A stretch of DNA of 64,000 nt, from the NCBI GenBank assembly GCA_021796225.1, contig JAJYOL010000005.1, positions 597-64,596 of the forward strand, in the 5' to 3' direction. The DNA comes from Candidatus Micrarchaeota archaeon. Lineage in GTDB: Archaea; Micrarchaeota; Micrarchaeia; Micrarchaeales; CABMGC01. Numbering within the stretch: the stretch's first letter is position 1; every line of letters starts with the position of its first letter. Positions 1 through 64,000 of this stretch are shown piece by piece. The notes beneath the pieces are model-generated. The model ran no database searches. It was given only the letters and a program-made list of their open reading frames with translations, and was not told the origin of the DNA. A program made the position numbers and the translations under genes.

Positions 1-144
1 GTGCAATTAGCTCTTTCCGGAAATAGAATATCAGTATATATCCCATTCGGAGAGAGATGGATATCGTATACGTATAGGAGATTGAAGGAGGCGGGGCATG
101 TGGGACTCGTAGTGAAATCCCTGTTCAGAAACCAGCACATCTGA
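1..144 (+). CDS. 3' end of proline dehydrogenase family protein (partial)
   Basis: Frame +1 reads ...RISVYIPFGERWISYTYRRLKE...HI*, matching the ProDH C-terminal VYxPxGxxWxxYxxRRLxE motif. Confidence 0.8.
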   Translation: MQLALSGNRISVYIPFGERWISYTYRRLKEAGHVGLVVKSLFRNQHI

Positions 145-239
145 TTTTAATTTCGTGTAGCGATTTGCCGTGTACACGAATCCTGACAAGGTTTATTAAA
201 AAGGTCGGGATTAAACGACAGTCGCCTAATGCCATTAGT

Positions 240-255
240 AATCTTTATAAAGATT
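240..255 (+). promoter_or_regulatory. TATA box (TTTATAAA) inside a perfect 16-bp palindrome, upstream of the OFOR operon
   Basis: AATCTTTATAAAGATT is its own reverse complement; lies about 65 bp before the ATG at 321. Confidence 0.55.
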
Positions 256-320
256 CTATACACCAAGAGCATTAGACCAGAGCAGATTACGGACATGTAA
301 AGACAAAAACAAGTGCTTAG

Positions 321-2063
321 ATGAAGAATGTTTCGATAAGAATTGCGGGAGCAAACGGGGACGGTGTAGAATCCAGCGGCGCGCTGATAATGAAGGTGGC
401 GTCAAAGAGCGGACTTCATGTGTTCGGATACAGAGGATACCAATCCATAATAAGAGGAGGACATGTGTGGTACCAGGTAAGACTTGGTGACGAAAAACTT
501 TACAGCCACGGAAAAGACATAGACATACTTATAGCATTGAATCAGGAATCCATAAAGTACCAGAAAAGCCATCTTGGAAAAAACGCGATAGTGATATATG
601 ATCCTTCAAAAGTCAATACCGATGAGATAGAAGGAAAAGGATTCCGACTCGTGAAGATACCGCTGCTTGACATAGCGATAAAAGTGAGCGGAGACCCTAT
701 AATGAGAAACGTGGCCGCAATAGGCGCTACACTCAAATTCGTAGGCATAGATCTTGAAGTATTCAAGGGTGTCGTAAAGGATATGTGGCTGCGAAAGGGA
801 GAGAAGGTAGTAAAAGATAATATAGACATAGCGACAACCGCTTACAATTACGAAGGAGTAAGCACAGTATTCGGAATAAACGGCGACGGAAAGCAGCGAT
901 ATACGATGGACGGCAATACGGCATTTTCCATAGGCACTTTTGCCGGAGGATGCAAATTCTATTCGGCTTATCCCATGACGCCTGCAAGCGGAATATTGCA
1001 TTGGTATGCCGCACACCAGAATAAGGGAGTGCTGTTCAAACAGACGGAAGATGAGTTAGCCGCGATGAATATGGCAGTTGGAGCATCTGTAGGAGGAGTA
1101 AGGGCAATGTGCGGCACTAGCGGCGGTGGATTTTCATTAATGGTAGAGGGTTTGGGGTTTGCAGGAATGGTAGAAGCGCCCGTAGTTGTAGTCGATTCGC
1201 AGAGAACCGGACCGAGCACGGGTCTTCCCACAAAAACGGAACAGGCGGATTTGCTTTTTGTGATGCACGCATCGCAGGGAGAATTTCCAAGAATAGTCGT
1301 TGCTCCGCGCAGCGTAGAGGAATGTCTGGCTATCGGAGCGGAGGTTTTCAACCTTGCCGAACGGTATCAGTGCCCTGTTTTGGTGCTTCTTGACCTTTAT
1401 CTCTCGGAAAGGATCGAGAGCATCGACGGATTCAATGTCGATCCCGTGACAATAGACAGAGGAAAACTCGTTACGTCAAATACGACAGGTGAGCGATTCA
1501 AGAGATACGAAATAACGGAGGACGGCATATCTCCACGCGGAATACCGGGCAATCCTGGCACCGAATTCATAGCCCCAAGCGATGAACATAATGAATACGG
1601 AGATTTGATAAGTGACAGTCTTTCGGGAATCGACGAGTATGTCGAATTGAGAAGGCAGATGCACGCAAAAAGAATGCGCAAAATCGAAACGATGCTTAAG
1701 AATGAAAAAATATTCGTGCCTGAGATAAGCGATCCTTCTGCGGAATATTTCCTTGTGACGTTCGGTTCGACAACCGAGCCGGTAGAGGAAGCTGCAAAGA
1801 TACTTTCGGAAAGGGGTATGAAGGTAGGCGTGATATCCTTCAATTACATAATGCCGATGGACAGCGATAAGACGAGAAGCATGCTGCAGGGTAAAAAGCT
1901 TATCGACGTCGAATGCAATTACACCGCGCAGCTGGCACAGGTAATAAAGACCAACACAGGGATAGAAATAAAGAATAGGATACTCAGATATGACGGCGAA
2001 GCCGTAACCGGAGATGACCTGGCGGAAAGTGCCGAAGAGGTCATAAAAAACTTTAAGGGATGA
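321..2063 (+). CDS. 2-oxoacid:ferredoxin oxidoreductase alpha subunit (fused gamma-alpha)
   Basis: GANGDGVES, YPMTPAS, EDELAA, TSGGGFSLM, QRTGPSTGLPT motifs. Confidence 0.95.
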   Translation: MKNVSIRIAGANGDGVESSGALIMKVASKSGLHVFGYRGYQSIIRGGHVWYQVRLGDEKLYSHGKDIDILIALNQESIKYQKSHLGKNAIVIYDPSKVNTDEIEGKGFRLVKIPLLDIAIKVSGDPIMRNVAAIGATLKFVGIDLEVFKGVVKDMWLRKGEKVVKDNIDIATTAYNYEGVSTVFGINGDGKQRYTMDGNTAFSIGTFAGGCKFYSAYPMTPASGILHWYAAHQNKGVLFKQTEDELAAMNMAVGASVGGVRAMCGTSGGGFSLMVEGLGFAGMVEAPVVVVDSQRTGPSTGLPTKTEQADLLFVMHASQGEFPRIVVAPRSVEECLAIGAEVFNLAERYQCPVLVLLDLYLSERIESIDGFNVDPVTIDRGKLVTSNTTGERFKRYEITEDGISPRGIPGNPGTEFIAPSDEHNEYGDLISDSLSGIDEYVELRRQMHAKRMRKIETMLKNEKIFVPEISDPSAEYFLVTFGSTTEPVEEAAKILSERGMKVGVISFNYIMPMDSDKTRSMLQGKKLIDVECNYTAQLAQVIKTNTGIEIKNRILRYDGEAVTGDDLAESAEEVIKNFKG

Positions 2064-2067
2064 TATT

Positions 2068-2955
2068 ATGGCAACGATAAATGTTAATCCGAAACCGACA
2101 TACGCATCGACAAACAAGCACGTTTGGTGTCCGGGATGTGGAGATTATGGAGTATTTGCAGGAATAACCAAGGCGATAACGGATCTCGGCTTGGATAGAA
2201 GCAAAGTGGCAATAGTTTCAGGAATCGGATGCAGTTCGGCTATGCCTCATGCGTTTTCCACTTATGGAATACACAGCCTCCACGGCAGACTGGTTCCTGT
2301 TGCAACGGGACTCAAGCTTGCAAACGACGAGCTTACCGTGATAGGAACAGGAGGGGATGGAGACGGCTATGGAATAGGAGTGGGACACCTTGTTCACGCG
2401 GCGAGGAGAAACATAGACATGACGTACGTAGTGATGAATAATGAGATATACGGATTAACCACAGGACAGGCATCACCTACAAGCTTCATAGGCGCAAAGA
2501 CAAAATCGACTCCTTTCGGAAGCATAGAGACCCCGGAAAACCCTCTCGCGGTTGCGATAAGCTCCGGAGCTACGTATGTCGCAAGGGCATTTTCAGGAGA
2601 GCCTGCGCACATGGCAGATATGATAAAGAACGGAATACAGCATAAGGGCTTTTCAATAATAGACGTGTTCAGTCCGTGCGTAACCTTCAATAATTTCAAT
2701 ACATACGATTGGTACAGATCAAGAGTATACAAGCTCGAAGGCACAGGACATGATGCTTCAAACAAGATAAAAGCCTTGGAAAAGGCAATAGAAACGGATA
2801 CGAACGCGTGGGAGAAGGTCCCTATCGGACTGTTTTACAAGGAAGATAGACCTACATACAGCAGTCTTGACATGACTGAGAAAAACGGTCCGCTCGTGAA
2901 ACAGCCTATGCCGACCAAGGACGTTGTAAAAGAGATAATGGAAGAATACAGATAG
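2068..2955 (+). CDS. 2-oxoacid:ferredoxin oxidoreductase beta subunit (TPP-binding)
   Basis: WCPGCG, SGIGCS, GDGD...[22 protein letters not shown]. Confidence 0.95.
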
Positions 2956-2972
2956 AATTTGCAGTGATGCTT

Positions 2973-4022
2973 ATGGCAGGAATAGTAGGATACGGCGCTT
3001 ACATACCGATATACAGGATAAAGGTAGAGGAAATAGCGAAAATATGGAGCGAGGACGCGGAAGCCATAAAGCACGGACTCGGAATAATTGAAAAGAGCGT
3101 TCCGGGAAGAGACGAAGACGCTGCAACGATAGCGGTGGAAGCGGCAAGGCGCGCGATAAAGCATTCGGGGATAAACTCCGGTGCCATAGGCGCGATTTAT
3201 GTCGGTTCGGAATCTCACCCTTATGCAGTCAAACCCACTGCAACTGTGGTAAAAGAAGCAATACAGGCAAATGACAGGATGATGGCTGCGGACCTCGAAT
3301 TTGCATGCAAGGCCGGAACAGCAGGAATACAGATGGCAATGGGACTTGTCGACAGCGGAATTATAAAATACGGCATGGCGGCAGGAAGCGATACTTCACA
3401 GGGAAGACCGGGAGATGCGCTGGAATATACAGCAAGCGCAGGCGGAGCTGCATTCATAATTGGAAAGGAAAAGGCGGAAACGATAGCGGACATAATCAAA
3501 ACGGTAAGCTTTACTACGGATACTCCTGATTTCTGGAGGCGCGAAGGAGCGAGCTTCCCGACACACAGCGGCAGATTCACCGGAGAACCAGGATACTTCA
3601 GGCACGTTACAAGCGCAACGAAAATGCTTTTAGAAGATACCGGATTCAAGCCTTCGGATTTTTCTTATGCGGTATTTCACCAGCCGAACGGCAAATTCCC
3701 GAGAAACGTTGCCAAGATGCTAGGATTTACGGAAGAGCAGATAGCGCCGGGACTCATGACTCCGATAATAGGCAATACCTATTCGGGTTCGTCGATTATA
3801 GGGCTCGCCGCCACGCTCGACGTCGCAAAGCCCGGCGACAGGATACTTCTTACAAGCTTCGGCTCGGGAGCCGGAAGCGATTCTTTCGCGATAGAGGTTA
3901 CGGAGAATATAGACGCAAAGAGAGCGAAACTTGTCAAGGTAAGGGACATAGCAGATGCACACAAAAAGTACATCGACTATTCGACTTATTTGAAGAACAG
4001 GAATACCATAAAGAAGAGGTAA
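2973..4022 (+). CDS. archaeal hydroxymethylglutaryl-CoA synthase
   Basis: [19 protein letters not shown] (catalytic Cys), [14 protein letters not shown]; ATG at 2973 follows a GTGAT SD-like motif (track start 2964). Confidence 0.93.
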
Positions 4023-4026
4023 AACG

Positions 4027-5193
4027 ATGAGCAGAGATGTTGCTATAATAGGAGTCGGTCTTGCAAAGTTCGGGGAGAGATGGAACGCCGGACTGAAGGA
4101 ACTCATGGCAGAAGCTGGGCTTCAGGCTTTGGAAGATGCAAATCTGAAAAGTGACGATGTTGAAATGCTTTACGGAGGCACGATGGCTTCCGGAAGGTTC
4201 ATGGGACAAGAGCACGTTGCAGCCCTTATGTCGGACCAGCTGGGATTCAAAAATATACCGGCCGTAAGGATAGAAAATGCATGCGCAAGCGGAGGAAGCG
4301 CACTCAGACAGGGATACATATCAGTTGCAAGCGACATACATGACATAGTTGTCGTAGGAGGAGTGGAAAAGATGACGGATGTCACATCATCCGAAGCCAC
4401 AACCGCACTCGGCGGGGCTGGAGACCAGGAATGGGAACTGTTCCAGGGGATAACATTCCCCGCGCTTTACGCCATGATGGCGAAACGGCACATGTACGAA
4501 TACGGAACGACAGAAGAGCAGCTTGCAGCAGTTTCCGTCAAGAATCATGAAAACGCAATGAAAAACAAATATGCGCAGTTTCATAAAAGGCTTACGATAG
4601 ACGAAGTGATGAAATCCAAAATGGTATCGGATCCACTCAAGCTTCTTGACTGCTCACCGATATCGGACGGCGCGGCAGCTGTGGTTCTTGCACCTTTGGA
4701 GATAGCACGCAAGTACAACGATACTCCGATAAAGATAGTTGCAAGCGCCCAGGCTAGCGATACGCTACGCCTTGCGGAAAGGGACAACCTGACAAGCATA
4801 AAAGCCACATCCATTGCTGCTGAAAAAGCGTACAAGCAGGCTGGAGTAACACCGAAAGACATAAACGTTGCGGAAGTCCACGACTGCTTCACCATAGCCG
4901 AGATAATGGCGATGGAAGATTTGGGATTCTACAAGAAAGGAGAAGCGGGAAAAGCCGTCATGAACGGGGAAACGGCGATAAATTCCAAAATTTCAATCAA
5001 CACGAGCGGCGGGTTGAAAGGATGCGGACACCCAGTAGGTGCAACGGGAGTAAAGCAAGCAGTTGAAGCCGTATGGCAGCTCAGGGGAGATGCAGGCGAA
5101 AGGCAGGTTAACGGAGCGGAAGTCGCACTCACGCACAATGTCGGAGGAAGCGGCGCAACCGCAGTCGTACATATATACAAGAGAGCAAATTGA
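4027..5193 (+). CDS. acetoacetyl-CoA thiolase (archaeal type)
   Basis: ENACASG, EVHDCFT, GHPVGATG, HNVGG. Confidence 0.93.
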   Translation: MSRDVAIIGVGLAKFGERWNAGLKELMAEAGLQALEDANLKSDDVEMLYGGTMASGRFMGQEHVAALMSDQLGFKNIPAVRIENACASGGSALRQGYISVASDIHDIVVVGGVEKMTDVTSSEATTALGGAGDQEWELFQGITFPALYAMMAKRHMYEYGTTEEQLAAVSVKNHENAMKNKYAQFHKRLTIDEVMKSKMVSDPLKLLDCSPISDGAAAVVLAPLEIARKYNDTPIKIVASAQASDTLRLAERDNLTSIKATSIAAEKAYKQAGVTPKDINVAEVHDCFTIAEIMAMEDLGFYKKGEAGKAVMNGETAINSKISINTSGGLKGCGHPVGATGVKQAVEAVWQLRGDAGERQVNGAEVALTHNVGGSGATAVVHIYKRAN

Positions 5194-5201
5194 TGATTAC
5201 C

Positions 5202-5597
5202 ATGGAAAAACCTTCAGCATCATTATGGAGAAAAATAAAGCCCAGATACAATCTGTCGGGCAACATATGCAAAAATTGCAGCACGGCGTATTTCCCGCCG
5301 AGAATCGTTTGCAGGAAGTGCGGCAGAAACTCCAAGATGGAGAGCATGACGTTCAGCGGCAACGGCGAGATAATATCGTTTACCGAAATACGCGTGCCTC
5401 CGGACACGTTCAGAGACGAAGCGCCTTACACGGTGGGAGTGGTAAAGCTTGATGAAGGACCTCTTGTAGAAGGGCACATACTTGAAAACGGAATAAAGAT
5501 AGACATAGGGACAAAAGTAAAGGCCGCTTTCAGAAAAATGTACGTCGATGGAGAAGAAGGGCCCATATACTATCATTACAAGTTCGAACCAGTGTGA
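5202..5597 (+). CDS. DUF35 Zn-ribbon/OB-fold protein (thiolase-HMGCS scaffold)
   Basis: CKNC...FPPRIVCRKC followed by OB fold; canonical position after thiolase. Confidence 0.9.
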   Translation: MEKPSASLWRKIKPRYNLSGNICKNCSTAYFPPRIVCRKCGRNSKMESMTFSGNGEIISFTEIRVPPDTFRDEAPYTVGVVKLDEGPLVEGHILENGIKIDIGTKVKAAFRKMYVDGEEGPIYYHYKFEPV

Positions 5598-5680
5598 GAA
5601 AGATGTTGTACTCGAATGCGTTTTCTCTCACAAAGGTATATAAATTAATTTTCAGCTTATTATTGAACGGTGCGAGTTAA

Positions 5681-6460
5681 ATGCAACTTTTGTCAATAAA
5701 GACGATTGCATACATAATAGCAATGATGCTCGTGCTCGGTTATGGAATAACGGGAACATACCTACTCGGAGAACGCGGTGCCTTCAATGGCTTCAATGCG
5801 CATAAGGACTCGCTTATCAACGCAACATATTATACAGTAGTTACGCTTGCCACCGTCGGATACGGGGACATTACGCCTGCAACAGGATTGGCAAAAATTT
5901 TCGTTATGACGCTTATACTTGCAGGACTGGGGGTATTTCTCAGCGCGGTTGCGGTTATAGGAGGGGAATTTATGAATAGCAGAATAGAAACACTCACCGG
6001 AAGAGTCTCGGCATTCGAGAAACGCATGTTCAACAGGCACATTGTACTGATAGGAACAAACAGCACGAATCTTTACCTTGCTGAAAAACTTAAGGAAAGG
6101 GGAGAACGCTTCATAATGATCACTTCGGACAGGGAGAAAGCAGACCAATTGAAGGAACTTGGGTTTTCAACATTCGTGGCTGATGCGACTTCCGACATGG
6201 ACATGTCAAAATTCAATCTTGACAAGGCACGCATGATAGTAATAGACGTAAAAGACAGTTCCCGCACCATATACGTCCTTCTTGTTGCAAAAAGCCTTGC
6301 GAAGGAAAGACGCATCGTTGCTCTCGTACCAACGGAAGAGGCGGCAAGGCACATAAGGAGCCTGCACGTCGCAACGATGATAATAAATCCTTCAGACATA
6401 GCTGCAAGGGAAATAAGCAACGTGGCATTTACCGACGAAGACAAGAAGCACAGGGTATGA
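5681..6460 (+). CDS. 2-TM potassium channel with RCK/TrkA-N domain
   Basis: TLATVGYGD selectivity filter; HIVLIG Rossmann-like domain. Confidence 0.92.
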   Translation: MQLLSIKTIAYIIAMMLVLGYGITGTYLLGERGAFNGFNAHKDSLINATYYTVVTLATVGYGDITPATGLAKIFVMTLILAGLGVFLSAVAVIGGEFMNSRIETLTGRVSAFEKRMFNRHIVLIGTNSTNLYLAEKLKERGERFIMITSDREKADQLKELGFSTFVADATSDMDMSKFNLDKARMIVIDVKDSSRTIYVLLVAKSLAKERRIVALVPTEEAARHIRSLHVATMIINPSDIAAREISNVAFTDEDKKHRV

Positions 6461-6576
6461 TTTTCCGTGTGTGATGCAGGCATTAAAACATAGGCACGTT
6501 TGCCATGAAAGCGGGCTACGAGAAGAGTTAATAAGGCAAACAGCGATAGTTAACGTAAACACTTATTGGTAATCTC

Positions 6577-8946
6577 ATGTACGACAGGAGCATAGAAGGG
6601 AAATGGCAGGAAGAGTGGAAACGGTCCCATCTCTTCGATTTCGACCCTGAAAGCGACAAGCCTCTTTATGTCATCGATACGCCACCACCGTACACAAGCG
6701 GCGTTCTCCACATGGGACACGTGCTAAGTTATTCTTTCATCGATTTCATAGCCAGATACAAAAGAATGAAGGGTTTTAGCGTCTATTACCCGCAGGGATG
6801 GGATACGATGGGTTTCCCCACGGAACGCGCGGTTGAAAAAAAATTCGGCAAGGGACTCGAAACGCAGGAATTCCTGGAAAAGGCAAAAGAGCTTGCCACA
6901 AAGAACATGCACATGATGTCGGAGCAGATGGACAGGATAGGAAGTTCCGTCGATTCGTCGCTCGGCTATGTCACCATGTCCGACAAATACCAGGCGGCAG
7001 TGCAGCTTTCGATACTTCAGATGTATGAAAAGGGATTCGTATACAAAGGCGAACATCCTGTTTACTGGTGCGTATACTGCAGAAGTGCAATAGCGAAGGA
7101 AGAAACCGACGACATTGAAGAAAACACAAATTTGAATTATGTTAATTTCGATCTTGAAGACGGGAGCGGAAAACTGACGATAGCAACTACAAGACCCGAA
7201 TTCATACACGCATGCGTTGCAATAGCAGTCAACCCCACGGACAAGAAAAATCAGCGGTTGCTCGGCAAGAAGGTAAAGGTACCGCTGTATGGAACCGTCG
7301 TTCCCGTAGTATCGGATACCGAAGTTGATGCTGAATACGGAACGGGTGCGGAAATGATAAGCACATTCGGTGACAAACAGGATCTTGTCATGTATCACAG
7401 GCACAAGCTTAACAAGATAAACGCAGTTGATGAAACGGGCAAGCTACTTAATGCTGGAAAGAATACGGGCCTTAAGATTGCCGACGCCAGAAGCACGGTA
7501 CTCGAACAGTTGAAGGAGGAAGGCAGATTGGAAAAACAGGTAGACATGAAGCACAGCGTAAAGGTGCACGATAGGTGCAACAACAAGATAGAGCTTTTGG
7601 AAAGCAGGCAATGGTTCATGCGAACCGTGGAGTTCGCGGAGAAGATAAAGGAGCTTGCGCATTCGATAGAATGGCAGCCAGAGTTTACGAAACGCTACCT
7701 GCTTGACTGGGCGGAATACATAGACTGGGACTGGGTCATATCGAGGAACAGGAGATTTGATACGCCGCTGCCGTTCTGGTACTGCAAAAATTGCGATTAC
7801 ATAATACCTGCAGTGAAAGACAGCCTTCCTGTCGATCCTAAACTCGATAAACCGGAAGAAAGCATATGCCCGAAGTGCAACGGCGAAATCGTCGGGGAGG
7901 ACCTCACGTGCGACGTGTGGATAGATTCATCGATAACCCCCATGGTAATAGCAGGCTGGCCTGAAGATAGCGACGGATTCAGCAAACGTTTCCCCGCAGA
8001 TCTCAGAGTGCAGGGAACGGAAATTATTCGCTCGTGGGCGTTTTACACCATATACAGAGTATGGGCGCTTACAGGACAGATACCTTTCAAAAAGATACTG
8101 ATACACGGAATGGTGCTTGGACCGGATAACAAAAAAATGAGCAAGAGTCTTGGCAATGTCGTTTCTCCCGAGGAGCAGATAGAGAAATTCTCTGTTGACT
8201 CGGTAAGGATGTGGGCTGCGCTGAGCGGTGCGATAGGCAGGGATAGAGCGTTCGTTTTCAACGACGTAAAATACGCACATGATTTCATAAACAAGCTGTT
8301 CAATTCTTTCGCGTTTGTAGAAAAAGTAATCGGAGGCACGCCGCATGAAACGGCAAACGTGCAGAATCTCGGCGTTTTCGACAGATGGATGTTGAGCAGG
8401 CTTAATTCGATAATAGAAAAAGTCGACGAGAGCTTCAACGGGTTTAACTTCTTCACGGCATCGAGCATGCTTATAGAATTTTTCTGGCATGAATTCTGCG
8501 ATTTTTACATAGAAAACGTAAAGCACGTGATGTACGGAAATGACGAAGTCAGAAAAAGCGCGGTAGCATATGTGCTTAACGAAGTGATAACCAAAACGCT
8601 GAAGATGCTTGCGCCGATAACGCCGTTTGCTGCCGAAGAACTTTACTCGAAACTCGGCGGAGGAAGCATACATAAGGAGACATTCCCGGTTGCAGATGCA
8701 TCATGGAAGGATGAAAAATCCGAATCTGACGCCACGGTCCTCAATGAAGTAATAACCGGGGTCAGAAAAGCAAAGGCTTCCGCAAGACTTGCCCTAAACT
8801 ACCAGATAACAACAATACTTATAAACATTCCTGACAAATATAATACGCTAGTGGAAACGAACAGAGAAGAACTTCTGGCAATATGCAAGGCTAACGGCAT
8901 TGAAATACGAAACGCAGATGCGCTTTCCGTTGAAATCAAAGCCTGA
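6577..8946 (+). CDS. valS: valyl-tRNA synthetase
   Basis: DTPPPY, HMGH, ATTRPE, DWVISR, KMSKS. Confidence 0.95.
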   Translation: MYDRSIEGKWQEEWKRSHLFDFDPESDKPLYVIDTPPPYTSGVLHMGHVLSYSFIDFIARYKRMKGFSVYYPQGWDTMGFPTERAVEKKFGKGLETQEFLEKAKELATKNMHMMSEQMDRIGSSVDSSLGYVTMSDKYQAAVQLSILQMYEKGFVYKGEHPVYWCVYCRSAIAKEETDDIEENTNLNYVNFDLEDGSGKLTIATTRPEFIHACVAIAVNPTDKKNQRLLGKKVKVPLYGTVVPVVSDTEVDAEYGTGAEMISTFGDKQDLVMYHRHKLNKINAVDETGKLLNAGKNTGLKIADARSTVLEQLKEEGRLEKQVDMKHSVKVHDRCNNKIELLESRQWFMRTVEFAEKIKELAHSIEWQPEFTKRYLLDWAEYIDWDWVISRNRRFDTPLPFWYCKNCDYIIPAVKDSLPVDPKLDKPEESICPKCNGEIVGEDLTCDVWIDSSITPMVIAGWPEDSDGFSKRFPADLRVQGTEIIRSWAFYTIYRVWALTGQIPFKKILIHGMVLGPDNKKMSKSLGNVVSPEEQIEKFSVDSVRMWAALSGAIGRDRAFVFNDVKYAHDFINKLFNSFAFVEKVIGGTPHETANVQNLGVFDRWMLSRLNSIIEKVDESFNGFNFFTASSMLIEFFWHEFCDFYIENVKHVMYGNDEVRKSAVAYVLNEVITKTLKMLAPITPFAAEELYSKLGGGSIHKETFPVADASWKDEKSESDATVLNEVITGVRKAKASARLALNYQITTILINIPDKYNTLVETNREELLAICKANGIEIRNADALSVEIKA

Positions 8947-8977
8947 CAGTATAAATTTGGTAATATTTAGTGATCGA

Positions 8978-9442
8978 ATGGCAAGGATGCACACAGGAAG
9001 ACATGGCAAGTCCAAGTCGAGAAAGCCGGCCGTGGAACTCAACACAGTACCTGAAGGATTTACGGGTACGAAGGAAGAGATAGACGAAGCGATAGTCGGC
9101 TATGCAAAGCAGGGCATCCCGCAGACGATGATAGGGCAATTGTTAAAGTCAAAGAACGGGCTTCCTTACATAAAGCAGTTTTATGGCAAGAGGCTTGGCA
9201 CGATACTCAAAGAAAAGGGTTATTCTCCGGACATACCGCAGGATCTGATGGATTTGCTCAAACGGGCAATCCTTATGAGAAGGCATCTTGAGAAGAACCA
9301 CAATGACGTTCACAACAAGGTAAGACTTAACAGAATAGAATCCAAGATATGGCGCTTGGGCAAATACTACAAGAAGCAGGGTATCCTGGCAAAGGATTGG
9401 AAGTACGATCCTGTAAAAGTTGCACTTATGATAAAGAGCTAA
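8978..9442 (+). CDS. rps15: 30S ribosomal protein uS15 (S15/S13e)
   Basis: MARMHTGRHGKSKS...IESKIWRLGKYYK...WKY; ATG at 8978. Confidence 0.95.
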   Translation: MARMHTGRHGKSKSRKPAVELNTVPEGFTGTKEEIDEAIVGYAKQGIPQTMIGQLLKSKNGLPYIKQFYGKRLGTILKEKGYSPDIPQDLMDLLKRAILMRRHLEKNHNDVHNKVRLNRIESKIWRLGKYYKKQGILAKDWKYDPVKVALMIKS

Positions 9443-9452
9443 GCTGGTTTGA

Positions 9453-10016
9453 ATGGCTGTCCTTAAACAAGTAGAGAAATGGAAGGCGAAGAAGTGGTAC
9501 AACATATTCGCTCCGAAACTGTTCGGAGAGACAGTCATAAGCGAGATACCGGGCTCTGATGATAAAGGCATGATAGGGCGCATGATAAAGGTAAACATGT
9601 CATGGATAACCCACAAGCCTGAACACTCATTCATAACGGTAGGCATGAAGATAAACAGCATAAACGGAGAGGCCGCACATACCGATTTGAAATACCTTGA
9701 ACAGACATACAGCTACATACACTCATTGGTAAGGAGAAGGCAGAGCGCAATATACACTGTCGATTCGCTCAAGGACAAAACGGGCAAGGCATTCGTACTG
9801 AAGCTTTTGATAATGACGGTAAACAAGGTTGCTACGCCGAAGAAGACTGCGATAAGAAGAGTTATAGCGGACTTCCTTAAGGAGTACACGGCCGCACACG
9901 ACATTGATGAAATAGTCAATGGGTTGATTTCAAACGCCCTTCAAAGAGAAGCAGCTTCGAAAATATTCAACATTGCAGAGATAAACAAACTCGAGCTCAA
10001 GAAAATAGAATTGTGA
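9453..10016 (+). CDS. rps3ae: 30S ribosomal protein eS1 (S3Ae)
   Basis: KWKAKKWYNIFAPKLF, SLVRRR; follows rps15. Confidence 0.9.
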   Translation: MAVLKQVEKWKAKKWYNIFAPKLFGETVISEIPGSDDKGMIGRMIKVNMSWITHKPEHSFITVGMKINSINGEAAHTDLKYLEQTYSYIHSLVRRRQSAIYTVDSLKDKTGKAFVLKLLIMTVNKVATPKKTAIRRVIADFLKEYTAAHDIDEIVNGLISNALQREAASKIFNIAEINKLELKKIEL

Positions 10017-10042
10017 TTCTGCTCTCGTTTTTACGCCGATTT

Positions 10043-10420
10043 TTATTCAGGTTTTTCTTCTTTTTGCTTCAGCTTGAGCTTTTCTCCGAGAAATTCCGAT
10101 AATACTACGGCATTGTTGTGTTCCGCATCCTGTGAGGCGTAGACAAGCGTTATATCCGTTTTATCCGCAAGCGCTATCATGCTCTCGGATTCTTCGTTTT
10201 TTTCCAGTTCCTTGAGATACTTGCGCCGAAATTCTTCCCATTTTGAAGGATTTTGGGTAAACCATAAGCGCAGATCGTTGCTTGGCGCTATGTCCTTGAT
10301 CCATTTGTCTATGTGTGCCGTGGACTTCTTTACCCCTCTTGGCCACAGCCTGTCAACCAGCACCCTGGTACCATCGGTAACTTCCACTTTATCGAATATC
10401 TTTTTTATTCCGAGAAGCAC
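10043..10420 (-). CDS. DUF488/YeaO family protein
   Basis: DGTRVLVDRLWPRGVKK, APSNDLRLWF, HNNAVVL. Confidence 0.9.
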   Translation of the reverse strand: MLLGIKKIFDKVEVTDGTRVLVDRLWPRGVKKSTAHIDKWIKDIAPSNDLRLWFTQNPSKWEEFRRKYLKELEKNEESESMIALADKTDITLVYASQDAEHNNAVVLSEFLGEKLKLKQKEEKPE

Positions 10421-10452
10421 TGGATTACCCGGTTATAATCAGAATGAAGATT

Positions 10453-10971
10453 TTAAATATGTTTTGTACTCGGCGAGCTTTCAGACCTTTTTAACGAGGA
10501 GGATATGCCAACGAGTATGCTGATATTCTTAATCAGGGAAACGAGGGAGCTTATGTTCGTCACGCGCCCACCTTTCGTGTGTATGCCCATGTTGGCGAGA
10601 AAAACTTCGTCTACAGGGTGCATGCCGTTCATGAAAACACCGGATTTCGAAATCCTGCCCATGGAATCGAACATCCCGGCAAGATAACTTTTGGAAAACT
10701 CGTTCTGCATCCTGAAAAGCTTGTCCGACTTGGAACGTATTTCAGCAAGGCGTTTTGCTATGCGCGAATTGTAAAAGTATATGCTGTGTCGTCCTTCCTC
10801 TTCGGTAACCATTATGCGTGTCGGGTCAACTTCAAATAATTTCATTGCGAGCTCCGCAAAATGAGTCTCTATCTCCTTGATGTTAGTTTCAACGCCTACG
10901 GCATTCTTCTCCTTGAAAGGCGCATTGAGGCCTGCAATGTAGCATATCTCAGGAGTTAATTTTATTTTCAT
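10453..10971 (-). CDS. degenerate LAGLIDADG-fold protein
   Basis: LTPEICYIAGL and SYLAGMFDSMGRI resemble the two LAGLIDADG helices, with catalytic acidic residues eroded. Confidence 0.55.
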   Translation of the reverse strand: MKIKLTPEICYIAGLNAPFKEKNAVGVETNIKEIETHFAELAMKLFEVDPTRIMVTEEEGRHSIYFYNSRIAKRLAEIRSKSDKLFRMQNEFSKSYLAGMFDSMGRISKSGVFMNGMHPVDEVFLANMGIHTKGGRVTNISSLVSLIKNISILVGISSSLKRSESSPSTKHI

Positions 10972-11016
10972 TGCATCGCAATAGTTATAGGGAATTGCAC
11001 CTTATAACGCTGCTGG

Positions 11017-11961
11017 TCATGGTGCCGTATATGAATTTTCCCACGAAGCGGTAAAAGATGCATCAACAGAATTTCCATTGTATCCGTTACCGCCATAGTC
11101 ATCAGCATTTCCATTCAATGGCCACCATCCAACTAAATACTGCAATTCTATTGGCGCTCCGCCTATTCCTTCCCGGTATAACGCGCCCACAGTATTTGCA
11201 GACAGAGGCATGTTGTATAATTGCATATTTGCTATTTGCAATCCTGAAGAAACTTCGTCACCTCCGGGAGGATTACTTCCAAAACTCAACGCAGGGATAG
11301 AGAAATTTGTCAATGCATTAGAACCCAATGCAGTAAAAGTACATGTTTTGGAAACGTTACCATTCACATATAATATTATTGAATCATATTCGCTTACAGT
11401 GATAACAACGTTGTAAAAACGATATGGGGTTATGCTATTCAACGGTGTAGAACAGGATTGAAGGGAAGGCCAATTTTCTCCGTACGTCAAATCATTGCCA
11501 GTATTTGCACCTAGTCCTGAAAAATCAAAATTTTGGTTTCCACCTATGCCGTTGTTAGTACTTGCATTATAGATGTCGTATATCGGTGTTGACCAAGGTG
11601 ATCCCACGGTACCGCCATAATATGTGCCGGCAGGATTATTATCTGAAAACCATAAAGCAATAGTAAAGTTTGTCGTAGCAAGAGCAAAATGCGTTCCTTC
11701 TAAAGGACGACCATTTAATTGCAATACATATTGCGGAAATTCACCGCTGCAAATTCCCTCAAGATTAATATCGTAATTTGTTCCGGGACCGTTGGGACGG
11801 AATACTTGGCAACTTCCAGGTTGCGCCTTAGGCGCAAAGTTTGAAGGACTGAATATTCCGAGTGAATAAAGAACGCCAAGGACAACCGCAATGACTAGTA
11901 TCGCCCATCCGTAGGTCATGAGATATTCCATTGCGGACTGTAGTCGTAATTTCATATTCAT
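11017..11961 (-). CDS. class III signal peptide (pilin-like) LamG/ConA-like domain protein, paralog A
   Basis: RLQSAMEYLMTYGWAILVIAVVLGVLYSLG N-terminus; LamG motifs FTIALW, LYVNG, NMQLYN, GWWPLNGNA. Confidence 0.85.
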   Translation of the reverse strand: MNMKLRLQSAMEYLMTYGWAILVIAVVLGVLYSLGIFSPSNFAPKAQPGSCQVFRPNGPGTNYDINLEGICSGEFPQYVLQLNGRPLEGTHFALATTNFTIALWFSDNNPAGTYYGGTVGSPWSTPIYDIYNASTNNGIGGNQNFDFSGLGANTGNDLTYGENWPSLQSCSTPLNSITPYRFYNVVITVSEYDSIILYVNGNVSKTCTFTALGSNALTNFSIPALSFGSNPPGGDEVSSGLQIANMQLYNMPLSANTVGALYREGIGGAPIELQYLVGWWPLNGNADDYGGNGYNGNSVDASFTASWENSYTAP

Positions 11962-11965
11962 CCCG

Positions 11966-12886
11966 TTATGGTGGGGTATATCCGCCTTGCCACATTCCTG
12001 TAAATATTACATTTGTTGGCACGCCGTTGTTATTGTTTCCACTGTAGTCGTTTGCATTGCCATTGAGCGGCCACCAACCAGTAAGATTCTGCAATTTTAC
12101 CGGCGCTCCCCCTATTCCTGCAGAATAAAGAGAACTGATTTCTACAGGCGTAAGGTACGTGTTGTATGTTTGTACATTAGACATTTTGCCATCCAATTTG
12201 CCTACCAAACTACCTTGACAACCCGTACTAACACCCCCAAATTCTATTAATGGATTTGGAATACTACTGGATATATTTTGTCCTGATACCGAATCGGAAG
12301 CCACACCGTTTAAGTATATAGTTATCGTGCCCGTGCCTGCACCCCCGTTAGCAAGGCTTATAGTGAGCATATTCCATGAGTTAAAAGGTATCACCACATT
12401 GGATGATGAACCATACCAATTACCTGTGTAATCTTTATTCCATGTTGATACAACTACAGGACTTGCACCTATGTTATATGAACCGCAACCTGGATCTCCA
12501 GCATAGTTGGTATACGCATCAAAAAAAGTGCCGCCTTCGTTCATATATATCCACATATTTATACTGTAAGAAGGGATATTTGCTATCGGATATGTATTAG
12601 CTACAATATACCCTGTTCCAGCAAATTGTGCGACGTATTGTGGAAGTTCGCCACTACAGGTTCCTTCTAAATTAATATTGTAATTGGTATTAGGTCCGTT
12701 AGGACGGAATACTTGGCAACTTCCAGGTTGCGCCTTCGGTGCAAAGTTTGAAGGACTGAATATTCCGAGAGAATACAAAACACCGAGGACAACCGCAATG
12801 ACGAGTATCGCCCATCCGTAAGTCATGAGGTATTCCATTGCAGATTGGATTTTCAAATGGTGCAAGCGTACTGACATAAATCCCAT
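11966..12886 (-). CDS. pilin-like LamG domain protein, paralog B
   Basis: KIQSAMEYLMTYGW...; SINMW, IYLNG, NVQTYN, GWWPLNGNANDYSGNNNNG. Confidence 0.85.
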   Translation of the reverse strand: MGFMSVRLHHLKIQSAMEYLMTYGWAILVIAVVLGVLYSLGIFSPSNFAPKAQPGSCQVFRPNGPNTNYNINLEGTCSGELPQYVAQFAGTGYIVANTYPIANIPSYSINMWIYMNEGGTFFDAYTNYAGDPGCGSYNIGASPVVVSTWNKDYTGNWYGSSSNVVIPFNSWNMLTISLANGGAGTGTITIYLNGVASDSVSGQNISSSIPNPLIEFGGVSTGCQGSLVGKLDGKMSNVQTYNTYLTPVEISSLYSAGIGGAPVKLQNLTGWWPLNGNANDYSGNNNNGVPTNVIFTGMWQGGYTPP

Positions 12887-12965
12887 ATCTTAGACACATG
12901 AATATTTTTTAAGCACACTGCTTGCATTGCTCGCGCTAATGAAATATGGAAAAGAAAAAGCAGAA

Positions 12966-14615
12966 TAGATGTAGTCTTGAGCTTAATGCGAGGTCGCGAA
13001 TAAACGGAATTAGCTTCTTTGCACACTTGTTTGTTCTCTAAACTTCTAATGAAGTTATGAGGTGATCTATCCGCAGGTTCCCCTACGGATACCTTGTTAT
13101 GCCTTAGCCCCCCTCACGAAACCTTAGTTCGAAAGCATCATACGATGCTGCGTCACTAAGGCCTCACTTGGATGACTTGGCAGGCGGTGTGTGCAAGGAG
13201 CGGGGACTCATTCACCGCTCGATAGTGACAAGCGATTACTAGGGATTCCAGCTTCATGAGGGTGAGTTTCAACCCTCAATCCGGACTTTGATTGGTTTTA
13301 GGGGATTGGCTCCTCATTTCTGAGTTGCAGCCCATTGTACCAACCTCTGTATGCCGCGTGTAGCCCTGAAGATTCGGACTATACTGACGTACCGTCGCCC
13401 TCTCCTTCCTCCTGCTTAAACGCAGGCGGTCTCGACAGAGTGCTCACGCCATCGCTGGCATGATAGCAACTGTCAATGAGGGTCTCGTTCGTTACCGGAC
13501 TTAACCGGAGATTTCACAACACGAACTGACGATCGCCATGCAGCACCTCTCGGCTTGTTAGGTAAGATCTTTAGTCTGGCCTTCATCCTGCCGTCGCTCC
13601 AGGTAAAATTTCCGACGTTGAATTCAATTAAACCGTAGCATCCACCCCTTGTGTGCTCCCCCGCCAATTGCTTTAAGTTTCAACCTTGCGGCCGTACTCC
13701 CCAGGCGGCAGACTTAACAGTTGTCCTACGATACTGCACCTATTCGTGATAGGTGCAACACCAGAGTCTGCATAATTTACTGCTAGGGCTACTCGGGTAT
13801 CTAATCCGATTCGTTCTCCTAGCCTTCGTCACTCACCGTCGGATGCGTTCTGGTCAGGCGCCTTCGCCACCGGTAGTCTTCATAGGATTATAAGATTTTA
13901 CCCTTACCCCATGAATACTCCTGACCTCTTCCGCTCCCTAGCCAAAAGGTATCTTATGCACTCGTTGACGTTATGCGCCAACATTTCACATAAGACGGTT
14001 TTAGCCGGCTACGGACTCTTTAAGCCCAATAATAGTGAACACCACTTGTGCCGCCGGTATTACCGTGGCGGCTGCCACCGGTCTTACCCAGCACTTATTC
14101 TCCAAGCTGACTAAACTTGGCAAAAGATGCACCGAAGTGCATCACTCAGACTCCCCTCATCACACTTACGTGCATTGTGAAGTTTTCGCGCCTGCTGCAC
14201 GCCGTAGCGCTAGGGCCATTGTCTCAGTGCCCTTCTCGGGGCTCTTACTCTCATATCCCCTACGGGTAATAGGTATGGTGGGCCGTTACCCCGCCATCTG
14301 CCTGATCCGACGCAGTCTCATCGCAGAGCGGTAGTGCTGCAATTTGCACACCTTTTGAGCTAGAATTCATTCCAGAATTTCTAGCCTATATGGTATTAGC
14401 CTCAGTTTCCCAAGGTTATCCCCTTCTCTGTGGTAGATTGACCACGCGTTACTGAGCCGTACGCCGCCCAACGAAGCCGTTGGGCTGACTTGCATGGCTG
14501 TCGAAATCTGATAGCAGTGTCCTCCAGCAGCATCGACTGGAGTTAATTAACTTAATTATGATGCTAAAGCAATTGCGTTTCGCGAGCCTCTTTACATTGC
14601 TCAAGACTACATCTA
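12966..14615 (-). repeat. inverted repeat forming the pre-16S processing stem
   Basis: TAGATGTAGTCTTGAGC (12966-12982) is the exact reverse complement of 14599-14615; pairing continues inward through GAGG/CCTC and TCGCGAA/TTCGCGA. Confidence 0.9.
13056..14544 (-). rRNA. rrs: 16S rRNA (archaeal, divergent, unlinked from 23S, no evident intron)
   Basis: Minus strand: 5' AACTCCAGTCGATGCTGCTGGAGG, GGCAGCCGCCACGGTAA, ATTAGATACCC, AAACTTAAAGCAATTGGCGG, GCACACACCGCC, TAACAAGGTA, 3' GATCACCTCA; about 1.49 kb; ends approximate. Confidence 0.98.
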
Positions 14616-14710
14616 ATTCCAATAGGAATTTTCACGTGCCACAGCATAAATGAACATAGTTAGAACAACTATGAATGAAGCTATAGCAAGATAACAATTT
14701 GTATGAATAG

Positions 14711-14720
14711 GTTTATATAC
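14711..14720 (-). promoter_or_regulatory. probable rRNA promoter TATA box
   Basis: GTATATAAAC on the minus strand, about 100 nt upstream of the processing stem. Confidence 0.55.
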
Positions 14721-14827
14721 GTTCGCCCGACCCAGCGGCATATAATATCAACGTCAACATGATGGCGGATTATTGCGTTTGGAAGGCATCCGAAATCGCA
14801 CTTTCATATCATATGCACGCCACGAGG

Positions 14828-15700
14828 TTATGGTGAGACGTATTCGCCTTGCCATGTGGCGCTATATCGAACGTCATATGGCACCCCGTCATTATTATTG
14901 CCGCTGTAGTCTTCAGCATTTCCATTCAAAGGCCACCAGCCTATGAGATGTTGCAGGTCTGTAGGCACGCCTCCGATACCTTCATTGTAGAGTGCGCTTA
15001 CGTCGTTAGCGGTTAACGACGCATTGTATATTTGAACGTTTGCTATTGAAAAGGACGCATTTCCAGCCATGCCAATGAACAGATCGCCATTTGCATTATT
15101 GAATGACATGTTTCCAGAGAGTGTTCCCTTATACGCCTGAACGCCGTTTACGTACGTATAAATGGAATTTGCAGAGGAATTGTACGTTCCGGTATAATAC
15201 TGCCATTTGTTTAACGTTGCGCTCGGAGTGACGGTAATCCACGCCTGTCCGTTTGGAGTAATTATGGACCAGATAATCTCCAAGCTGTTAGGATTCATAT
15301 ACATGAAATATTGGCTGTTTATGTGTTTGCCCACCATAACGGGAAACTGCCCTGCACCAGTGGCGGAAAAGGTATTCATCCAGAAGGATACTGTAACCGT
15401 CTGGGTCGGATTCAGCATTAATGAATTTGCAACCGTAACATATCCAGTTCTGTCAAATTGCGCAACATATTGTGGTAGTTCACCACTGCAAACCCCTTCA
15501 AGATTTATATCGTAATTTGTTCCGGGACCATTGGGACGGAATACTTGGCACGAACCAGGAGACGCCTTAGGCGCAAAGTTCGAAGGACTGAAAATTCCTA
15601 GAGAATACAAAACACCTAGGACGACCGCAATGACTAGTATCGCCCATCCGTAGGTCATGAGGTATTCCGTTGCAGATTGGAGTTTTGATCCCATATTCAT
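14828..15700 (-). CDS. pilin-like LamG domain protein, paralog C
   Basis: MNMGSKLQSATEYLMTYGW...; VTVSFW, TYVNG, NVQIYN, GWWPLNGNAEDYSG; ATG 15700 chosen by homology to paralog A. Confidence 0.85.
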   Translation of the reverse strand: MNMGSKLQSATEYLMTYGWAILVIAVVLGVLYSLGIFSPSNFAPKASPGSCQVFRPNGPGTNYDINLEGVCSGELPQYVAQFDRTGYVTVANSLMLNPTQTVTVSFWMNTFSATGAGQFPVMVGKHINSQYFMYMNPNSLEIIWSIITPNGQAWITVTPSATLNKWQYYTGTYNSSANSIYTYVNGVQAYKGTLSGNMSFNNANGDLFIGMAGNASFSIANVQIYNASLTANDVSALYNEGIGGVPTDLQHLIGWWPLNGNAEDYSGNNNDGVPYDVRYSATWQGEYVSP

Positions 15701-15705
15701 CCCGA

Positions 15706-16638
15706 TTACGGCGGTGTATATCCACCCTGCCATGTTCCGGTAAATATCACGTTTGTTGGCACGCCGTTGTTATTGTTTCCACTGTAGTCGTTTGCATTAC
15801 CATTGAGCGGCCACCATCCGACCAGATGTTGTAAATCTACAGGCGCAGCTCCGATGCCTTGACTGTATAAAGCGCTTATTGCATTGGCCGATAAAGTTGT
15901 ATTATACGTTTGCACGTTAGACTCATAACCTATCATGTCATTACCTGGACCAGTATGCCCTAACCCATACGCACCTAGTGTAAGGTCATTTTGAAGCCCT
16001 GCTGCGCCACCGGATGAAAACGAACATTCCTGGCCAGATACGTACAGTACCGATGTAGTGGCATTCATGGTCTCAACTACAAAGTACCACTTGTTCATAC
16101 TGATCCCATTAATATGGCAATTGCCGCTGGACCCGCCGTGTATGAAGAAGGTAAAACCAGTGCTTGTAGCCCCCGGATATGAGTTAGGATATGACTGCAG
16201 ACCTATGGCATTGTTAGATTCCGTGTTAGACCACCACTCCTGCACCCCGTTGGAAGAATTGAATCCGGACACTTCTATCCATCCAGTGTATGAAACAGAA
16301 TTCTGATAAAATCTAGGATTTAGGCTTGATATCCACACCAGAGAATCTTCGCCATTGAATCCTGCAACATACGTAGGCAGTTCGCCGTTACATGTGCCCT
16401 CCAAGTTCGCATCATACGATGTGCCTGGTCCATTCGGCCTGAACACCTGGCACGAGCCGGGCTGCGCCTTCGGCGCGAAGTTCAACGGATTGAAAATGCC
16501 TATAGAGTACAGCACGCCCAGAACGACAGCGATGACGAGTATGGCCCATCCGTAAGTCATGAGGTACTCCATTGCGGATTGGAGTTTCTGGTGCTTCATC
16601 ATGGATCGTGGTTTGCTGTTTCTGCAGGCCATAAGCAT
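15706..16638 (-). CDS. pilin-like LamG domain protein, paralog D (start may be 16602/16599)
   Basis: KLQSAMEYLMTYGW...; SYTGW, LYVSG, NVQTYN, GWWPLNGNANDYSGNNNNG. Confidence 0.85.
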   Translation of the reverse strand: MLMACRNSKPRSMMKHQKLQSAMEYLMTYGWAILVIAVVLGVLYSIGIFNPLNFAPKAQPGSCQVFRPNGPGTSYDANLEGTCNGELPTYVAGFNGEDSLVWISSLNPRFYQNSVSYTGWIEVSGFNSSNGVQEWWSNTESNNAIGLQSYPNSYPGATSTGFTFFIHGGSSGNCHINGISMNKWYFVVETMNATTSVLYVSGQECSFSSGGAAGLQNDLTLGAYGLGHTGPGNDMIGYESNVQTYNTTLSANAISALYSQGIGAAPVDLQHLVGWWPLNGNANDYSGNNNNGVPTNVIFTGTWQGGYTPP

Positions 16639-16718
16639 TTTATTCGGATGGAATATTTATAATTTGAGTTGTGACGCTCCACTGACGATAATGTCTTGAT
16701 TCATGTTGACCGGCAGAT

Positions 16719-17516
16719 TTATTTGGTCTGTATCGCGCCATCCATCGAATTCTTGCATGTGCATTTGCGTTCCGCAGGCATAGCAGGGATCAGATCGGTC
16801 AAAAGCGCTTTCACATTCTTTATGTTCTCGGCAAAAATCTTACCGACAGCCTCAGCACTTACGGGTTTGATTTCACTATTTCCCTCAAGCCCCGCATCAT
16901 AATCGGTAACCAAACCTATTCCCAGATAACATATACCAAGCTCTTTTGCAAGCACCACTTCAGGATATTGCGTCATGTTTATCATGTCGAATCCGGACTT
17001 GCTGAAGAATCGGGACTCTGCACGAGTGGAGAATCTCGGACCGTTAATCACAACGACAGAACCTTCTTTGTGATGCTTAAGCCCCAGTTTGTCGGCAGAT
17101 TTGCCGGCTATTTCACGCATCTGCGGACAGTAGGGATCTGCCATGCTTACGTGTGCAACTATGTCCTTATCGTAGAATGTGTCCTTTCTGCCATTCGTCA
17201 TGTTCATGAATTGATCAAAGAATGCAAGCTCGCCAGGCTTGAATTCCGGATTCAATGAACCCACGGCATTCGTTGCTATTATTCTTTTGACACCCATTGA
17301 CTTTAATGCAGTCAGATTTGCACGATACGGCACGAGATGAGGCGGAAGCGTGTGCTTTACGCCGTGTCTTGGAAGAAATGCGACCTCGGTTCCGCTGAAT
17401 GAGCCTACGTAGACTTCCGAACTCGGCGCACCGTATTCCGTATCCCGCTGCAAATGCATCGGACTTTCCAAAAGCTCATACAATCCCGAACCCCCTATTA
17501 TACCTATATCTGGCAT
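16719..17516 (-). CDS. mtnP: S-methyl-5'-thioadenosine phosphorylase
   Basis: IGIIGGSG, RHG..H.LPPH, NAVGSL, GPRFSTRAES, VTDYD. Confidence 0.92.
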   Translation of the reverse strand: MPDIGIIGGSGLYELLESPMHLQRDTEYGAPSSEVYVGSFSGTEVAFLPRHGVKHTLPPHLVPYRANLTALKSMGVKRIIATNAVGSLNPEFKPGELAFFDQFMNMTNGRKDTFYDKDIVAHVSMADPYCPQMREIAGKSADKLGLKHHKEGSVVVINGPRFSTRAESRFFSKSGFDMINMTQYPEVVLAKELGICYLGIGLVTDYDAGLEGNSEIKPVSAEAVGKIFAENIKNVKALLTDLIPAMPAERKCTCKNSMDGAIQTK

Positions 17517-17527
17517 TTTTGCACCTA

Positions 17528-18760
17528 TTACTTCTTCTCTTTTCTTTCAGCCTTGGCTTTAGACCTTCTCAGCTTTTTACTTGCAACCACAACCACTATA
17601 AGTATTATGGCTATTATGAGAACGTCTTCTGCAAGATTCCCCGTACCGGAAGTGCGTGAAACCGGAACGAAATAGTTATTCGATCCGGAATACTGCTGGT
17701 TAACAGCACCATTTGGCTGTTTCCACTGCTCGGTAAGCGTTACCGGATAATTTCCAGGAACGCCGGACGTGTCAACACTCACCATGAATGTCATGTTGGT
17801 GGATTGCCCCGGTTCTAGGCTCGCGATATACGCAGTGCTTGAAACGGGAGATACCGGATAGGTGGTTTGCAAGCTCACTTGAAGCTGATTTGCAACGCTT
17901 GTCCCGGTATTCGTTATCACAAAGCTGATCGGTACGTCAGTGGCACCGACAACAGGTCCGGAACCCGACGAACTTATGGTGAATTGTGCAGCGGGGGCAA
18001 CCGAAAGATTGACCTGCTGGCTTGTGGTGAAGCGCTGCTTGAGCGTAGACGAATAATAGGTTACATTTACAAGCAGGCTTGTGTCGCTTTCATTCTGCGC
18101 GCCGACAAGAAGCGGCTCGGTGACGGAAGAACCCTGTGATATGCTGTCCGCATAGAACGTCCTGACTGAACTCAGTATGTTGAGCCCTGTCGCCCTGCTT
18201 ACAGTTATGCTTACGTTTTTAGCCGTGCCGTACCCTGTATTTTCAACTATCAGATTGATAGTCTGGTTATGTCCGGCATAGAGCGTTGATGGAGACGGAC
18301 TTGATGCAACAACCTTTATTGCAGGCCTGTTCTGAACATAGAAACTTATCGGCATTGTAGATGTTGCGACTTGCGTACCGGTTGCGGCATATATGAAATA
18401 TGAAGCAGTCATCGTCACCGTGTAAGTGCCAGATGAAGTGGTGTTTGGTATGAAAAAGGTGTAGGCGTAGTAGCCCGTTGTTTGTACGGGATTTACCGTA
18501 CCCACCTGATAGCCGCTCAGCGGCGATGCGTTCAGCAATGGATACGACGCGCTAGGTTGCAGCACCGTGCTGTACAGCCATTCGTCATATCCGTTATGCA
18601 GCTGGAACCTTATAGTCACATTGCTCCCCGCAACAACAGGATTGGGAGAGACCGAAATGTTCGCCAATGTGAGCGAGTTGTCGTATACCGACTGCGCACT
18701 GACCATTCCGCTTAGCAGCGCAAGCGCAGCGACAGCCAGAAGGAAATTTCTTGCATTCAT
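17528..18760 (-). CDS. secreted Ig-fold (COG1361/CARDB-like) surface protein with C-terminal TM anchor
   Basis: Signal peptide, repeated NTGxxxAxNV Ig motifs, C-terminal TM followed by a basic tail. Confidence 0.75.
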   Translation of the reverse strand: MNARNFLLAVAALALLSGMVSAQSVYDNSLTLANISVSPNPVVAGSNVTIRFQLHNGYDEWLYSTVLQPSASYPLLNASPLSGYQVGTVNPVQTTGYYAYTFFIPNTTSSGTYTVTMTASYFIYAATGTQVATSTMPISFYVQNRPAIKVVASSPSPSTLYAGHNQTINLIVENTGYGTAKNVSITVSRATGLNILSSVRTFYADSISQGSSVTEPLLVGAQNESDTSLLVNVTYYSSTLKQRFTTSQQVNLSVAPAAQFTISSSGSGPVVGATDVPISFVITNTGTSVANQLQVSLQTTYPVSPVSSTAYIASLEPGQSTNMTFMVSVDTSGVPGNYPVTLTEQWKQPNGAVNQQYSGSNNYFVPVSRTSGTGNLAEDVLIIAIILIVVVVASKKLRRSKAKAERKEKK

Positions 18761-18788
18761 GTTTTCACCAATATCAATTAATTATTTA

Positions 18789-19898
18789 TCAGGATATCTG
18801 ATTGCTCGTCTTTCTGAAGAAGAAAAGTGCAAGAACCATCATTATTCCTGCAAAGACGAGAAGTATGACAGACGTGTAGAATAGCGTTGCTACCGGGAGG
18901 AAACCCTTTATCATTACATCCCTCATCGCATTGACCGCATATGTCAGCGGATTCACCGCAACTATGGGAAGCAAGAATGAAGGCAATAGAGTTACAGGAA
19001 CGAACGCTCCGCCAAGGAAAGAGAGGGGCATTACGGTAGTCTGAGCCATCATGGCATAGTTCTGGAGTTGTTTCGCGATGGAAGCGAATGCCATGGCCAT
19101 GGCGCTGAATCCCAGACCCACCAAGAATATTATCCATATGAGTTCTACTGCGCCTACCGCACCTGCGGCAACCGTCGCGCCGTAAAGAATTCCGACGATA
19201 AATCCTATAAGCGCGGAAAGGAAGGACTGGAACGTGCCGTATAATATTTTGCTGAGTAAAATCGCGAACTGGTTTATCGGAGTTGTCAGGAAAGCCTTCA
19301 AATTGCCGAGCTGTCTGTCGCTGAGCAGCGTGAATCCGGCGGTGAAGACCGCACCGAAAGCGGCAACCATGACAAGCAATCCGCCCACTACGAAACTGAT
19401 GTAATTACTGCCTGCACCGTATACGTAATCAGTAGACACCGAAACCGTACCCGCATTTGCAGCGGTAATCCCGGTTTCTGCTGCTATCGCATCCACTTTT
19501 GCACTCACAACGCTTGCCGATTGGGGCTGTGAATTGTCAAGATAAAGATACACCTTGCTGCCTGCACCGCCATGCTGTGAAAATCCCGCAGGTATCACAA
19601 TAACTGCGGATACCGTGCCGTGCGACAGCAGATTCATTGCCTGCTGCTGCGTCGTTTGAGCCATAACGTTTATGCTGCCTCCGGATTCAAGCGCATTTAT
19701 GAAACTGGTCGAGACCAACCCATTGTCATAATTAACTACGGCTACCGGCACGTTCTTTGGCATGCTGCCGAAACTGCCGAGCAGAAGTATGAAAAGAAGC
19801 GGGAAAATAAGCGATCTCATGATGTTTGGCACAAGATTCTTCCTGAATATGAGCAATTCGCGAAGCAGAAGCGTATACGTATCGCCAAGCAAACTCAT
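18789..19898 (-). CDS. ABC-2 type exporter permease
   Basis: Multiple TMs, VPVAVVNYD extracellular loop, FLGGAFVP, NPLTYAVNAMR. Confidence 0.9.
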   Translation of the reverse strand: MSLLGDTYTLLLRELLIFRKNLVPNIMRSLIFPLLFILLLGSFGSMPKNVPVAVVNYDNGLVSTSFINALESGGSINVMAQTTQQQAMNLLSHGTVSAVIVIPAGFSQHGGAGSKVYLYLDNSQPQSASVVSAKVDAIAAETGITAANAGTVSVSTDYVYGAGSNYISFVVGGLLVMVAAFGAVFTAGFTLLSDRQLGNLKAFLTTPINQFAILLSKILYGTFQSFLSALIGFIVGILYGATVAAGAVGAVELIWIIFLVGLGFSAMAMAFASIAKQLQNYAMMAQTTVMPLSFLGGAFVPVTLLPSFLLPIVAVNPLTYAVNAMRDVMIKGFLPVATLFYTSVILLVFAGIMMVLALFFFRKTSNQIS

Positions 19899-19903
19899 TT
19901 CAT

Positions 19904-20902
19904 CTACCTTCTTCCCATCATGAACGTTCCTTTTGCCCCTGTACTGTATGCCCCTTCAGTGTCCCTTAATTCGGAACCCGTAAGTTTGAGAAACACGTCG
20001 TCTATCGTAGGCTCGTGCATGCTTATGTTGTGTATCTGGATTTTCATAGCAGTGATTTCCTTGACGAGCATTTCTATCTTTTTAGTCGCATTGCTTCCCC
20101 CCAGTGCAGTGACCTTGTTATTCAGCACCTTCGCATCGAGACCCACTTTTTCGAATGCCTTGGCAACTTTTGGAATATCTTCCCTTTCAGCTGTAATCTC
20201 TATTACGCTGCTTACGCCTATTTTCTGCCTGAGTTCGGCAGGCGTGCCCAAGGCGATTAACTTGCCGTGATCGATTATGCCTATTCTGTCGCAGAGCTGA
20301 TCAGCTTCCTCCAAATATTGCGTTGTCATCAATATGGTCACATTCTGCTTTTGATTTATGTTCCTCAGAAGGTCCCATATCTTTGCTCTGTTCTGAATAT
20401 CAAGGCCCGTCGTAGGTTCGTCGAGGAGAATGAGCTCCGGCGCATGCATCAGTGATTTTGCCGTTTCCAGACGCCGTTTCATCCCTCCGGAAAACGTTCC
20501 CGCATACGAATGCCTGAACGATTCCAAATCCGCAAGTTTGAGTGCAAAGTCTATGTCTTTTTGAAGCTCAGGCTCCGGTATGTGATAAAGCTTTCCGAAT
20601 ATCATGAGATTCTGTTCGGCAGTCAGTTCGGGTTCGACCACGGTTTCCTGGGTCACTATTCCTATCTGCTTTCTAGCAGAACGCGGATCCTTCTGGATAT
20701 CCGTGCCGTTTATGAGGATTTTTCCGGAAGTTGGGGCTATGAGGCCCAAAATCATGTTTATAGTAGTGCTTTTTCCAGCGCCATTCGGTCCGAGCAAGCC
20801 GAATATCTCGCCTTTCTTTATGTTTAGGTTTATGCCGTTCACTGCCGTAAAGTCACCGAATTTCTTGACGAGATCTTGTATCAATACGGCATTGTCACTC
20901 AT
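19904..20902 (-). CDS. ABC transporter ATP-binding protein (DrrA-like)
   Basis: GPNGAGKS, FSGGMKRRL, LDEPTTGLD, EPTIDDVF. Confidence 0.93.
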   Translation of the reverse strand: MSDNAVLIQDLVKKFGDFTAVNGINLNIKKGEIFGLLGPNGAGKSTTINMILGLIAPTSGKILINGTDIQKDPRSARKQIGIVTQETVVEPELTAEQNLMIFGKLYHIPEPELQKDIDFALKLADLESFRHSYAGTFSGGMKRRLETAKSLMHAPELILLDEPTTGLDIQNRAKIWDLLRNINQKQNVTILMTTQYLEEADQLCDRIGIIDHGKLIALGTPAELRQKIGVSSVIEITAEREDIPKVAKAFEKVGLDAKVLNNKVTALGGSNATKKIEMLVKEITAMKIQIHNISMHEPTIDDVFLKLTGSELRDTEGAYSTGAKGTFMMGRR

Positions 20903-21266
20903 CGAACTCCTCCTTCAACATCTTCTTCATTTCAACAGCCATCTTCTTTATAAGCATATCGCGGTTTTTAATGACCGTCTTTCCCTTGACAGTTATAGCA
21001 TAAAGCTTTTGCATCTTTTTGCCTTCCATCCTCTTCCTACTTTTAATATACCCTTCCTTCTCGAGTACGGAAGTCATATTATATATGTCGCTCTTGCTGA
21101 AATATTTGGCCATTGGGCCGTTGTGTTTCTTCATGTGCTTTAGCAGCGCATACGGATACGTATTGCTGCGTTCTATGTAGTTAAGTATTATGGTTTTCAT
21201 TATCCCTCTGGCCGTATCCTTGTCAAGATATCTCATCAGGGAATTTTTCATCTTTTCGTCTTTCAT
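20895..21266 (-). CDS. PadR family transcriptional regulator
   Basis: IYNMTSVLEKEGYI...KLYAITVKGK winged-HTH; heads the ABC operon. Confidence 0.8.
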   Translation of the reverse strand: MKDEKMKNSLMRYLDKDTARGIMKTIILNYIERSNTYPYALLKHMKKHNGPMAKYFSKSDIYNMTSVLEKEGYIKSRKRMEGKKMQKLYAITVKGKTVIKNRDMLIKKMAVEMKKMLKEEFDE

Positions 21267-21272
21267 CTCTAC

Positions 21273-21299
21273 ACTAGTTTAAAGTTAAACTAGTTTAAA
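21273..21299. promoter_or_regulatory. candidate PadR operator (inverted plus direct repeat)
   Basis: ACTAGTTTAA-AG-TTAAACTAGT perfect 10-bp arms; ACTAGTTTAAA also repeated directly; lies between the TATA box (about 21313-21321) and the ATG. Confidence 0.7.
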
Positions 21300-21426
21300 T
21301 ATACACTAAAAGGTATATAAACATATCAGAAGTGCCGCCGAGATGCCTAGCATAATGATTATAAGGCATTACACCATATTTAATATAACAATATAAACGG
21401 ATAGCAGGCAGTACGGTGTATTATTT

Positions 21427-24294
21427 ATGATAAATTATAGGGACCTTGAAAACAAATGGCAGGCAGAGTGGGACAAGGCCAAGATATTCGAAGGCAGCAT
21501 GAACCAGAAGCAATCGTACATGGTAACGGCCGCGTTTCCTTATGCTAATGCGCCGCAACACATAGGACATCTCAGGGTATTCGGCACCGCCGACGTTCTG
21601 GCGCGATACAAGAGGATGAAAGGATTTAACGTATTGTATCCGATGGCATTTCACGCTACGGGGACCCCGATACTCGCGTTTGCAAAGCGATTGCAGAATA
21701 AAGACCCGGAACTTATACGCGAGCTTAAGATGTTTCACGTTCCTGACGAAGAAATAGAAAAAATGACCGACCCCGTGTACATAGCGGAATATTTCATAAA
21801 GGAAATAGAAAAAGGCATGCATGCAGTGGGCTTCAGCATCGATTGGCGCAGATCATTCGTATCGATAGAACCGAAATTCAGCAAATTCGTAGAGTGGCAG
21901 ATAAACCTACTTAATTCCAAAGGATTGCTTACAAAAGGCGAACACCCTGTAGGATGGTGCCCTAACGAGAACAATGCGGTAGGAATGCACGACACGAAAC
22001 ACGATGTTGAGCCGGACATTGAAAAAGAAATGGCAGTGCGATTTGAAATAGAAGGGAAAGACGCATCGTTCATATGCGCAACATACAGACCTGAAACACT
22101 TCCAGGAGTGACGAATCTTTTTGTTAATGAAAAAGCCGTGTATGTCGCATGCAGGATAGGAGAGGATGGAAAGACATATTACATTTCAAAAGAAGCCGCA
22201 AGCAGACTTGGTTATCAGTTCAAAATAGAAGCAATCAGTGAGATAAACGGGGAAGAACTTCTGAAGATGTCATGCACAAACCCGTTCACAGGACTGAAAA
22301 TTCCCGTGCTTCCGGGCTTCTTCGTAAATCCGGTCGTAGGCACAGGCGTTGTCATGAGCGTCCCGGCACATGCGCCTTTCGATTATGTCGCGATAGAGAA
22401 ACTGAAAACTTCAGGCTATCCTGTTCCGGAGATAAAACCGGTAAAAGTGGTGGACGTTGAGATAGGCAGATCCTTGGATAAAAAAACAGGGCAAGCGCAG
22501 GTATCGGATATCCCGGCACTCGAATATCTCAAAGCAGTAGGAGCGGATGTTTCATCTCCCGACAATCTTATAGAACAGGCAACAAAATTGGAATATAAGG
22601 AGGAATCGCATTGGGGAAAAATGTCGGTGGGTGGATTTGAAAACATGTCCGAACCCGAAGCAAGGGAGAAGATGAAAGGAATTCTCATGCAAAAAGGCAA
22701 CGGATTCGAGATGCACATACTTGCAAACAGGCCAGTGTATTGCAGATGCGGCACTGAAATAGTAGTAAAGGTTGTGGATAACCAATGGTTCATAAATTAC
22801 GGAAACGCAGAATGGAAGAAAAACGTCAACGAGGCATTCAAGGATATAACGATATTGCCGCCGAAAAGCAGAAAGGCGTTCGAATCCGCCATAAACTGGC
22901 TTGATTTGAGAGCGGTTGCAAGAGCACAGGGCCTTGGAACCAGATTCCCGATAGATAACAATTACATAATCGAATCCCTGTCCGATTCGACGTTGTACAT
23001 GTCCTTTTACACCATAGTTAACCTGATACGCGATACGGATCCTGAAAAACTCAAACCGGAATTTTTCGATTATGCCATACTCGGAAAGGGAGAAGCAGAA
23101 GTCATCGCAAAGTCAACGGGAATCGATTACGAAACGATAAAGAAATGCAGGGAATCGTTCCAGTATTGGTATACGAACACGTCGAGACATTCAGGACCGG
23201 ACCTGATTTTCAACCACCTTACCATGTACATATACAACCACGTTGCAATCCTTGAGAAGAAATACTGGCCCAAGCAGATAGTGGTAAACGGGTCCGTGCT
23301 AAGTGAAGGGGAAAAGATGAGCAAGAGCCTTGGCAATATCGTACCGCTTATGGATGCGGTTGAAAAGCACGGCGCGGATCCTTTGAGATTCGTCATAGTC
23401 GCAGGAGCGGACCTTTTCAGCGATTCGGAATACAGCGATGATTCGGTAAACGGGATAAAAGAACGGTTCGAATACATATTCAAAATAGCGGAAAATATGA
23501 AGAGCATGCAGGCAGGTCAGCTCGAACACATAGATTACTGGTTGTATTCGAAACTTAACAGAAAAATAGATACGGTATCCAAATCCATGGACATACTCGA
23601 ACTGAGGGTTGCATCGACGGAATTGCTTTACAATTCGGTTTTGGAACTTAAAAGATACTTCTCACGCGGCGGAAAGAACAGCATCGTCATCAAGGATTAT
23701 ATAAACTCGTTGGTTCTGATGCTCGCACCGATATCCCCGCATATCGCCGAAGAGCTGTGGAGAATGCTGGATTATGACAACTTCGTTGCATTGGAGAAGT
23801 GGCCGGAACAGGATCAGTCGATGGTAAACGAAAAGGTGGAAAGACAGGAAGATATAGTAGACAGGACTATAGACGACGCGAGGGAAGTAATGAATATAGT
23901 CAGGAAAAAAGAGAACAAGGAACCGCGCGAAATAAACCTAATTGTCGCCGAGGATTGGAAGAGGGAAGTGAACAATCTCATGGCAGCGGAGAAGAACGTC
24001 GGCAAACTCATTGAGAACATAACTGGCAACAAGGACAGCATTCTTGGAGAAACGACGAAGAAAATGAATGTGGAAATGATACTCGATTATGTAAAGGGCA
24101 ACGCGAAGAGGATAGGAAGCATACAGCACACCGACATAACACAGGAAGAGGAACTTTCTTTCCTGAAAGAGGCATCGGGATACGTATCCGAAATGTTAGG
24201 CTGCAAAGTCAACGTGGTCAAGGAATCGGAATCTAAATCTGAAAGGGCGAAGAGATCGATGCCGGGAAAGCCGAGCATAGACGTAAGCCTTTGA
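21427..24294 (+). CDS. leuS: leucyl-tRNA synthetase (archaeal type)
   Basis: AFPY, HIGH, ATYRPET, GTGVVMSVPAHAPFDY, ESLSDST, KMSKS. Confidence 0.95.
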   Translation: MINYRDLENKWQAEWDKAKIFEGSMNQKQSYMVTAAFPYANAPQHIGHLRVFGTADVLARYKRMKGFNVLYPMAFHATGTPILAFAKRLQNKDPELIRELKMFHVPDEEIEKMTDPVYIAEYFIKEIEKGMHAVGFSIDWRRSFVSIEPKFSKFVEWQINLLNSKGLLTKGEHPVGWCPNENNAVGMHDTKHDVEPDIEKEMAVRFEIEGKDASFICATYRPETLPGVTNLFVNEKAVYVACRIGEDGKTYYISKEAASRLGYQFKIEAISEINGEELLKMSCTNPFTGLKIPVLPGFFVNPVVGTGVVMSVPAHAPFDYVAIEKLKTSGYPVPEIKPVKVVDVEIGRSLDKKTGQAQVSDIPALEYLKAVGADVSSPDNLIEQATKLEYKEESHWGKMSVGGFENMSEPEAREKMKGILMQKGNGFEMHILANRPVYCRCGTEIVVKVVDNQWFINYGNAEWKKNVNEAFKDITILPPKSRKAFESAINWLDLRAVARAQGLGTRFPIDNNYIIESLSDSTLYMSFYTIVNLIRDTDPEKLKPEFFDYAILGKGEAEVIAKSTGIDYETIKKCRESFQYWYTNTSRHSGPDLIFNHLTMYIYNHVAILEKKYWPKQIVVNGSVLSEGEKMSKSLGNIVPLMDAVEKHGADPLRFVIVAGADLFSDSEYSDDSVNGIKERFEYIFKIAENMKSMQAGQLEHIDYWLYSKLNRKIDTVSKSMDILELRVASTELLYNSVLELKRYFSRGGKNSIVIKDYINSLVLMLAPISPHIAEELWRMLDYDNFVALEKWPEQDQSMVNEKVERQEDIVDRTIDDAREVMNIVRKKENKEPREINLIVAEDWKREVNNLMAAEKNVGKLIENITGNKDSILGETTKKMNVEMILDYVKGNAKRIGSIQHTDITQEEELSFLKEASGYVSEMLGCKVNVVKESESKSERAKRSMPGKPSIDVSL

Positions 24295-24296
24295 CA

Positions 24297-25040
24297 TCAA
24301 AGTCCGATATTTCTGTAAAACATTGACAATATAAATGCTATTACAAGCCACAGCACCATCGTGCCCAGCAGCGAGTAAAGCGGTATTATCGTGAGGAACA
24401 GCAAAAATATTATGCCTATCATTGCAGCGAAAACCGGCTTGTTCCATGCGAATATTTTGCTGCCGTCAAGAGGAGGTATGGGAAGCATGTTGAAGAATGC
24501 GAGCAGTATGCTGATGAAAAGAGTGAAGTTTATCATATTCTGCAAGTAGCCGAGCTTCGTGTAGTAGCCGAACGTGGTGAGTATGTTTCCGGAGAAGTTC
24601 GGGAATGCGAGCAGTCCGACAATCAAAAACAGAAGGAACACTGCGAAATTCGTTAGCGGTCCGGCAAGTGACACCAGCCCGTTCTCCCTTCTGGTGAACG
24701 TATTCGAATATATCACAGTGGCACCGGGAATTCCTACAAGAAAACCGAACATCGCAGTGACAAGGGTTATCAGGATACCCATTCTAGAATGCACGAATTC
24801 GGCTATCGCCCCGAAGCGCTGCGCAACGAACTTGTGCATCAATTCGTGCAATACGAAAGAGAGGGTAACACCAACCGCAGTTATGGGCAGAAAATATATG
24901 AACGCGCCAAAGGAGGAAGCCGATGACGGTATTCCGCCATTAAGCATCATGTCAAATGCGAGTATGAGCACCGCATCGGCTATCAGTATCTCGCGGAGCT
25001 CGCGAGAACCGGAAATGTGCCTGCGATAATTTGTCAGCAT
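24297..25040 (-). CDS. site-2 protease (M50 intramembrane metalloprotease)
   Basis: HELMH, AGPLTN, FNMLPIPPLDG. Confidence 0.92.
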   Translation of the reverse strand: MLTNYRRHISGSRELREILIADAVLILAFDMMLNGGIPSSASSFGAFIYFLPITAVGVTLSFVLHELMHKFVAQRFGAIAEFVHSRMGILITLVTAMFGFLVGIPGATVIYSNTFTRRENGLVSLAGPLTNFAVFLLFLIVGLLAFPNFSGNILTTFGYYTKLGYLQNMINFTLFISILLAFFNMLPIPPLDGSKIFAWNKPVFAAMIGIIFLLFLTIIPLYSLLGTMVLWLVIAFILSMFYRNIGL

Positions 25041-25123
25041 AACGTAGACCTGAGCTTAAGGATAAATAGTATCTGCCAGATAAATATATATAAGACTTGA
25101 CTGAAAAGCATATGCTGTCTTAC

Positions 25124-25196
25124 AGTCCCATAGTCTAGTGGTCAAGGATAGCGGGCTCTGAACCCGTTGACGCCAGTTCGAATCTGGCTGGGACTA
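25124..25196 (+). tRNA. tRNA-Gln(CUG)
   Basis: Acceptor stem AGTCCCA/TGGGACT, anticodon arm GCGGG-CTCTGAA-CCCGT, T-loop TTCGAAT; no intron, CCA not encoded. Confidence 0.95.
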
Positions 25197-25305
25197 TCTG
25201 TTTTTCAAATCGGCGTGTATTTTGAGGGTTTGGCCGGGGCAATTTTCCAAGTTTATAGGGGATTTTAGCCACAGTTTATAAATATAAGTATCTTACTACT
25301 ATGCA

Positions 25306-26499
25306 GTGATTATATTGGCTGACCAGCCTATAACTACAAGCATAGACTCCTTGGTTAACTACCTAAACGAGCATGGTGAAACCGACACAATAACCCTTGC
25401 CGCATTTCTTAAGGTGAGCGAGAGGACCGTTTCCGATTGGGCAGGGATACTGGAAAAGGCTGGCATGATAAAAATATCGTATAAGATAGGCAAGATGTAC
25501 CTTTCCAGAAGCGAGAAAAAAGGGGTTTCGGCAGAAGTTGAAAGGTCGATAAAGGAAATAAAGAAGAAGAATATAGAAGATGAAATCTCCGCTCAGCAGA
25601 TAACACTCAACAACATAACCGCTAAGATAGAAACATACAGCAAGACGGTCACGGATGCGGAAGGCATATTTAAACAGAAAGCAGGTGCGGCAAAGGAAAC
25701 GCTGGCGAAGCTTTCCAGCCTGGAAAATGAAATGAACAGGATGTCATCCGACATAAGCTCGAAGAAAGACAAGGTAACGCAGATGATCGGAAAGCTTGAA
25801 CAGGAAATGGCGACGCTGCAGAAAGATTCCTCGGAAACGAGCAACTTCAGCCAGGATATGGGAGGGGCTGCGGGACTCATGGTAGACATGATAAAGAGGG
25901 CAGGGGCAATACGCGCGGAAGTCGAGCAGGCGAACAAGGATTTTGACAACCTTGTAGAAGAGCACAGAAGGAAAATGAAACGCATGGAACTCGACATAAA
26001 GTCCGAGGTAATGTCGTTACAAGACAAGATAAACAGTGAAAGTGCAAAGGTGCATAAGTACCAACGGATGGTTTCAGATTACAAAAAACGGGCATACGAT
26101 ACCGAAAAGAGGATAAAAACCGTGCGCACCGAAATACTCGATTCCGCAATAAAGGATAGGGAAAACGTGCTGAGGATATACAATACCGCGGACAACGAAG
26201 TAAAAAAACTTGGACAGAACATAAACAACATGAAGAGCAGTTGGGGAGCGTTGTCAGAGTTCAATGGAAAATTGAATGATGCAAACAAAGGGATATCGGA
26301 ACTGCTTAAGGAAGTCGCCGATACGAAGAAGGCGCTTGATGATCTGTCCAAAGAAATCAGTGCAAATAAGAATATTGAAAATGATCCTGGTGCGATAGAC
26401 AAGGCGGACAAGAAGGCAAAACAGTTGAAAGACGTAACAGATACGCTTGTTGGAAAGAAGAATTCACTGCAGAAGGATGTCGAAGATCTAGGTTCTTAA
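25306..26499 (+). CDS. winged-HTH plus long coiled-coil protein, first gene of the pilus motor operon
   Basis: N-terminal ITTSIDSLVNYL...SERTVSDWAGILEKAGMIKISYK wHTH-like segment followed by about 320 aa of heptad-rich helix; non-ATG start. Confidence 0.65.
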   Translation: MIILADQPITTSIDSLVNYLNEHGETDTITLAAFLKVSERTVSDWAGILEKAGMIKISYKIGKMYLSRSEKKGVSAEVERSIKEIKKKNIEDEISAQQITLNNITAKIETYSKTVTDAEGIFKQKAGAAKETLAKLSSLENEMNRMSSDISSKKDKVTQMIGKLEQEMATLQKDSSETSNFSQDMGGAAGLMVDMIKRAGAIRAEVEQANKDFDNLVEEHRRKMKRMELDIKSEVMSLQDKINSESAKVHKYQRMVSDYKKRAYDTEKRIKTVRTEILDSAIKDRENVLRIYNTADNEVKKLGQNINNMKSSWGALSEFNGKLNDANKGISELLKEVADTKKALDDLSKEISANKNIENDPGAIDKADKKAKQLKDVTDTLVGKKNSLQKDVEDLGS

Positions 26500-26516
26500 A
26501 AATAAAGTGACGTTAT

Positions 26517-28025
26517 ATGGCTGAACAAGAGAGTGCGGAAAAAAACGTTCTTGCTACGTATAGGCTGAATGCGAAGGGCCTGATTGCCGACGTAATCATA
26601 CGCGATAAAGGAGGCTTCGTAAACGAATACGAAGTCAGCATGCAGGGCATAGGAAACGCTACAAAGGTGCTGCTTACTTCACTTAGGCCGGAACTGCTTT
26701 CCATCGTCCCCATAGATCCTTCAAGAGTCGACGATAAGGAATACGAAGCAGAACTCATACTCAAATATACTGACGCGTCCAATCTTGTAATAAACAAATA
26801 TCTTCCCGGAACAACTGAAGCGGTAAGGAAGATGCTTGTAGCTTTTATAATAAACATGCTGCTGGGGCTTGGCGAACTTGAGGTGCCCCTGTCCGACGAA
26901 AATCTTGAAGAAGTTGCAATAAACGGATCGCGCGATATGCTGTGGGTATTCCACAGACAATACGGATGGTGCAAGACCAACATCGCACTGAAAGATGAAG
27001 AGGAAATATACGACTATTCGGAACAGATAGGAAGAAAGGTTGGCAGGCAGATATCAAACCTCAATCCCCTTATGGATGCGGAACTGCTTGACGGATCAAG
27101 AGTCAATGCCACACTGTACCCAATATCCCAGGCAGGAAACACGATAACGATAAGAAAATTCTCCAAAAACCCGTGGTCCATGGTAGCGCTGGTTGCAAAC
27201 AAGACCCTTTCGCTGGAAATGGCGGCTCTCACGTGGCTATGCGTGCAGAACGAAATCAGTCTGCTCATATCTGGGGGAACGGCAAGCGGGAAAACAAGCT
27301 TCCTCAACGCATTGGGAATATTCATGCCTGCAAACAGGAGGGTCATCTCCGTTGAAGAAACGAGGGAACTTACGCTCCCTGATTTCCTGCAGTGGCTGCC
27401 GATGCTTACGAGACAGCCCAACCCGGAAGGAAAGGGAGAAGTCACGCTTTACAACCTCATGATAAACGCGCTGAGACAAAGGCCGGACATACTGCTTGTA
27501 GGAGAAATAAGGACAAAGGAAGACGCACAGACGCTTTTCGAGGCAATACATACCGGTCACGCGGTTTACGGCACGCTTCATGCGGACAATGCAAGCAACA
27601 CGATAGTCAGAATGAGCAATCCCCCCATTAACATTTCAAAGCTGATACTCAATGCATTGGGAGGCATAGTTAATCTCTTCAGGCATAGACGACTCGGGGT
27701 GAGGAGGCTTCTCGAGTTCGGTGAAATGCTCGGCAGCGGGGACATATCCGTAATAGAGAGATGGGACATAAACAACGACTCGTTCGTGAAAATAGGCGAC
27801 ATGACAAGGCTTGCCGATACGATAGGACTTTACAGCGGCTTTACCCGACAGGAGATATCACAGGATATAGTAGAAAAAGGAGAGATACTCAACTGGATGG
27901 TTACGAACAAGGTATCGATGGTCGATGATGCAGGATACGTAGTTGCAAATTACTACAAGAATCCGTCAAAGATCCTTCAGGCTGTGAAAGACAACGCGGC
28001 CTTTTCCAAAAAAATGTTTGGCTAG
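26517..28025 (+). CDS. type IV pilus/Tad assembly ATPase (TadA/VirB11/ArlI-like)
   Basis: GGTASGKT, SVEETREL, ALRQRPD, GEIR, HTGH...TLHA. Confidence 0.93.
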   Translation: MAEQESAEKNVLATYRLNAKGLIADVIIRDKGGFVNEYEVSMQGIGNATKVLLTSLRPELLSIVPIDPSRVDDKEYEAELILKYTDASNLVINKYLPGTTEAVRKMLVAFIINMLLGLGELEVPLSDENLEEVAINGSRDMLWVFHRQYGWCKTNIALKDEEEIYDYSEQIGRKVGRQISNLNPLMDAELLDGSRVNATLYPISQAGNTITIRKFSKNPWSMVALVANKTLSLEMAALTWLCVQNEISLLISGGTASGKTSFLNALGIFMPANRRVISVEETRELTLPDFLQWLPMLTRQPNPEGKGEVTLYNLMINALRQRPDILLVGEIRTKEDAQTLFEAIHTGHAVYGTLHADNASNTIVRMSNPPINISKLILNALGGIVNLFRHRRLGVRRLLEFGEMLGSGDISVIERWDINNDSFVKIGDMTRLADTIGLYSGFTRQEISQDIVEKGEILNWMVTNKVSMVDDAGYVVANYYKNPSKILQAVKDNAAFSKKMFG

Positions 28026-28034
28026 GTGTAATGT

Positions 28035-28937
28035 TTGGACGAACCCGACGCATATCAAAATGTAGTGAATGAAATAAGCGAATTGGATTCAGGGCAGGAA
28101 CAGGCCAGGATAGTGACACTCAGCATGCAGGATATATTTGCAGAAGGAATACAGGTAAAAAAATACAGCTACGATGAAGCCGTAAATACGATAAACAATT
28201 TGTGGCAGTCCGCCCCTTCGGGAATGACGGAAGAGCAGAGATATTCGCAAAAACTTGCCGGGCCCATAAGGGTTGCGGACATAACGTGGATATCGAAAAG
28301 GATAGAGAAGGGAAGAAAGGGTGGCCCATTAGCCGCATTGAGAGCCGACTTGGACGCACGGGAAGCGAAGAAAGAAGCGGCGAAAAAAGCAGCAGAGGAA
28401 GAAAAGGCAAAACGCCGGGCTTTGAAAAAGAAACAAACAGAAAAGGTACAGGCACCGCAGATAGAGGAATTCAAACCGGAAGAACCGACACAGCCTGAAC
28501 CTGTAAAACAAGCCGCCCCTCAACAAATACCGCAGGAACCCGCACCGCAGCAGCAAAACGTTGCTCCACAGGTGAAACAAAACGTATTTGAAAGCGATAT
28601 CAAAAATGCGGCTGAAGAGATCAACAAGACGGCTCCGAAAGGAAACTGGTTCATGGACCAGATAACCTCGCACATAAGCTGGAAAAATGAACAGGATCTG
28701 GTGCTCTTGAACCTGTCTGTTCCGGAACAGATTGACGAACTCGAAAAGATAGGGCTGGGACTTGAGAATAATATATTTAATAAAGAGCAGATGAGGATCA
28801 TAGTTGAGGAAGTAGTAAGCCTGAAAAGGAAGTTGATGAGAAACAGGGTCGCGGTGGGATCTCAGACGGAGTTGGAAGCGCTTCGGGACCAGAGATTGAA
28901 TGCGGTTCTTGAAAAGTTGGGAAAATCGATGAGTTGA
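28035..28937 (+). CDS. hypothetical cytoplasmic protein with charged and Pro/Gln-rich linker
   Basis: Open 300-aa ORF tightly packed in the operon; TTG start after GGTG. Confidence 0.6.
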   Translation: MDEPDAYQNVVNEISELDSGQEQARIVTLSMQDIFAEGIQVKKYSYDEAVNTINNLWQSAPSGMTEEQRYSQKLAGPIRVADITWISKRIEKGRKGGPLAALRADLDAREAKKEAAKKAAEEEKAKRRALKKKQTEKVQAPQIEEFKPEEPTQPEPVKQAAPQQIPQEPAPQQQNVAPQVKQNVFESDIKNAAEEINKTAPKGNWFMDQITSHISWKNEQDLVLLNLSVPEQIDELEKIGLGLENNIFNKEQMRIIVEEVVSLKRKLMRNRVAVGSQTELEALRDQRLNAVLEKLGKSMS

Positions 28938-30035
28938 TTGGGAAGCATGGATTCGAACGATAATAATATTGTAGGATTTACAAAACCTAAAAAGTTCCTT
29001 TTCTTTAAGATTAAATCCAAACCGATATACAAGAAAGCGGACACGACGGAGCAGTCCGTAACACCGCAGGCGCCGCCCCAATCGCAAATGCCGCCTACGA
29101 TAGTTCAACCCCAACCACAAGATATCCCCGCAGAAATACCGCAATCCGCACCGCAGCAGCCGCAACAAAACAATAAGCAGACGATAACGAAATTCCAACT
29201 TTACGTGGCCAAGGTGGTTGCAAAGCAGAAAGGACTGGAAATGATACTGCGTGACCAGGGAATCAAAGGCGGACCGGAAAAGTTCGTAAAGAGAATGTTA
29301 TTCAGCGCGATAATCGTCGCCATAGTAATAGGCATAATAACTATGGTCCTGTTCGACAAGATACTGGCCATGAAGGTTGCGAATCCTGCACCAATAGCCG
29401 TACTGCTCGGTGCCGTAATAGCATTTGGAGGATACAATGCACTCTTTAGGCAGTTTCTGAGATTTCCATTCTCGAAGTCCAAATCCGAAGGGAAGGAGAT
29501 AGAAAAAGGGATTCTCTTCGCTGCCAGGGATATGATAATAAGCCTTAGGTCAGGAGTACCGCTTTTCAACGCCATGACGGCAGTATCTTCGGGTTACGGG
29601 GTGGCGAGCAAGGAATTCGTCAAGATAATAAGCCTGATACAGCTCGGCATGCCCATGGACCAGGCAATGGAGGAGATAAGCAATTCAAGCAGTTCCAAGA
29701 CATTTAAAAGAATAATGCTTCAGGCCAGCGTGAGCATAAAGGAAGGTGCCGATATCGTACAGGCATTGCAGGAAGTGGTTGACCAGGTAATGCAGGAAAG
29801 AGTCATAGAATTGAGAAGATACGGACAGAGGCTCAATGCCCTTTCCATGTTCTACATGCTTTTCGGAATAATATTCCCGAGTATGGGAGTAGCAGTGCTC
29901 ACTATACTTACGACATTCGTAAACGTGTTTACGGTAACGACAAGCTTTCTTATATTCGTGCTCATATTCATAGCAATACTGCAATTCATATTCATCATGG
30001 TAATGAAAAATTCAAGACCAATATTCAGCATGTAG
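28938..30035 (+). CDS. type II secretion F-family pilus platform protein (TadB/TadC-like)
   Basis: Two TMs, SLRSGVPLFNA...GMPMDQAM...GADIVQAL, C-terminal TMs; Pro/Gln-rich N-terminus. Confidence 0.88.
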   Translation: MGSMDSNDNNIVGFTKPKKFLFFKIKSKPIYKKADTTEQSVTPQAPPQSQMPPTIVQPQPQDIPAEIPQSAPQQPQQNNKQTITKFQLYVAKVVAKQKGLEMILRDQGIKGGPEKFVKRMLFSAIIVAIVIGIITMVLFDKILAMKVANPAPIAVLLGAVIAFGGYNALFRQFLRFPFSKSKSEGKEIEKGILFAARDMIISLRSGVPLFNAMTAVSSGYGVASKEFVKIISLIQLGMPMDQAMEEISNSSSSKTFKRIMLQASVSIKEGADIVQALQEVVDQVMQERVIELRRYGQRLNALSMFYMLFGIIFPSMGVAVLTILTTFVNVFTVTTSFLIFVLIFIAILQFIFIMVMKNSRPIFSM

Positions 30036-30044
30036 TGAAGGTTT

Positions 30045-31037
30045 ATGGCAATAACATTCGAGAGGCTCGTATCAAGAAGCGTCGTTACTTACGTCTCCGA
30101 AGAGTTGGACCTTGCAGGCAGCAAGCTTTCGGTAAACAGATTCTTCAAGATAGCCATTTTGGGGTTCTTTGCCATTTTCATTGCGGTTCCGTTCATAATG
30201 GTGTTCTACGCCAAATTCTCTGAGATTCTTTCTGTGTTCTTCGGATTCATCGGAGGGGTATTCTTTGAAATACTGCTTTACATACTTCTCGAATTCCAAA
30301 TCGAAAAGAGAAAGACGTTTGTGGAGAACATACTTCCGGATTATCTACAGCTCGTTGCCGCAAACATAAGAAGCGGCATATCGTTAGATAGGGCCATGCT
30401 GCTTGCGAGCAAACCCGAATTCGGATATTTCAAAACCGACATTGAAATCATGAACAAGCAGCTGTATTCAGGAGAAACGATGCAGAACGCATTGAACAAC
30501 CTGTCAAAGAAATACAGGTCGACGGTATTGCAGCACAGCATAAGGCTTATATTGGAAGCCGTCAGATACGGAGGCGCGCTTACAGATTTGCTCAATCAGA
30601 TAGCGAAGGATACGCGCTCGCAACAGACAATACAGAAAGAAATATCCGGACAGCTTTTCATGTATACGATATTCATAGCATTTGCCGCATTGATGGCCGC
30701 TCCGGCACTTTACGGACTTACCTTCCAAATGATAACTATAACTGACAAGGTATGGGCAGGCATACTTGCCCAAAATCCCGGCGGGCTTCCTACGGCAGGA
30801 TTGTCATTCCTCAAGCCAAGTCCTCCGCAGATAACCCCGGGCATGTATTATGATTTCTCAATAGTTGCAATAATAATAATCACTGGATTCGGTGCATTCA
30901 CCATATCGACGATTTCCAGCGGTGCGCCATTGAAAGGAATACGGTACGCGCCGTTATTCGTCATTGTGGGCATAGTGATATTCTTCATGGTATCCGCAAT
31001 AATAGGAGTACTGTTCTCAAGCATAGGATCTGTCTGA
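30045..31037 (+). CDS. type II secretion F-family pilus platform protein (TadC-like)
   Basis: LPDYLQLVAANIRSGISL...GETMQNAL...YGGALTDLL. Confidence 0.9.
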   Translation: MAITFERLVSRSVVTYVSEELDLAGSKLSVNRFFKIAILGFFAIFIAVPFIMVFYAKFSEILSVFFGFIGGVFFEILLYILLEFQIEKRKTFVENILPDYLQLVAANIRSGISLDRAMLLASKPEFGYFKTDIEIMNKQLYSGETMQNALNNLSKKYRSTVLQHSIRLILEAVRYGGALTDLLNQIAKDTRSQQTIQKEISGQLFMYTIFIAFAALMAAPALYGLTFQMITITDKVWAGILAQNPGGLPTAGLSFLKPSPPQITPGMYYDFSIVAIIIITGFGAFTISTISSGAPLKGIRYAPLFVIVGIVIFFMVSAIIGVLFSSIGSV

Positions 31038-31082
31038 TTATTGCCTGAAGGAGTGTAAGAGACTTGATGTTTGGTGATCACA

Positions 31083-31451
31083 ATGGAAAACGGGGATAAG
31101 CTTGTCGTGGTAACGACAAATTACGTGCCTGGTTACAAGGTGACGAAGGTCATAGGAGTTTCCTATGGTATAGTTGTCAGAAGCAGAGGAATAGGGGGCA
31201 ACATACTCGCAGGGCTTAAATCACTGGTAGGTGGAGAGATTGGCGCTTACACGAAAATGCTTTCAGAAGCACGGCAACACGCGGTACAGCGACTTGAAAA
31301 TGACGCAGAGGGTAGGGGAGCCAATGCAATAATAGGAATGAACTTCGACTCTTCGGAAATAGGACAGATGATGACTGAGATAGTGGCTTACGGAACTGCC
31401 GTGAGAATAGAGAAAGAAGATAAATCGGCCGAGCCTGTATCACTGAGATAG
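31083..31451 (+). CDS. YbjQ/UPF0145 family protein
   Basis: GGEIGAYTKMLSEAR, GANAIIG, AYGTAV. Confidence 0.92.
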   Translation: MENGDKLVVVTTNYVPGYKVTKVIGVSYGIVVRSRGIGGNILAGLKSLVGGEIGAYTKMLSEARQHAVQRLENDAEGRGANAIIGMNFDSSEIGQMMTEIVAYGTAVRIEKEDKSAEPVSLR

Positions 31452-31481
31452 ACAGCGGGTCTAAAGGCAGAAACAACAGAG

Positions 31482-34133
31482 TCATGGAAAACCTATAGAC
31501 TGCTGTTCATTCTGAATTTCAGTGTATAGGGAACTGAGATTAGAAGTCGTACTTCCAGAAAGGAACGGATAGGTCACGTTATAGGCAACACCATTATTAT
31601 TATTTCCGCTATAATCATTGGCGTTGCCATTCAATGGCCACCAGCCAACAAGATTTTGTGACTGTACCGGTTTACCAGCTATCCCTTCTTCAAATAGCTT
31701 ATGTAAAGTTGTTTCCGATAATGAAGCATTATACAATTGCACGTTTGTTATATTCCCAGGAAATATAGATCCATCGCATTGGGAGGTCTGAGTTCCTATA
31801 ACAACTAATGCATTATTTGTGTACTTATTCGCATTCGTAACGTTGGAACTATAATTGTCTAATTGGAAATAGTAATTAGGAGGATTTACACTTACTGCCA
31901 CAAAATGCCAATAGTCAAGGGACATAAGAGGTATGGAAGATTCCCACGTGTCTGCAGATGTGCAACGGTGGAGACCGATTTGATTTGAGATTGTGCTAAC
32001 TCCAGACCTAAAAAATTCCAATGCTTGATAAGAACCAAACCCAAAAAAAGGCATATTTGACGGCGAGTCCTTAGGCACATATACCCACATTGCAGCAGTG
32101 TAAGTAGTATTTGTACCTGCAATTTGTGGGACATTGGCAATTATTCGTGCATTGCTACTATATGATGTGGTTGCAGCGGTTCCGAGAATTTGTGCCACGT
32201 TGGTTCCCTGCCCACCAACTTCAATGGGAAGTGAATCTAATGTCACGTGGGGTAGTAGGGTATTTGCGCAGTACTGGTAGTTGGTACATGACATTATCCC
32301 GGGAATTGAAAATGCCATGGTGTTTGAAGTTTGAGTTCCGAATATGCTGTCTTCGGAATAGTTCCCGGGACGTGAATAGTTGATGTTGTGTGTAATGCTT
32401 GATGAGTTGGTACCTGAATAGTCGTTCGCATTTCCATTGAGAGGCCACCAACCGAAAAGATTTGGCGTATCTATGGGCAAGCCAAATACCCCTCTCTTGT
32501 ATATGGTTTCCACCTGCGTTCCGTTAAGAGACCCGTTATAGAGCTGTACGTTTGCCATGCTGCCGTTAAAAAATCGCGTGGTAAAGCCGCTTTGCATCCC
32601 GAATACCCAGTAATCAGAAGCAGACGTAACGGCATTTGTAGTTGATGGTATGAGTTGCCGTTCTCCGTTAAAATAGATAGTAGCATAAGTCGAATTCAGT
32701 GAATATCCTACAAAACTCCATTGGTGAAGAGGTGCAATAAAGTTGCTGGCCATGTTTGTTGTACGATTCCATAACAACAGGTGACCCGTTGTTGAGAGTG
32801 CGAATTGGTATTGTGCGTTATAATAGCCTCCGCCGTCGAATTCGGTTATGACTTCAAAGTTGCTTGTTCCGTAGTTAATCGGATATATCCACTGTAGTAC
32901 GGTAAGAGGATAGGCGAAATTACCTTTTCCCGTGATGTTGCTGTTGTTTCCATTGAAATTCGCAACTTCATGATTTGTGTTCAAAAAGGTAAACATGCCG
33001 TCGGGGGACGAATTGTACGTAGATCCTGAAGAGTATTGGTTGTATGACGGAGTGAATGGAGATGCAAAATAATACCCATTCATTATTTCGGATTGCAGGT
33101 TTGTTTCATTCATTGCTGCAAGGCGTGGTCCGTATAAAAGAATATTCTGGCCCGTCATAAAATGACTCAGATAACCGGATGTGCTTGCGTACTCGAGAAA
33201 CGGTATGTTTGGGATGTTTATCATGTTATAAGTCATTAAGCCCCCGAATTGTTCCGCTATGTCACATGTGGAATTGGTTATCTTAGTAGCATTCTGCGTA
33301 ATAAGTATTATCGATTTATTTACCGGCGAGGAGTCAAGCTGTGAAGGCACATAGTTGGAAAGAGGCAGTGCACCCGATGAGCATGTAACGCCGGAAGGGA
33401 CGGTAATGACCGTCCCATATATTATACCGGTGGAGTTTCCCGCAGTAGCTGTCCCATACATGGATATCGCAGGCTTCAATGGTTCAAATTGGATTGACTT
33501 CAGTTGTCCTTGTGACGCGTAGAGAATATCCTGCGTGCCGTTAAGAGGTATTGATACGTTTATCGGTAAATGGTAAAAATAGATTTCTCCTGTCGCATTT
33601 ATCTTTACATTGTATGTTACGGAAATGTTTAATGAGGAGTGTGAATCAGAACTTATCTTAAGCCCTGTTTGGTTTATCGTAACTACACGGAAAGTTGAAT
33701 TTGATATTTTTGCAAGGGCATCATCATATGAGGCAAGGGTCATGTTGCCCATTGCGGAAGTGAAAAAAGTATTTTGTGATGGTGTGAGACCTACCCCCGA
33801 TATCGTACCGTTGGCTATCAATCCGCTCATGTACGCACTCAGATTTGATATGAACACGCCTTTGCGCATCGACGGTGACAGTTCGAACGATGAAAGGGTA
33901 GATAGGGACCGTTCGGAGCTCATGAATAGGAACGTTGTTAATTCCGGACTAAGCATGTTTCCGTAATTCAGGCTTGTACTGGAAATTGCGACTTTCTGAC
34001 CGATGTTTTGATAGTTTACTTCTTCGACTACGAATATCATCAGTATAGACAGCATAAGAATAAACAGTATCAGAACTATCAGTGTCATGAACTGCGCTCT
34101 GGAATTGTTTAGTAGCAGTTTTTTCACTTCCAT
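31482..34133 (-). CDS. large pilin-like adhesin with two LamG domains
   Basis: RAQFMTLIVLILF N-terminus; Ser/Thr/Asn-rich; two GWWPLNGNANDYSG modules. Confidence 0.8.
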   Translation of the reverse strand: MEVKKLLLNNSRAQFMTLIVLILFILMLSILMIFVVEEVNYQNIGQKVAISSTSLNYGNMLSPELTTFLFMSSERSLSTLSSFELSPSMRKGVFISNLSAYMSGLIANGTISGVGLTPSQNTFFTSAMGNMTLASYDDALAKISNSTFRVVTINQTGLKISSDSHSSLNISVTYNVKINATGEIYFYHLPINVSIPLNGTQDILYASQGQLKSIQFEPLKPAISMYGTATAGNSTGIIYGTVITVPSGVTCSSGALPLSNYVPSQLDSSPVNKSIILITQNATKITNSTCDIAEQFGGLMTYNMINIPNIPFLEYASTSGYLSHFMTGQNILLYGPRLAAMNETNLQSEIMNGYYFASPFTPSYNQYSSGSTYNSSPDGMFTFLNTNHEVANFNGNNSNITGKGNFAYPLTVLQWIYPINYGTSNFEVITEFDGGGYYNAQYQFALSTTGHLLLWNRTTNMASNFIAPLHQWSFVGYSLNSTYATIYFNGERQLIPSTTNAVTSASDYWVFGMQSGFTTRFFNGSMANVQLYNGSLNGTQVETIYKRGVFGLPIDTPNLFGWWPLNGNANDYSGTNSSSITHNINYSRPGNYSEDSIFGTQTSNTMAFSIPGIMSCTNYQYCANTLLPHVTLDSLPIEVGGQGTNVAQILGTAATTSYSSNARIIANVPQIAGTNTTYTAAMWVYVPKDSPSNMPFFGFGSYQALEFFRSGVSTISNQIGLHRCTSADTWESSIPLMSLDYWHFVAVSVNPPNYYFQLDNYSSNVTNANKYTNNALVVIGTQTSQCDGSIFPGNITNVQLYNASLSETTLHKLFEEGIAGKPVQSQNLVGWWPLNGNANDYSGNNNNGVAYNVTYPFLSGSTTSNLSSLYTEIQNEQQSIGFP

Positions 34134-36253
34134 GAATACAACCCTATTTGATAGGTATTTTCAGCGTCTGAACTCTGATTCAGTGCGGGAACCATGGATG
34201 CAGATTTTGATACCTCGAACGACCCTGTCATACCTGGCGGCGTGTAATTCTCCCGTGAATATGTGACATTGAACGGATACGCTGCATTTGACAGCGGTCC
34301 GAAATCATTGAAACTCCCGTCGAGTGGATACCATGATAGCAGATTTATGTGAGATAGAGGTGCGCCCTGTATGCCACTTTTGTAAAGAGCCTCCGCCTGA
34401 TGTGACGTTAAAAGGTAATTGTATATTTGCAGATTTGCAATTGTGCCATTGTAAGCATAGGTGCTATTGCTGAATGTCAGATTGTTTATCCCTTGTATGC
34501 TCTCTCCAGATATGACGCCCGAATTTATGTTGGTTCCGTTAAGATATACATCATAAACCACGTTGGATCCGAAATTGCTTGCAGTGACGATAACGGACTG
34601 CCATCTGTTCGTCTGTATGGTATTTGAAAGGTCTATTGTATTTGCGGTTCCGGGATTTAATATTAATGAATTATTGGTGGAAAATCCTATGCGCCATGTT
34701 CCTCCAGGATTGCTGTCTATTGGAAACTGTGTTTTTCCCGTACTTCCTTTAGGATACAGCCATACGCTCATTGTAAGACCGCCCTGAGGAATAAAATTGC
34801 CTCCGGTTACCGCATAACTGTTTTTCCCATTGAAATTTGCCAGGCGCATGGAGGGCAATGCATATCCATCATAGAACAGGCTGTAATTGGACATCGGAGC
34901 AACGCTGTTGATAAGATAATCTCCGCAGCTTCCATCTCCGAAAAGGAACAGAGACGTAGCTGAAGAGAGTAACGATTCCGATGGATTCACGTTGCAAGCG
35001 CCGTATGCGAGTATCGTATTACCTGCTGACACGTAAAGCCTTCCGTATGCAAGCGTCATGTTGGGGTATATGTTTGGATACGGAATGCGCGTGTACCATT
35101 GCATTGCCCCGTTTGACATGCTTTGCGCTTCGATATATCCGTTCGACCATAATGTGTATATTTCACTGCCCCCTATGACAGGACTTGATGATGCCATTGC
35201 AGTTCCAAATAATGAAGATGCATTTGAATACCATAATACGCTTTTTATTGATGTCAAAACGGATACCCCTTTAGTGCCTTGATATACAGCATACGGCGAT
35301 GCGTACGCCACACCAGTAATGCCAGATGGAGAAGCGTAACTGTAAAATAACGTATTATTGATGTTGGTTTGGTTTGCAACGATGCCGTCACCGTACAAAA
35401 GCAGCTGCCCCATCGCTGCGATTTTTGATACGGCAGCTGATAATGGAGAAGCCCATATCTCAACCTGTTGTGACAGATGTTCGAGATTGGTAAATAAGTA
35501 GATATTTCTGCCGGAACCCGATACTGCAATCGATCCGTCGGCAATCGCTATTGATGTTGGATATCCGCTGGAAAGCTGCACGGACGACATCACGGTTCCG
35601 TTGTCCGGATTCATCGTGTAAACATAGCCGTTGGCAGCCCCGAGTATGAGTTCCCCGTTGTACAGTTTCAATGCCGCGGAAGGAGATGTCGATGAAAGGG
35701 CATTTGTCGTCCAAATCGTGCTCCCGTTATACGCATTGACAGCAGTGACGTTTGGTGAATCCCATATTATCACCTTGCCGGCATAGATTACGGGAGTGCC
35801 TTCGATATTATACGCTTCGCTCTGCGACCATAGCGACCTTCCGGAAGCGTTCATTGAAAATAATTTTGACCCTGCACCGAAGAATATGTCACCGTAATCC
35901 GCGGATATCCCCGTAGTTACTACAGAATTTACCGGGATTATTTCAGATAGCATGGATTTGTACGGACCATACTGATTATAACCGGAATTCCCCGAATCGG
36001 ATTGGAACTGTGTCCATGTCTCCCCGGAACCGTTGTATTGCGACAGTATGTCGTATGTCGTGCCGATGGTACTCGTATTTGCTAATGAAGACATGTTGGC
36101 CTCTGACAATGCTATCAGAACCTGTCCGGAATTTTCCGAACTTATTATGTAAGGCATTGGCGAATAAGGGTGAAAGAAAAGGAGGATGGACACGCCTATC
36201 GAAGCTATGACTATTGCGAACAGGGCATCAAGCGTAAATGTTATTGCCTTCAT
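34124..36253 (-). CDS. pilin-like protein with PQQ-type beta-propeller and LamG domain
   Basis: MKAITFTLDALFA N-terminus; AVNAYNGSTIW, TMNPDNG, SNGAMQW propeller repeats; C-terminal LamG. Confidence 0.8.
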   Translation of the reverse strand: MKAITFTLDALFAIVIASIGVSILLFFHPYSPMPYIISSENSGQVLIALSEANMSSLANTSTIGTTYDILSQYNGSGETWTQFQSDSGNSGYNQYGPYKSMLSEIIPVNSVVTTGISADYGDIFFGAGSKLFSMNASGRSLWSQSEAYNIEGTPVIYAGKVIIWDSPNVTAVNAYNGSTIWTTNALSSTSPSAALKLYNGELILGAANGYVYTMNPDNGTVMSSVQLSSGYPTSIAIADGSIAVSGSGRNIYLFTNLEHLSQQVEIWASPLSAAVSKIAAMGQLLLYGDGIVANQTNINNTLFYSYASPSGITGVAYASPYAVYQGTKGVSVLTSIKSVLWYSNASSLFGTAMASSSPVIGGSEIYTLWSNGYIEAQSMSNGAMQWYTRIPYPNIYPNMTLAYGRLYVSAGNTILAYGACNVNPSESLLSSATSLFLFGDGSCGDYLINSVAPMSNYSLFYDGYALPSMRLANFNGKNSYAVTGGNFIPQGGLTMSVWLYPKGSTGKTQFPIDSNPGGTWRIGFSTNNSLILNPGTANTIDLSNTIQTNRWQSVIVTASNFGSNVVYDVYLNGTNINSGVISGESIQGINNLTFSNSTYAYNGTIANLQIYNYLLTSHQAEALYKSGIQGAPLSHINLLSWYPLDGSFNDFGPLSNAAYPFNVTYSRENYTPPGMTGSFEVSKSASMVPALNQSSDAENTYQIGLYSWK

Positions 36254-36784
36254 TTATTCAACACCGAACGTCGTATTTGTCCATAAAATTATTTGCATCG
36301 TTGCTGGGGATCCTCCGACTATCACAGGGACAGTTGCCACTTGATCAGACATGGAGTGTCTGCCATTGGGATTAAGCCCCATGCTGAAGTTGAACTGTGA
36401 ATTGGATATTGTTATGTAGTAATCGTAACCGACACCCAATGCTTGTTTAGTGGATTGATAATTATAATTGGACATTGCCATCAGAGAAAATATTTTGGTT
36501 GTTGACATATTTAGGGGATTTCCGGTAGAAAGGCCCACGGTCATGTTGTCCCATGTTGTAATATTTGACGGGTTGATGATGTTGTTCCAATTGCTCGGTG
36601 CGCCTTGACCCAATAATTTTGCCTCGACCCCTTGAAGTTGCCCCATTATGCTCTCCACCCCATACCCGTTCGTTATCGCAAACTGATTGCTTACGTTATA
36701 CCATACGAAGGTCATTATTATTATCGCGGTACCGAATATCACGGAAGCGAAGATAGCATCAAGGGACCAAAATTGCAATTTCAT
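36254..36784 (-). CDS. minor pilin-like protein
   Basis: MKLQFWSLDAIFASVIFG hydrophobic N-terminus; GAPSNW; ATGA overlap with the upstream gene. Confidence 0.75.
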   Translation of the reverse strand: MKLQFWSLDAIFASVIFGTAIIIMTFVWYNVSNQFAITNGYGVESIMGQLQGVEAKLLGQGAPSNWNNIINPSNITTWDNMTVGLSTGNPLNMSTTKIFSLMAMSNYNYQSTKQALGVGYDYYITISNSQFNFSMGLNPNGRHSMSDQVATVPVIVGGSPATMQIILWTNTTFGVE

Positions 36785-39700
36785 GGATACCAACTCATTG
36801 GGATAAATTCGGATTGCGTCGGAGGCATCCCGCTTGAATATAACTCTTGCACCTGGAAATGCGTAAGTGATGTGTTGTATAGCAGCACGTCGGCTATTGA
36901 TCCGCCCCAGTGATAACCGGAAGATTCGCTCCCTATTGTCAGCGGATTTGAGGTGTATGCGAGTGACGTCGAGAAATTTGCTCTTTTTTTCTCTTCGCTG
37001 CCGTCATAGTATAGAACGGCCGTAGTGCCGTTATAGGTTGCTGTGACCATGTTCCATTGCGTGTCGACTTCGGCATTGGCCCAGGACAACGCCAATGCGT
37101 CATTTATGTAGAGATTTATAGTTGTATCAGAACTGCCGTTTACCCTGTGCATGAGTATGGTATATTCACCGCTGTTGAATACGCCTTTTGCGATTACCGC
37201 AGCGTAGTCTTCCCCTGTTGAAGAGGGGTATCTGATGCCATCCCATTTTATCCATGCGCTTACGGTAAACGCATTAGGAGCAAAAGAAGTTGATGTCGGA
37301 ATGGAAACGTTGCTGTTTGCACCATTAAAATTCAATCCGAACGAACCGTAAGAGTTGGACAGAACCTTGGGAGTAACATTGTAGTCTATGTAGCTCAGAG
37401 AAGTTGCCGTGCCGTTATCTGAATATGCACTATAGTCATTCGTATTTCCATTCAATGGCCACCATCCGATCAGGCTTGCCTGTGACTGCGGGAATGAAGA
37501 CGGACCTGAAAGGTACTCTGAGATTATACTCTTCGAATTTATGCCGCTTGAATATACCTGTACGTTACTCAGTGTTCCGAGGAAATTTCCGGCAATTGCA
37601 GCAGTTGACGTAGAATTGTAATTTATGGCGTTGTCAGAACAGGAATGGCTGGCTTCCAATTGTCCATCAACATAAACGGAAATTGACGAGCCGTTGTATA
37701 TCCCGGCAACCATGTGATTAAGACCGTCGAAAAGATATTGTGCGCCTTGTGCGGAGCAGCTCCCCCAAGTATTTGTAGACTCCTTTACCGTGAAATTCAA
37801 ATAACCGTTGTGAAGTCCGAACAAATACCCATAATTCTGACCAGAAGGCGTTTCTGCAAAGTATTCAGGGCTTGCTGAAGATTGAGTAACACTCGCATTT
37901 TCCCATAATGTAACCGCCACAAAACCAGAAGGCTGCAAAGCGGAGTTGTTTGCCACGGTTATTTTTGACACGCCATTCATTTGCGGAGTCAACAGAGACA
38001 TGCTTCCATAAACAGGTTGTTTTGGATTGAAAGGTGAAGAGCTTACATAGAAACCCGTACCGTTATTCCTATACGACGAGTAGTCTATCGCGTCACCATT
38101 CAATGGATACCATGCAGCTATGTCAGTAGTGACTAAAGGAGAGGCTCCTATACCTGCTTTGTATAATGACATTATTTGCGTTGAAGATAGTGAAGCGTTG
38201 TATAACTGCACATTTGATATGCTGCCGTTGAAATAAGAGCTTATTGCCGAGCATCCGCCTCTTGCGCCTATCTTCATGCAGCCGGCATTATGCGCCATCG
38301 TATTGCTATTCGCCGGGACGATGTTGTTTTCGAGTACTCCGTTTATGTATTGCTTCTCGTGAGTCCCGTTCCACGTAACCGCAACGAATGTCCATGTATG
38401 AAGCGGTATTGCCATCGGTGAATTGTACCATGCCCAATTAGGAGATATTGCAGATGAAAGATAACCGGTTGAGCAGGTGGTCCCCATTTCGTAAGAATTT
38501 TCCTTGTTTAGTATTATCCCTCTATCTGAAGGGCAGAGATACGAGTTCAGGTATATCCATGCCGACATGGTTATATAGCTCACGTTCTGCGCGTTTGAGC
38601 TGGGAATACTTACGTAGCTGCTGTAGCCGTTGAACTGTGTCGTAAATGAAGGATTGTCCCATGATGCATTGTGTATCGTTCCGGTATTGTTATTTCCGCT
38701 GATATCATATGCTTTCGAGCCGAAATTCGCATCTAAAGGTACCCAGAGTTTGAGATATTTTTGATTGGAGAGATTGCCGTTGAATGCCGTCGCGGTAACG
38801 CTTGCGTATCCGTCCGTTTTACCCTGGGTGAGAAATGCCCGTGCTATTCCGCTTGAATTGGTTTTACTGGAATAGTAAGGACCCTTGCTTGAAAAATTCC
38901 CCAACGAGGAAGTGAAGCCCACCAACGCACCACTTAACGGAGTCCCGTCCCGTGTTTTTACGAGTGCAGAAACCTGTGCAACGGAACCGAATGGTACGTA
39001 TCCGATTACAGATCCTTCTGATGATACACCAGTATAATCGTTAGCATTTCCGTTGAGCGGATACCAGCCTATGATTGAATTTGAAACAGGCGCACCGCCT
39101 ATGCCGTTGTTATACAGAGTCGCTGCTTGTTTTGAAGTCAGTGAAGAATTGTAGACCTGTACGTTTGCTATGCTGCCGTTGAACACGCGCGTGTTATTGT
39201 TTTCGTCTATACCTATCTGCAGTGCATGAGGCAATGACAGGGTAACCGGAGACCTCAACACGTTTGCATCTACAAGAACCCCATTCACATACGCATTTGA
39301 AAGATAGCTGCTTCCCGAACCGTTATATGTAACCACTATGTTTGTCCATTTTTGATTCGGTATCCCGAATTCCATATCTCCTGTGGTGCCTGCGACGCTC
39401 GGATCCACCCAGAAGTCTGCAATCGTCTGGCTCGCGGACAACCCCCAGCCGTATGCACCGTTGTTTGAAGAGATTATGCCACAGTACACGCTGCTTTGAC
39501 ATGGGCCTGCCGTGTACACCCAGACGGATACCGAAAAGTTCTCGTGAAGCGTATTTGACGGGTACGTGAGAGTGGTGTTAATATTGCCGAGATTGCCGTT
39601 GAAGGCAGGCGCAAGATACGTCTTCGATGAGACACTTATGCTTCCCGACGCATTGTCGAGATTCGGACATGCGTAGTCTATGCAAATGTTTCCGTTCGAA

Positions 39701-40116
39701 TTTGTTATTGTCAGGGTACCGTTAGTTATTGGTATGCTGTACATTTCAGGATTACTCGGAACAACGAAGGAAGGATTCGATGCTATTTCGTCCGCAAGGC
39801 TGAATGCCACCGCGGTAAGCACCTGTTTTGCTATGCTCGATGAAACAAATACTTCACCATTCTCAGTTACATTCAACGAATAGTACTCTATGGTACCGCT
39901 TTCCGGAAGCTGAAACGTATATGTGTAACCATTGCCTGCTTGAGCTGCGGTGTTAAGCTCGCTTGCTATATCCTGGGAAACGAGCTGCAAATGTGAATTC
40001 AACTGGTCATTGAGAACAGATGCACGTTGATTTGCTATGGTAACGAATATAACCGAAAAGAGTAAGATTACAAATGCGAATATCACCATATATTCCAATG
40101 CGATTTGTAACTTCAT
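36781..40116 (-). CDS. giant pilin-like adhesin: pilin N-terminus, LamG, Big_1 Ig-like domain, three further LamG domains
   Basis: MKLQIALEYMVIF; DGTPLSGALVGF...TNSSGIA invasin-type Ig motif; four LamG repeats. Confidence 0.82.
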   Translation of the reverse strand: MKLQIALEYMVIFAFVILLFSVIFVTIANQRASVLNDQLNSHLQLVSQDIASELNTAAQAGNGYTYTFQLPESGTIEYYSLNVTENGEVFVSSSIAKQVLTAVAFSLADEIASNPSFVVPSNPEMYSIPITNGTLTITNSNGNICIDYACPNLDNASGSISVSSKTYLAPAFNGNLGNINTTLTYPSNTLHENFSVSVWVYTAGPCQSSVYCGIISSNNGAYGWGLSASQTIADFWVDPSVAGTTGDMEFGIPNQKWTNIVVTYNGSGSSYLSNAYVNGVLVDANVLRSPVTLSLPHALQIGIDENNNTRVFNGSIANVQVYNSSLTSKQAATLYNNGIGGAPVSNSIIGWYPLNGNANDYTGVSSEGSVIGYVPFGSVAQVSALVKTRDGTPLSGALVGFTSSLGNFSSKGPYYSSKTNSSGIARAFLTQGKTDGYASVTATAFNGNLSNQKYLKLWVPLDANFGSKAYDISGNNNTGTIHNASWDNPSFTTQFNGYSSYVSIPSSNAQNVSYITMSAWIYLNSYLCPSDRGIILNKENSYEMGTTCSTGYLSSAISPNWAWYNSPMAIPLHTWTFVAVTWNGTHEKQYINGVLENNIVPANSNTMAHNAGCMKIGARGGCSAISSYFNGSISNVQLYNASLSSTQIMSLYKAGIGASPLVTTDIAAWYPLNGDAIDYSSYRNNGTGFYVSSSPFNPKQPVYGSMSLLTPQMNGVSKITVANNSALQPSGFVAVTLWENASVTQSSASPEYFAETPSGQNYGYLFGLHNGYLNFTVKESTNTWGSCSAQGAQYLFDGLNHMVAGIYNGSSISVYVDGQLEASHSCSDNAINYNSTSTAAIAGNFLGTLSNVQVYSSGINSKSIISEYLSGPSSFPQSQASLIGWWPLNGNTNDYSAYSDNGTATSLSYIDYNVTPKVLSNSYGSFGLNFNGANSNVSIPTSTSFAPNAFTVSAWIKWDGIRYPSSTGEDYAAVIAKGVFNSGEYTILMHRVNGSSDTTINLYINDALALSWANAEVDTQWNMVTATYNGTTAVLYYDGSEEKKRANFSTSLAYTSNPLTIGSESSGYHWGGSIADVLLYNTSLTHFQVQELYSSGMPPTQSEFIPMSWYP

Positions 40117-40123
40117 GCAAACA

Positions 40124-40594
40124 CTATACTACAGGGGACATATACACGCACGATACCTGTGGATATGTAGGGCACGACGAATAAGATGTCACGTTTACTA
40201 GATATGTACCGGTTGATGTGATGCCCCCAAGATTACCGGTAACGTTAATAGGGGTATATGAGGTTATGTAGCTTAATCCGCTTGGAGAGCTTATAACGAA
40301 TATTATTTCGTGGCCGACGCTGTTGTTCGGCGTTCCGAGATATATGTATCTTATTCCAGGAGGAACCGATAGCTGCACGACCTGTTTTGCAGGAGGACCT
40401 TCGCTGCCTACAAGAGTTGCAATGCTCGCGAGCTTTCCCGATGCCTGCTGTGCCTCTATTGCTGAAAGAGATGAATTGGCGCTTGAAACTTGTATGAATG
40501 CTATTGTCACTATCGGAAGCAAGATGGCTAAGCCTATGGTAAGTGTTATCAGAAGTTCGAAGCTCGCTTGTGCTTTATACCTCTTCATCCTCAT
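40124..40594 (-). CDS. pilin-like protein
   Basis: KAQASFELLITLTIGLAILL class III signal (Q+1, E+5); start 40594 or 40588. Confidence 0.78.
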   Translation of the reverse strand: MRMKRYKAQASFELLITLTIGLAILLPIVTIAFIQVSSANSSLSAIEAQQASGKLASIATLVGSEGPPAKQVVQLSVPPGIRYIYLGTPNNSVGHEIIFVISSPSGLSYITSYTPINVTGNLGGITSTGTYLVNVTSYSSCPTYPQVSCVYMSPVV

Positions 40595-41717
40595 AAGTTG
40601 CACCAGCCTCCTTCCTGGAAGTAACCGTAATGTCCTTCTCTTCCTCAATAAGCTTGTACAGCCTCGATTCCAGCAGCTTCAGTGTCTTGTCCAGCAGATA
40701 TCCGGATACCGCAACGTGCACAACACCGCGTTTGCCAAGGCCGATTCTCGCCTTGAGCTCGTACCCCTTGGTCTTTACACGTTTAACATTTATCGAGGCA
40801 TAATCAACGTCAAATTTTCCAAAGCGGTTTATTTTTGCAAGCGTCTTGGATATTGAATTGACAACGTCCTCGCGGTATTGTTCATCGCCTTTGCCAAGAC
40901 CCGTTAATATGATGTTATCCTCCTTTGACTGCCAGCCTTTGATTACACTCTCGAGTATGTCCCTTACTGAAATTATACCCACGGGTTTGTTCCTTCTCAT
41001 AACTACCAATGAGGAGATTTTGTTATTGACAAGCTGCCTTATCGCGCCGTCTATTTTTTCACCGTGATCTATTGTCATAAGACCCTTTTCACAAATATCG
41101 CCAACATTGCCTTCATTTACATCTTTGTATACTATCTCAGGCTTGCGCCCTTTCGTCTTTACCGTTGTGCGGGCTATGTTCCCATATGTCAGAAGACCGT
41201 AAAGCTTACCGTTCAAAAATACAGCCAGCCTGCTGACCCTGTTCTCGGACATCAGTTTGATTGCAGTTCTTATCCCAACGTTATAGTCTATTCCGACGAG
41301 CGGAGTAGACATTATCGAACTGACTTTTATTTTTGAAAGGAGATGCAATGACAGGATTGCCTTGAGCACTTCGTCCCTTTTGATAATTCCAGTTATCGCG
41401 CTGCCTTCAGCGTAAGGCAAGGTCTTACTTGAAGAATGATAGAAAAGATTTATCGCATCTGCAATAGACGACGTGCTTGCTATTACAGGAACCTTATGCG
41501 CAAACTTTCCGCTTGCAAATTTGTTGTCGACACGCAGGGAACCGCGTCTTACGAGCGTGCGGTGATCTATTATGCCGTAATATTGCTTATCTTTTGTTAT
41601 GACAACAGCGCCAAACTTGTTTATGTCACCGATGACACTCGTTATCGGAACTTTTTGGTCGTAAGTAGCAGTTTTTGCAACAAATTCTTCGGGTATATTT
41701 TCGAACACTTCGCGCAT
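40575..41717 (-). CDS. four-CBS-domain protein with C-terminal HPF/RaiA-like domain (putative ribosome hibernation factor)
   Basis: Two CBS pairs (IMSTP, GIISVRDIL); C-terminal NIILTGL...INVK...YELKARI...LESRLYK beta-alpha-beta-beta-beta-alpha pattern. Confidence 0.75.
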   Translation of the reverse strand: MREVFENIPEEFVAKTATYDQKVPITSVIGDINKFGAVVITKDKQYYGIIDHRTLVRRGSLRVDNKFASGKFAHKVPVIASTSSIADAINLFYHSSSKTLPYAEGSAITGIIKRDEVLKAILSLHLLSKIKVSSIMSTPLVGIDYNVGIRTAIKLMSENRVSRLAVFLNGKLYGLLTYGNIARTTVKTKGRKPEIVYKDVNEGNVGDICEKGLMTIDHGEKIDGAIRQLVNNKISSLVVMRRNKPVGIISVRDILESVIKGWQSKEDNIILTGLGKGDEQYREDVVNSISKTLAKINRFGKFDVDYASINVKRVKTKGYELKARIGLGKRGVVHVAVSGYLLDKTLKLLESRLYKLIEEEKDITVTSRKEAGATYEDEEV

Positions 41718-41805
41718 GGAATCAGTAAACTTATAATGTTACGCATATATTTAAATACGGAACTATAATTTTAAGTCTCAAAACAGTATAATATCTCGAT
41801 AAAAT

Positions 41806-41876
41806 GCCGGGATGGCAGATTGGCTATGCGTCCGCCTGCAGAGCGGAACAGGGGGGTTCAATTCCCTCTCCCGGCT
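41806..41876 (+). tRNA. tRNA-Cys(GCA)
   Basis: Acceptor stem GCCGGGA/TCCCGGC, anticodon arm TCCGC-CTGCAGA-GCGGA, U discriminator. Confidence 0.95.
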
Positions 41877-41912
41877 TTCAGTTTCAAGTTCTGCTTTGTT
41901 GGGCATGTTATA

Positions 41913-41990
41913 GTTAGGTATACATTATTTGACGTTCTTGTATGCCTAACCGGTTAGGTAGACATATTTAAATGTTGGTGTCTACCTAAT
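41913..41990. promoter_or_regulatory. four-box operator upstream of fic, overlapping the TATA box
   Basis: GTTAGGTATACA-14nt-TGTATGCCTAAC and GTTAGGTAGACA-14nt-TGTCTACCTAAT; the second spacer contains TATTTAAA. Confidence 0.75.
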
Positions 41991-41996
41991 AATAGT

Positions 41997-42941
41997 ATGG
42001 CATTGATTATAAAAACCATCAAAGGAAGGCATTACTATTATTCATTTCTAAGTTATCGCTTATTAGCTAATCCAAAGAGTTTTAGCAGATACATTGGAAT
42101 AATAAGACCGTCAAAGGGCAGGTTGGAGCAAGTGGAAAATAAATTTAAGGATGATTTGATTCTGCGGCTCTACGGCAAGAGTTATTCCTCAGAACTTATC
42201 TCTAAAGACGATGTTATCAAAACCATGCTGTTTAGTCAATTATTTGCCAAGAAGTATAAGTCACTTAAAGAATCGTTCAAAAGAAAATATGACATTGATA
42301 GGACAGTATCATTTGTGCTAACCACTCTGACAACAGAGGAGGTAGAGGTAGATTTAGCAGACGTTCGGAATGCCGTTATGAAGAATTCAGGGTTAACAGA
42401 ACGTGAACGAATAAGCAAAAACATGCTCCAGGCGGTTGCTTCTATAAAAGAGCACCATAAGTTGAATATGAAATACATACTCAAGCTTCATGGCACAATA
42501 ATGGCATCCTTCAAAGACAAAAAACCAGGCAGGCTTAGGCAGCAGCAGGTATATCTAAAACGCAAAGGAGAACGGGCGTTCGGAGGCATAGAATTATCGT
42601 ATAGACCCCCAGATTATACTAAACTTGTAGGATTACTTACAGGATTTCTCGAATGGTACGATACAAGCACCCTTAACCCTATAGAAAAAGCCGCAATGGC
42701 TCATTATAAGTTTTACCGAATCCATCCCTTTCTTGACGGAAATAAACGCATCTGCAGACTCATATTTAACAAGATATTAATCGATGGCGGATTCCCATTG
42801 GTTAACTTATCGAAGAACAAAGAAGACTATTTTGAGACATTAGCAACTTCTGTAGAGAAAGGTGCCCCCGAAACGTTTGTCAGGTTCTGCCTTGAACAAT
42901 ATTATGTGCAAGTTAAAGAGTTTCTAAAGGATCAAGAATAA
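41997..42941 (+). CDS. Fic family protein
   Basis: HPFLDGNKRICR Fic motif; LHGTIM, PGRLR; basic N-terminal KTIKGRHYYY segment. Confidence 0.92.
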   Translation: MALIIKTIKGRHYYYSFLSYRLLANPKSFSRYIGIIRPSKGRLEQVENKFKDDLILRLYGKSYSSELISKDDVIKTMLFSQLFAKKYKSLKESFKRKYDIDRTVSFVLTTLTTEEVEVDLADVRNAVMKNSGLTERERISKNMLQAVASIKEHHKLNMKYILKLHGTIMASFKDKKPGRLRQQQVYLKRKGERAFGGIELSYRPPDYTKLVGLLTGFLEWYDTSTLNPIEKAAMAHYKFYRIHPFLDGNKRICRLIFNKILIDGGFPLVNLSKNKEDYFETLATSVEKGAPETFVRFCLEQYYVQVKEFLKDQE

Positions 42942-43055
42942 CAAATGCTATAGCATTATAAAAAATTTCATTATTTACGAATGCACATTCTGAAGGTATC
43001 TCCCCGCTCCCGGCTTTCAAAATGAAACTGCAAAGAACGGGATAATTATATAAGC

Positions 43056-43937
43056 ATGCAGATGAAGAGGTCATTGTATAACATGATGATTATCGTTTAT
43101 TTCATCGCGCTCGTGCTTACGGGACTTGCGGCAGGAGTAGTCGGGTCCATGAGCGGGCTTGGCGGAGGCCTTATAGTGATTCCCGCGCTAACGCTCCTAT
43201 TTGGAATACCGTTAGAATATGCTGCGGGAGCGAGCCTTGTCGCAACGATAGCCACGTCGAGTGGCGCTGCAAGTGCATACGTGAAGGAAAAGATCACGAA
43301 CGTTAGAATAGGAATGTCGCTGGAGGTGGCCACCACACTCGGTGCAATAGCGGGATCCCTGCTCGCCGCGTATATCTACGCTCACGGAGTGGAACGAGTG
43401 CTTTTCGTGCTGTTCGGCATCGTCATGTTCCTTTCCCTTTATCCATCGGTAAGGGAATTCAGAAAAGCACGCCTCCGCAAAATGAATAGGGACTGGAGCA
43501 CGGATTTCTTCCAGCTATATGGAAAATATTACGACAAGGCTAAACGTGAAGAGATAAAATACTCAGGATGCAACTGGCCGTTGGGAGAAGCGATAATGGG
43601 AATAGCAGGGATAATGTCCGGGCTCTTGGGGATAGGCTCGGGAGTGCTCAAGGTCATGGGAATGGACTTCGGGATGAAATTGCCTGTAAAAGTCACAACC
43701 ACGACAAGCAATTTTATGATAGGAGTGACCGCTGCAACGGGAAGCGCGGTGTACTGGGCTCTGGGATACATACAGCCGTTCGTAGTTGCACCCATAGTCG
43801 CGGGTATATTGATAGGGGCATATTTCGGTTCAAAACTACTCCAGAAGGCTAAAGGCAAGAGCATACGCATGCTCTTCATCACGATGCTATGCGTAATAGG
43901 AATAGAAATGATATTCAGAGGATTAGGTGTTGCATGA
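43056..43937 (+). CDS. TauE/SafE (TSUP) sulfite exporter family
   Basis: GLGGGLIVIP, ATSSGAA, GLLGIGSG, TTTSNFMIGVT; start may be 43083. Confidence 0.9.
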   Translation: MQMKRSLYNMMIIVYFIALVLTGLAAGVVGSMSGLGGGLIVIPALTLLFGIPLEYAAGASLVATIATSSGAASAYVKEKITNVRIGMSLEVATTLGAIAGSLLAAYIYAHGVERVLFVLFGIVMFLSLYPSVREFRKARLRKMNRDWSTDFFQLYGKYYDKAKREEIKYSGCNWPLGEAIMGIAGIMSGLLGIGSGVLKVMGMDFGMKLPVKVTTTTSNFMIGVTAATGSAVYWALGYIQPFVVAPIVAGILIGAYFGSKLLQKAKGKSIRMLFITMLCVIGIEMIFRGLGVA

Positions 43938-44320
43938 TGGATATGGATTACATAATATCGGAAGTGCTGCGGATAGGAACCGCGGCAAGCCTTATCCTGA
44001 TACTCGGCGGAGCCATATTGCTTTTCATGAACGGAGGAAGCGACGGCTTCACGATTGCGCAGATTGCCGCAAGCAATTCATCAATCAATACGTCAGGATT
44101 TACGATTCACGGCATGATGAACGGCATACGCGAATACCAGGGCTTGGATATAATCCTTGTAGGTATAGTGGTCCTCATAGCCACCCCCATAGTCAGAGTG
44201 CTCATGTCCATATTTCTCTTCATGTTTGAAAAAAACAGGCTCTACACCGCGATAACACTTATAGTATTTATTGATCTGATGGTAGCCGTGTTTGTGATTC
44301 CGCATCTGATTGCACATTGA
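43934..44320 (+). CDS. DUF1634 membrane protein
   Basis: ISEVLRIG...LIATPIVRV; typical TSUP partner; ATGA overlap. Confidence 0.85.
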   Translation: MMDMDYIISEVLRIGTAASLILILGGAILLFMNGGSDGFTIAQIAASNSSINTSGFTIHGMMNGIREYQGLDIILVGIVVLIATPIVRVLMSIFLFMFEKNRLYTAITLIVFIDLMVAVFVIPHLIAH

Positions 44321-44395
44321 TGCGCCGCATTCTGCAAGAGCGATGACTTCGGGAAGATTTTTTAATTTGGCGTGACAAACAGGAAATGCGATACT

Positions 44396-44728
44396 ATGGA
44401 TGATTTCGAACTTGATAATGCTATCGATTCACTTGAAGCACTGGAAGCACGGGAGAAAGGCGGCACCGTTGTTGAAAGCGGAAGGAAGAAGCAGATAGGC
44501 GTAGTCGAGGATTTTTTTGAGAGGATAAGCGTTGCAGCAATATCGCTTACGGAAAGGCTCGAAGTCGGAGACATAATAGAAATAGGGGATGAGGAAGACG
44601 CCGTGCGCATGCGGGTTCAAAGCATGCAAATAGACAGGGAGGATGTGATGTCTGCGGAAAGCGGCGATTCGGTCGGGATAAAAACAAAACATAGGGTAAG
44701 CAGCGGATCAGCAGTATGGAAAATCTGA
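44396..44728 (+). CDS. small translation-factor-like beta-barrel protein (EF-Tu domain II / U32 C-terminal-like)
   Basis: IGVVEDFFERISVAAI.L...LEVGD.I...VQSMQI...A..GDSVGIK. Confidence 0.75.
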   Translation: MDDFELDNAIDSLEALEAREKGGTVVESGRKKQIGVVEDFFERISVAAISLTERLEVGDIIEIGDEEDAVRMRVQSMQIDREDVMSAESGDSVGIKTKHRVSSGSAVWKI

Positions 44729-44752
44729 TTTTGCAGGGTATTGATTCCCGCA

Positions 44753-45250
44753 TTATGATATGAAACAGCGGGAATATGCTTCCGGAAGGTTAGGGGTCGT
44801 ATCATAATTGCCGAATTCTTCAGGGTTTATCCATTTGTATTCGGTATTCTCGAAATCGAGTTTTATTTCAGGAAGCTTCTTCAGTGTTATGAGTGCGGGA
44901 CATGTGATCCATATCTTGCTCAAATCTGAATCGGTCTGTATGTACGGCCTGCCGCAAGTGGCGCCTTCCACATCGTCATGACTAAGGCCTATTTCCTCAC
45001 ATACTTCGTCTATCGCCTTTGAACTTATCGGGCCGGGAACATCAAGAAATCCGGAAACGGCATTCCATTTTCCGCGGTAATTTTCCACGTCGTGGCTGCG
45101 CTTCAGGAGAAGCACCTTGTCGGAATATTTTACGAATGCTATCACTATCGGCGCTATGTCCGCATTGGTATAATTTATTCTGCCGTCTTCGAACCGTGGA
45201 AGTACCTTTGACAGCGAAATGATAAGCTCCTGAACGTCAGCCTCTTCCAT
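44753..45250 (-). CDS. NUDIX hydrolase
   Basis: VLLLKRS, GKWNAVSG, EVCEEIG, ENTEYKW. Confidence 0.85.
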   Translation of the reverse strand: MEEADVQELIISLSKVLPRFEDGRINYTNADIAPIVIAFVKYSDKVLLLKRSHDVENYRGKWNAVSGFLDVPGPISSKAIDEVCEEIGLSHDDVEGATCGRPYIQTDSDLSKIWITCPALITLKKLPEIKLDFENTEYKWINPEEFGNYDTTPNLPEAYSRCFIS

Positions 45251-45301
45251 AACGTCATTATTGTCTTTGTTACCTTAAATAGTTTTGCAAATATGCCGTA
45301 T

Positions 45302-45745
45302 TTACACATCGACGACGATGGTTGCGGAATATCCGCTGCTTGTTTTTTTAACCGAAAGGTTGTGCGGTGTCACGGCCTTTACGGAAAGAAGCGCGAAATC
45401 GCCGTTGATTTTTTTTGTAAACAGTTTTGCCGTTATGTGAAATTTACCATTTTTCTGCCTTTTCAATGCCACAACCCTGAACGAATATGCGTTCAGCTTC
45501 TCTGCATCGATAGTTGACAGCACCTTCTGCAGGGTAAACCAGACAAGATCTTCGAGCGAATCGGCTGATTCCGATATACGAACATGGGAACTTTTGGATT
45601 TTGATTTTTTTATGAGCTTGATGTCAAGCATGAGTTCGAGAAGCGCAAGTGCAGCGTTGTTTATGAGGGATTTCTCCGATTTGCCATATGCGATAAATGA
45701 AGCATCCGCAGTGTGCGGGAGATATCTGAACCGAGGTGTTTTCAT
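45302..45745 (-). CDS. archease
   Basis: FRYLPHTAD, VKAVTPH, C-terminal VDV. Confidence 0.92.
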   Translation of the reverse strand: MKTPRFRYLPHTADASFIAYGKSEKSLINNAALALLELMLDIKLIKKSKSKSSHVRISESADSLEDLVWFTLQKVLSTIDAEKLNAYSFRVVALKRQKNGKFHITAKLFTKKINGDFALLSVKAVTPHNLSVKKTSSGYSATIVVDV

Positions 45746-45830
45746 GAATTACGCCTTGTCTAAGCAAGATTATTAAACTTAACAAATTAATAACAGATTG
45801 CCCCGTGAAGACAAGAGTAACTACTGATAT

Positions 45831-47393
45831 ATGATGAAGTCCATATCGGCTGAGGGCAATGGTGTTTTGATGCTTTACAACAGGAAAGCCTGGATTGTGC
45901 TTTTTGCTTTGCTCATTACCGCCGCACTTGCGAATTCCTTTTACATAACGCCGATGACCATAAGCGATTCGGATTTTACCACGTATATAGGCGTCGCGGT
46001 GATAATGCTTCCGCTGCTGGCATTCTTCATGCTTAAAGAGGACATAATCCCGAAAGTCGGCAGAAAGGACATTGTTGCAGGTGTATTGTTTTTTGCAGTA
46101 TTGATTGCAATAACAGTGGTGCTGCGCGAGTCCCTTTCGTATCTCTTCCTGGATATGCGGCTTGATATGCTCTTTTTCCCGCTCCTGATATTGTCACTCG
46201 TATCATTGCTTTTCGGATTTTCCAATATTAACAGGTTCAAGTGGATCATAGTATATTCCATTTTCGCTTCCCCCATAGTGCTTCTTTGGCTCAGTGCGGC
46301 GAATTCCGGATTCGTGTATGCAAATGCTCTCGTAATATTCGAGGCGTCCAGATTTTATTTCCATGGTGCAACATTCCTCGCACCTATGACAATAATCGCA
46401 AATGGATATAGAGTAGGCATCGGTGAGACATGCATAGGCATCGGAGTGTTGATAGGCATTATAATGTTTCTTGCGCCTCTCGCGTACCTTTTTGATGGAA
46501 ACAGGCTTGACAAGGCCAAATGGGTAATGAGCGGTTTCTTCCTCGTATTGCTGTTGAACCTTGCAAGAATGCTTTCCATATCCATTGCATGGCTTCTGTG
46601 GGGGCCTAACAGTGCCGTTTTGATAATCCATGAATTTGCAGGAGAGCTTTTGTTTTACATATCGATAGCGGCGATGGTGCTTCTGGCAGGAACTTTCGGA
46701 TTGAAGTTTCCAAAAGGTGCCGTGAAAAGCATAAAACATCGGAGAAGTGTCGATATCTTGGGAAAGGCAGGCATTGCAGTGGCGGTGCTCTTCGTAGCAT
46801 TATATTTCGTATTTACATACGGTTACGATTCGGTCGGACTGATATCTTCGGCATCGTTGCATAACACGGCACCGTTCAATGCAAGCATGGCATACGGCAT
46901 TGCAGAAAGCATATCCAACCATACGGGATTTCATACTGAAATATCCACAGACACGCAGGTTAACAGGATAGAAATGCAGATGGTCAATGCGACATTCAAT
47001 CAGACATATCCCATAGAAATCCTAATTATGGGGTACAACGCAAGCGAAACGGAAGGGCTTGTTTCAAAGAACGCATTCATAGGAGAACGCAACTTCGTTG
47101 ACAATCTTAGCCGCATAAACAGCGTTTATTATCTGGGATCCAACGGACAAGGGTATCTGGTCTATAATTCGCGCATTCCGTATGAATATCAAAATCAAAG
47201 TTATACCGACGTCGGCATTTATGCGGTAATGCCTGCAGCACTGGTAAGCGGAGGAACCATAAATTGTATTAGTGGCTACGATGCGGCGTTCTCGCAGATA
47301 CTCAATGCGATGAATCCGCATGCCTACAACGAAAGCGCGAATTTGAAAATCGACAATGCGTATTGCATGTTGCACAATCTGGTAAGCACATGA
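45831..47393 (+). CDS. exosortase/archaeosortase family protein with C-terminal extracellular domain
   Basis: Multi-TM; ETCIG (Cys), NLARM (Arg), IIHEFAG (His); hydrophilic C-terminal domain rich in N-x-S/T; start may be 45870. Confidence 0.75.
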   Translation: MMKSISAEGNGVLMLYNRKAWIVLFALLITAALANSFYITPMTISDSDFTTYIGVAVIMLPLLAFFMLKEDIIPKVGRKDIVAGVLFFAVLIAITVVLRESLSYLFLDMRLDMLFFPLLILSLVSLLFGFSNINRFKWIIVYSIFASPIVLLWLSAANSGFVYANALVIFEASRFYFHGATFLAPMTIIANGYRVGIGETCIGIGVLIGIIMFLAPLAYLFDGNRLDKAKWVMSGFFLVLLLNLARMLSISIAWLLWGPNSAVLIIHEFAGELLFYISIAAMVLLAGTFGLKFPKGAVKSIKHRRSVDILGKAGIAVAVLFVALYFVFTYGYDSVGLISSASLHNTAPFNASMAYGIAESISNHTGFHTEISTDTQVNRIEMQMVNATFNQTYPIEILIMGYNASETEGLVSKNAFIGERNFVDNLSRINSVYYLGSNGQGYLVYNSRIPYEYQNQSYTDVGIYAVMPAALVSGGTINCISGYDAAFSQILNAMNPHAYNESANLKIDNAYCMLHNLVST

Positions 47394-48367
47394 AATTCGA
47401 ATACTCCGCAGGCGCATTTGTATACTTCAACGAATACGGACGCAGCATGTTTCTCGTTCTGACAAAACAAAACGGGGAGAAGGACCTTGCCAAAGGGCAC
47501 ATAGAAAAAGGTGAATCTGCGGAAGATGCGGCAAAGCGGGAGATTTACGAAGAAACGGGAATCGTACCGGAATTTCTTCCATGGTTCAGTTCCGGTACGG
47601 AGTATTTTTTCAAGCAGAAAGGGGAGACAATACACAAAAACGTTAAATTCTTCATAGCAAGGACAAATTCTGCTGAAGTCAGAATATCGAAGGAGCATAG
47701 AGGATACGAATGGATGGATTATGAAAGTATGAGAAAAAATCTGGCTTACAAGGATCTTCGGGAAGTCATGCGTCATGTAAAAGAATACATAGACAGATAT
47801 GAACGCATGCTCAAGCTGAATGAAGAGTACGGAGAACTTCCGGAACGTCAAAAGGAATGGAAGCTTAGCAGGTCATTTGTTCCAGGAGAGGGGAGACTTG
47901 ACGCACGCGTAATGCTTGTCGGGCAGGCTCCCGGACAAAATGAGGATACGGAAAGAAGACCATTCATAGGGATGAGCGGGAAACTTCTTGACAGGACACT
48001 TAGGAAAAACAGTATACAGAGGAAAAACGCGTACATAACGAGCATTGTGCAATTCTTTCCTCCGGAGAACAGAATCCCTACGCAGGCGGAAATAGAAATA
48101 TGCAAACCTTTCCTTATGAAACAGATAGAAATAATAAAACCAGAATATGTGGTGCTTATGGGCAATGTCCCGAATAGCGGCATCCTGGGTATAGGAAGCG
48201 TCGAGAGCAACCACGGAAAGCTTATTGAAAAAGACGGGGTAAAATATATCGTCACGATACATCCGGCCGCGGCAGTAAGGATAAAGAAAAAAGTCCATAT
48301 AATCGAAGAGGACTTTTCAATGCTCGGCAAGCTTCTGAAAGAAGACCGTAGAAGGCAAGAGGGCTAA
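47390..48367 (+). CDS. NUDIX (Ap4A hydrolase-like) - uracil-DNA glycosylase fusion
   Basis: SAGA, KGHIEKGESAEDAAKREIYEETG, SKEH; then GQAPG..E...RPFIG.SG, PPENR.P, HPAA; ATGA overlap with the upstream gene. Confidence 0.88.
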   Translation: MKFEYSAGAFVYFNEYGRSMFLVLTKQNGEKDLAKGHIEKGESAEDAAKREIYEETGIVPEFLPWFSSGTEYFFKQKGETIHKNVKFFIARTNSAEVRISKEHRGYEWMDYESMRKNLAYKDLREVMRHVKEYIDRYERMLKLNEEYGELPERQKEWKLSRSFVPGEGRLDARVMLVGQAPGQNEDTERRPFIGMSGKLLDRTLRKNSIQRKNAYITSIVQFFPPENRIPTQAEIEICKPFLMKQIEIIKPEYVVLMGNVPNSGILGIGSVESNHGKLIEKDGVKYIVTIHPAAAVRIKKKVHIIEEDFSMLGKLLKEDRRRQEG

Positions 48368-48407
48368 CGCAATAATTATTATACTTAACAGGGAACTATT
48401 GTTACAT

Positions 48408-48482
48408 GGGCTCGTAGCTTAGCCTGGTTGGAGCACCCGACTGATAATCGGGAGGCCGGGAGTTCAAATCTCCTCGGGCCCA
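48408..48482 (+). tRNA. tRNA-Ile(GAU)
   Basis: Acceptor stem GGGCTCG/CGGGCCC, anticodon arm CCCGA-CTGATAA-TCGGG. Confidence 0.95.
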
Positions 48483-48608
48483 TAAAACAGATCAACGGCG
48501 TTCACGACTTTTTTGTATGTATTCCGTACGGTAATAAGGATAAGATGGATGGATTAATTGCGGCGGGGATCGGCTTAAAAGGCTGACCTGCCGAATAGTT
48601 GTGATGCA

Positions 48609-49091
48609 ATGGACGAGAATCGATCGTTAAATGACGCCGTATACGTAGGAAGCGACCATGCAGGATTTGAACTGAAGAAGTATGTAGTAAACATGCTTAA
48701 GGAAAAAGGCGTAAAAGTCGTCGATGAAGGGCCTTCGGAATACGACAAAGATGATGATTATCCAGATTATGCGGAAAAAGTCTGCAGGAAGATTTCAGGA
48801 AGCTCCGGCAGAGGCATATTGATATGCGGCACGGGGCAGGGCATGGAAAGAACGGCAAACAAATTTCCAGGAGTGTATGCTTCCGTATGCTGGGACGAAT
48901 TCACTGCACGGGTTGCAAAGGAACACGGCAACATAAACGTACTCTGCCTCGGCGGCAGGATCACAAAAGATACCGATGCTAAAAAGATAGTAGACATATG
49001 GCTCAACGAACCGTTTTCAGGGGACGAACGTCATAGAAGGAGAATAGACAAGATAACAAGGATAGAAAAGAGGTATATGAAAACAGAGTAG
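48609..49091 (+). CDS. rpiB: ribose-5-phosphate isomerase B (RpiB/LacAB)
   Basis: GSDHAG, DDYPDY, ICGTGQG, ANK, RHRRR. Confidence 0.9.
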   Translation: MDENRSLNDAVYVGSDHAGFELKKYVVNMLKEKGVKVVDEGPSEYDKDDDYPDYAEKVCRKISGSSGRGILICGTGQGMERTANKFPGVYASVCWDEFTARVAKEHGNINVLCLGGRITKDTDAKKIVDIWLNEPFSGDERHRRRIDKITRIEKRYMKTE

Positions 49092-49165
49092 TTTTATCTC
49101 CAAAAAGACAACTTATTTATATCTGAAAAAAACAGATTTTAGCTGAATTGCGGACGTGAAATACC

Positions 49166-50224
49166 ATGGATAAGAAATTATTCGGATTGGGGATGACGGC
49201 ATTGAAGAGCAATTTCATGCATCTTGAACACCCATACAAACTCACTTTCTCGGTCACATATCGCTGCCAGAGCAGATGCCTGACATGCAATATCTGGGAG
49301 ATGAAACCCGTAAATGAACTGACCCTCGACGAGATACGAAACTTTGCGTCGAAGAACAAGCATTTCAAATGGATAGAACTTACGGGAGGGGAGCCTTTTT
49401 TAAGGCAGGACATAGTTGAAATAGTCAAGGCATTCGAAGAATTTTCCAAAGGTTTGTACATAATAACGATGCCGACAAATTCCCTTACAAATGGAACGAC
49501 ATTACTGAAAAGAATAGAGGAGATACTCGACACGGGAATACCAAAACTGTCGATAACGGTAAGCCTTGACGGATATAGAGAATTGCATGATAAGATACGC
49601 GGAATCCCTGGAAACTTTGACAAGGCTATGCACATATTTAAAGGGCTTATGGAACTAAGAAAGGCACACAGAAATCTTTTCTTCGTATTCGGATACACCA
49701 TGAGCAAATACAACAAGGGGGAATTCCAAAAAACCGTGGAGGAGGTAAAAAAAGAGATACCGGAAGTAACCTATAATGATTTTCACATAAACGTCGGACA
49801 GGTCTCCGATATATATTACAACAATGCAGACTTGGACATTAAGGCTCCGACGGAGGAAATATCTAAAGAGATACACGAATTCGTAAGAAAAAGGCATTTT
49901 AGACTCGGTGCCATACCTGCGATAGAAGGAGTATTTCTTAAAAAATTAGAACGATACGTAGAAACGGGAAAAGCGCCTTTGAAGAGCAGAAGCCTTGACG
50001 CATCACTTTTTATGGACAGCTACGGGAGCGTCTTTCCATCGATAATGTGGGGCAGAAAGATAGGAAATATAAGGGAAACGGATTACAGCTTGGAGCCTTT
50101 GTGGAAAAACGATGCGGCAAACGAGATAAGAAAGCTTATACGTGAAGGGAAGGAACCGAAGAACTGGACTGCGTGCGAAGCTTATCAGGCGATAGTGGGA
50201 GACGTAAGCAGTTTCATACGATGA
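49166..50224 (+). CDS. radical SAM protein with degenerate SPASM-like tail
   Basis: CQSRCLTC, TGGEP, VSLDG, HDKIRG. Confidence 0.9.
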   Translation: MDKKLFGLGMTALKSNFMHLEHPYKLTFSVTYRCQSRCLTCNIWEMKPVNELTLDEIRNFASKNKHFKWIELTGGEPFLRQDIVEIVKAFEEFSKGLYIITMPTNSLTNGTTLLKRIEEILDTGIPKLSITVSLDGYRELHDKIRGIPGNFDKAMHIFKGLMELRKAHRNLFFVFGYTMSKYNKGEFQKTVEEVKKEIPEVTYNDFHINVGQVSDIYYNNADLDIKAPTEEISKEIHEFVRKRHFRLGAIPAIEGVFLKKLERYVETGKAPLKSRSLDASLFMDSYGSVFPSIMWGRKIGNIRETDYSLEPLWKNDAANEIRKLIREGKEPKNWTACEAYQAIVGDVSSFIR

Positions 50225-51209
50225 ATGCTGTCGCAACGGCTATGAAATACAATGCGGCAAGGAAAACACCATTGCGGAATGTGAGCGTTCCGCGATATAT
50301 GGTCGCTATTGCAATGAAATTTATCCCTATTACCAGCAGGAATGCCGTAAGCGAAGAGCTCGATCTCACAGTAACTGCGGACAGTATGCCTATAGCTCCG
50401 AGAAGGACGGTGTTGTTTTGAAGCTTGCTTCCTATGAAACCCACAAGCGCAGTCGAACCTCCCCCTTCAGAGCTTACGGACATGCGATATGCACTGAGCT
50501 GTTCCGGCAAATCGGCAGCTATGGGTGTTATGACTATCGAAAGGAACAACGCAGATACGCCGATCATTCCGGCAAACGTTATTATGTAATGTATGAAAAC
50601 GTCTGACAGTATTGTAACTACAATGATACCGGTTGAAAAGTAGACAATGCCGCCAAGTGCCGCACGCCTTCCTTTTTTCGTTCGCAGGCTTGCCATGGTA
50701 CGCGAATGGGCATGCATGTACCGGTATGCCAGATATATGGCATATATTAACAGCAGAAGCACCCCTGAGATATAGTCAAGCTTCCCGTAAATGACAAGAA
50801 GGATCAATGAAAGATTCGATACGAGGAGGAATAGAACTTCTGTTTTGTAGTCGTCTTTCATCTTTAAGGGTTTTTTCCACTTCATGAAATACGTTATTCC
50901 TACTACACCAATGCCTATGGTAAACAGGATTATGTTTCCACCTATTGCAGAACCGAGTGCCACGCTCGCGGAACCTTTACCTATCGCAACAAGCACGAAT
51001 ATGAGTTCGGGAAGAGAGGACATGAATCCCAATATGACTCCGCCTGCCATCCCCTGCCCAACAACTTTTTCAAATCGCTCTGTGCCGCGGTTTATCAGTT
51101 CTGCGGCTATCCCAAATGCTGCAAGAAGCACCAGTATTATGACAAGTTCTATCGGAAGCGTACCGGAAATGCCTTGCAGTAGGATTTGAAGTGCGGGTAT
51201 CGTACCCAT
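50214..51209 (-). CDS. Ca2+/cation antiporter (CaCA) family
   Basis: SSLPEL...GSAIGGN and ADLPEQ...GSKLQN alpha repeats. Confidence 0.85.
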   Translation of the reverse strand: MGTIPALQILLQGISGTLPIELVIILVLLAAFGIAAELINRGTERFEKVVGQGMAGGVILGFMSSLPELIFVLVAIGKGSASVALGSAIGGNIILFTIGIGVVGITYFMKWKKPLKMKDDYKTEVLFLLVSNLSLILLVIYGKLDYISGVLLLLIYAIYLAYRYMHAHSRTMASLRTKKGRRAALGGIVYFSTGIIVVTILSDVFIHYIITFAGMIGVSALFLSIVITPIAADLPEQLSAYRMSVSSEGGGSTALVGFIGSKLQNNTVLLGAIGILSAVTVRSSSSLTAFLLVIGINFIAIATIYRGTLTFRNGVFLAALYFIAVATAFIV

Positions 51210-51250
51210 GCTTGAATTGAGGAGTTAGATTTTAATAAGTTAACTGGAAG

Positions 51251-51697
51251 GTGGTATATGGTGATTTGGTGTCAAAAACCAAAGCAAGAACGGGAAAAGA
51301 CGATAAACACATGGCGGTTCCGGTGGAAACTGATACGTCATGGCATCCGAGAAGATTTAGGGATTTTTTCAGCATACCGGACAGATATGTCGATATGTTC
51401 TATGGGGAAATACCGGATGTTGAAATAGTTGATAGGAAAGACAGCATTACCGTAAAGGTGGACCTTCCGGAAATTGACAGCAAAGACCTTAAGGTGGAAA
51501 TAGGAGAGATGAATGTCGTGATACAGGGAGTTAGCACGCATACGGAGCATAAGAGAACACAGGGGTACAGTTATAGCAGCCATTCAAGCAGCAGATATTA
51601 TAGAAATGTACCACTGCCGGCAAAAGTTGTGAAAAAAACCGCGAAGAAAAGCTTTTACGGACACACGCTTATCGTTGAATTGAAAAAACAGAAATAA
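51251..51697 (+). CDS. small heat-shock protein Hsp20
   Basis: VDLPEI..DLKVEI, YYRNVPLPAKV, GHTLIVELKK; start uncertain. Confidence 0.8.
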   Translation: MVYGDLVSKTKARTGKDDKHMAVPVETDTSWHPRRFRDFFSIPDRYVDMFYGEIPDVEIVDRKDSITVKVDLPEIDSKDLKVEIGEMNVVIQGVSTHTEHKRTQGYSYSSHSSSRYYRNVPLPAKVVKKTAKKSFYGHTLIVELKKQK

Positions 51698-51779
51698 GAT
51701 TATCCTTATTGGAAAGGGCAGTAGAGAATCAATATATATTATGAGGATTAATCTCTAATTTATAGCCGCGGATGGTTTC

Positions 51780-53525
51780 ATGAGAATATTGCAGTTAGAT
51801 GTCAATAGTATAGAATACGAAATGATAAAGCCTGAGGCAAGACTGTACGAAGATGCAGACGAAAAGACGGTTTCTCTGAAGAATGCGCTGGTTGCCCTTA
51901 CTTCGATAGAAAAGGGGGATTCCGAGGAGGATGTTGCTTCCGCGGTAAAAGATCTTTCGGCGTTCATGGAAAAGCAACACATACGCCTGCTTGTCCTGTA
52001 TCCATTTGCACACCTGAGCAGCAATCTTGAAGCACCAGAAAGGGCGATGTTTCTTTTGAATCTCATGAGAAAGGATCTCGGGGACAGGGGAATAAACGTC
52101 GTTTCCGCTCCTTTCGGCTGGAACAAAAAGCTGAACCTTGACATAAAAGGACATCCGCTTGCAGAAACGTCAAGAACATATCCAGGAAAGGGAAAGGCGC
52201 CTGCGCCTAAAGCAAACGTGCCGGAAACGCCCAAGGAACAGAAAGTGAAGATTGAGCAGGTTGATGAAGAAAATATGTTTTCACGAATAAGGAAAAGTGA
52301 CTGGGCAGGTCTTCCCGATACCGACCATAGGACTATCGGCGAGAAGCTTGACTTGTTCAGCTTCCAGGAAGTCTCCCCTGGAATGGTTTACTGGCACAAG
52401 AACGGCCTTACCATATATAGGGGACTTACAGATTTTCTCAGAGAGAAGCTTGTAAAATATGACTATGATGAAATAAGCACGCCGGCCTTGGCAAATCTTG
52501 TGCTGTGGCACGTCAGTGGACACATAGGCCATTACAGGGACAACATGTTTGTCTTCGATTCGGAAAACGAAAAGATGGGCATGAAGCCTATGAATTGTCC
52601 TTCTACGATACTTATTTACAGGTCAAGAAAATGGAGCTACAGGGAATTGCCTTTCCGCACCGCAATATTTGACAAACTGTACAGGAATGAAATCAGTGGC
52701 GCGCTGACAGGCTTGTTTAGGGTGAGGGAGCTCACGCAAGACGACGGCCACATATTCATACGCGAAGACCAGCTGGAAAACGAAATGAAGCTTCTTCTGG
52801 GATTCGTCAAAGAAGTATACGATACCTTCAACATGCCTTATTCCGCAAAGCTTTCCACGATGCCCGATGACCATTTGGGTGATGAAGAACTTTGGGAAAA
52901 GGCAACTAATGCGTTGAAACGTTCGTTGGAATCTAACGGCCTTAAGTATACGATAAACGAGAAGGACGGTGCATTCTACGGACCTAAAATCGATTTTGAT
53001 GTTACGGACGCGATGGGAAGAAAATGGCAATGTGCAACGATACAGGTCGATTACCAGTTACCACGCAGATTCAAACTAGAATATATCGGAGAGGACGGAC
53101 AGGCACATACCCCAGTGATAATACACAGGGCGATATTAGGATCTCTTGAACGTTTCGTCGGTATATTGACGGAACATTATCAGGGCAAATTCCCGACTTG
53201 GATAGCGCCAGTCCAGGTGCGCATACTTTCCATATCGGAACAGGCAAACGATTACGCAAAAGGCGTGTTGGAGGAACTTTTGAAGGACGGGATACGGTGC
53301 GAGCTCGATGTGAGCGACCGAACCATCGAATACAAAGTACGGGATGCACAGATGCTGAAAGTGCCTTACATGCTAGTTATAGGAAAGAAGGAAGTAGAAG
53401 CTAAAACGGTTGCAGTAAGAACGCGTGCGGGAAAACAGAAATTTGGAGTTGCTGTTAAGGAATTTTTAAAAGAGATAACCGAGGAAATAAAAGAAAGGAA
53501 GGAAAAGGGAATATATGATTCCTGA
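51780..53525 (+). CDS. thrS: threonyl-tRNA synthetase
   Basis: Archaeal editing domain (YPFAHLSS, APFG, KGHPLAE); DHR, KPMNCP, QDDGHIF, GAFYGPKID, HRAILGSLERF. Confidence 0.96.
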   Translation: MRILQLDVNSIEYEMIKPEARLYEDADEKTVSLKNALVALTSIEKGDSEEDVASAVKDLSAFMEKQHIRLLVLYPFAHLSSNLEAPERAMFLLNLMRKDLGDRGINVVSAPFGWNKKLNLDIKGHPLAETSRTYPGKGKAPAPKANVPETPKEQKVKIEQVDEENMFSRIRKSDWAGLPDTDHRTIGEKLDLFSFQEVSPGMVYWHKNGLTIYRGLTDFLREKLVKYDYDEISTPALANLVLWHVSGHIGHYRDNMFVFDSENEKMGMKPMNCPSTILIYRSRKWSYRELPFRTAIFDKLYRNEISGALTGLFRVRELTQDDGHIFIREDQLENEMKLLLGFVKEVYDTFNMPYSAKLSTMPDDHLGDEELWEKATNALKRSLESNGLKYTINEKDGAFYGPKIDFDVTDAMGRKWQCATIQVDYQLPRRFKLEYIGEDGQAHTPVIIHRAILGSLERFVGILTEHYQGKFPTWIAPVQVRILSISEQANDYAKGVLEELLKDGIRCELDVSDRTIEYKVRDAQMLKVPYMLVIGKKEVEAKTVAVRTRAGKQKFGVAVKEFLKEITEEIKERKEKGIYDS

Positions 53526-53557
53526 CTGTTTGCATTGAATGTTTTAACTAGGAGTCG

Positions 53558-53920
53558 ATGATGTATAACGAATTTGTCCTTATCGTTACGATACTCGTAT
53601 CCGCACTCATGGCGGCTATTGCCCAGTACATCTTTAAAAGAAATATCCCAGCATTTCATGTAAACCGCGCGGGAATCCTGTCGCTTATAAGAAACAAATT
53701 TCTTATCGGTGGAATAGCGGTTTATGCTGCAAGCCTTGTTGTCTATCTTTTTGCATTGCGTGGAGGACAATTGTCATTCGTATATCCCACGTTTGCAAGC
53801 GTATTTGTTTTTGTACTTGTGATATCCAAATTCTCTCTCGGTGAGAAAATAAACATTTACAGGATTATAGGAGTTGCATTGATAATCGCAGGGATTGCAG
53901 CCATAGCGGCAACGTATTGA
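53558..53920 (+). CDS. SMR/EamA-like 4-TM transporter subunit
   Basis: AQYIFK, LSFVYP, LGEKI...IIGVALIIAG. Confidence 0.8.
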   Translation: MMYNEFVLIVTILVSALMAAIAQYIFKRNIPAFHVNRAGILSLIRNKFLIGGIAVYAASLVVYLFALRGGQLSFVYPTFASVFVFVLVISKFSLGEKINIYRIIGVALIIAGIAAIAATY

Positions 53921-53929
53921 GATGATTTT

Positions 53930-54274
53930 TTGAATAAATTAAAAGATAGAAAAATATTCTTCGTCGTGCTGCTCGTCTTCAGCACGCTACTTGGAGGCAT
54001 CGGCCAGGTATTGTTCAAGAAAGGCCTTCTCGGTAGCGGTGCGCTGCTCGTCGCGTATCTTTTTGCAGGACTTGTCGCCTACGGGCTTTCTACCCTCGTG
54101 TATTTTTACGTGCTTGGGCGCAAGAATCTCAGCTGGGCGTACAGTTTTGGCGGACTCAGTTATGTTTTTGCCAGCGTAATGGCATATTTTCTTCTTGGAG
54201 AGGGAATAACCCCTTTGAGATGGTTTGGCATACTTCTCATAGCCGTAGGCACTGCGTTCATAGGATTTAGCTGA
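53930..54274 (+). CDS. SMR/EamA-like 4-TM transporter subunit (partner)
   Basis: GQVLFKKG, LSWAY, LGEGI...WFGILLI; TTG start. Confidence 0.8.
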   Translation: MNKLKDRKIFFVVLLVFSTLLGGIGQVLFKKGLLGSGALLVAYLFAGLVAYGLSTLVYFYVLGRKNLSWAYSFGGLSYVFASVMAYFLLGEGITPLRWFGILLIAVGTAFIGFS

Positions 54275-54334
54275 CCGGCAATCCCAACTGGGATTATCGA
54301 CGTCAAAATAAGGGAAATTTATTACTTCCCCTAT

Positions 54335-54562
54335 ATGGAAGATACACCTAAGAATTTAAAGCCTGTGGATAGTCTATATAGCGGCGATCATATGTCTACA
54401 GGTCAGTATAAAAAAGTGGGGAGAAGGAGCGTGTTAATAGACAGGTTAGTGGAAAGGGAAGACCACACGATGTATAATGAAGACGGAACGATGGAGCTCC
54501 TGAGCATGGAAGAGGATAAGTTCCCTGAAATAGAAGGAGGATTTGAAGACTGGGATCCTTGA
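54335..54562 (+). CDS. small acidic hypothetical protein
   Basis: 75-aa ORF filling the gap, with a TATA-like TTTATTA about 25 nt upstream. Confidence 0.45.
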   Translation: MEDTPKNLKPVDSLYSGDHMSTGQYKKVGRRSVLIDRLVEREDHTMYNEDGTMELLSMEEDKFPEIEGGFEDWDP

Positions 54563-54564
54563 CC

Positions 54565-55296
54565 TTATTTTACTTTGACAAAGTCAACAAGCAGTTTTTT
54601 TACGACTTCTGGCATTTCGTAGTGTGGCGTGTGACCCGCACCCAGTATTACCTGCAATTGGCTATTTTTAATTCTCTTTTGGAACATTTCGCCGTATTTC
54701 GGTTCTATTATTTTATCCTCGCTTCCCCATAACACCATGGTACGCGATGATATGCGGCTCAGACTTTTTTCCGTGAGTTCATCGGCAATGCCATACGAAC
54801 TTACGATACTTTTTATAACGTGAGGTTTTGGATTCAGAATTAACGCATTTTTGCTGAGTTCTTCCCTGTATTCTGGATTTTGCACTTCTCTCGATTCGGT
54901 GAATTCCATCAATCCGGCAGCATCTTCGAGAACTACCCCTTTAAATGCACCGTCGTTTTGCACCATACTCGCAGCTATCCATCCGCCGTAAGAATGTCCG
55001 AATAGATAACAACCGTGCAAATCGTTTTCTTCTATTACTTTTCTCACGACAGACATCTGCAATGGTATAGTGTAATCTGTTTCCGGGGCCGAGGATTTCC
55101 CATGACCTAGGAGGTCGATAAGATAAACGCCCATGTCATCGGGAAGGTATTTCACAAGGCGCTTCCATGTTCTCGAGCTTGCACCCAAACCGTGAATGAA
55201 TACGACAGTTACCCCTGATCCTCGGTGCATTTTGTAGCTTATGCTTCCCACGGAAATTTTTGTCGTGTGTTCGGAAAAGTCAGCATCGAAATCCAT
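54565..55296 (-). CDS. alpha/beta hydrolase
   Basis: HGLG, DLLGHG, GHSYGG, WGSED, GHTPH. Confidence 0.9.
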   Translation of the reverse strand: MDFDADFSEHTTKISVGSISYKMHRGSGVTVVFIHGLGASSRTWKRLVKYLPDDMGVYLIDLLGHGKSSAPETDYTIPLQMSVVRKVIEENDLHGCYLFGHSYGGWIAASMVQNDGAFKGVVLEDAAGLMEFTESREVQNPEYREELSKNALILNPKPHVIKSIVSSYGIADELTEKSLSRISSRTMVLWGSEDKIIEPKYGEMFQKRIKNSQLQVILGAGHTPHYEMPEVVKKLLVDFVKVK

Positions 55297-55344
55297 AAAA
55301 CCAATATATATGGATTGTGGCATCTTAATAAGCAATAGATTCGC

Positions 55345-55791
55345 ATGAAAACGCAGGCTAAAAAGAAAGAGGAGCGCATAACGCCGAAGGAATCGATAGT
55401 GGCGTTTTCCTGCAAATCGAAAATAGGGATGAAAGAACTAATTGAGAAGGCCAGAAAAGCGTCAAAGAACGGAATCTTCGTACTGCTCCTGAAGGAAAAT
55501 AAAGGAATAACAGACAGGGTACTGCCGTCTTATCTTAATGCATGGGTCAGAATCAAGGATAAAAATTCCCGCGCAGAATCGATACATATCGAAACCATGC
55601 TGTTCATCGCCGGTACGTTCAACATATCAAAAGCGATACAAAAATGCGTTGCAACGGATAGGAACAAGTTCATGGCAGTTTCGAATGATAGAACATTTGC
55701 AGAGGAGTTCATTCTCAAAAACAACATGGAGAACGTGAGAGAAGTGAAACTGCGCTTTTCTTATGCGAATTTTTTTCCGATGCTTGAATGA
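55345..55791 (+). CDS. KEOPS subunit Cgi121-like protein
   Basis: SIHIETMLFIAGTFNISKAI resembles the Cgi121 signature E.LL..AG..QI..AI. Confidence 0.65.
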   Translation: MKTQAKKKEERITPKESIVAFSCKSKIGMKELIEKARKASKNGIFVLLLKENKGITDRVLPSYLNAWVRIKDKNSRAESIHIETMLFIAGTFNISKAIQKCVATDRNKFMAVSNDRTFAEEFILKNNMENVREVKLRFSYANFFPMLE

Positions 55792-55795
55792 TGCT

Positions 55796-56710
55796 TCAAT
55801 GCACCAGCATGAATATGCAGGCGTATCCTGCAAGAAAACTTATCAATGCAGTTCCCACCCACGTGAATGTCATTTCTATAAGCGGCTTTCTTCGGAAGAG
55901 TTTTGTATCGTAGCTGAGCGTTGCGCCGTATAGACTGGCAGTGTACGTCTGCGTATTCGAAATGGGTACGCTGAATAGGGTTCCGATTTCCACTAGCAGA
56001 ACGGATATCGACTGTGAAACCAGCGCGTTGAGGTATCTTGTAGGGAGTATGTCATTGCCAACCCTTTTCAGAGTCCCGGAACTTGCGAATGCGCTTCCAA
56101 GAATTATTGCAACGGCTATCAGATAAGGACTGACATATCCGGTCACGGAAACCATTATCAAACCGAACGTGTTTGCGCCGAGGGTGAATGCAGTGAAAAA
56201 TGAAATGATAACGAGAAGGAGTTTTATCCTTCGCAATGATTTCCAAATGTCCCTTTTTCGTATGAATGCGGAAGACAAGCGCATCGAGACTATTGTCAAG
56301 GCTATTGATGCAATACCTGCAATTATCCAGAACAGTATTATCGAACCGGCAAACAGGTAGTTAATCTCGTCCCCGAATGCAAACCCTATACCCATGAGAG
56401 CCGTTGTGAACGTTATGGAGAGGGATTGCGGAACGCGAAGCTTGTTTGTTATTAGAAATATGATTATCCCTATCAGCAAGGGTATCGCGACGAGATTCCC
56501 GGGAACGGAATGGAAAATTTGGTTGAACCCGTATGAAAGCAGATGGCCTTCGAAAAGCAGGCCGAAAATGCAGCCTATGGCATATATCGCGATCCCGGCA
56601 TGCCGCCGCACCATTCGGCTTGTTATGATGGAACCGGACGATGCGGAAAGATTGTTCCCCGATACCAGAAACACCAGAATGAATGAGAGTACAGACAATA
56701 GCAAATCCAT
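55796..56710 (-). CDS. PiT family inorganic phosphate transporter
   Basis: SGNNLS and GANTFG repeats, PQSLS, PISNTQ; next to DUF47. Confidence 0.8.
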   Translation of the reverse strand: MDLLLSVLSFILVFLVSGNNLSASSGSIITSRMVRRHAGIAIYAIGCIFGLLFEGHLLSYGFNQIFHSVPGNLVAIPLLIGIIIFLITNKLRVPQSLSITFTTALMGIGFAFGDEINYLFAGSIILFWIIAGIASIALTIVSMRLSSAFIRKRDIWKSLRRIKLLLVIISFFTAFTLGANTFGLIMVSVTGYVSPYLIAVAIILGSAFASSGTLKRVGNDILPTRYLNALVSQSISVLLVEIGTLFSVPISNTQTYTASLYGATLSYDTKLFRRKPLIEMTFTWVGTALISFLAGYACIFMLVH

Positions 56711-56723
56711 CCGATATCACGCG

Positions 56724-57374
56724 CTACGTTGCTATAGAAAGCATTATGCTCACATACATGTCGGCTATGTCCTCGCACATGTCTATGACATTGTCAGACA
56801 AATATGCGAGATTCGTTATATGGTAAAATGACTTGAATGCTATTCTGGAATTGTATGCGTAGCTTAGCATGCTCTCTTTTATTTCATCGCCTTCTTCCTC
56901 CATCCTGCTTATCTCCTGCTGATATTTTCGCATTTTTTGCACGTTCGATATGGTATGCAGTTTGTACAACAGATCCAGAGAACTGTGCATCAGAGTACTG
57001 GCCTGCAAGATTCTTTCTTTGAAAAAACGTCTCGCTGCTGTTTCAGGTATTGTAAACCGGTCAAAGGACCTGGCCACATTGAATATGGTATCGACCATGT
57101 TATTCTCAAGGGATATCAGGGTAAGCATGTCCGTTATCAGATTTGGCGCTATTGCTCCCGATGTTATGGATTTGGATATGTCAAGCATGTCAAGGTATGA
57201 ATTTGCCTTGAGCTCCGCGATCCCGTTGATCCCGCCCGATTCGTTTATTACCCTGTCAAGCATGCCGATGGCAACTTCCGAGCGCTTTACCATCTGTCTT
57301 GCGCGTATGAATATGTCCTGTTCCCCTATCCTGACGAAACTATCCAATATTTTCATCTTGATCCCCATTGTCAA
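56724..57374 (-). CDS. DUF47/PhoU-like phosphate transport regulator
   Basis: Helical repeats MEEEGDEIK, DNVIDMCEDIAD. Confidence 0.82.
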   Translation of the reverse strand: MTMGIKMKILDSFVRIGEQDIFIRARQMVKRSEVAIGMLDRVINESGGINGIAELKANSYLDMLDISKSITSGAIAPNLITDMLTLISLENNMVDTIFNVARSFDRFTIPETAARRFFKERILQASTLMHSSLDLLYKLHTISNVQKMRKYQQEISRMEEEGDEIKESMLSYAYNSRIAFKSFYHITNLAYLSDNVIDMCEDIADMYVSIMLSIAT

Positions 57375-58014
57375 GCTGATCGATTACAGAATTTACAACA
57401 GTATAAATCTTCTCTGCCTTTTTCTTCCCTATTTTGTCAACTACCATCAATTCTTCAACACTCGCGGAAAAAACCCCACGGACGGATTTGAATTCCGAGA
57501 GAAGTTGTTTTGACAGTTTTGGCCCTACCCCGGGAACGGAACTCAACAGCATTATCTGCCATTCGTGGGTATTGTGTGCCTTTTTCCTGCCCAACACTTT
57601 TGGAGACCTGTCCTTCACACCCTGTTCCCTTTCCGCAAGCTTGAATATGGCATATGCGCTCTCTTCCGGAGTTTCGGTTCGAATAACCTGTATGTTGTAA
57701 TCAGAGTATATGCTTGTTATTGCACCGTACATCACGTTTCTTCCAAGGCGTGAATCCGAATCTCTGCCTTCCACTATGAGTATAGGTTTGGTAAATGCTT
57801 CTCCCATTCTATTCGCCTGATCGAATAGCCTCGTATCTATTATTGAATTTTCAAAATCGGTAATTGTTTTCCGTTCTATGCACATCCTGTCCGAAATTAT
57901 ATAATCCGCTACGGGAAGCTGCATGAATGAAGTCTTGGCACCGCTTGATTCCAGCGTGCGGAGAAGTTGTTGGTTTCTTTCCCGGTTATCGATCAGGACC
58001 CGAATTTCTTGCAT
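57340..58014 (-). CDS. short XPF/ERCC4 nuclease with HhH2 domain
   Basis: IDNRE, ADY, IERKTITDF, IVEG, VPGVG, KIGKKKA. Confidence 0.9.
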   Translation of the reverse strand: MQEIRVLIDNRERNQQLLRTLESSGAKTSFMQLPVADYIISDRMCIERKTITDFENSIIDTRLFDQANRMGEAFTKPILIVEGRDSDSRLGRNVMYGAITSIYSDYNIQVIRTETPEESAYAIFKLAEREQGVKDRSPKVLGRKKAHNTHEWQIMLLSSVPGVGPKLSKQLLSEFKSVRGVFSASVEELMVVDKIGKKKAEKIYTVVNSVIDQLDNGDQDENIG

Positions 58015-58058
58015 GATTATATATTAGCAGTGGCAATTTAAATCTGTGGTGCTGCCCA

Positions 58059-58823
58059 ATGGCAAGACGAGTCAGCAGGAGAAAAGAGCCTTCACGCGAA
58101 GAATTTATGCTCAAGGAGCAGCTGAAGATAGAGGAAGGCGTTTTCGACAGACGAACGATAATGGCGATAGGGAAAACCTTCACGCGCGGCATAGTGTCAA
58201 GAATGCTTTTTATTATAGCCAGAGGCAAAGAGTCGGATGTCTATCTTGCGGATGCCGGAGAGAAGATAGATAAGGAAGTAGTGGTGCTTAAGATATTCAG
58301 GCTTGAGACATCCAGTTTCAAGGCCAGAATCGATTACATAACTGGGGACAGAAGATTTCAAAGAAGATTAAGCACGGATACGCAGTTGATAAACGCGTGG
58401 TGCAAAAAGGAATTTGGAAATCTCAAGCTTGCAAAAAGCGCGCGTGTTAGCGTTCCCGAGCCGTACACATTCAGCAACAACGTGCTCGCGATGGAATTCA
58501 TAGGAACGGACGGGGTCCCTTCACCGAGACTCAGGGATATCGAAATTGAAAACCCGGAACATATGCTGAATCTCATACTGAAAAACATCAAGCGCCTGTA
58601 TGACGTCGGATTGGTCCATGGAGACATCAGCGAATACAACATATTGGTAAAAAATGGAGAACCTGTTTTGATAGATTTCGGTCAGGCGGTCGTGACAGAT
58701 CATCCGCGTGCGATGGAATTTCTCGAACGTGACATTGCGAATATACTCACTTATTTCAGAAAAACGTATGGACTACAGAAAGATTTGGAAAAAGAACTGG
58801 AAAAAATAAAGAAAACGGAATGA
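58059..58823 (+). CDS. rio1: RIO1 family Ser/Thr kinase
   Basis: GKESDVY, KEFGNL, HGDISEYNIL, IDFGQAV. Confidence 0.92.
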   Translation: MARRVSRRKEPSREEFMLKEQLKIEEGVFDRRTIMAIGKTFTRGIVSRMLFIIARGKESDVYLADAGEKIDKEVVVLKIFRLETSSFKARIDYITGDRRFQRRLSTDTQLINAWCKKEFGNLKLAKSARVSVPEPYTFSNNVLAMEFIGTDGVPSPRLRDIEIENPEHMLNLILKNIKRLYDVGLVHGDISEYNILVKNGEPVLIDFGQAVVTDHPRAMEFLERDIANILTYFRKTYGLQKDLEKELEKIKKTE

Positions 58824-59147
58824 CTACTTCGGCAATTCGTATCCTTTTGCCTTGAGAAGATCCTTGTCCATTATACTGTATCTCCAGATTATATCGCCGC
58901 GCTGGTCCCCCTGCACTACCCACGGTTTTACCAACACGATGTCCCTTTCCTTTACCCAGAATCTTCTGCGCAATCTTCCAGGTATGGAACAAGTGCGCTC
59001 CAGCTTATCCGAGCATGCTATTAGAAAATTGGAAGCTCCCAGAGCCTTGATTACCTGTCCGACGACCTCGTTGTCGTGCGGTAGGAGAAGCTTGTGTGAA
59101 ACACCGGCACCGCCGTCAGATTTTCGCTTGTAATTCCTATATGGCAT
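58824..59147 (-). CDS. eif1a: translation initiation factor aIF-1A
   Basis: CSD...R.CSIPGRLRRRFWVKERDIVLVKPW...GDIIWRY. Confidence 0.93.
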   Translation of the reverse strand: MPYRNYKRKSDGGAGVSHKLLLPHDNEVVGQVIKALGASNFLIACSDKLERTCSIPGRLRRRFWVKERDIVLVKPWVVQGDQRGDIIWRYSIMDKDLLKAKGYELPK

Positions 59148-59162
59148 AAATATCGCTCGTTA

Positions 59163-59582
59163 TTATTGATAGTTTTTAATCGTATATATGGCCCCGCAGG
59201 CTTCGCAGGATATGACGACATATCCACGCTGCGTCTCAAGAATCTTCGTGTCTGGTTTCTTGCACTCCTTGCAGATTATGTATGTCTCGAAATATCTCTT
59301 TATCTTTTCATTGAGCACCGAAGGCTGTATCCTTGCGCTTATGCTGAGAACGCTGCCGTCTATGCTTATTGGGGCGGCAAGGTCTTTGGAAAGATATTTT
59401 GCTATGTCTTCCTTGTCCCTTCGCGCAACGTCAGCTATCTGCGTTATGTTTCTTATGAGGGTCTTGCTGCCCTGTATTATGGAATCCGCTTCGGGTATTT
59501 TGAAATCTACCTTTTCCTCAGAGAGATTTGGCAGCATCGTAAATGCCCTTTCAAGTAAATCGTCATATGCCAGAAAAAACAC
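59163..59582 (-). CDS. eif2b: translation initiation factor aIF-2 beta (non-ATG start: GTG 59582 or CTG 59573)
   Basis: YDDLLERA, GSKTLIRN, CKECKKPDT, CEACGA zinc ribbon. Confidence 0.92.
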   Translation of the reverse strand: MFFLAYDDLLERAFTMLPNLSEEKVDFKIPEADSIIQGSKTLIRNITQIADVARRDKEDIAKYLSKDLAAPISIDGSVLSISARIQPSVLNEKIKRYFETYIICKECKKPDTKILETQRGYVVISCEACGAIYTIKNYQ

Positions 59583-59658
59583 CGGTTCTGTAACGGTTAT
59601 AATATGCCCTAATGTAGTTTATAACTCTTGTCCTTTTCAACGGATGAAAGCTTCATCG

Positions 59659-61065
59659 TCATATTGACAGTAGAATTGAAGGGAATATGCCGAGTAGGAT
59701 GGTCGATGCCAGCAGGAATGCAAGTGCATACGTTATCGAATTGGACAGTATTTTGTATGGAACGGTCGCTCTGGAAGGATGCAGAAATACCCTTTCAAAA
59801 GTCCAGAACATTGCAGCGCCTATTACCGCCATTCCGACAAGAGGCAGCAATCCAACGTATCCGAACGTATCGAAAGAGCTTAGGAATATCAATATGTCTC
59901 CGATGAATCCGGAAGTTAGCGGTATCCCCACTATGCAAAATATGCCTGCCAGGAATAGATAGGAAAGAGCAGGGAAATTGGATATCACTCCGGATATTTT
60001 GTTTATGTCAAGCGTGCCATACAACTCATCTACCGTTCCGGCTATGAGAAAGAGTATGGAAATCGCAATCCCGTGGCTTAGCATTGCATATAACGCTCCC
60101 GACGTCCCTATGACCCCCGAAGCGGCTATGCCCAATGCCACTATGCCCATGTCAAATATGCTGGTATACGCTATCATGCGCTTGAGATTCGATTGCCTTA
60201 ATGCTACGAATGCAGAATATACGGAAGAGAAGCCGAATATGACTGCAAGATACAATGCATACGAATGCGCTATGGGAAGCATCAGGAACATTAGTATTAT
60301 GCCGTATCCGCCGAATTTCAAAAGCACCCCTGCAAGCACCATGCTGCCCATCGTCGGTGCTTCGGTATGTGCATCGGGAAGCCATGAATGAAATGGAAAT
60401 ACCGGCGCTTTTATCATGAATGATAGCAGCATTAGGGCGAGCACTTCGAGCTGTACCGTGTGAGGCATTGAAGATGCAGAAGCCGCAAGGGCGCTTATGT
60501 TAAATGTTGAAGGGGATGAATTCGTATACAGCAACAGTATGGCTATAAGCAAAAGCAGGCTCGAGACCATTGAATATATTATGAATTTTATTGCAGCATA
60601 TCTTCTGTCATATCCTCCGAATACGAAGATTATGAAGAACATCATTACTTCCGCTATTTCCCAGAATAGATAGAGGAGCAGAAGATTCCCGGAAAGAAAA
60701 ACCCCCAGGGATGCACCTTCGGCTATCAGAAACAACATGTTATACAGGCGCGATTTCTGTATGAAATATGAACCCACCAGCGATGCCGCGAAGAAGACTA
60801 TCGAGGTCATGAACGACAGAATCAGCGTAAACGAGGTAAATTGCAGGTTGAAATTCAGTGAAAGTGAAGGCACGTATGTGAATGAGAAACCGAGGGATTG
60901 AAGACCGAACAGATGAACCAGGAGAACTGAAAGGCACATTAGTGCAAATACAGCAAATGACGATACCAGAGATACGGTATGCGCTTTCCTCTGATCAACA
61001 AAAAGCAGCGCCGCTGCGGATATGAACGGTATCAGCAGAATAACGGCTAGAAGAAACATTTGCAA
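59659..61065 (-). CDS. NuoM/MrpD-like antiporter subunit (complex I subunit 4 family)
   Basis: FWEI, KAPVFPFHSWLPDAHTEAP, LAGVLLKFGGYG, LKRMIAYTS, SHG. Confidence 0.88.
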   Translation of the reverse strand: MQMFLLAVILLIPFISAAALLFVDQRKAHTVSLVSSFAVFALMCLSVLLVHLFGLQSLGFSFTYVPSLSLNFNLQFTSFTLILSFMTSIVFFAASLVGSYFIQKSRLYNMLFLIAEGASLGVFLSGNLLLLYLFWEIAEVMMFFIIFVFGGYDRRYAAIKFIIYSMVSSLLLLIAILLLYTNSSPSTFNISALAASASSMPHTVQLEVLALMLLSFMIKAPVFPFHSWLPDAHTEAPTMGSMVLAGVLLKFGGYGIILMFLMLPIAHSYALYLAVIFGFSSVYSAFVALRQSNLKRMIAYTSIFDMGIVALGIAASGVIGTSGALYAMLSHGIAISILFLIAGTVDELYGTLDINKISGVISNFPALSYLFLAGIFCIVGIPLTSGFIGDILIFLSSFDTFGYVGLLPLVGMAVIGAAMFWTFERVFLHPSRATVPYKILSNSITYALAFLLASTILLGIFPSILLSI

Positions 61066-61128
61066 ATCAACTCCTTTCTATAAGAACGCACAAAATCATA
61101 TAATGCTTGCATGCCATCATCATTTCAT

Positions 61129-63924
61129 TCATTCCCTCCCGTATCTTGAAAGAAAACCGAGATAGGTTCCCATCGATATGTTTGGTGCTGAAGGGCGGGT
61201 GTTGTTTATTATGTCGAGCAGCTGTTCCATCGTTATACCTGTTTCTTTTCCCGAATCTATGCTCGCCTCCAACGCATTCATCTTTGCCTGCCTGCACATG
61301 TTTGCTATGTCTGCACCTGTGTAGCCGCTGGTAACGTCGGCAAGTCTGCTGAAATCGATGTCTTCCGAAAGGGGGGCCTTCTGTAAATTCTTTTGGAAAA
61401 GCTTCTCCCTGTCAGTCTTATTTGGCGGCTGCACGAATATCAGCTTGTCGAATCTTCCTCCGCGGAGCAGTGCCGGATCGAGCGAATCGGGCCTGTTCGT
61501 TGCGCCGACCACCACCACGCTGCCCGTTTCTTTTATCCCGTCCATTTCCTGCAGAAATTCGCTGGTTATTTCTATGCCCAGCATCGATGACTTGTCTCTC
61601 GAAGGCAGCAGCGAGTCTATTTCATCTATGAATATCACTGACGGGGAATTTTCCTTTGCCCTGTCAAAAGTCTGTTTTATCGTCAGTACTGCGCGTTCCA
61701 AACCATATTTGCTCAACTCGGCACCGGAAAGCACGAACATCCTGACATCCCCAATTTCGGACGCCACCGCACGCATGAGCATGGTCTTTCCCGTTCCGGG
61801 AGGGCCGAAGAGAAGTATCCCTTTCGTGCCTTTTATGTCGTATTTCTTGATCAGTTCGGGATGTATCATGGGAACTTCAACGGCCTCATATACCGCCTTT
61901 TTAGCATTTTCAAGGCCTATCACGTCGTCTATCAAAATCCCGTCGGATTTGTCTTCGATAAACTTTTCCGGATGCATCCTGCGTTCGTAGTCCATCTTGA
62001 ATGAAGTGTACGTTTCTATCTGTGAAAGCGAAGTCGATGCCTTTGTCTGTCCTATCACTGAAAGAAGATCGTCGGTAGTTATTTCGAGCACCTTATTCGA
62101 CTTTATCGCGTCTTCGGAAATCATCCTTGCAGTCTCATCGCACACGTTCTTTATGTCGGCACCAGAGTATCTGTTAGTGGTCTTTGCGAGTTTGGTAAAA
62201 TCTATATCGCCGCTTATCGGCAGCTTTGACAGGTAATACCGGAATATTTTCCTGCGGCCGTCCTCATCTGGAAGAGGCATGTAGATTATCTTGTCGAACC
62301 TTCCGGGCCTCATTATGCTGGGATCCAGCATGTTTGGTATGTTTGTCGAACCGACTACCACTATGCCTTCTATCTTTTGGAACCCGTCCATTTCTCCCAG
62401 TAATGTAGACATTAGTTGCCGTGACTCGTCGCTGTTGTTCGATTCCCTGTTGCCCGCAACGGCATCTATTTCATCGAAGAAGAGTATTGCAGGCGTGTGC
62501 TTGCGGACAGTGGCGAATATTTTGGCGAGTTTGGCGGAACTCTCACCCTGAAACGGGCTCAGCAGCGAAGAAGTTTTAACATAATAGAATCGTCCGCGTA
62601 TTTCGTTTGAGAGAGCGCGCATCAGAAGGGTTTTTCCCGTTCCGGGAGGGCCGAATAGAAGTATTCCTTTTGCCGGTTTCACGTTGTATGCACCGGATAT
62701 TTCACGGTGTTCTATCGGCGCAAGAATCGCCGTCTTGAGCTCCTCTTTCGTCTGATCGTAATTTGCAACGTCTTTGAGAGTTTCGCGCGCGTTTCCTACG
62801 AATTCCTCAACACCGTCGTTAAATTGTTGGATGAAGTCCTCTTTCGCCACGTCAAGCGTACGAACCAGATTTATCCCCTTTGATTCTATTACAAGATATA
62901 CTAAGGGTGCGAGGAAGAATCCGAATATTACGGCAGGGCTTATTTGCACATTGGATATTGAAGACAATACGAGATATGATGCGAGTATTATAATCCCGAA
63001 TACGCTTGCTTCGGCGCCTTTGAACGGCGACCTGCTCTTTACCACGTAATTGCTCACTACGAATATCGTGATAAGCCACGTAAACATCTGTATGGCTATG
63101 AAACCTATGTCGTTGTAGATTGAAAGGCCGGCAAGCATGAACGCGTTTCCGACATTGGTGATTACGGGGGTGCTGACAAACGCGGAGAATGCGGAGTCGA
63201 ACCCGGACGCGAAGTTAGCCATGTTGGTACCGGATTTGTTTGCCGTGAGAAACAGTATCGCAGGATTCCCCATGAGCATCGAATGCATGGATACAGAATC
63301 ATATACCATTGGGCTCGTGTTTTGTATCCCGCTAAGGCTGGAAAATACGGCAATCAGCAAAAGTATTACGAGTATTGAAACTGCGGAACGTTTTAGTCCT
63401 ATGAACAGCACGCCTATGAAGAAAACAGGGATTTCCAGAAACGAGCCGAGGATTGACAACGGAAGCAAAGTCATTATGTATACGAATAGGATGGTACGGT
63501 AATGCTTATACCCGAGAAACAGCGACACGCTGATTATTATCATCGAAAGCCATCCGAGAAGCGGTGCCTGGTATATTATTATCGGAAGAGATTCGAAAAG
63601 AAAAGCCATCAAGCCCGCAAGAGGATATAGGAATGTTACAACCATCGTGGCAAGTATCATTGCAATTATTACAGGCAATGGAAAAGAAGGAAATGCTATT
63701 GCAAGGCTTGTCATTGCCATTCCGACGGCTATCATGTCAGGAAAATTCTTATGCCCTGAAAATCTCTTCATTATGTCTTTGATCGAATAGAATGATAGCG
63801 GCGTTATTGATACGTATTTTCTCTGGGACGGAGCGGTAGGATGCGGTGATGTGTCTTGGTTCCACTGGCTTGTTTTGCGTTTTGCATTACCCCTCCCAGC
63901 CTTAACCTTGCCAGGTTTCGACAT
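61129..63924 (-). CDS. polytopic membrane protein fused to tandem AAA+ ATPase domains (Cdc48/VAT-like)
   Basis: About 10 hydrophobic segments, then two GILLFGPPGTGKT / DEID / RPGRFD (RGGRFD) modules. Confidence 0.88.
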   Translation of the reverse strand: MSKPGKVKAGRGNAKRKTSQWNQDTSPHPTAPSQRKYVSITPLSFYSIKDIMKRFSGHKNFPDMIAVGMAMTSLAIAFPSFPLPVIIAMILATMVVTFLYPLAGLMAFLFESLPIIIYQAPLLGWLSMIIISVSLFLGYKHYRTILFVYIMTLLPLSILGSFLEIPVFFIGVLFIGLKRSAVSILVILLLIAVFSSLSGIQNTSPMVYDSVSMHSMLMGNPAILFLTANKSGTNMANFASGFDSAFSAFVSTPVITNVGNAFMLAGLSIYNDIGFIAIQMFTWLITIFVVSNYVVKSRSPFKGAEASVFGIIILASYLVLSSISNVQISPAVIFGFFLAPLVYLVIESKGINLVRTLDVAKEDFIQQFNDGVEEFVGNARETLKDVANYDQTKEELKTAILAPIEHREISGAYNVKPAKGILLFGPPGTGKTLLMRALSNEIRGRFYYVKTSSLLSPFQGESSAKLAKIFATVRKHTPAILFFDEIDAVAGNRESNNSDESRQLMSTLLGEMDGFQKIEGIVVVGSTNIPNMLDPSIMRPGRFDKIIYMPLPDEDGRRKIFRYYLSKLPISGDIDFTKLAKTTNRYSGADIKNVCDETARMISEDAIKSNKVLEITTDDLLSVIGQTKASTSLSQIETYTSFKMDYERRMHPEKFIEDKSDGILIDDVIGLENAKKAVYEAVEVPMIHPELIKKYDIKGTKGILLFGPPGTGKTMLMRAVASEIGDVRMFVLSGAELSKYGLERAVLTIKQTFDRAKENSPSVIFIDEIDSLLPSRDKSSMLGIEITSEFLQEMDGIKETGSVVVVGATNRPDSLDPALLRGGRFDKLIFVQPPNKTDREKLFQKNLQKAPLSEDIDFSRLADVTSGYTGADIANMCRQAKMNALEASIDSGKETGITMEQLLDIINNTRPSAPNISMGTYLGFLSRYGRE

Positions 63925-63979
63925 GATTTTTTATGCAATATGTAATATATAAATACTATTATCGTTATATTACCAAATA

Positions 63980-64000
63980 CCCGTTGTAGCTCAATGGCAG
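63980..64000 (+). tRNA. 5' part of a tRNA, probably tRNA-Tyr (truncated by the window)
   Basis: CCCGTTG-TA-GCTCAATGGCAG acceptor strand and D-arm; C1 is typical of archaeal tRNA-Tyr; TATA upstream; anticodon not visible. Confidence 0.6.

Follow-up and report, generated by a model that had tools for sequence, protein, structure and literature searches.

The window analysed here, a stretch of 64,000 nucleotides from a 0.79-Mb Micrarchaeota assembly, carries a 16S rRNA gene with two related protein-coding genes on either side of it:

11017..11961, minus strand: paralog A, a 314-aa ORF for a pilin-like LamG protein (mature part from QSAMEY, ~307 aa)
11966..12886, minus strand: paralog B, an ORF for a pilin-like LamG protein that lies 171 nt downstream of the 3' end of 16S
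13057..14543, minus strand: 16S rRNA, a complete archaeal SSU (RF01959, 1372 bits, model positions 1-1478 of 1478)
14828..15733, minus strand: paralog C, an ORF whose likely start lies near 15700 (14828..15700), giving a pilin-like LamG protein of 290 aa from MNMGSKL
15706..16638, minus strand: paralog D, an ORF for a pilin-like LamG protein

All four reading frames are intact, lie on the same strand and, as the original prediction had stated, share nearly invariant ends (the N-terminal ~75 and C-terminal ~70 residues) around a middle that can barely be aligned; B, C and D have an overall identity to A of 46-49%. The gene between B and C proved to be a full-length archaeal SSU rRNA, with no linked 23S or 5S gene inside the window, and the C-termini of B and D are alike, again as predicted. 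The further proposal that the genes form two matching pairs, derived by duplication of a two-gene unit, did not hold: core identity among the four is 15-19%, neither A and C nor B and D are sisters, and the nearest paralog of each gene lies outside the four (0 of 4 are nearest to one another). The B-A and D-C junctions do resemble each other, but the same arrangement, TAA-N-GGGATGAATATG, was found at tandem junctions on contigs C6, C7, C8, C10 and C14, indicating that it is a trait of the family rather than special to the pairs. A low GC content (~37%) had also been claimed; a dip is measurable (0.380 at 11200-11599, against ~0.45 for the genome), but it is weak, as the cores average 0.425 (range 0.347-0.502), compared with 0.453 genome-wide.

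A search of the genome itself returned 46 matching places, and the family comprises 31 full-length and 2 short copies at about 14 places on six contigs. Paralogs therefore flank the 16S gene as described, but the array is not limited to that gene, where only 4 of the 31 full-length copies reside. ORFs with a QSAMEY-type N-terminus account for 4.7% of the assembled bases of this genome (G000), which is 82.7% complete and estimated at roughly 1 Mb. Across the 31 aligned copies, column conservation runs at 0.82-0.99 for mature residues 1-70, drops to 0.1-0.4 in the core, where G, S, N and T are abundant, and returns to 0.6-0.88 over the last ~70 residues; this constant-variable-constant layout, originally read from the four genes, was borne out in all 31 paralogs and in 120 homologs.

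The proteins begin in the manner of archaeal type IV pilins and class III signals, with a short charged leader, a putative processing site and then a hydrophobic stretch of ~20 residues. The leaders are short and basic (4-15 aa, with K or R at -2 in 30 of 31 copies) and are followed by QSAMEY, which places Q at +1 and E at +5, by about 22 hydrophobic residues, and by a conserved two-Cys linker behind the hydrophobic helix. The -1 position departs from this pattern: the available text of PMC4371748 gives G, A or S as required there in processed archaeal prepilins, whereas cleavage before Q, if assumed, would leave L (22 copies), I (5), M (2) or A (2), so that 29 of 31 copies carry L, I or M. 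An alternative site after QSA would put A at -1 but an uncharged residue at -2. In the N-terminal 50 aa, no pilin or class III signal model of Pfam matched at E <=10, and none of NCBIfam matched, although such models are short and weak and a miss is poor evidence; phmmer against PDB sequences likewise matched no pilin. The same or a closely similar N-terminus is present on a 179-aa protein and on larger proteins of 682 and 773 aa.

Inspection of the remainder of the proteins points to a lectin-like fold. Laminin_G_3 (PF13385, cut-off 27.6 bits) matched B (38.3 bits, E 1.9e-09) and C (71.2 bits, E 1.4e-19) above the cut-off and D just under it (25.5 bits, E 1.7e-05). A has no PF13385 match, Pfam giving weak ConA-like matches only (TS_C, 0.0018); against the family profile over its full length, it scores an hhalign probability of 100% (E 9.4e-87). 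The AF2 model of C (pLDDT 82) comprises an N-terminal helix (residues 10-34) and a jelly roll (79-280), with the conserved linker at residues 44-71 uncertain (pLDDT <50). Residues 73-290 of this model match 4dqa best (Z 22.1, rmsd 2.6, 199 residues), followed by PAPP-A (Z 22.0), pentraxins (Z 17-19) and laminin/neurexin LG domains (Z ~15), and they align in sequence order with whole LamG/pentraxin-like domains, as a superposable two-sheet beta-sandwich. Each protein has one complete predicted jelly roll of the LamG/pentraxin-like type, with the conserved C-tail as its last strands. Constant strands stand at both ends of this fold, the first two and the last few, and the middle strands and loops are wholly different between copies. 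Even Cys counts (30 of 31 copies), N-X-S/T sequons (median 4 per protein) and the scarcity of charged residues (only 8.4% of the core) hint, at the level of sequence, at an extracellular location. The predicted pilin-LamG nature of the proteins is thus supported, in the form of pilin-like proteins with a LamG domain. For a shaft pilin, a subunit of 290 aa that bears a bulky jelly roll is large, which counts against the explanation favored below.

The same window also encodes pilus machinery and larger LamG proteins:

26517..28025, plus strand: type IV pilus/secretion assembly ATPase (PF00437 T2SSE, E 3.1e-33), 10 kb from A-D
28938-30035, plus strand: first T2SSF-type platform protein (PF00482)
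30045-31037, plus strand: second T2SSF-type platform protein (PF00482; E 1.7e-15 and 2.7e-14 for the two)
31482..40648, minus strand: operon of giant multi-LamG surface proteins (883, 709 and 1111 aa) and small ORFs
40124-40648, minus strand: small ORF of this operon with a class-III-like N-terminus (leader and hydrophobic motif)

The giant proteins match Laminin_G_3 in 4 stretches, at up to E 1.2e-67, and the LamG unit, including the tail motif, is common to them and to the small pilin-like family. An A24 prepilin peptidase was not found in this 82.7%-complete genome; it scores above threshold in 22 of 25 relatives, among them the nearest one, G007.

Over the 465 pairs of copies, median pS/pN values are 0.69/0.074 for the N-terminal and 0.79/0.23 for the C-terminal region; in the core, pN is 0.60. 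The constant ends are accordingly near synonymous saturation, indicating that their constancy is kept by purifying selection rather than by cassette switching, and that homogenization is rare. The longest exact match between two paralogs has a median of 18 nt and a maximum of 146 nt and falls within the conserved ends in 459 of 465 pairs; few pairs have exact end tracts of 50-146 nt, and recombination in the conserved ends is sporadic. The diversification proposed for the cores was not reflected in dN/dS, as orthologous cores of this genome and G007 are under purifying selection, with omega of 0.08-0.19 where measurable. Together, these data show birth-and-death evolution of the family, in which each core is under purifying selection.

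Comparison with G007 (both genomes are incomplete metagenome bins) revealed that the 2+2 arrangement around 16S and its syntenic flanks are kept, and that the cores differ at three of the four positions. The core of A has no counterpart among the G007 loci compared; that of B finds its best counterpart, 43% identical, at a different locus, the G007 gene at the B position being closest to C10_17638 of this genome (60% core identity); and the G007 gene at the C position has an unrelated core. D, by contrast, is 96-97% identical in protein sequence to its positional counterpart in G007, with a core pS of 0.06 against 0.855 for the adjoining MTAP gene, and the high-identity tract extends over ~16722-15840. 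A second pair, C14_28360, has a core pS of 0.305 against the same 0.855; identity reaches 93-97% for D, C7_6570 and C14_28360, although the two genomes are otherwise at synonymous saturation, and for 18 of the 31 cores the G007 loci compared offer no counterpart. Where genes are relocated or near-identical, their flanks cannot be aligned. Contigs from another study hold a D allele that is 94% identical, and also a different core beside the 16S leader. A D gene 97% identical beside saturated housekeeping genes indicates that gene-sized units are exchanged and relocated; D is a recently exchanged allele, and such units have been relocated within genomes and exchanged between lineages. The comparison thus found, in line with the original prediction, strongly different repertoires in the two closest genomes, with signs of exchange by whole genes.

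For DPANN archaea, Micrarchaeota among them, physical contact with a host cell is a necessity. We consider it likely, with moderate confidence, that A-D are four members of a ~31-strong modular family of type IV pilin-like surface proteins in Micrarchaeota (DPANN). The constant parts would act as an assembly scaffold, supplying membrane insertion, probable processing by the lineage's A24 prepilin peptidase and the base of the lectin fold; they would also pack in or on a type IV filament that the products of the neighboring ATPase and platform genes would build. The variable part would form the exposed binding surface, in which case the cell would carry a repertoire of lectin-like adhesins; their targets may be glycans or other surface molecules of a wall-less Thermoplasmatales host. 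The family probably helps attachment to the host. It represents a concrete candidate for a host-recognition repertoire, with ~31 different lectin-like surfaces on a pilin-type assembly module, that takes up almost 5% of a ~1-Mb genome and whose turnover or movement between lineages far outpaces the rest of that genome. A more tentative extension, possible but in our view doubtful, is that the N- and C-terminal modules double as scaffold and as portable recombination handles, with populations sharing a library of lectin cores and swapping gene-sized units between loci and species-level lineages. If this were true, units swapped together with their own upstream regions would reassort host-recognition specificity horizontally, far faster than the genome diverges. 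The near-identity of D, C7_6570 and C14_28360 across the two genomes and the 18 cores lacking a match among the compared G007 loci fit this idea.

Neisseria pilE/pilS also combines constant and variable pilin regions and recombines through conserved segments; its one expressed locus is accompanied by partial copies that are silent and lack a promoter, and gene conversion is frequent. The original prediction had envisaged programmed diversification of a similar kind, in which the constant ends serve as recombination sites for cassette switching and the essential 16S gene acts as an anchor that keeps the array from collapsing. The confirmed constant-variable-constant layout, the longer exact end tracts shared by some paralog pairs, and the different cores at three of the four positions around 16S within a syntenic 2+2 setting would all suit such a system. 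In contrast to pilE/pilS, however, each of the 31 copies is a complete gene with its own start, leader and upstream region, and there are neither silent partial cassettes nor a single expression site; moreover, the ends are near synonymous saturation, a typical longest exact match is short, and the cores are of old origin and constrained by purifying selection. These properties speak against a dedicated diversification system, which we regard as very improbable, and antigenic variation of the pilE/pilS type is rejected, as it needs silent partial donors and near-identical ends, neither of which is present. The role of 16S as a recombination anchor is unsupported: 27 of 31 copies lie elsewhere, arrays of 3-4 copies persist without an rRNA gene, and 15 of the 19 relatives whose 16S flanks were compared have no family gene near 16S. 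Signals read by eye, namely a TATA-like box ~170 nt upstream of 16S and a T-run followed by an A/T-rich TATA-like box in the 16S-B gap, also suggest that 16S and B have promoter-like and terminator-like elements of their own. The genome does have a diversity-generating retroelement, on contig C2, but the only variable repeat that its template repeat matches lies in an unrelated 214-aa ORF. None of the family members matches the template, so that the family was rejected as a target of this element.

Sulfolobus sugar-binding proteins with class III signal peptides (the bindosome) offer a comparison for a different reading, in which the proteins are pilin-like but are not pilus subunits, and the class-III-type N-terminus anchors or exports lectin domains into a surface layer or pseudopilus-like assembly. 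Such lectins would bind host material or nutrients at the membrane; the non-canonical -1 residue fits this proposal, the lack of a pilin HMM match fits atypical signal use, and the large globular domain suits a surface better than a shaft. Membrane-associated pilins of Haloferax volcanii can, according to the available portion of PMC4371748, promote adhesion without pili. We nonetheless find this reading rather unlikely, because type IV pilus machinery is present, because an N-terminal helix that is invariant in 31 copies and shared with the 179-aa pilin-like protein argues for co-assembly with a common partner, and because lectin-bearing modular pilins do occur in real pili, as described in part of PMC9934059. 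Least probable of all is that repeated ends caused chimeric joins during assembly or binning, making the 2+2 order and the near-identical D allele unreal. Among the Logan contigs listed, none bridges the conserved gene ends or 16S, so the gene order rests on the original assembly; in addition, the G007 16S is split over two contig ends, and 16S is 98-100% identical between genomes with saturated housekeeping genes, which could reflect consensus collapse. Against this, contigs of run X1 match all four cores and the outer flanks on either side without a single mismatch, at a uniform depth of 26-34, single contigs join the 16S leader to C, D to MTAP, and A to its flank, the independently assembled G007 has the same 2+2 order and syntenic flanks, and the two D alleles differ at 27 positions, indicating that they do not derive from the same reads.

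The modular pilin-like family that we favor has partial precedents. The locus had been put forward as an undescribed system, but Micrarchaeota are already on record as having expanded LamG proteins with a connection to type IV pili: the available text of PMC5498576 describes, in the Mia14 genome, expanded jellyroll LamG-like genes, some of which are linked to type IV pilus loci and lie on a genomic island, proposes a role for their products in host interaction, and reports pili-like contacts between ARMAN and Thermoplasmatales cells. Phylum and domain family are the same as here; in that portion, the account does not include the pilin-type N-terminus, the invariant N- and C-terminal modules, the 31 full-length copies, the synonymous saturation of the ends or the inter-lineage exchange of gene-sized units, and the published expansion thus gains a defined architecture and evolutionary mode. 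PilC of Streptococcus sanguinis, as presented in the accessible part of PMC9934059, is likewise built from a class III signal peptide, a pilin moiety and a grafted ConA-like lectin module, a glycan binder that modelling places at the tip of the pilus. PilC is, however, a bacterial, PilA-dependent, single-gene product of 52.8 kDa with an extra Ig module, whereas here ~31 archaeal paralogs of ~31 kDa carry LamG directly behind the Cys linker, and the likeness is one of architecture, by description. The Haloferax volcanii pilins PilA1-PilA6 are also scattered paralogs with an almost completely conserved hydrophobic domain, any of which one machinery can assemble and whose adhesive properties differ; as far as the available text of PMC4371748 goes, they are six small pilins with a canonical -1 residue and with neither a lectin domain nor a conserved C-terminal module.

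The adjacency of A-D to 16S is one placement among about 14 and looks incidental. A co-oriented pilin gene lies directly downstream of 16S in this genome and G007 and, independently, in another relative (G018), and this position could be a favored landing or expression site.

Inspection of the locus shows four minus-strand paralogs (A-D) surrounding the 16S rRNA gene. Each is an intact ORF, and a complete archaeal small-subunit rRNA gene lies between B and C:

11017-11961, minus strand: paralog A
11966-12886, minus strand: paralog B
13057-14543, minus strand: archaeal small-subunit rRNA gene, complete (RF01959, 1372 bits, full model)
14828-15733, minus strand: paralog C (likely start MNMGSKL near 15700)
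15706-16638, minus strand: paralog D

Nearly all residues are common to the four proteins over their first ~75 and last ~70 positions, with a middle portion that is barely alignable; overall, B, C and D are 46-49% identical to A. The C-terminal ends of B and D are alike, and the B-A junction resembles the D-C junction, so that the original prediction described the sequence itself accurately: four paralogs, constant ends, divergent cores, and matching B/D ends and junctions. GC content is 0.380 at positions 11200-11599, but the core dip is weak (0.425 versus 0.453) and follows from residue composition, and we rejected it as a sign of foreign origin.

The four genes belong to a far larger family within the same genome (G000; 789,309 bases in 15 contigs, estimated 82.7% complete). 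Searching with one paralog returned 46 matching places, and a motif scan recovered 33 family ORFs (31 full-length), distributed over contigs C6 (which carries the four genes), C7, C8, C10, C13, C14 and C15, most arranged as tandem runs of two to four. ORFs with a family-type N-terminus, a handful of which encode short (148-179 aa) or large (682 and 773 aa) proteins, make up 4.7% of the assembled bases. Across the 31 copies, column conservation is 0.82-0.99 in mature residues 1-70, drops to 0.1-0.4 in the core and recovers to 0.6-0.88 over the last ~70 residues; core identity across all 465 pairs spans 7.5-33%, with a median of 17.5%. The original prediction had read D-C and B-A as two copies of a duplicated two-gene unit bracketing 16S. 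However, core identity among A-D is only 15-19%, the tree makes no member of the four the nearest paralog of another, and the shared junction, TAA-N-GGGATGAATATG, recurs at tandem junctions on C6, C7, C8, C10 and C14; being family-wide, it does not mark a particular pair, and together these results indicate that no such unit was duplicated. One three-gene tandem run (C8:53339-55996) uses TAG stop codons and carries the junction TAGGTAAGGCACATGAAATC identically after its first and second genes, unlike the common GGGATGAATATG junction; the genome search reported these genes as read-through frames containing one or two TAG codons.

Pfam Laminin_G_3 matches B, C and D, and A instead matches the family profile along its full length. 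An AF2 model of C, built from a 120-sequence alignment (mean pLDDT 82, pTM 0.75), comprises an N-terminal helix (residues 10-34), a low-confidence conserved linker (44-71) with two invariant cysteines, and a beta-sandwich (79-280). Its closest structural matches are 4dqa (Z 22.1, rmsd 2.6 over 199 residues), PAPP-A (Z 22.0) and pentraxins (Z 17-19). In this model, the jelly roll takes its first two strands from the constant N-terminal part, and its closing helix and strands from the constant C-terminus. We considered whether the C-terminal tail (WWPLNGNA-DYSGN) might be a first LamG strand, either through circular permutation or as a donor strand for the next subunit, but rejected this possibility because the alignment of residues 73-290 with whole LamG/pentraxin-like domains is collinear, indicating that the tail forms the last strands of its own domain. 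The Foldseek matches also include the jelly-roll subdomain of clostridial neurotoxin binding domains; it comes lower in the list than PAPP-A, 4dqa and the pentraxins, reflects the generic fold of ConA-like proteins and implies nothing about toxicity. Three features hint at an extracellular location: cysteines are even in number in 30 of the 31 copies, the median protein has four sequons, and charged residues are scarce in the cores.

The N-terminus of the family looks, by sequence, like that of an archaeal prepilin: a basic leader of 4-15 aa, with K or R at position -2 in 30/31 copies, precedes Q-S-A-M-E (placing E at +5) and then ~22 hydrophobic residues. Caution is nonetheless warranted, since L, I or M occupies position -1 in 29/31 copies, where archaeal prepilins are said to require G, A or S (PMC4371748), and since HMM searches with curated pilin models found no match to the family; a PDB sequence search was likewise without a useful match. 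Candidate machinery lies in the same stretch of DNA:

26517-28025: T2SSE-type ATPase, 10 kb from the four genes
28938-31037: two T2SSF platform genes, 10 kb from the four genes
31482-40648, minus strand: operon of giant multi-LamG surface proteins (883, 709 and 1111 aa; 31482-40116) plus small ORFs, one of them class-III-like

The giant proteins carry up to four LamG_3 domains, together with PQQ-like beta-propeller and Ig-like domains, and their operon and the type IV pilus genes (ATPase and platform) lie back to back. No A24 prepilin peptidase turned up in the incomplete (82.7%) G000 genome; among 25 relatives, 22 score above the cut-off for this enzyme, and the nearest relative, G007, is one of them.

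Between paralogs, synonymous difference (pS) is close to saturation at both ends (median 0.69 N-terminal, 0.79 C-terminal), and non-synonymous difference (pN) is 0.074 and 0.23 in these regions and 0.60 in the core. Near-saturated synonymous sites combined with low pN show that the constant ends are held by purifying selection on the protein rather than by frequent gene conversion. The ends do undergo sporadic recombination: the longest exact match between paralogs has a median of 18 nt and reaches 50-146 nt in a minority of pairs, and it is located in the conserved ends in 459 of 465 pairs. For orthologous cores of G000 and G007, omega is 0.08-0.19 where measurable, a range that indicates purifying selection, as opposed to hypermutation. 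Core variation driven by a diversity-generating retroelement (DGR) was also rejected, as the single variable repeat of the G000 element sits in an unrelated ORF. That element lies outside the window on contig C2 (L036:8374-10523) and comprises a reverse transcriptase (PF00078, E 5.7e-17), a ~96-nt template repeat beside it and an adjacent integrase gene; its one variable repeat in G000 falls inside a 214-aa ORF without a Pfam match, and 14/14 mismatches are on template adenines.

The locus is syntenic on both sides in G007, which has an equal 2+2 arrangement around 16S, and the housekeeping neighbors of the two genomes retain 70-86% protein identity with saturated synonymous sites (pS 0.855 for MTAP, the gene adjoining D). 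Against this background, the gene at the D position is 96-97% identical in protein, with a core pS of 0.06, in a high-identity tract running from ~16722 (the MTAP stop) to ~15840. At the A, B and C positions, the G007 cores have no detectable relationship to those of A, B and C. The G007 gene at the B position instead finds its best match in a copy on another contig, C10_17638 (60% core identity), with bodies at background divergence and unalignable flanks. Two further copies, C14_28360 and C7_6570, are near-identical in G007 (93% and 96% core identity, respectively), and the C14_28360 pair again has unalignable flanks. Overall, a G007 counterpart exists for 11/31 G000 cores at >= 50% identity and for 13/31 at >= 35% among 15 G007 loci fetched, with both bins ~82% complete and some missing counterparts possibly unassembled. 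The 16S gene and its leader (13057-14729 against L001/L002) are 93-100% identical between the two genomes, whose neighboring genes are synonymously saturated; the high identity could be a recent rRNA exchange or consensus collapse at contig ends, since in G007 the gene is divided between the ends of two contigs.

Public read runs were compared as assembled contigs, leaving out joints below 95% identity and uncovered parts in X2, X3 and X5, which we attributed to other paralogs or organisms. Contigs of run X1, possibly the source sample, cover all four cores with 0 mismatches at a depth of 26-34 and connect C with the 16S leader, MTAP with D, and A with its own flank; none of the pieces listed bridges the conserved ends. 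The D allele occurs at 94% identity in three other runs, one from a different study. An X5 contig passes from the 16S leader through 782 unrelated letters to a D-like N-terminus, and thus independently shows a different core beside 16S in another population.

The original prediction further proposed that the 16S gene could act as a recombination anchor and protect the array from collapse. Among 19 relatives whose 16S flanks were fetched, family genes are next to 16S only in G007 (2+2) and G018 (one, immediately downstream). In G013 a family gene sits 3.5 kb off on the opposite strand, and G016 has a weak fragment. The remaining 15/19 relatives have no family gene near 16S, among them the same-genus G003, G009 and G004 on the sides that their contigs cover, and tandem arrays elsewhere in G000 persist without an rRNA gene. 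Apart from the arrangement itself, nothing supports the anchor hypothesis. Transcription of B by read-through from the rRNA promoter was tentatively set aside: judged by eye, a TATA-like box precedes 16S, and the interval between 16S and B holds a T-run and an A/T-rich, TATA-like box belonging to B. In the relatives G012, G017, G023, G024 and G025, 16S matches the query in two pieces with a ~500 bp gap at query ~1046-1052, so that the 16S rRNA gene of this family-level group may carry an insertion or intron.

Beyond G000, a large protein database yielded 2288 homologs at E <= 0.001 among 2952 candidates, named, where a source is given, as LamG domain-containing proteins of Candidatus Micrarchaeia or Micrarchaeaceae. 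Matches at E <= 1e-20 occur in 23/25 relatives of the same order, at 0 to 23 per genome versus 35 in G000, a count biased toward G000 by the origin of the query. In one relative (G023:C1:583634-590410), four copies with identical scores are spaced exactly 1974 bp apart, a recent tandem amplification unlike the old, diverged G000 copies.

Jellyroll LamG-like genes have been described as expanded in a Micrarchaeota genome, some of them tied to type IV pilus loci and situated on a genomic island, with a proposed role in host interaction (PMC5498576), and reports on other DPANN groups mention LamG proteins (PMC7414124; PMC9563170). Streptococcus sanguinis has a pilin with a glycan-binding ConA-like lectin module (PMC9934059), and Haloferax volcanii has multiple pilin paralogs sharing a conserved hydrophobic domain (PMC4371748). 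Makarova et al. 2016 (PMC4858521) contains no mention of LamG, Micrarchaeum, ARMAN, DPANN, jelly or lectin, and the open-access article texts searched yielded no description of an archaeal pilin-LamG fusion with invariant ends, of its copy number or of its exchange between lineages. The family is real and biologically meaningful, and is best read as a putative repertoire of modular lectin-pilins for host attachment, evolving through birth-and-death together with cassette-like exchange; neither the duplication of a two-gene unit nor the rRNA anchor is supported.

Directly downstream of A is an unannotated 172-aa ORF (10453-10971, minus strand) whose first ~70 codons (10766-10975) are ~96% identical in nucleotides to G007 and ~92% to contigs from three other runs, with identity falling to ~70% over the remainder of the gene; recombination or an overlapping element may account for the high-identity start. 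Adjoining MTAP is a predicted surface protein of 410 aa with CARDB/NEW3 domains (17528-18760, minus strand), which begins with a signal-like segment and ends in a hydrophobic anchor and a basic tail.

Follow-up and report, generated by a model that had tools for sequence, protein, structure and literature searches.

What process gave four genes around the 16S rRNA gene of a tiny symbiotic archaeon ends whose nucleotide identity is patchy, with the closest partner changing along the gene? The genes lie in a 64,000-nucleotide stretch (the window) of a Candidatus Micrarchaeota metagenome-assembled genome (MAG). A preliminary description of this DNA had seen in them four cassettes whose ends undergo gene conversion, and had drawn an analogy to the pilE/pilS system. 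We examined the four genes, the family to which they belong and a genome of the same genus.

Results

Four full-length genes flank the 16S rRNA gene

The four genes, A to D, are all carried on the minus strand. Gene A (positions 11017 to 11961, an ORF of 314 aa) has a pilin-like N-terminal end, a LamG-type centre and a conserved C-terminal end; no Pfam family scored above its cut-off on A, and only weak matches to sialidase/trans-sialidase jelly rolls were obtained. Gene B (11966 to 12886, 306 aa), whose stop codon lies 4 nt ahead of the gene A ATG, matches Laminin_G_3 with 38.3 bits, above the curated cut-off of 27.6. Gene C (14828 to 15733) has a longest ORF of 301 aa, although its likely start is the ATG of MNMGSKLQ near 15700, and matches the same domain with 71.2 bits. 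Gene D (15706 to 16638, 310 aa) remains slightly under the cut-off with 25.5 bits. The archaeal 16S rRNA gene (13057 to 14543, minus strand; Rfam RF01959, 1372 bits) sits between the A/B and C/D pairs on the same strand and is 96–98% identical to the syntenic 16S rRNA gene of G007, the same-genus genome used below. What had been taken for four cassettes are four full-length genes, and the patchwork identity at their ends is real.

A conserved 5' block of 74 codons, counted in the codon alignment from the Q of QSAMEYL, occupies positions 11719 to 11940 in A, 12626 to 12847 in B, 15458 to 15679 in C and 16360 to 16581 in D (minus strand; bounds computed as the position of the Q codon minus 221 nt). 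Its pairwise nucleotide identity is 0.82–0.86 among A, B and C and 0.69–0.73 to D. All the identical strings quoted in the preliminary description were recovered in the window, at the positions given for them. A and C share 38 bp (11885–11922 and 15624–15661), A and B share a 35-mer (at 11795 and 12702) and a 29-mer (at 11834 and 12741), B and C a 16-mer (12769 and 15601), and B and D a 22-mer (12811 and 16545). All of these fall in the 5' (N-terminal) ends. The remaining match, 47 bp common to B and D (12012–12058 and 15752–15798) and continued by 17 identical bases past one mismatch, lies in the 3' (C-terminal) ends. Exact runs common to A–D do not exceed 53 bp.

As a null model for chance identity we shuffled codons within alignment columns, exchanging them only between sequences that encode the same residue (300 shuffles), which preserves the proteins and the family's position-specific codon use. 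The 38-bp A–C run was reached in 1 of 300 shuffles, the 35-bp A–B run in 2 and the C-terminal B–D run in none; the latter was scored as 39 bp in this test because an alignment gap column splits the true 47-bp run. The short matches were within chance, the longest B–C run (17 bp) being reached in 160 of 300 shuffles and the N-terminal B–D run (23 bp) in 44. The claim that identity goes beyond codon bias thus holds for the long runs, which codon bias alone does not explain, but not for the 16- and 22-bp matches.

The A–C and B–D identities had been listed as separate patches. They are real but not independent, since both lie on one colinear 320-bp block that crosses a gene boundary: the 3' end of B, a 25-nt spacer and the 5' end of A (11761 to 12079, minus strand) are colinear with the 3' end of D, its spacer and the 5' end of C (15500 to 15819, minus strand). 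In this block 279 of 320 aligned columns are identical, compared with 29 of 51 in the columns directly before it. Informative sites in the four N-terminal ends supported AC|BD (9 sites), AB|CD (8) and AD|BC (5), in the order AC, AB, AC along the end. Partner switching among these four genes alone is only suggestive of recombination. The patchwork described among the four ends stands, but A to D represent only a small part of a family of 33 copies, and the closest partners of many of their segments are paralogs on other contigs. The evidence that decides the matter comes from the whole family and a related genome rather than from four genes.

A large family with constant ends and hypervariable centres

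The family comprises at least 33 full-length copies of about 300 aa (33 of 41 HMM matches). Together they amount to 28.8 kb, or 3.6% of the 0.79-Mb, 82.7%-complete MAG, and they are spread over at least six contigs. Each protein is built of three parts. A near-invariant stretch of about 74 residues consists of a short leader, a hydrophobic type-IV-pilin-like N-terminal helix and a Cys-containing linker. It is followed by a hypervariable LamG/concanavalin-A-like jelly-roll centre of about 130–170 residues and by a conserved tail of about 75 residues. Amino-acid identity across the family is 0.82 in the N-terminal end, 0.18 in the centre and 0.62 in the C-terminal end. The short charged leader and hydrophobic helix are present in all 33 copies, with leaders such as MKSKLQ followed by SAMEYLMTYGWAILVIAVVLGVLY.

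An AlphaFold2 model of C (pLDDT 74) has a helix at residues 2–27 (pLDDT 82–95) and a beta-sandwich at residues 72–218. Foldseek searches with this model retrieved 433 PDB chains at E ≤ 0.001, and the top matches listed are ConA-like jelly rolls, among them a Bacteroides carbohydrate-binding protein (4dqa, TMq 0.56), the pentraxin PTX3, PAPP-A and the lectin-like subdomain of clostridial neurotoxin binding domains; sequence identity is 12–20%, so that the likeness is one of fold only. No Pfam pilin or class III signal model matched A–D at E ≤ 1, and NCBIfam gave only a weak TafC match for C (19.7 bits for a cut-off of 410). Short N-terminal motifs are often missed by profile models, and the absent match therefore weakens the formal filing of these proteins as pilins, not the resemblance. 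Genes for an assembly ATPase (T2SSE, 26517 to 28025) and for platform proteins (T2SSF, 28938 to 30035 and 30045 to 31037) lie 10 kb from the array and adjoin giant multi-LamG genes; a Peptidase_A24 prepilin peptidase was not found in the MAG, which is only 82.7% complete.

In tandem arrays, the stop codon of one gene precedes the Q codon of the next by 23–27 nt. A 3' end, the spacer and the following 5' end thus form one continuous homology block of about 470 bp, which alternates with unrelated centres. The genes of such arrays are 4–12 nt apart, which suggests co-transcription, and they are probably co-expressed in short operons. A diversity-generating retroelement, with a template repeat beside a reverse transcriptase, is present on another contig; the ORF of 218 aa that holds its variable repeat is unrelated, and no family gene matches its template.

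Gene ends recombine across the family

For the N-terminal end, the PHI statistic was reached in 0 of 1000 permutations at windows of 30 and 60; for the C-terminal end it was not significant (565, 281 and 261 of 1000). In AU tests the tree of each segment was rejected on the data of the other segments (p from 3e-3 to 1e-10). We calibrated this conflict against random codon partitions: the conflict between contiguous halves of the N-terminal end was 332.6 lnL, compared with 178 ± 29 when codons were halved at random (0 of 102 partitions reached the observed value), and that between the N- and C-terminal ends 322.1, compared with 184 ± 33 (0 of 92). A single tree for all segments is rejected by the N-terminal PHI, AU and calibrated conflict tests. 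In 10 N-end pairs and 11 C-end pairs, exact runs were longer than the 95th percentile of the family-wide maximum under shuffling, and the longest (146, 101 and 98 bp) exceeded the shuffle maximum of 59 bp.

Distances in the ends and in the centres are uncorrelated (Mantel r = −0.10 for N-end and −0.05 for C-end against centre). In the nine closest N-end pairs, synonymous codon difference is 0.19–0.30 in the N-terminal ends, compared with a saturated 0.66 pooled over their centres; close N-terminal ends do not reflect recent whole-gene duplication. Genes within 5 kb of each other are closer in the N-terminal end than the rest (0.217 versus 0.268; 0 of 3000 permutations), an effect absent from the centres (0.823 versus 0.824). 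All tracts of at least 90% identity fall in the ends. Synonymous-codon identity is 0.48 in the N-terminal end (0.35 expected from genome codon use) and 0.42 in the C-terminal end (0.37 expected), and the median synonymous codon difference of the ends is 0.54–0.58 across the family. Most of the end identity in the family is due to purifying selection on the protein and needs no recombination. The 3' end plus next 5' end was not supported as a general unit of exchange (r = −0.13 over 16 junctions and 120 pairs); coupling across the junction was seen in single cases, namely B/A with D/C and C10_37823m/36931m with C14_101808p/102700p. A RadA recombinase is encoded in the genome.

Ends evolve in concert within genomes

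From G007, 17 of 27 family matches were extracted. In 8 of 10 partner pairs defined by their centres, 9–29 paralogs of the same genome were closer in the N-terminal end than the partner was. On synonymous codons, the nearest N-end neighbour belonged to the same genome for 43 of 50 genes; the nearest centre neighbour did so for 1–2 of the 17 G007 centres. Synonymous difference in the N-terminal ends was 0.53 and 0.52 within the two genomes and 0.59 between them (0 of 5000 permutations). In this end, similarity is greater among paralogs of one genome than between partners from different genomes, that is, the ends show concerted evolution. Centres have recognisable partners in another species at 42–97% amino-acid identity and therefore predate the species split.

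The syntenic slots of A, B and C hold unrelated centres in G007 (amino-acid identity 0.18, 0.11 and 0.15) between conserved flanks. Unrelated heads in three of the four slots read as whole-gene turnover at fixed chromosomal slots, judging from the sequences compared. Gene D is 95% identical in nucleotides to its syntenic G007 ortholog, compared with 68% for the neighbouring gene, and carries an N-terminal end of the other species' type. In its 3' end, a three-way alignment of D, this ortholog and B delimits a candidate conversion tract of about 65 bp (15751 to 15816, minus strand), in which D departs from its own ortholog and matches B (12011 to 12076, minus strand), either a B-like donor or a co-converted copy. 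Inside the tract, D agrees with B at 7 sites and with the ortholog at 2; upstream the numbers are 5 and 59 (Fisher p = 1.5e-5), and the polarity of the tract depends on the ancestral state having been retained in the G007 ortholog. Taken together, these results bear out the earlier view that the mosaic identity, synonymous sites included, is not the product of simple duplication, and they support gene conversion or segmental recombination.

Alternative explanations

Could the family be old and tree-like, with ends held by purifying selection and chance runs arising from shared codon preferences? The near-saturated synonymous sites of the ends (0.48 versus 0.35 and 0.42 versus 0.37), the 16- and 22-bp matches within chance and the non-significant C-terminal PHI all agree with this. 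However, it leaves unexplained runs far beyond the shuffle maximum, the PHI result for the N-terminal end, a conflict between contiguous segments that no random codon partition equalled, paralogs that, in 8 of 10 pairs, lie nearer than the partner defined by its centre, and the discrete tract shared by D and B, and we regard it as very unlikely. Hardly more credible, and if anything less so, are recent tandem duplications after which positive selection drove the centres apart very fast, the close ends marking young duplicates. The closest N-terminal ends do often belong to array neighbours, and diversifying selection often targets surface adhesins. Yet the centres of the nine closest N-end pairs are as saturated (0.66) as those of other pairs (0.62–0.65), centres differ by many indels with a minimum amino-acid distance of 0.69, and they predate the species split while the N-terminal ends group by genome.

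A mosaic could also be manufactured by metagenome assembly or binning, through wrong paths at repeats, bubble-popping between paralogs or strain mixture. The genome is a 15-contig draft MAG. Independent k=31 contigs of the likely source run match the unique centres exactly and break inside the conserved ends, where depth is 277 compared with 26 in neighbouring bins, so that linkage across the ends rests on the original assembler. Against this, the exact runs among A–D (at most 53 bp) are shorter than the final k-mers usual in metagenome assemblers; the unique centres and a 144-bp piece of the B/A junction recur without a single difference when run X1 is assembled independently; a 4.8-kb contig joins D to its G000-type neighbour; and a second, separately assembled genome has ends that group by genome and centres that group by ortholog. 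An artefact is in our view highly improbable. The least probable account is the programmed antigenic variation of the pilE/pilS type, in which one expressed gene is rewritten from silent donor cassettes. The hallmarks of that system are an expression locus with promoterless, 5'-truncated silent copies, variable segments that are copied in, and a G-quadruplex initiator. As in Neisseria, there are pilin-family genes, many variant copies and RecA/RadA-type gene conversion between them. But each of the 33 copies has a complete ORF that opens with its own start codon and leader, and none is 5'-truncated, partial family matches occurring only inside the giant multi-LamG genes. Transfers spare the variable centres and are confined to the conserved ends, no copied centre being found genome-wide (minimum amino-acid distance 0.69). 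The window contains no G4 motif (two occur in the genome), and the 4–12 nt spacing of tandem genes suggests co-transcription. In short, conserved rather than variable parts are converted, no expression locus with silent cassettes accompanies them, and the analogy made in the preliminary description fails.

Discussion

We consider it likely that segmental recombination between conserved blocks, themselves under purifying selection, operates in a large family of putative pilin-lectin adhesins. Our data demonstrate homologous recombination between conserved blocks as the source of the patchwork nucleotide identity, and we infer that it takes the form of non-reciprocal gene conversion, its tracts measuring from tens of bp to a few hundred. 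Conversion would be layered on a strong purifying selection that holds the protein ends constant; its activity would be highest in the 5' block and among copies lying near one another, and its tracts would not run past the shared homology into the divergent centres. Over longer times, the gene at a fixed chromosomal slot would be replaced as a whole, and gene D was probably exchanged recently with a related species. The proteins are putative pilus-borne or pilin-anchored adhesins with differing lectin-type heads, which an episymbiont would use for binding host surfaces. Their repertoire would be encoded in full and not switched from silent cassettes.

A comparable architecture is that of Streptococcus sanguinis PilC, reportedly a modular type IV pilin that joins a pilin-type N-terminal segment to a concanavalin-A-like lectin module. 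The two share this combination and a presumed display on pili for adhesion. The relationship is of fold alone, not of sequence, and pilus incorporation is putative in the archaeal case; PilC-type genes number one or a few in a bacterial genome, whereas the archaeal family has 33 paralogs with unrelated heads.

LamG-like jelly-roll proteins are expanded in Ca. Mancarchaeum acidiphilum Mia14 and other DPANN archaea, some members being linked to type IV pilus loci with a proposed role in host-cell interaction (Golyshina et al. 2017, PMC5498576). Lineage (Micrarchaeota), domain and family expansion are thus alike, but the part of that account considered here is one of expansion only: the constant-end, variable-centre build, the mosaic identity, the concerted evolution of ends, slot turnover and cross-species exchange do not figure in it (PMC5498576). 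The lpl genes of Staphylococcus aureus are likewise tandem paralogs for host-interacting surface proteins with alternating conserved and variable blocks, in which homologous recombination acts at the conserved block and reshuffles the variable ones, and trees of different gene parts disagree (Tsuru and Kobayashi 2008, PMC2568036). The phase is inverted: in lpl the conserved block lies in the middle and what varies extends over two genes, whereas in the archaeal family it is the conserved block that crosses from one gene into the next, and what varies is a single protein domain. Further differences are that the archaeal family has no family-wide junction coupling, is spread over at least six contigs and was compared between species rather than strains.

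More tentatively, and as a possibility that we would not yet favour, the constant ends may double as portable recombination handles. The block of about 470 bp between unrelated heads would allow handles to be homogenised, a head to be replaced at its slot and a head to be imported from another species, all by homologous recombination. The 95% identity of D next to a neighbour at 68%, its N-terminal end of the other species' type and the unrelated heads in three of four slots are consistent with such handles. If they exist, this repertoire would be driven by recombination and would determine which hosts DPANN episymbionts recognise and how broad their host range is, and it would be an archaeal counterpart of bacterial adhesin-cassette systems that operates without silent copies or a dedicated recombinase.

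A family of 33 paralogs with conserved ends and divergent centres

The neighbouring genes A (11017-11961), B (11966-12886), C (14828-15733) and D (15706-16638) are all complete and lie on the minus strand, with the archaeal 16S rRNA gene (13057-14543, minus strand) between the pairs A/B and C/D. The source genome is a draft of 789 kb in 15 contigs. A profile made from the four proteins matched 41 of its open frames, of which 33 are full-length copies of about 300 aa; the other eight, giant multi-LamG proteins and other pilin-like proteins, were excluded from the family. The 33 copies stand singly or in arrays of 2-4 genes on contigs C6, C7, C8, C10, C13 and C14 and add up to 28,761 bp, or 3.6% of the assembly. 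Every copy opens with a short charged leader, which precedes QSAMEYLMTYGWAILVIAVVLGVLY. Averaged over pairs, amino-acid identity is 0.82 in the N-end (first 74 codons), 0.18 in the centre and 0.62 in the C-end (last 75 codons). The family was matched in all of the 31 genomes that were searched in the order, this one included, with 9-46 matches per genome.

Pfam Laminin_G_3 matched the centres of C (71.2 bits) and B (38.3 bits) above the cut-off of 27.6; D scored 25.5 and A had no match. No pilin or class III model of Pfam matched, and NCBIfam offered no usable family name. An AlphaFold2 model of C, made from the 33-row alignment (mean pLDDT 74), comprises a helix (2-27) and a beta-sandwich (72-218) with a Cys-containing linker, poorly predicted, between them, and Foldseek placed it with concanavalin-A-like jelly rolls at 12-20% identity, a likeness at fold level only. 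The conserved tail, which contains LxGWWPLNGNAxDYSGNNNNG, is poorly predicted in this model (pLDDT 30-63).

This tail comes after the complete Pfam LamG match (C, 14828-15055, and all family C-ends), and the only partial matches to the family that tblastn and HMM searches returned are segments of the giant multi-LamG proteins that align to the family C-terminal region. Together, these two observations suggest that the 300-aa genes may be phase-shifted (circularly permuted) units related to the giant repeat proteins. A duplicated leader module, QSAME-H(R/Q)KPF(G/E)KRFHPK-(A/L)QSAMEYL, is present in several copies that head an array or stand alone (source contigs C7:6306-6570, C10:38700-38761 and C10:18560-18651; also L107:2440-2500, the C-slot gene of the same-genus genome G007). 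Its nucleotide identity is 90-94% across loci, and it resembles the trace that unequal 5'-end recombination would leave. In another genome of the order (G026:C1:583634-590410), four family matches with near-identical scores (E 4.0-4.1e-59) follow one another at an exact spacing of 1974 bp, which probably reflects the recent amplification in tandem of a 2-kb unit in that lineage.

Genomic context

The window also holds a type IV filament ATPase gene (T2SSE, 26517-28025), two platform-protein genes (T2SSF, 28938-30035 and 30045-31037) and, adjoining them, three giant multi-LamG genes (31482-40116). The giant proteins are 883, 709 and 1111 aa long and contain between one and four Laminin_G_3 repeats each; the 1111-aa protein opens with a pilin-like N-terminus, and one of the three has in addition a PQQ/beta-propeller region. 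No prepilin peptidase was found in the genome, which is 82.7% complete. A LamG-like expansion and its link to pilus loci were already known from a cultured Micrarchaeon (Golyshina et al. 2017, PMC5498576). Directly upstream of the MTAP gene, positions 17528-18760 encode a secreted protein of 410 aa, probably another surface protein, that has CARDB/NEW3 domains and a membrane anchor at the C-terminus; its gene is about 71% identical in nucleotides to the G007 counterpart.

The patches among A-D are part of a family-wide mosaic

A preliminary description had reported patchwork identity among the ends of A-D and attributed it to gene conversion. All the strings it quoted were found in the sequence. 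The A=C and B=D matches are real, but they are not separate patches; indeed, both belong to one colinear block in which positions 11761-12079 (B 3' end, spacer, A 5' end) align with 15500-15819 (D 3' end, spacer, C 5' end), with 279 of 320 columns identical. Immediately ahead of this block, 29 of 51 columns are identical. At 15 of the 16 tandem junctions of the family, the stop lies 23-27 nt from the Q codon of the next gene, with a conserved GGGATGAATATGAAATC spacer, so that a 3' end and the following 5' end form a single homology stretch of about 470 bp. Even so, the junction does not act as a general unit of exchange: its two sides are uncoupled (r = -0.13 over 16 junctions, 120 pairs; 3669 of 5000 permutations at or above this value).

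All four genes, A-D, have their longest runs in common with paralogs on other contigs as well. The longest run of A (53 bp) is common to two genes of contig C8, that of C (45 bp) to three genes of C14, and that of B (44 bp) is shared with a C7 gene. Haplotype-like short patches recur in subsets of copies, as with the AGT- and TCN-type serine codons at PKA(Q/S/T)PGSC. The patchwork of the four genes is part of a mosaic that extends over the whole family.

We then asked how much of this identity exceeds chance, using as a null the shuffling of codons within each alignment column among copies sharing the residue (300 shuffles). The A=C run of 38 bp was reached in one shuffle, the A=B run of 35 bp in two and the B=D run in none, whereas two shorter runs turned out to be ordinary: the 17-bp B-C run was reached in 160 shuffles and the 23-bp B-D run in the N-end in 44. 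Over the whole family, the longest exact runs measure 146, 101 and 98 bp in the N-end, with a shuffle maximum of 59, and for the C-end they measure 74 and 69 bp, with a shuffle maximum of 38. Runs above the 95th percentile of the family-wide maximum under shuffling occur in 10 N-end and 11 C-end pairs. The bulk of the end identity is not beyond chance. Positions with the same residue use the same codon in 48% of cases in the N-end (35% predicted from genome codon use), 42% in the C-end (37% predicted) and 38% in the centre (36% predicted). Synonymous codon identity is thus near the genome expectation, and selection on the protein is the main force that keeps the ends constant.

The ends conflict with each other and are decoupled from the centres

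A single tree does not fit all segments. The PHI test was positive for the N-end (0 of 1000 permutations, windows 30 and 60) and not significant for the C-end. In AU tests, the maximum-likelihood trees of the two N-end halves (N1, N2), the N-end and the C-end were each rejected by the data of the others (p 3e-3 to 1e-10). Since AU-type tests are liberal with short alignments, the conflict was calibrated against random codon partitions. The summed likelihood loss between contiguous N-end halves was 332.6, compared with 178 ± 29 for random codon halves (0 of 102 reach it), and that between N-end and C-end was 322.1, a value that none of 92 random halvings of the concatenation reached (184 ± 33).

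Distances in the ends are uncorrelated with those in the centre (Mantel r -0.10 for N-end/centre and -0.05 for C-end/centre). Young whole-gene duplication would also produce close ends, and the nine closest N-end pairs do differ at only 0.19-0.30 of synonymous codons in the N-end. Their pooled centre difference, however, is 0.66, saturated like that of all other pairs, and no alignment of at least 90% identity extends into any centre; these pairs are therefore not young whole-gene duplicates. Proximity is reflected in the N-ends: the N-end distance is 0.217 for pairs within 5 kb and 0.268 for the others (0 of 3000 permutations), and the centre distance is 0.823 and 0.824, without a proximity effect. 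Distances throughout are p-distances without correction. Six divergent copies are omitted from the core27 and core junction variants of the proximity and junction tests, and results for all 33 were also computed.

The family in a related species

G007 belongs to the same genus, its 16S gene being 96-98% identical, and both genomes share the order flank, A-slot, B-slot, 16S, C-slot, D, MTAP, the G007 locus being divided over two contigs by a break inside the 16S gene. From 27 family matches in G007, 17 genes were taken by ORF/regex extraction. At least two further cross-species blastn pairs lie outside the distance tables; C7_6570p (93.3% over 891 bp) and C10_84236p (source contig C10:84236-85256; 84.9% over 1022 bp to a G007 pseudogene) are such cases. 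This pseudogene is the family copy at G007:C20:11565-12422 (L139), which two TGA and one TAA stops interrupt.

Ten pairs have related centres across the two genomes (97, 94, 67, 65, 62, 60, 60, 59, 49 and 42% amino-acid identity), while no pair within a genome exceeds about 36%; the heads are therefore older than the species split. For the eight of these pairs whose centres are 42-67% identical, the N-end of the partner ranks only 16th to 43rd of 49 (source-genome side), and 9-29 paralogs of the same genome have a closer N-end than the partner. C-ends keep closer to the partner in these pairs, at ranks 3-13 in most cases. When synonymous codons are compared, 43 of 50 genes have their nearest N-end neighbour in the same genome; for the centre, this holds for just 1-2 of the 17 G007 genes. 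Synonymous difference in the N-end is 0.53 and 0.52 within the genomes versus 0.59 between them (0 of 5000 permutations); the corresponding centre shift is smaller (0.026) and probably reflects genome codon usage. By these comparisons, the 5' block undergoes concerted evolution.

The G007 genes in the A, B and C slots have centres unrelated to those of A, B and C (amino-acid identity 0.18, 0.11 and 0.15), and their N-ends rank 39th, 40th and 32nd of 49. The G007 B-slot gene has a full-length homologue on source contig C10 (68% nucleotide identity). At these fixed slots, heads have relocated or been replaced. In a more distant genus relative (G009:C9:1-6000, L144), the 3.2 kb that separate 16S from MTAP contain RuBisCO-like and MtnA-like (methionine-salvage type) genes but none of the family, so the D-C pair is a lineage-specific insertion beside the rRNA gene. 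The stretches examined beside MTAP in G008, G001 and G006 also hold no family gene, those of G008 and G006 stopping at contig ends.

Gene D carries a cross-species signal and a delimited tract

MTAP at the syntenic locus is 68% identical in nucleotides between the two genomes (synonymous codon difference 0.65), versus 95% (0.10) for D and its G007 ortholog, and the high identity begins immediately past the MTAP stop codon. Among 11 genus relatives, a 96% match to D was found in G007 only, and MTAP matched at 74% in G007 and at 57-66% in five others. The N-end of D is closer to the G007 paralogs (0.241) than to those of its own genome (0.284), making D one of six of 50 genes closer by N-end to the other genome. 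In an independent assembly of X1, the likely source sequencing run, a k=31 contig joins D to a neighbour of source-genome type. We infer that D was exchanged recently between these lineages, in a direction that the data only hint at.

The differences between D and its ortholog cluster in the 3' end. In a three-way alignment with B, D agrees with the ortholog at 59 sites and with B at 5 upstream of the tract, compared with 2 and 7 sites across 15751-15816 (Fisher p 1.5e-5). The B=D match of 47 plus 17 bp in the preliminary description corresponds to this tract of about 65 bp, for which conversion from a B-like donor is the best reading if the ortholog kept the ancestral state.

Candidate mechanism

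Mosaic ends, decoupling of ends from centres, homogenisation dependent on genome and proximity, one delimited tract and slot turnover are the observations at hand. The mechanism we propose is RadA-type homologous recombination between conserved blocks; RadA is encoded in the genome. Its tracts would mostly be short, non-reciprocal and bounded by the divergent centres, and a head could be replaced or imported through occasional exchanges on both its flanks. Purifying selection on the pilin-like anchor and the conserved tail would keep the homology available.

The analogy with pilE/pilS drawn in the preliminary description fails on the defining features of that system, as there are no truncated copies, no copied centres and, in the window, no G4 motif. 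Diversity of the centres might instead come from a diversity-generating retroelement (DGR), and the genome does contain one on contig C2 (20376-22534), in which all 14 mismatches fall on adenines of the template. The element includes reverse-transcriptase ORFs apparently split over two frames (20376-21158 and 21035-21520) and a 102-bp template repeat (21553-21654); its variable repeat (22092-22193), however, lies within an unrelated 218-aa ORF outside the LamG-pilin family, and the DGR was rejected as the source. The nearest described logic is that of the S. aureus lpl cluster, as outlined in PMC2568036, where conserved and variable blocks alternate; here the phase is inverted. Within openly accessible main texts, we found no account of gene conversion or concerted evolution in the LamG-pilin family.

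As regards assembly support, 73% of sampled words occur in the Logan contigs of X1 and about 15% in those of three other public runs (X2-X4), where the matches are mostly to the conserved ends and the 16S gene. The unique parts of the draft genome are reproduced by independent contigs, none of which bridges the conserved ends; the few joints in public-run contigs have sides of just 20-33 letters.

Significance

For the LamG-pilin family, trees from whole genes or ends mislead, and the centres alone track orthology. The family is physically linked to the type IV filament locus, in a sub-megabase genome. Its heads are old and diverse, its anchors are uniform through selection plus gene conversion, and single heads can cross species; these features make the family a source of concrete candidates for the host-specificity determinants of DPANN archaea. 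They also suggest how a large adhesin repertoire may stay evolvable in very small genomes.

Follow-up and report, generated by a model that had tools for sequence, protein, structure and literature searches.

A convergent type IV pilus-like locus of a Micrarchaeota genome predicted to encode prepilin-like proteins with large LamG domains

Introduction

Cultivated Micrarchaeota depend on a host (PMC5498576, PMC8975820), and thin pilus-like filaments have been observed on a cultivated Micrarchaeon (PMC11329633). Both the type of locus described below and the proposal of a tip adhesin are already present in the pertinent passages of Golyshina 2017 (PMC5498576) and Makarova 2016 (PMC4858521). In ‘Ca. 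Mancarchaeum acidiphilum’ Mia14, a member of the same phylum as our source genome, the genes MIA14_0170-0177 follow the same order as here (CpaF-family ATPase, a one-gene gap, two TadC and a secreted component), a likeness of gene order and annotation only, as given in the supplementary table of that study (PMC5498576). The LamG-like jellyroll proteins of Mia14 (arCOG07813) are expanded to 18 copies, some of them linked to pilus loci, and Golyshina et al. proposed a role in host interaction for them (PMC5498576). The clade 1 archaeal type IV pili of Methanococci and Thermococci, including Epd of Methanococcus maripaludis, are described as having an ATPase and two TadC, about five minor class-III proteins, major pilins encoded by stand-alone multi-paralog genes, and two large proteins with ConA-like domains, proposed to be PilY1-like tip adhesins (PMC4858521); all four features are comparable here.

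Two further systems are relevant for the large proteins. As here, the Streptococcus sanguinis PilA-PilB-PilC set consists of class-III pilins with a grafted ConA-like lectin module (PMC9934059, PMC8179133). Such co-encoded sets (PilABC, HIJK) are thought to prime assembly and to present adhesive modules at the tip, whereby the subunit without Glu5 (GspK or S. sanguinis PilA) sits on top (PMC9934059). TafC, a filament subunit of the haloarchaeal Tat-fimbriae (Tafi), carries a laminin-G-like domain at its C-terminus and has been modelled at the end of the filament; export of the Tafi follows the Tat route, however, and their assembly proceeds by donor-strand exchange and not by a type IV pilus machine (PMC11821415).

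Results and Discussion

Organization of the locus and its assembly genes

The analyzed window is a 64,000-nt stretch from a Micrarchaeota (DPANN) assembly of 789 kb (0.79 Mb) with 82.7% completeness. Homologs of the locus proteins mostly carried the label Micrarchaeota, which, together with the assembly size, supported a DPANN origin. The open reading frames also bore out the layout described in the earlier note, an ATPase and two platform genes on the plus strand converging on five pilin-like genes on the minus strand (Table 1). That description had omitted the wHTH/coiled-coil gene, the 300-aa ORF, the YbjQ gene and the overlap with the CBS gene.

Table 1. Features of the pilus-like locus and of the related genes near the 16S gene.
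Feature	Position	Strand	Properties
wHTH/coiled-coil gene	25306-26499	+	397 aa, cytoplasmic; heads the plus-strand operon
Type IV pilus assembly ATPase	26517-28025	+	502 aa; T2SSE, E 3.1e-33
Accessory ORF	28035-28937	+	300 aa, soluble/cytoplasmic, between ATPase and platform genes
TadC-like platform protein 1	28938-30035	+	365 aa; single T2SSF domain, E 1.7e-15
TadC-like platform protein 2	30045-31037	+	330 aa; single T2SSF domain, E 2.7e-14
YbjQ-family protein	31071-31451	+	126 aa, at the convergence point; YbjQ_1, E 1.8e-37
883-aa modular pilin-like protein	31482-34133	-	N-domain, two LamG/pentraxin-like modules
LamG/pentraxin-like modules of the 883-aa protein	residues 390-587, 662-855
709-aa modular pilin-like protein	34124-36253	-	Propeller and one LamG
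Domains of the 709-aa protein	residues 102-418, 471-673		8-bladed beta-propeller (PQQ_2); LamG (Laminin_G_3)
176-aa small pilin-like protein	36254-36784	-	K-L/A/G, then QFWSxD
1111-aa modular pilin-like protein	36781-40116	-	Four LamG modules and Ig-like insert
LamG modules of the 1111-aa protein	residues 170-369, 488-691, 712-911, 926-1111
Ig-like insert of the 1111-aa protein	residues 380-450
156-aa pilin-like protein	40124-40594	-	N-terminus MRMKRYKA, then QASFE
CBS-domain protein	40575-41717	-	380 aa; CBS, E 1.7e-24
Four LamG-headed pilin genes	11017-11961, 11966-12886, 14828-15733, 15706-16638	-	About 300 aa each; flank the 16S gene

The plus-strand operon, i.e., the coiled-coil protein, the ATPase, the 300-aa protein and the two half-size TadC, encodes an assembly motor. 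The first product has a weak N-terminal wHTH and a long coiled coil, with weak MarR/DeoR HTH and SMC-like coiled-coil matches in profile searches. In 11 of 15 loci fetched from relatives a homolog precedes the ATPase; the protein is possibly a regulator or scaffold. The 300-aa ORF, whose stop abuts the start of platform gene 1, has a K/E/P/Q-rich low-complexity middle and gave no match in the Pfam search. Its positional homolog stands between ATPase and TadC in 11 of the 15 loci. The protein evolves fast (median identity 34%) yet keeps its place, and it is a putative accessory component of the machinery. The YbjQ gene, found at the convergence point only in the locus of the closest relative (L010 = L026), is probably a passenger outside the pilus system.

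Among solved chains, the ATPase was nearest to 2oap (archaeal GspE-like, E 7e-64), followed by FlaI (3.5e-53) and CpaF (1.4e-44), and its TadA-family match (4.7e-49) stayed below the cut-off. Two half-size platform proteins are also a feature of bacterial Tad/Flp systems. Nevertheless, the Tad label of the earlier note could not be kept: a genome search found no Flp pilin and the ATPase is nearer to archaeal 2oap and FlaI, so a bacterial Tad system was rejected. Judged by its genes, the locus resembles Tad systems rather than belonging to them. A secretin is unneeded in an archaeal host.

Prepilin-like proteins of the minus-strand operon

The minus-strand genes, in the order CBS, 156, 1111, 176, 709 and 883 aa, encode substrates whose N-termini are of the prepilin type. 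The tight spacing claimed for them was visible directly in the sequence: the junctions are TAG, 7 nt, ATG (156 to 1111), an ATGA overlap (1111 to 176), TAAATG (176 to 709) and a 10-nt overlap (709 to 883). The CBS gene ends 20 nt inside the 156-aa gene, which it adjoins in 37 of 80 loci of relatives; it is probably co-transcribed with the pilin operon, and its product might be a regulator.

All five proteins have class-III (prepilin-like) N-termini with a short basic leader and a hydrophobic stretch of about 20 residues. The canonical Q(+1)/E(+5) pattern of the 1111-aa protein (acidic +5) was kept in 16 of 16 orthologs, Q4 and D9 of the 176-aa protein were invariant in 16 of 16, and D at +6 of the 709-aa protein in 10 of 10. 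The 883-aa family is the sole one of the five whose N-terminal helix has no acidic residue (12 of 12 orthologs). Neither the 156- nor the 176-aa protein was matched by PF04021 (Class_IIIsignal) up to E 10, and their assignment as pilins is therefore based on motif, context and Atlas structure neighbors, with TM 0.80-0.86 to class-III-signal clusters for the 156-aa and 0.61-0.74 to DUF7287 clusters for the 176-aa protein.

The 156-aa protein, so counted from the ATG used earlier (the longest ORF has 174 aa from a TTG), is single-copy and highly conserved and occurs in 26 of 31 genomes with 41-90% identity, in the sister family encoded outside the locus. It is a candidate core filament subunit. 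The 176-aa protein is the best conserved of the 1111-176-709-883 quartet and is proposed to be a nucleator or adaptor minor pilin; 125 relatives of it were confirmed in the genome_contigs set and 80, mostly labelled Micrarchaeota, were kept. Full-length homologs of the 1111-aa protein were also found. The earlier reading of the locus as one of type IV pilus type, whose pilin-like proteins bear large grafted domains, was upheld. The class-III N-termini of the large proteins and the member without an acidic residue are described here and are not in the pertinent Mia14 passages and table rows of PMC5498576.

Ectodomains

The estimate of about seven LamG domains was matched by a paralog-family HMM, which found seven (E 1e-20 to 1e-40), and Pfam gave 4, 1 and 2 LamG stretches in the 1111-, 709- and 883-aa proteins, respectively (Laminin_G_3 E 1.2e-67 for the first). 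The modules had fold matches to carbohydrate-binding and pentraxin domains (Z 20-23); for the LamG fold in the model of the 883-aa protein, the scores were Z 22.8 with 4dqa and Z 12.5 with the lectin-bearing minor pilin PilC of S. sanguinis (7oa8). The NCBIfam TafC model matched only the LamG part, at E 3.9e-21 and with 75.6 bits, far from its cut-off of 410. The beta-propeller was likewise substantiated (PQQ_2 at 38.4 bits, above the cut-off; BamB fold match E 1.7e-19), while the invasin-type Ig domain, the Ig-like insert of the 1111-aa protein, was matched only at sub-threshold level (Big_1 28.9 bits where 34.9 are required, Invasin_D3 E 0.008). The N-terminal domains of the large proteins were modelled poorly (pLDDT 40-84; whole models: pLDDT 61 for 883 aa, pLDDT 68 and pTM 0.63 for 709 aa) and gave no match to GspH/I/J/K folds; that of the 883-aa protein is helical/sheet without family assignment.

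LamG domains bind ligands that include proteins and steroids, and with this broad range a lectin function is just one possibility; glycan or host binding is a putative role. The sequons noticed earlier are indeed many, at 2.8-3.7 N-x-S/T per 100 aa where the genome averages 0.81, and they lie 2-4 SD above shuffles of the same composition. Many other ORFs of the genome have equal density. STT3/AglB was not found in this 82.7%-complete assembly and was present in only 15 of the 31 genomes searched, a set to which this genome belongs.

In the large proteins Laminin_G_3 takes the place of the DUF2341 of clade 1 pili (PMC4858521), whose only match in the genome was a 1969-aa ORF on another contig. 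Unlike the clade 1 loci, this one has no EppA/FleN gene, and its candidate shaft pilins have 156 or about 290 aa instead of about 70 (PMC4858521). As for PilABC, it is bacterial, and its pilin moieties have no detectable sequence homology to the proteins described here. Three members of the quartet are modular, carrying as many as four LamG each and a propeller, and they reach roughly double the size of PilC (52.8 kDa). Only for S. sanguinis have glycan binding and the formation of a complex been demonstrated.

Conservation and the LamG-headed family

The convergent layout was kept in 12 of the 15 fetched loci, from genus to order level, and, among genome_contigs loci whose downstream stretch was long enough, in 44 of 55, and is therefore regarded as core, vertically kept machinery. 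A cultivated Micrarchaeon, strain A_DKE (L087), has the locus too. The 1111-176-709-883 proteins are a fixed syntenic set; in 55 of 63 loci the gene immediately preceding the 176-aa homolog is a large LamG gene. GC is uniform and the flanking LeuRS and M50 peptidase genes are conserved across the order, in contrast to Mia14, whose LamG locus was placed on a genomic island (PMC5498576). Identity to relatives was 51-65% for the machinery (medians of 65% for 48 ATPase copies and 57% for platform protein 2) versus 31-33% for the large ectodomain proteins, the gap that would be expected of exposed binding parts.

The WPLNG module is, as supposed, common to the locus proteins and the four genes near 16S (motif and family HMM), two of which had Laminin_G_3 above the cut-off. 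The same note had taken these genes for exchangeable cassettes, an interpretation that failed. A family census and profile placed them among 31 paralogs dispersed over six contigs (against 18 arCOG07813 copies in Mia14; PMC5498576), full-length genes of constant-variable-constant architecture. Each of the four has its own start and signal peptide, and in their constant N-terminal parts the four-fold sites are nearly saturated (39% of them identical), a sign of ancient paralogs maintained by purifying selection and not of recent cassette exchange. These LamG-headed pilins are candidate alternative filament subunits. A second pilus locus of the genome is simpler and encodes small pilins.

Proposed mechanism and alternatives

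Taken jointly, the data favor, with a probability of about 0.6, an Epd/Tad-like archaeal type IV pilus locus whose quartet forms a tip complex displaying LamG and propeller domains for attachment to host or matrix. A prepilin peptidase would cut after K-[G/A/L]; in this assembly both a Pfam search and tblastn with proteins of four relatives (nothing below E 1) were negative, and this genome is not among the 28 of 31 searched that have the gene. The quartet may assemble first, priming the growth of the filament as the HIJK or PilABC complexes would in bacteria, with the 883-aa protein as the presumed cap because its N-terminal helix alone lacks an acidic residue. Seven LamG/pentraxin-like modules together with the propeller would be exposed as binding surfaces, the large lectin-like domains of three proteins probably sitting at the tip. 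The shaft might consist of the 156-aa pilin, LamG-headed family members or both, and the organelle would attach to a host cell or matrix. To our knowledge, pilins demonstrated in filaments are all far smaller than 700-1100 aa, and this size counts against the large proteins as filament subunits.

The same oversize would suit a surface array, i.e., a short pseudopilus or membrane-anchored lattice resembling the Sulfolobus bindosome of sugar-binding proteins, in which processed class-III proteins stay at the cell surface and capture glycans or nutrients; visible filaments could then come from the second locus. We consider this unlikely: at the level of its domain the ATPase is similar to BasE of the bindosome (E 6e-36) but falls far under the membership cut-off (124 bits against 1000), none of the five proteins resembles a substrate-binding protein, and a four-gene set with one acid-less member is a tip-complex signature. 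Somewhat less probable still is a genuine pilus with another job, such as adhesion to surfaces or biofilm, aggregation of Micrarchaeota, or exchange of DNA or macromolecules. DNA exchange through type IV pili was proposed by Golyshina et al. (PMC5498576), biofilm growth was important for culturing a Micrarchaeon (PMC8975820), and a broad LamG ligand range would allow it; however, the profile search found no DNA-binding, uptake or competence-type genes in the locus, and fast ectodomain divergence (31-33% identity) with a 31-member family of hypervariable heads is easier to reconcile with specific ligands that change than with a generic surface.

Compared with these, it is very improbable that the operons are unrelated neighbors that converge by coincidence, the large proteins being ordinary signal-anchored surface proteins. 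Three of the 15 fetched loci do have the large genes without ATPase or TadC in the fetched 20 kb, rearrangements occur in some of the genome_contigs loci (L090, L096, L098), and ATPase/TadC modules and pilin sets are described as sometimes apart (Makarova 2016; PMC4858521). Against this, the arrangement is retained across an order at the frequencies given above, and the N-termini show the pilin-specific Q/E or D pattern beyond a hydrophobic anchor.

Architecture and conservation of the probable pilus locus

Two gene strings converge within 25.3-41.7 kb of the window and most probably form a locus for a type IV pilus whose adhesins are modular and pilin-like (probability about 0.85). The observation itself is real and well above chance, and the coordinates and gene sizes in the earlier note were right. 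The plus-strand string carries the motor genes and terminates with the YbjQ gene, while the minus-strand string runs from the gene of a CBS protein into five pilin-like genes in the order 156, 1111, 176, 709 and 883 aa. As read from the sequence, the ATG of the 156-aa gene is placed 20 nt inside the CBS gene, and the following junctions are equally tight: TAG, 7 nt and ATG between the 156- and 1111-aa genes, an ATGA overlap (1111 to 176), TAAATG (176 to 709) and a 10-nt overlap (709 to 883).

Features of the pilus locus, the LamG-headed pilin genes around 16S and the second pilus locus
Feature	Position	Strand	Size and remarks
LamG-headed pilin	11017-11961		flanks 16S
LamG-headed pilin	11966-12886		flanks 16S
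Archaeal 16S gene	13057-14543	-	pilin paralogs on both sides
LamG-headed pilin	14828-15733		flanks 16S
LamG-headed pilin	15706-16638		flanks 16S
wHTH/coiled-coil protein	25306-26499	+	397 aa
Secretion ATPase	26517-28025	+	502 aa; T2SSE, E 3.1e-33
Soluble protein, K/E/P/Q-rich low-complexity center	28035-28937	+	300 aa; matches no family
TadC-like platform protein 1	28938-30035	+	365 aa; single T2SSF domain, E 1.7e-15
TadC-like platform protein 2	30045-31037	+	330 aa; single T2SSF domain, E 2.7e-14
YbjQ gene	31071-31451	+	last of the plus string
883-aa pilin-like protein	31482-34133	-	LamG modules (paralog HMM): residues 390-587, 662-855
709-aa pilin-like protein	34124-36253	-	LamG module (paralog HMM): residues 471-673
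176-aa pilin-like protein	36254-36784	-	
1111-aa pilin-like protein	36781-40116	-	LamG modules (paralog HMM): residues 170-369, 488-691, 712-911, 926-1111
156-aa pilin-like protein	40124-40594	-	
CBS protein	40575-41717	-	380 aa
Fic/DOC-domain protein	41997-42941	+	E 6e-20
Second pilus locus (L025)	contig C1, 7693-13531	-	503-aa ATPase; small TadC-like proteins, 245 and 252 aa; class-III proteins (130, 446 and 132 aa), none with LamG

The CBS gene adjoins the first pilin gene in 37 of 80 loci of relatives, which, together with its overlap, suggests that its product is a co-transcribed regulator of the pilin operon. The gene of the 300-aa protein occupies the slot between the ATPase and TadC genes in the relatives as well; the protein evolves fast (median identity 34%) and is an uncharacterized accessory component of this pilus type. 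The pilin operon is bounded by a tRNA-Cys gene, and just past it lies a gene for a Fic/DOC-domain protein.

A scan of genome contigs confirmed 125 relatives, and 80 loci were kept, most of them labeled with Micrarchaeota ranks and one belonging to the cultivated strain A_DKE (complete genome, locus L087). Full-length homologs of the 1111-aa protein were likewise labeled, where named, Micrarchaeota, Micrarchaeaceae or Micrarchaeia. Of 15 homolog regions, retrieved from 15 relatives at genus to order level, 12 keep the whole convergent layout; the other three (L018, L019 and L020) retain the 1111- and 176-aa pair, with no ATPase or TadC gene within the 20 kb taken. Among the 55 kept loci that extend 8.5 kb or more beyond the 176-aa homolog on its downstream side, convergent TadC genes come after one or more large LamG genes in 44, and after two or more in 30; upstream, a large LamG gene follows immediately in 55 of the 63 loci with at least 3.5 kb. 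Convergence of a pilus-type motor operon on a prepilin-like operon is thus conserved order-wide. Median identity to the window was 65% for the ATPase, 51 and 57% for the TadC proteins, 63% for the 156-aa pilin and 46% for the 176-aa protein, down to 31-33% for the large proteins. The 156-aa gene is single-copy, present in 26 of 31 genomes, and located away from the locus in the sister family. A genomic island was considered and rejected, since the GC content of the locus (0.43-0.46) is the same as in the rest of the window and its flanks are conserved.

Pilin signatures and the pilus-type motor

All five minus-strand proteins begin with a short basic leader and K-[G/A/L], followed by about 20 hydrophobic residues. 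Within this helix, the 1111-aa orthologs carry Q-I-A-L-E with an acidic residue at +5 (16/16), the 176-aa orthologs Q-F-W-S-x-D with D at +6 (16/16), and the 709-aa orthologs x-x-F-T-L-D with D at +6 (10/10). In the 883-aa orthologs the helix has no acidic residue in 12 out of 12, the only such family among the four genes downstream of the 156-aa pilin. The latter starts with KA then QASFE, and the paralog family of about 300 aa with KL then QSAMEY. No match of the locus proteins to PF04021 or the NCBIfam pilin models was obtained, even at E 10 or 0.1, and when the N-terminal parts of the five proteins and of the paralog family were compared by BLASTP, only the hydrophobic N-termini matched (best E 0.009). 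At the level of structure, the Atlas model of the 156-aa protein aligned with class-III-signal clusters (TM 0.80-0.86), in which 15-40% of the members have PF04021, and that of the 176-aa protein with DUF7287 clusters (TM 0.61-0.74).

The ATPase belongs to the GspE/FlaI/CpaF superfamily (2oap, 7e-64; FlaI, 3.5e-53; CpaF, 1.4e-44), and the two neighboring platform genes encode one T2SSF domain each, both above cut-off. The earlier note had spoken of a Tad/type IV pilus locus, of which 'Tad' does not hold by the bacterial Tad/Flp criterion: the Flp-family pilin (PF04964) had no match in the source assembly (789 kb in 15 contigs, with the window on contig C6; estimated 82.7% complete), and a Caulobacter positive control matched. 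A prepilin peptidase (Peptidase_A24: FlaK/PibD/EppA) was not found in the same 82.7%-complete assembly, either with Pfam or by tblastn with the proteins of four relatives; it occurs in 28 of the 31 genomes searched, the source assembly being among the three without it.

LamG modules and predicted folds

The 1111-, 883- and 709-aa proteins carry LamG/ConA-like domains grafted C-terminally to the pilin moiety. The earlier count of about seven such domains was confirmed by two routes: Laminin_G_3 of Pfam was found above cut-off in four stretches of the 1111-aa protein (E 1e-67), two of the 883-aa and one of the 709-aa protein, and an HMM built from the assembly's own paralog family of about 300 aa recovered the same number (E 1e-20 to 1e-40). 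Recovery of all seven modules by this HMM also bears out the claim that the large proteins share a module with the genes near 16S. The proposed beta-propeller was found in the 709-aa protein, by PQQ_2 in Pfam and by the BamB-like fold of its model, while the invasin-type Ig domain corresponds to residues 380-450 of the 1111-aa protein, where the match to Big_1/Invasin_D3 stays below threshold.

Structures were predicted with AlphaFold2 from alignments of 12 orthologs (883-aa) and 10 orthologs (709-aa). In the 883-aa model (pLDDT 61, pTM 0.38) a long N-terminal helix is joined by an N-domain of helices and sheet and by two jelly-rolls, and the 709-aa model (pLDDT 68, pTM 0.63) has an N-terminal helix, an 8-bladed propeller (residues 102-418, pLDDT 75-90) and one jelly-roll. 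The propeller is close to BamB (8orr, E 1.7e-19, TMt 0.76). The jelly-roll aligned with a carbohydrate-binding protein of Bacteroides (4dqa, Z 22.8, rmsd 2.5, 193 residues), pentraxins (Z 20-22), sialic-acid-binding CBM40 domains (Z 14-15) and the lectin-bearing minor pilin PilC of Streptococcus sanguinis (7oa8, Z 12.5, 153 residues). LamG folds also bind non-glycan ligands. Because these alignments span the WPLNG segment (e.g., model residues 387-596), WPLNG is a C-terminal strand of a module of about 200 residues, not a separate element. Fold searches with the whole 883- and 709-aa models gave only LamG/pentraxin and BamB-type propeller matches and none to GspH/I/J/K, and barely probed the pilin moieties and the N-domain (57-390) of the 883-aa protein; phmmer with the 1111-aa protein against PDB sequences gave nothing at E 0.01.

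In the DNA run that contains the window, a second contig of 283 bases differs at 24 positions over 31965-32247, where the 883-aa gene encodes its C-terminal LamG module, and many contigs end at 32413-32467, at the WPLNG motif, pointing to a strain variant or to assembly branching across paralogs. No contig from the one metatranscriptome of the same study falls on 25306-41717, which is uninformative on expression.

A family of pilins with variable LamG heads

The genes on both sides of 16S (which stands alone, no 23S or 5S gene being found in the 64-kb window) had been taken for exchangeable cassettes at 11-16.6 kb. They are instead four full-length members of a family of 31 paralogous pilin genes of about 280-320 aa, spread over six contigs of the assembly (C6, C7, C8, C10, C13 and C14), often in tandem, each with its own start and signal peptide, and together they occupy some 28 kb (3.5% of the assembly). 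Functionally, an exchange of subunits was a fair guess; the sequences are those of old paralogs, not of cassettes.

The family has a constant-variable-constant build: the N-terminal part of about 75 residues, with the near-identical stalk QSAMEYLMTYGWAILVIAVVLGVLYSLGIF..., has a column conservation of 0.80-0.98, the LamG core of about 135 residues is hypervariable (0.22-0.45), and the C-terminal part of about 75 residues, including GWWPLNGNANDYSGN, is again constant (0.62-0.88). Pairwise identity among the 31 paralogs is 35-58%. Constant ends of this kind might be attributed to gene conversion, an explanation ruled out by the four-fold degenerate sites: only 39% are identical in the constant N-terminal part vs. 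27% in the core, i.e., at or near synonymous saturation, so the constancy comes from purifying selection on old paralogs rather than from recent recombination. All 31 genomes searched have the family, with 5-42 matches each at E 1e-10, including modules of the large proteins.

Sequons and the oligosaccharyltransferase

The abundance of N-x-S/T sequons in the large proteins, also remarked on earlier, was confirmed: they are enriched 3.5-4.6-fold over the genome mean and above shuffled sequences, though many other ORFs are equally dense. Dozens of ORFs in the assembly reach 3.4-5.3 sequons per 100 aa vs. a mean of 0.81. STT3/AglB was not found in the assembly (82.7% complete) and occurs in 15 of the 31 genomes searched, a set to which the assembly belongs, and in three of the 11 other genomes of the genus. 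Given this patchy distribution, N-glycosylation of the locus proteins is plausible rather than settled.

Published counterparts and a possible tip complex

The locus is one more example of a published, experimentally uncharacterized kind. Golyshina et al. (2017; PMC5498576) described two type IV pilus systems in Micrarchaeon Mia14, one of which (CpaF-family ATPase, gap, TadC, TadC, secreted component) is the same as the present locus by gene order, the only basis of the comparison; the same paper reported an expansion of LamG-like arCOG07813 (18 copies, some linked to pilus loci) and suggested a role in host interaction. In section 9 of Makarova et al. (2016; PMC4858521), the corresponding clade has two TadC genes and about five minor class-III proteins, and is modeled with major pilins encoded by stand-alone genes in several paralogs, two large ConA-like proteins taking the part of PilY1-like tip adhesins. 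That paper also links DUF2341 to pilus tip adhesins. In contrast to the clade 1 adhesins of this scheme, which carry DUF2341, the large proteins here are without it: a Pfam search found PF10102 in none of the five locus proteins, and it is present in some distant homologs of the 1111-aa protein (P0068 and P0116). Both this type of locus and the notion of adhesins have been published before, so the gain is a refinement, not a discovery. Three points are absent from the passages on pili in these accounts: the set of four co-encoded pilins with one member free of the acidic residue, the homology between all seven modules and the heads of the 31 constant-variable-constant pilins, and the age of that pilin family. 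The literature on pili and LamG proteins in Micrarchaeota and DPANN yielded no experiment that identified the locus proteins in filaments (the genes may be listed in the supplements to Makarova 2016 and to the co-culture papers), nothing relevant was found on pili of A_DKE, and the main text of a Micrarchaeon co-culture study (PMC8975820) contains no terms for pili, pilin, laminin, LamG or adhesion. Cryo-ET of a cultivated Micrarchaeon showed thin filaments that "could represent archaeal pili" (PMC11329633).

In a bacterium, modular pilins that bear a lectin module were shown by experiment to make up a tip complex, with the subunit lacking Glu5 on top (Shahin et al., 2023; PMC9934059). The distinguishing mark taken from that account is one minor pilin of the set without the conserved acidic residue. 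It recurs here in four syntenic, co-encoded minor-pilin genes with the 883-aa protein as the odd member, and at the level of genes the quartet shares this mark with the HIJK and PilABC complexes. On this precedent, the 1111-176-709-883 quartet would come together in the membrane before any other subunit; the 883-aa protein, having no acidic residue, would be at its top, and the 176-aa protein would serve as nucleator or adaptor. The shaft, made of the 156-aa pilin or of the head-variable family or of both, would then polymerize below the quartet, by which the LamG modules and the propeller would be pushed to the tip as binding surfaces. We give these details of the tip complex an even chance. 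That the ligand is a host glycoconjugate is speculative, and binding of host glycans by the putative lectin modules is a tentative proposal. The main rival to a pilus is a bindosome-like surface array, after the array of sugar-binding proteins in Sulfolobus.

A pilus carrying modular adhesins could, in its boldest form, act in combinatorial recognition: an HIJK-like complex, three of whose four subunits are giant modular pilins, would prime a filament into which any of dozens of head-variable LamG pilins polymerize on a common, strictly conserved stalk, the head repertoire setting the host cells that can be attached. We regard this as unlikely in full; if true, the repertoire (31 here) would be a genomic read-out of the host range of a DPANN symbiont. 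The proposal in the earlier note, a lectin-tipped pilus for host attachment, was reasonable in outline, with functional claims that are putative and a mistaken view of the cassettes. The locus is relevant to the means by which DPANN archaea locate hosts and stay attached to them. Being order-wide, present in the cultivated A_DKE and fast evolving in its putative binding parts, it is the best-conserved candidate for the thin-filament organelle, and testable predictions follow from the quartet layout, its one subunit without the acidic residue and the 31-gene family.

A second, simpler pilus locus is present on contig C1, and its 446-aa class-III protein has 4.7 sequons per 100 aa, among the highest densities in the genome. 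The sole DUF2341 match in the assembly falls in a 1969-aa ORF on contig C15 (C15:26105-26194, L106), far from both pilus loci.
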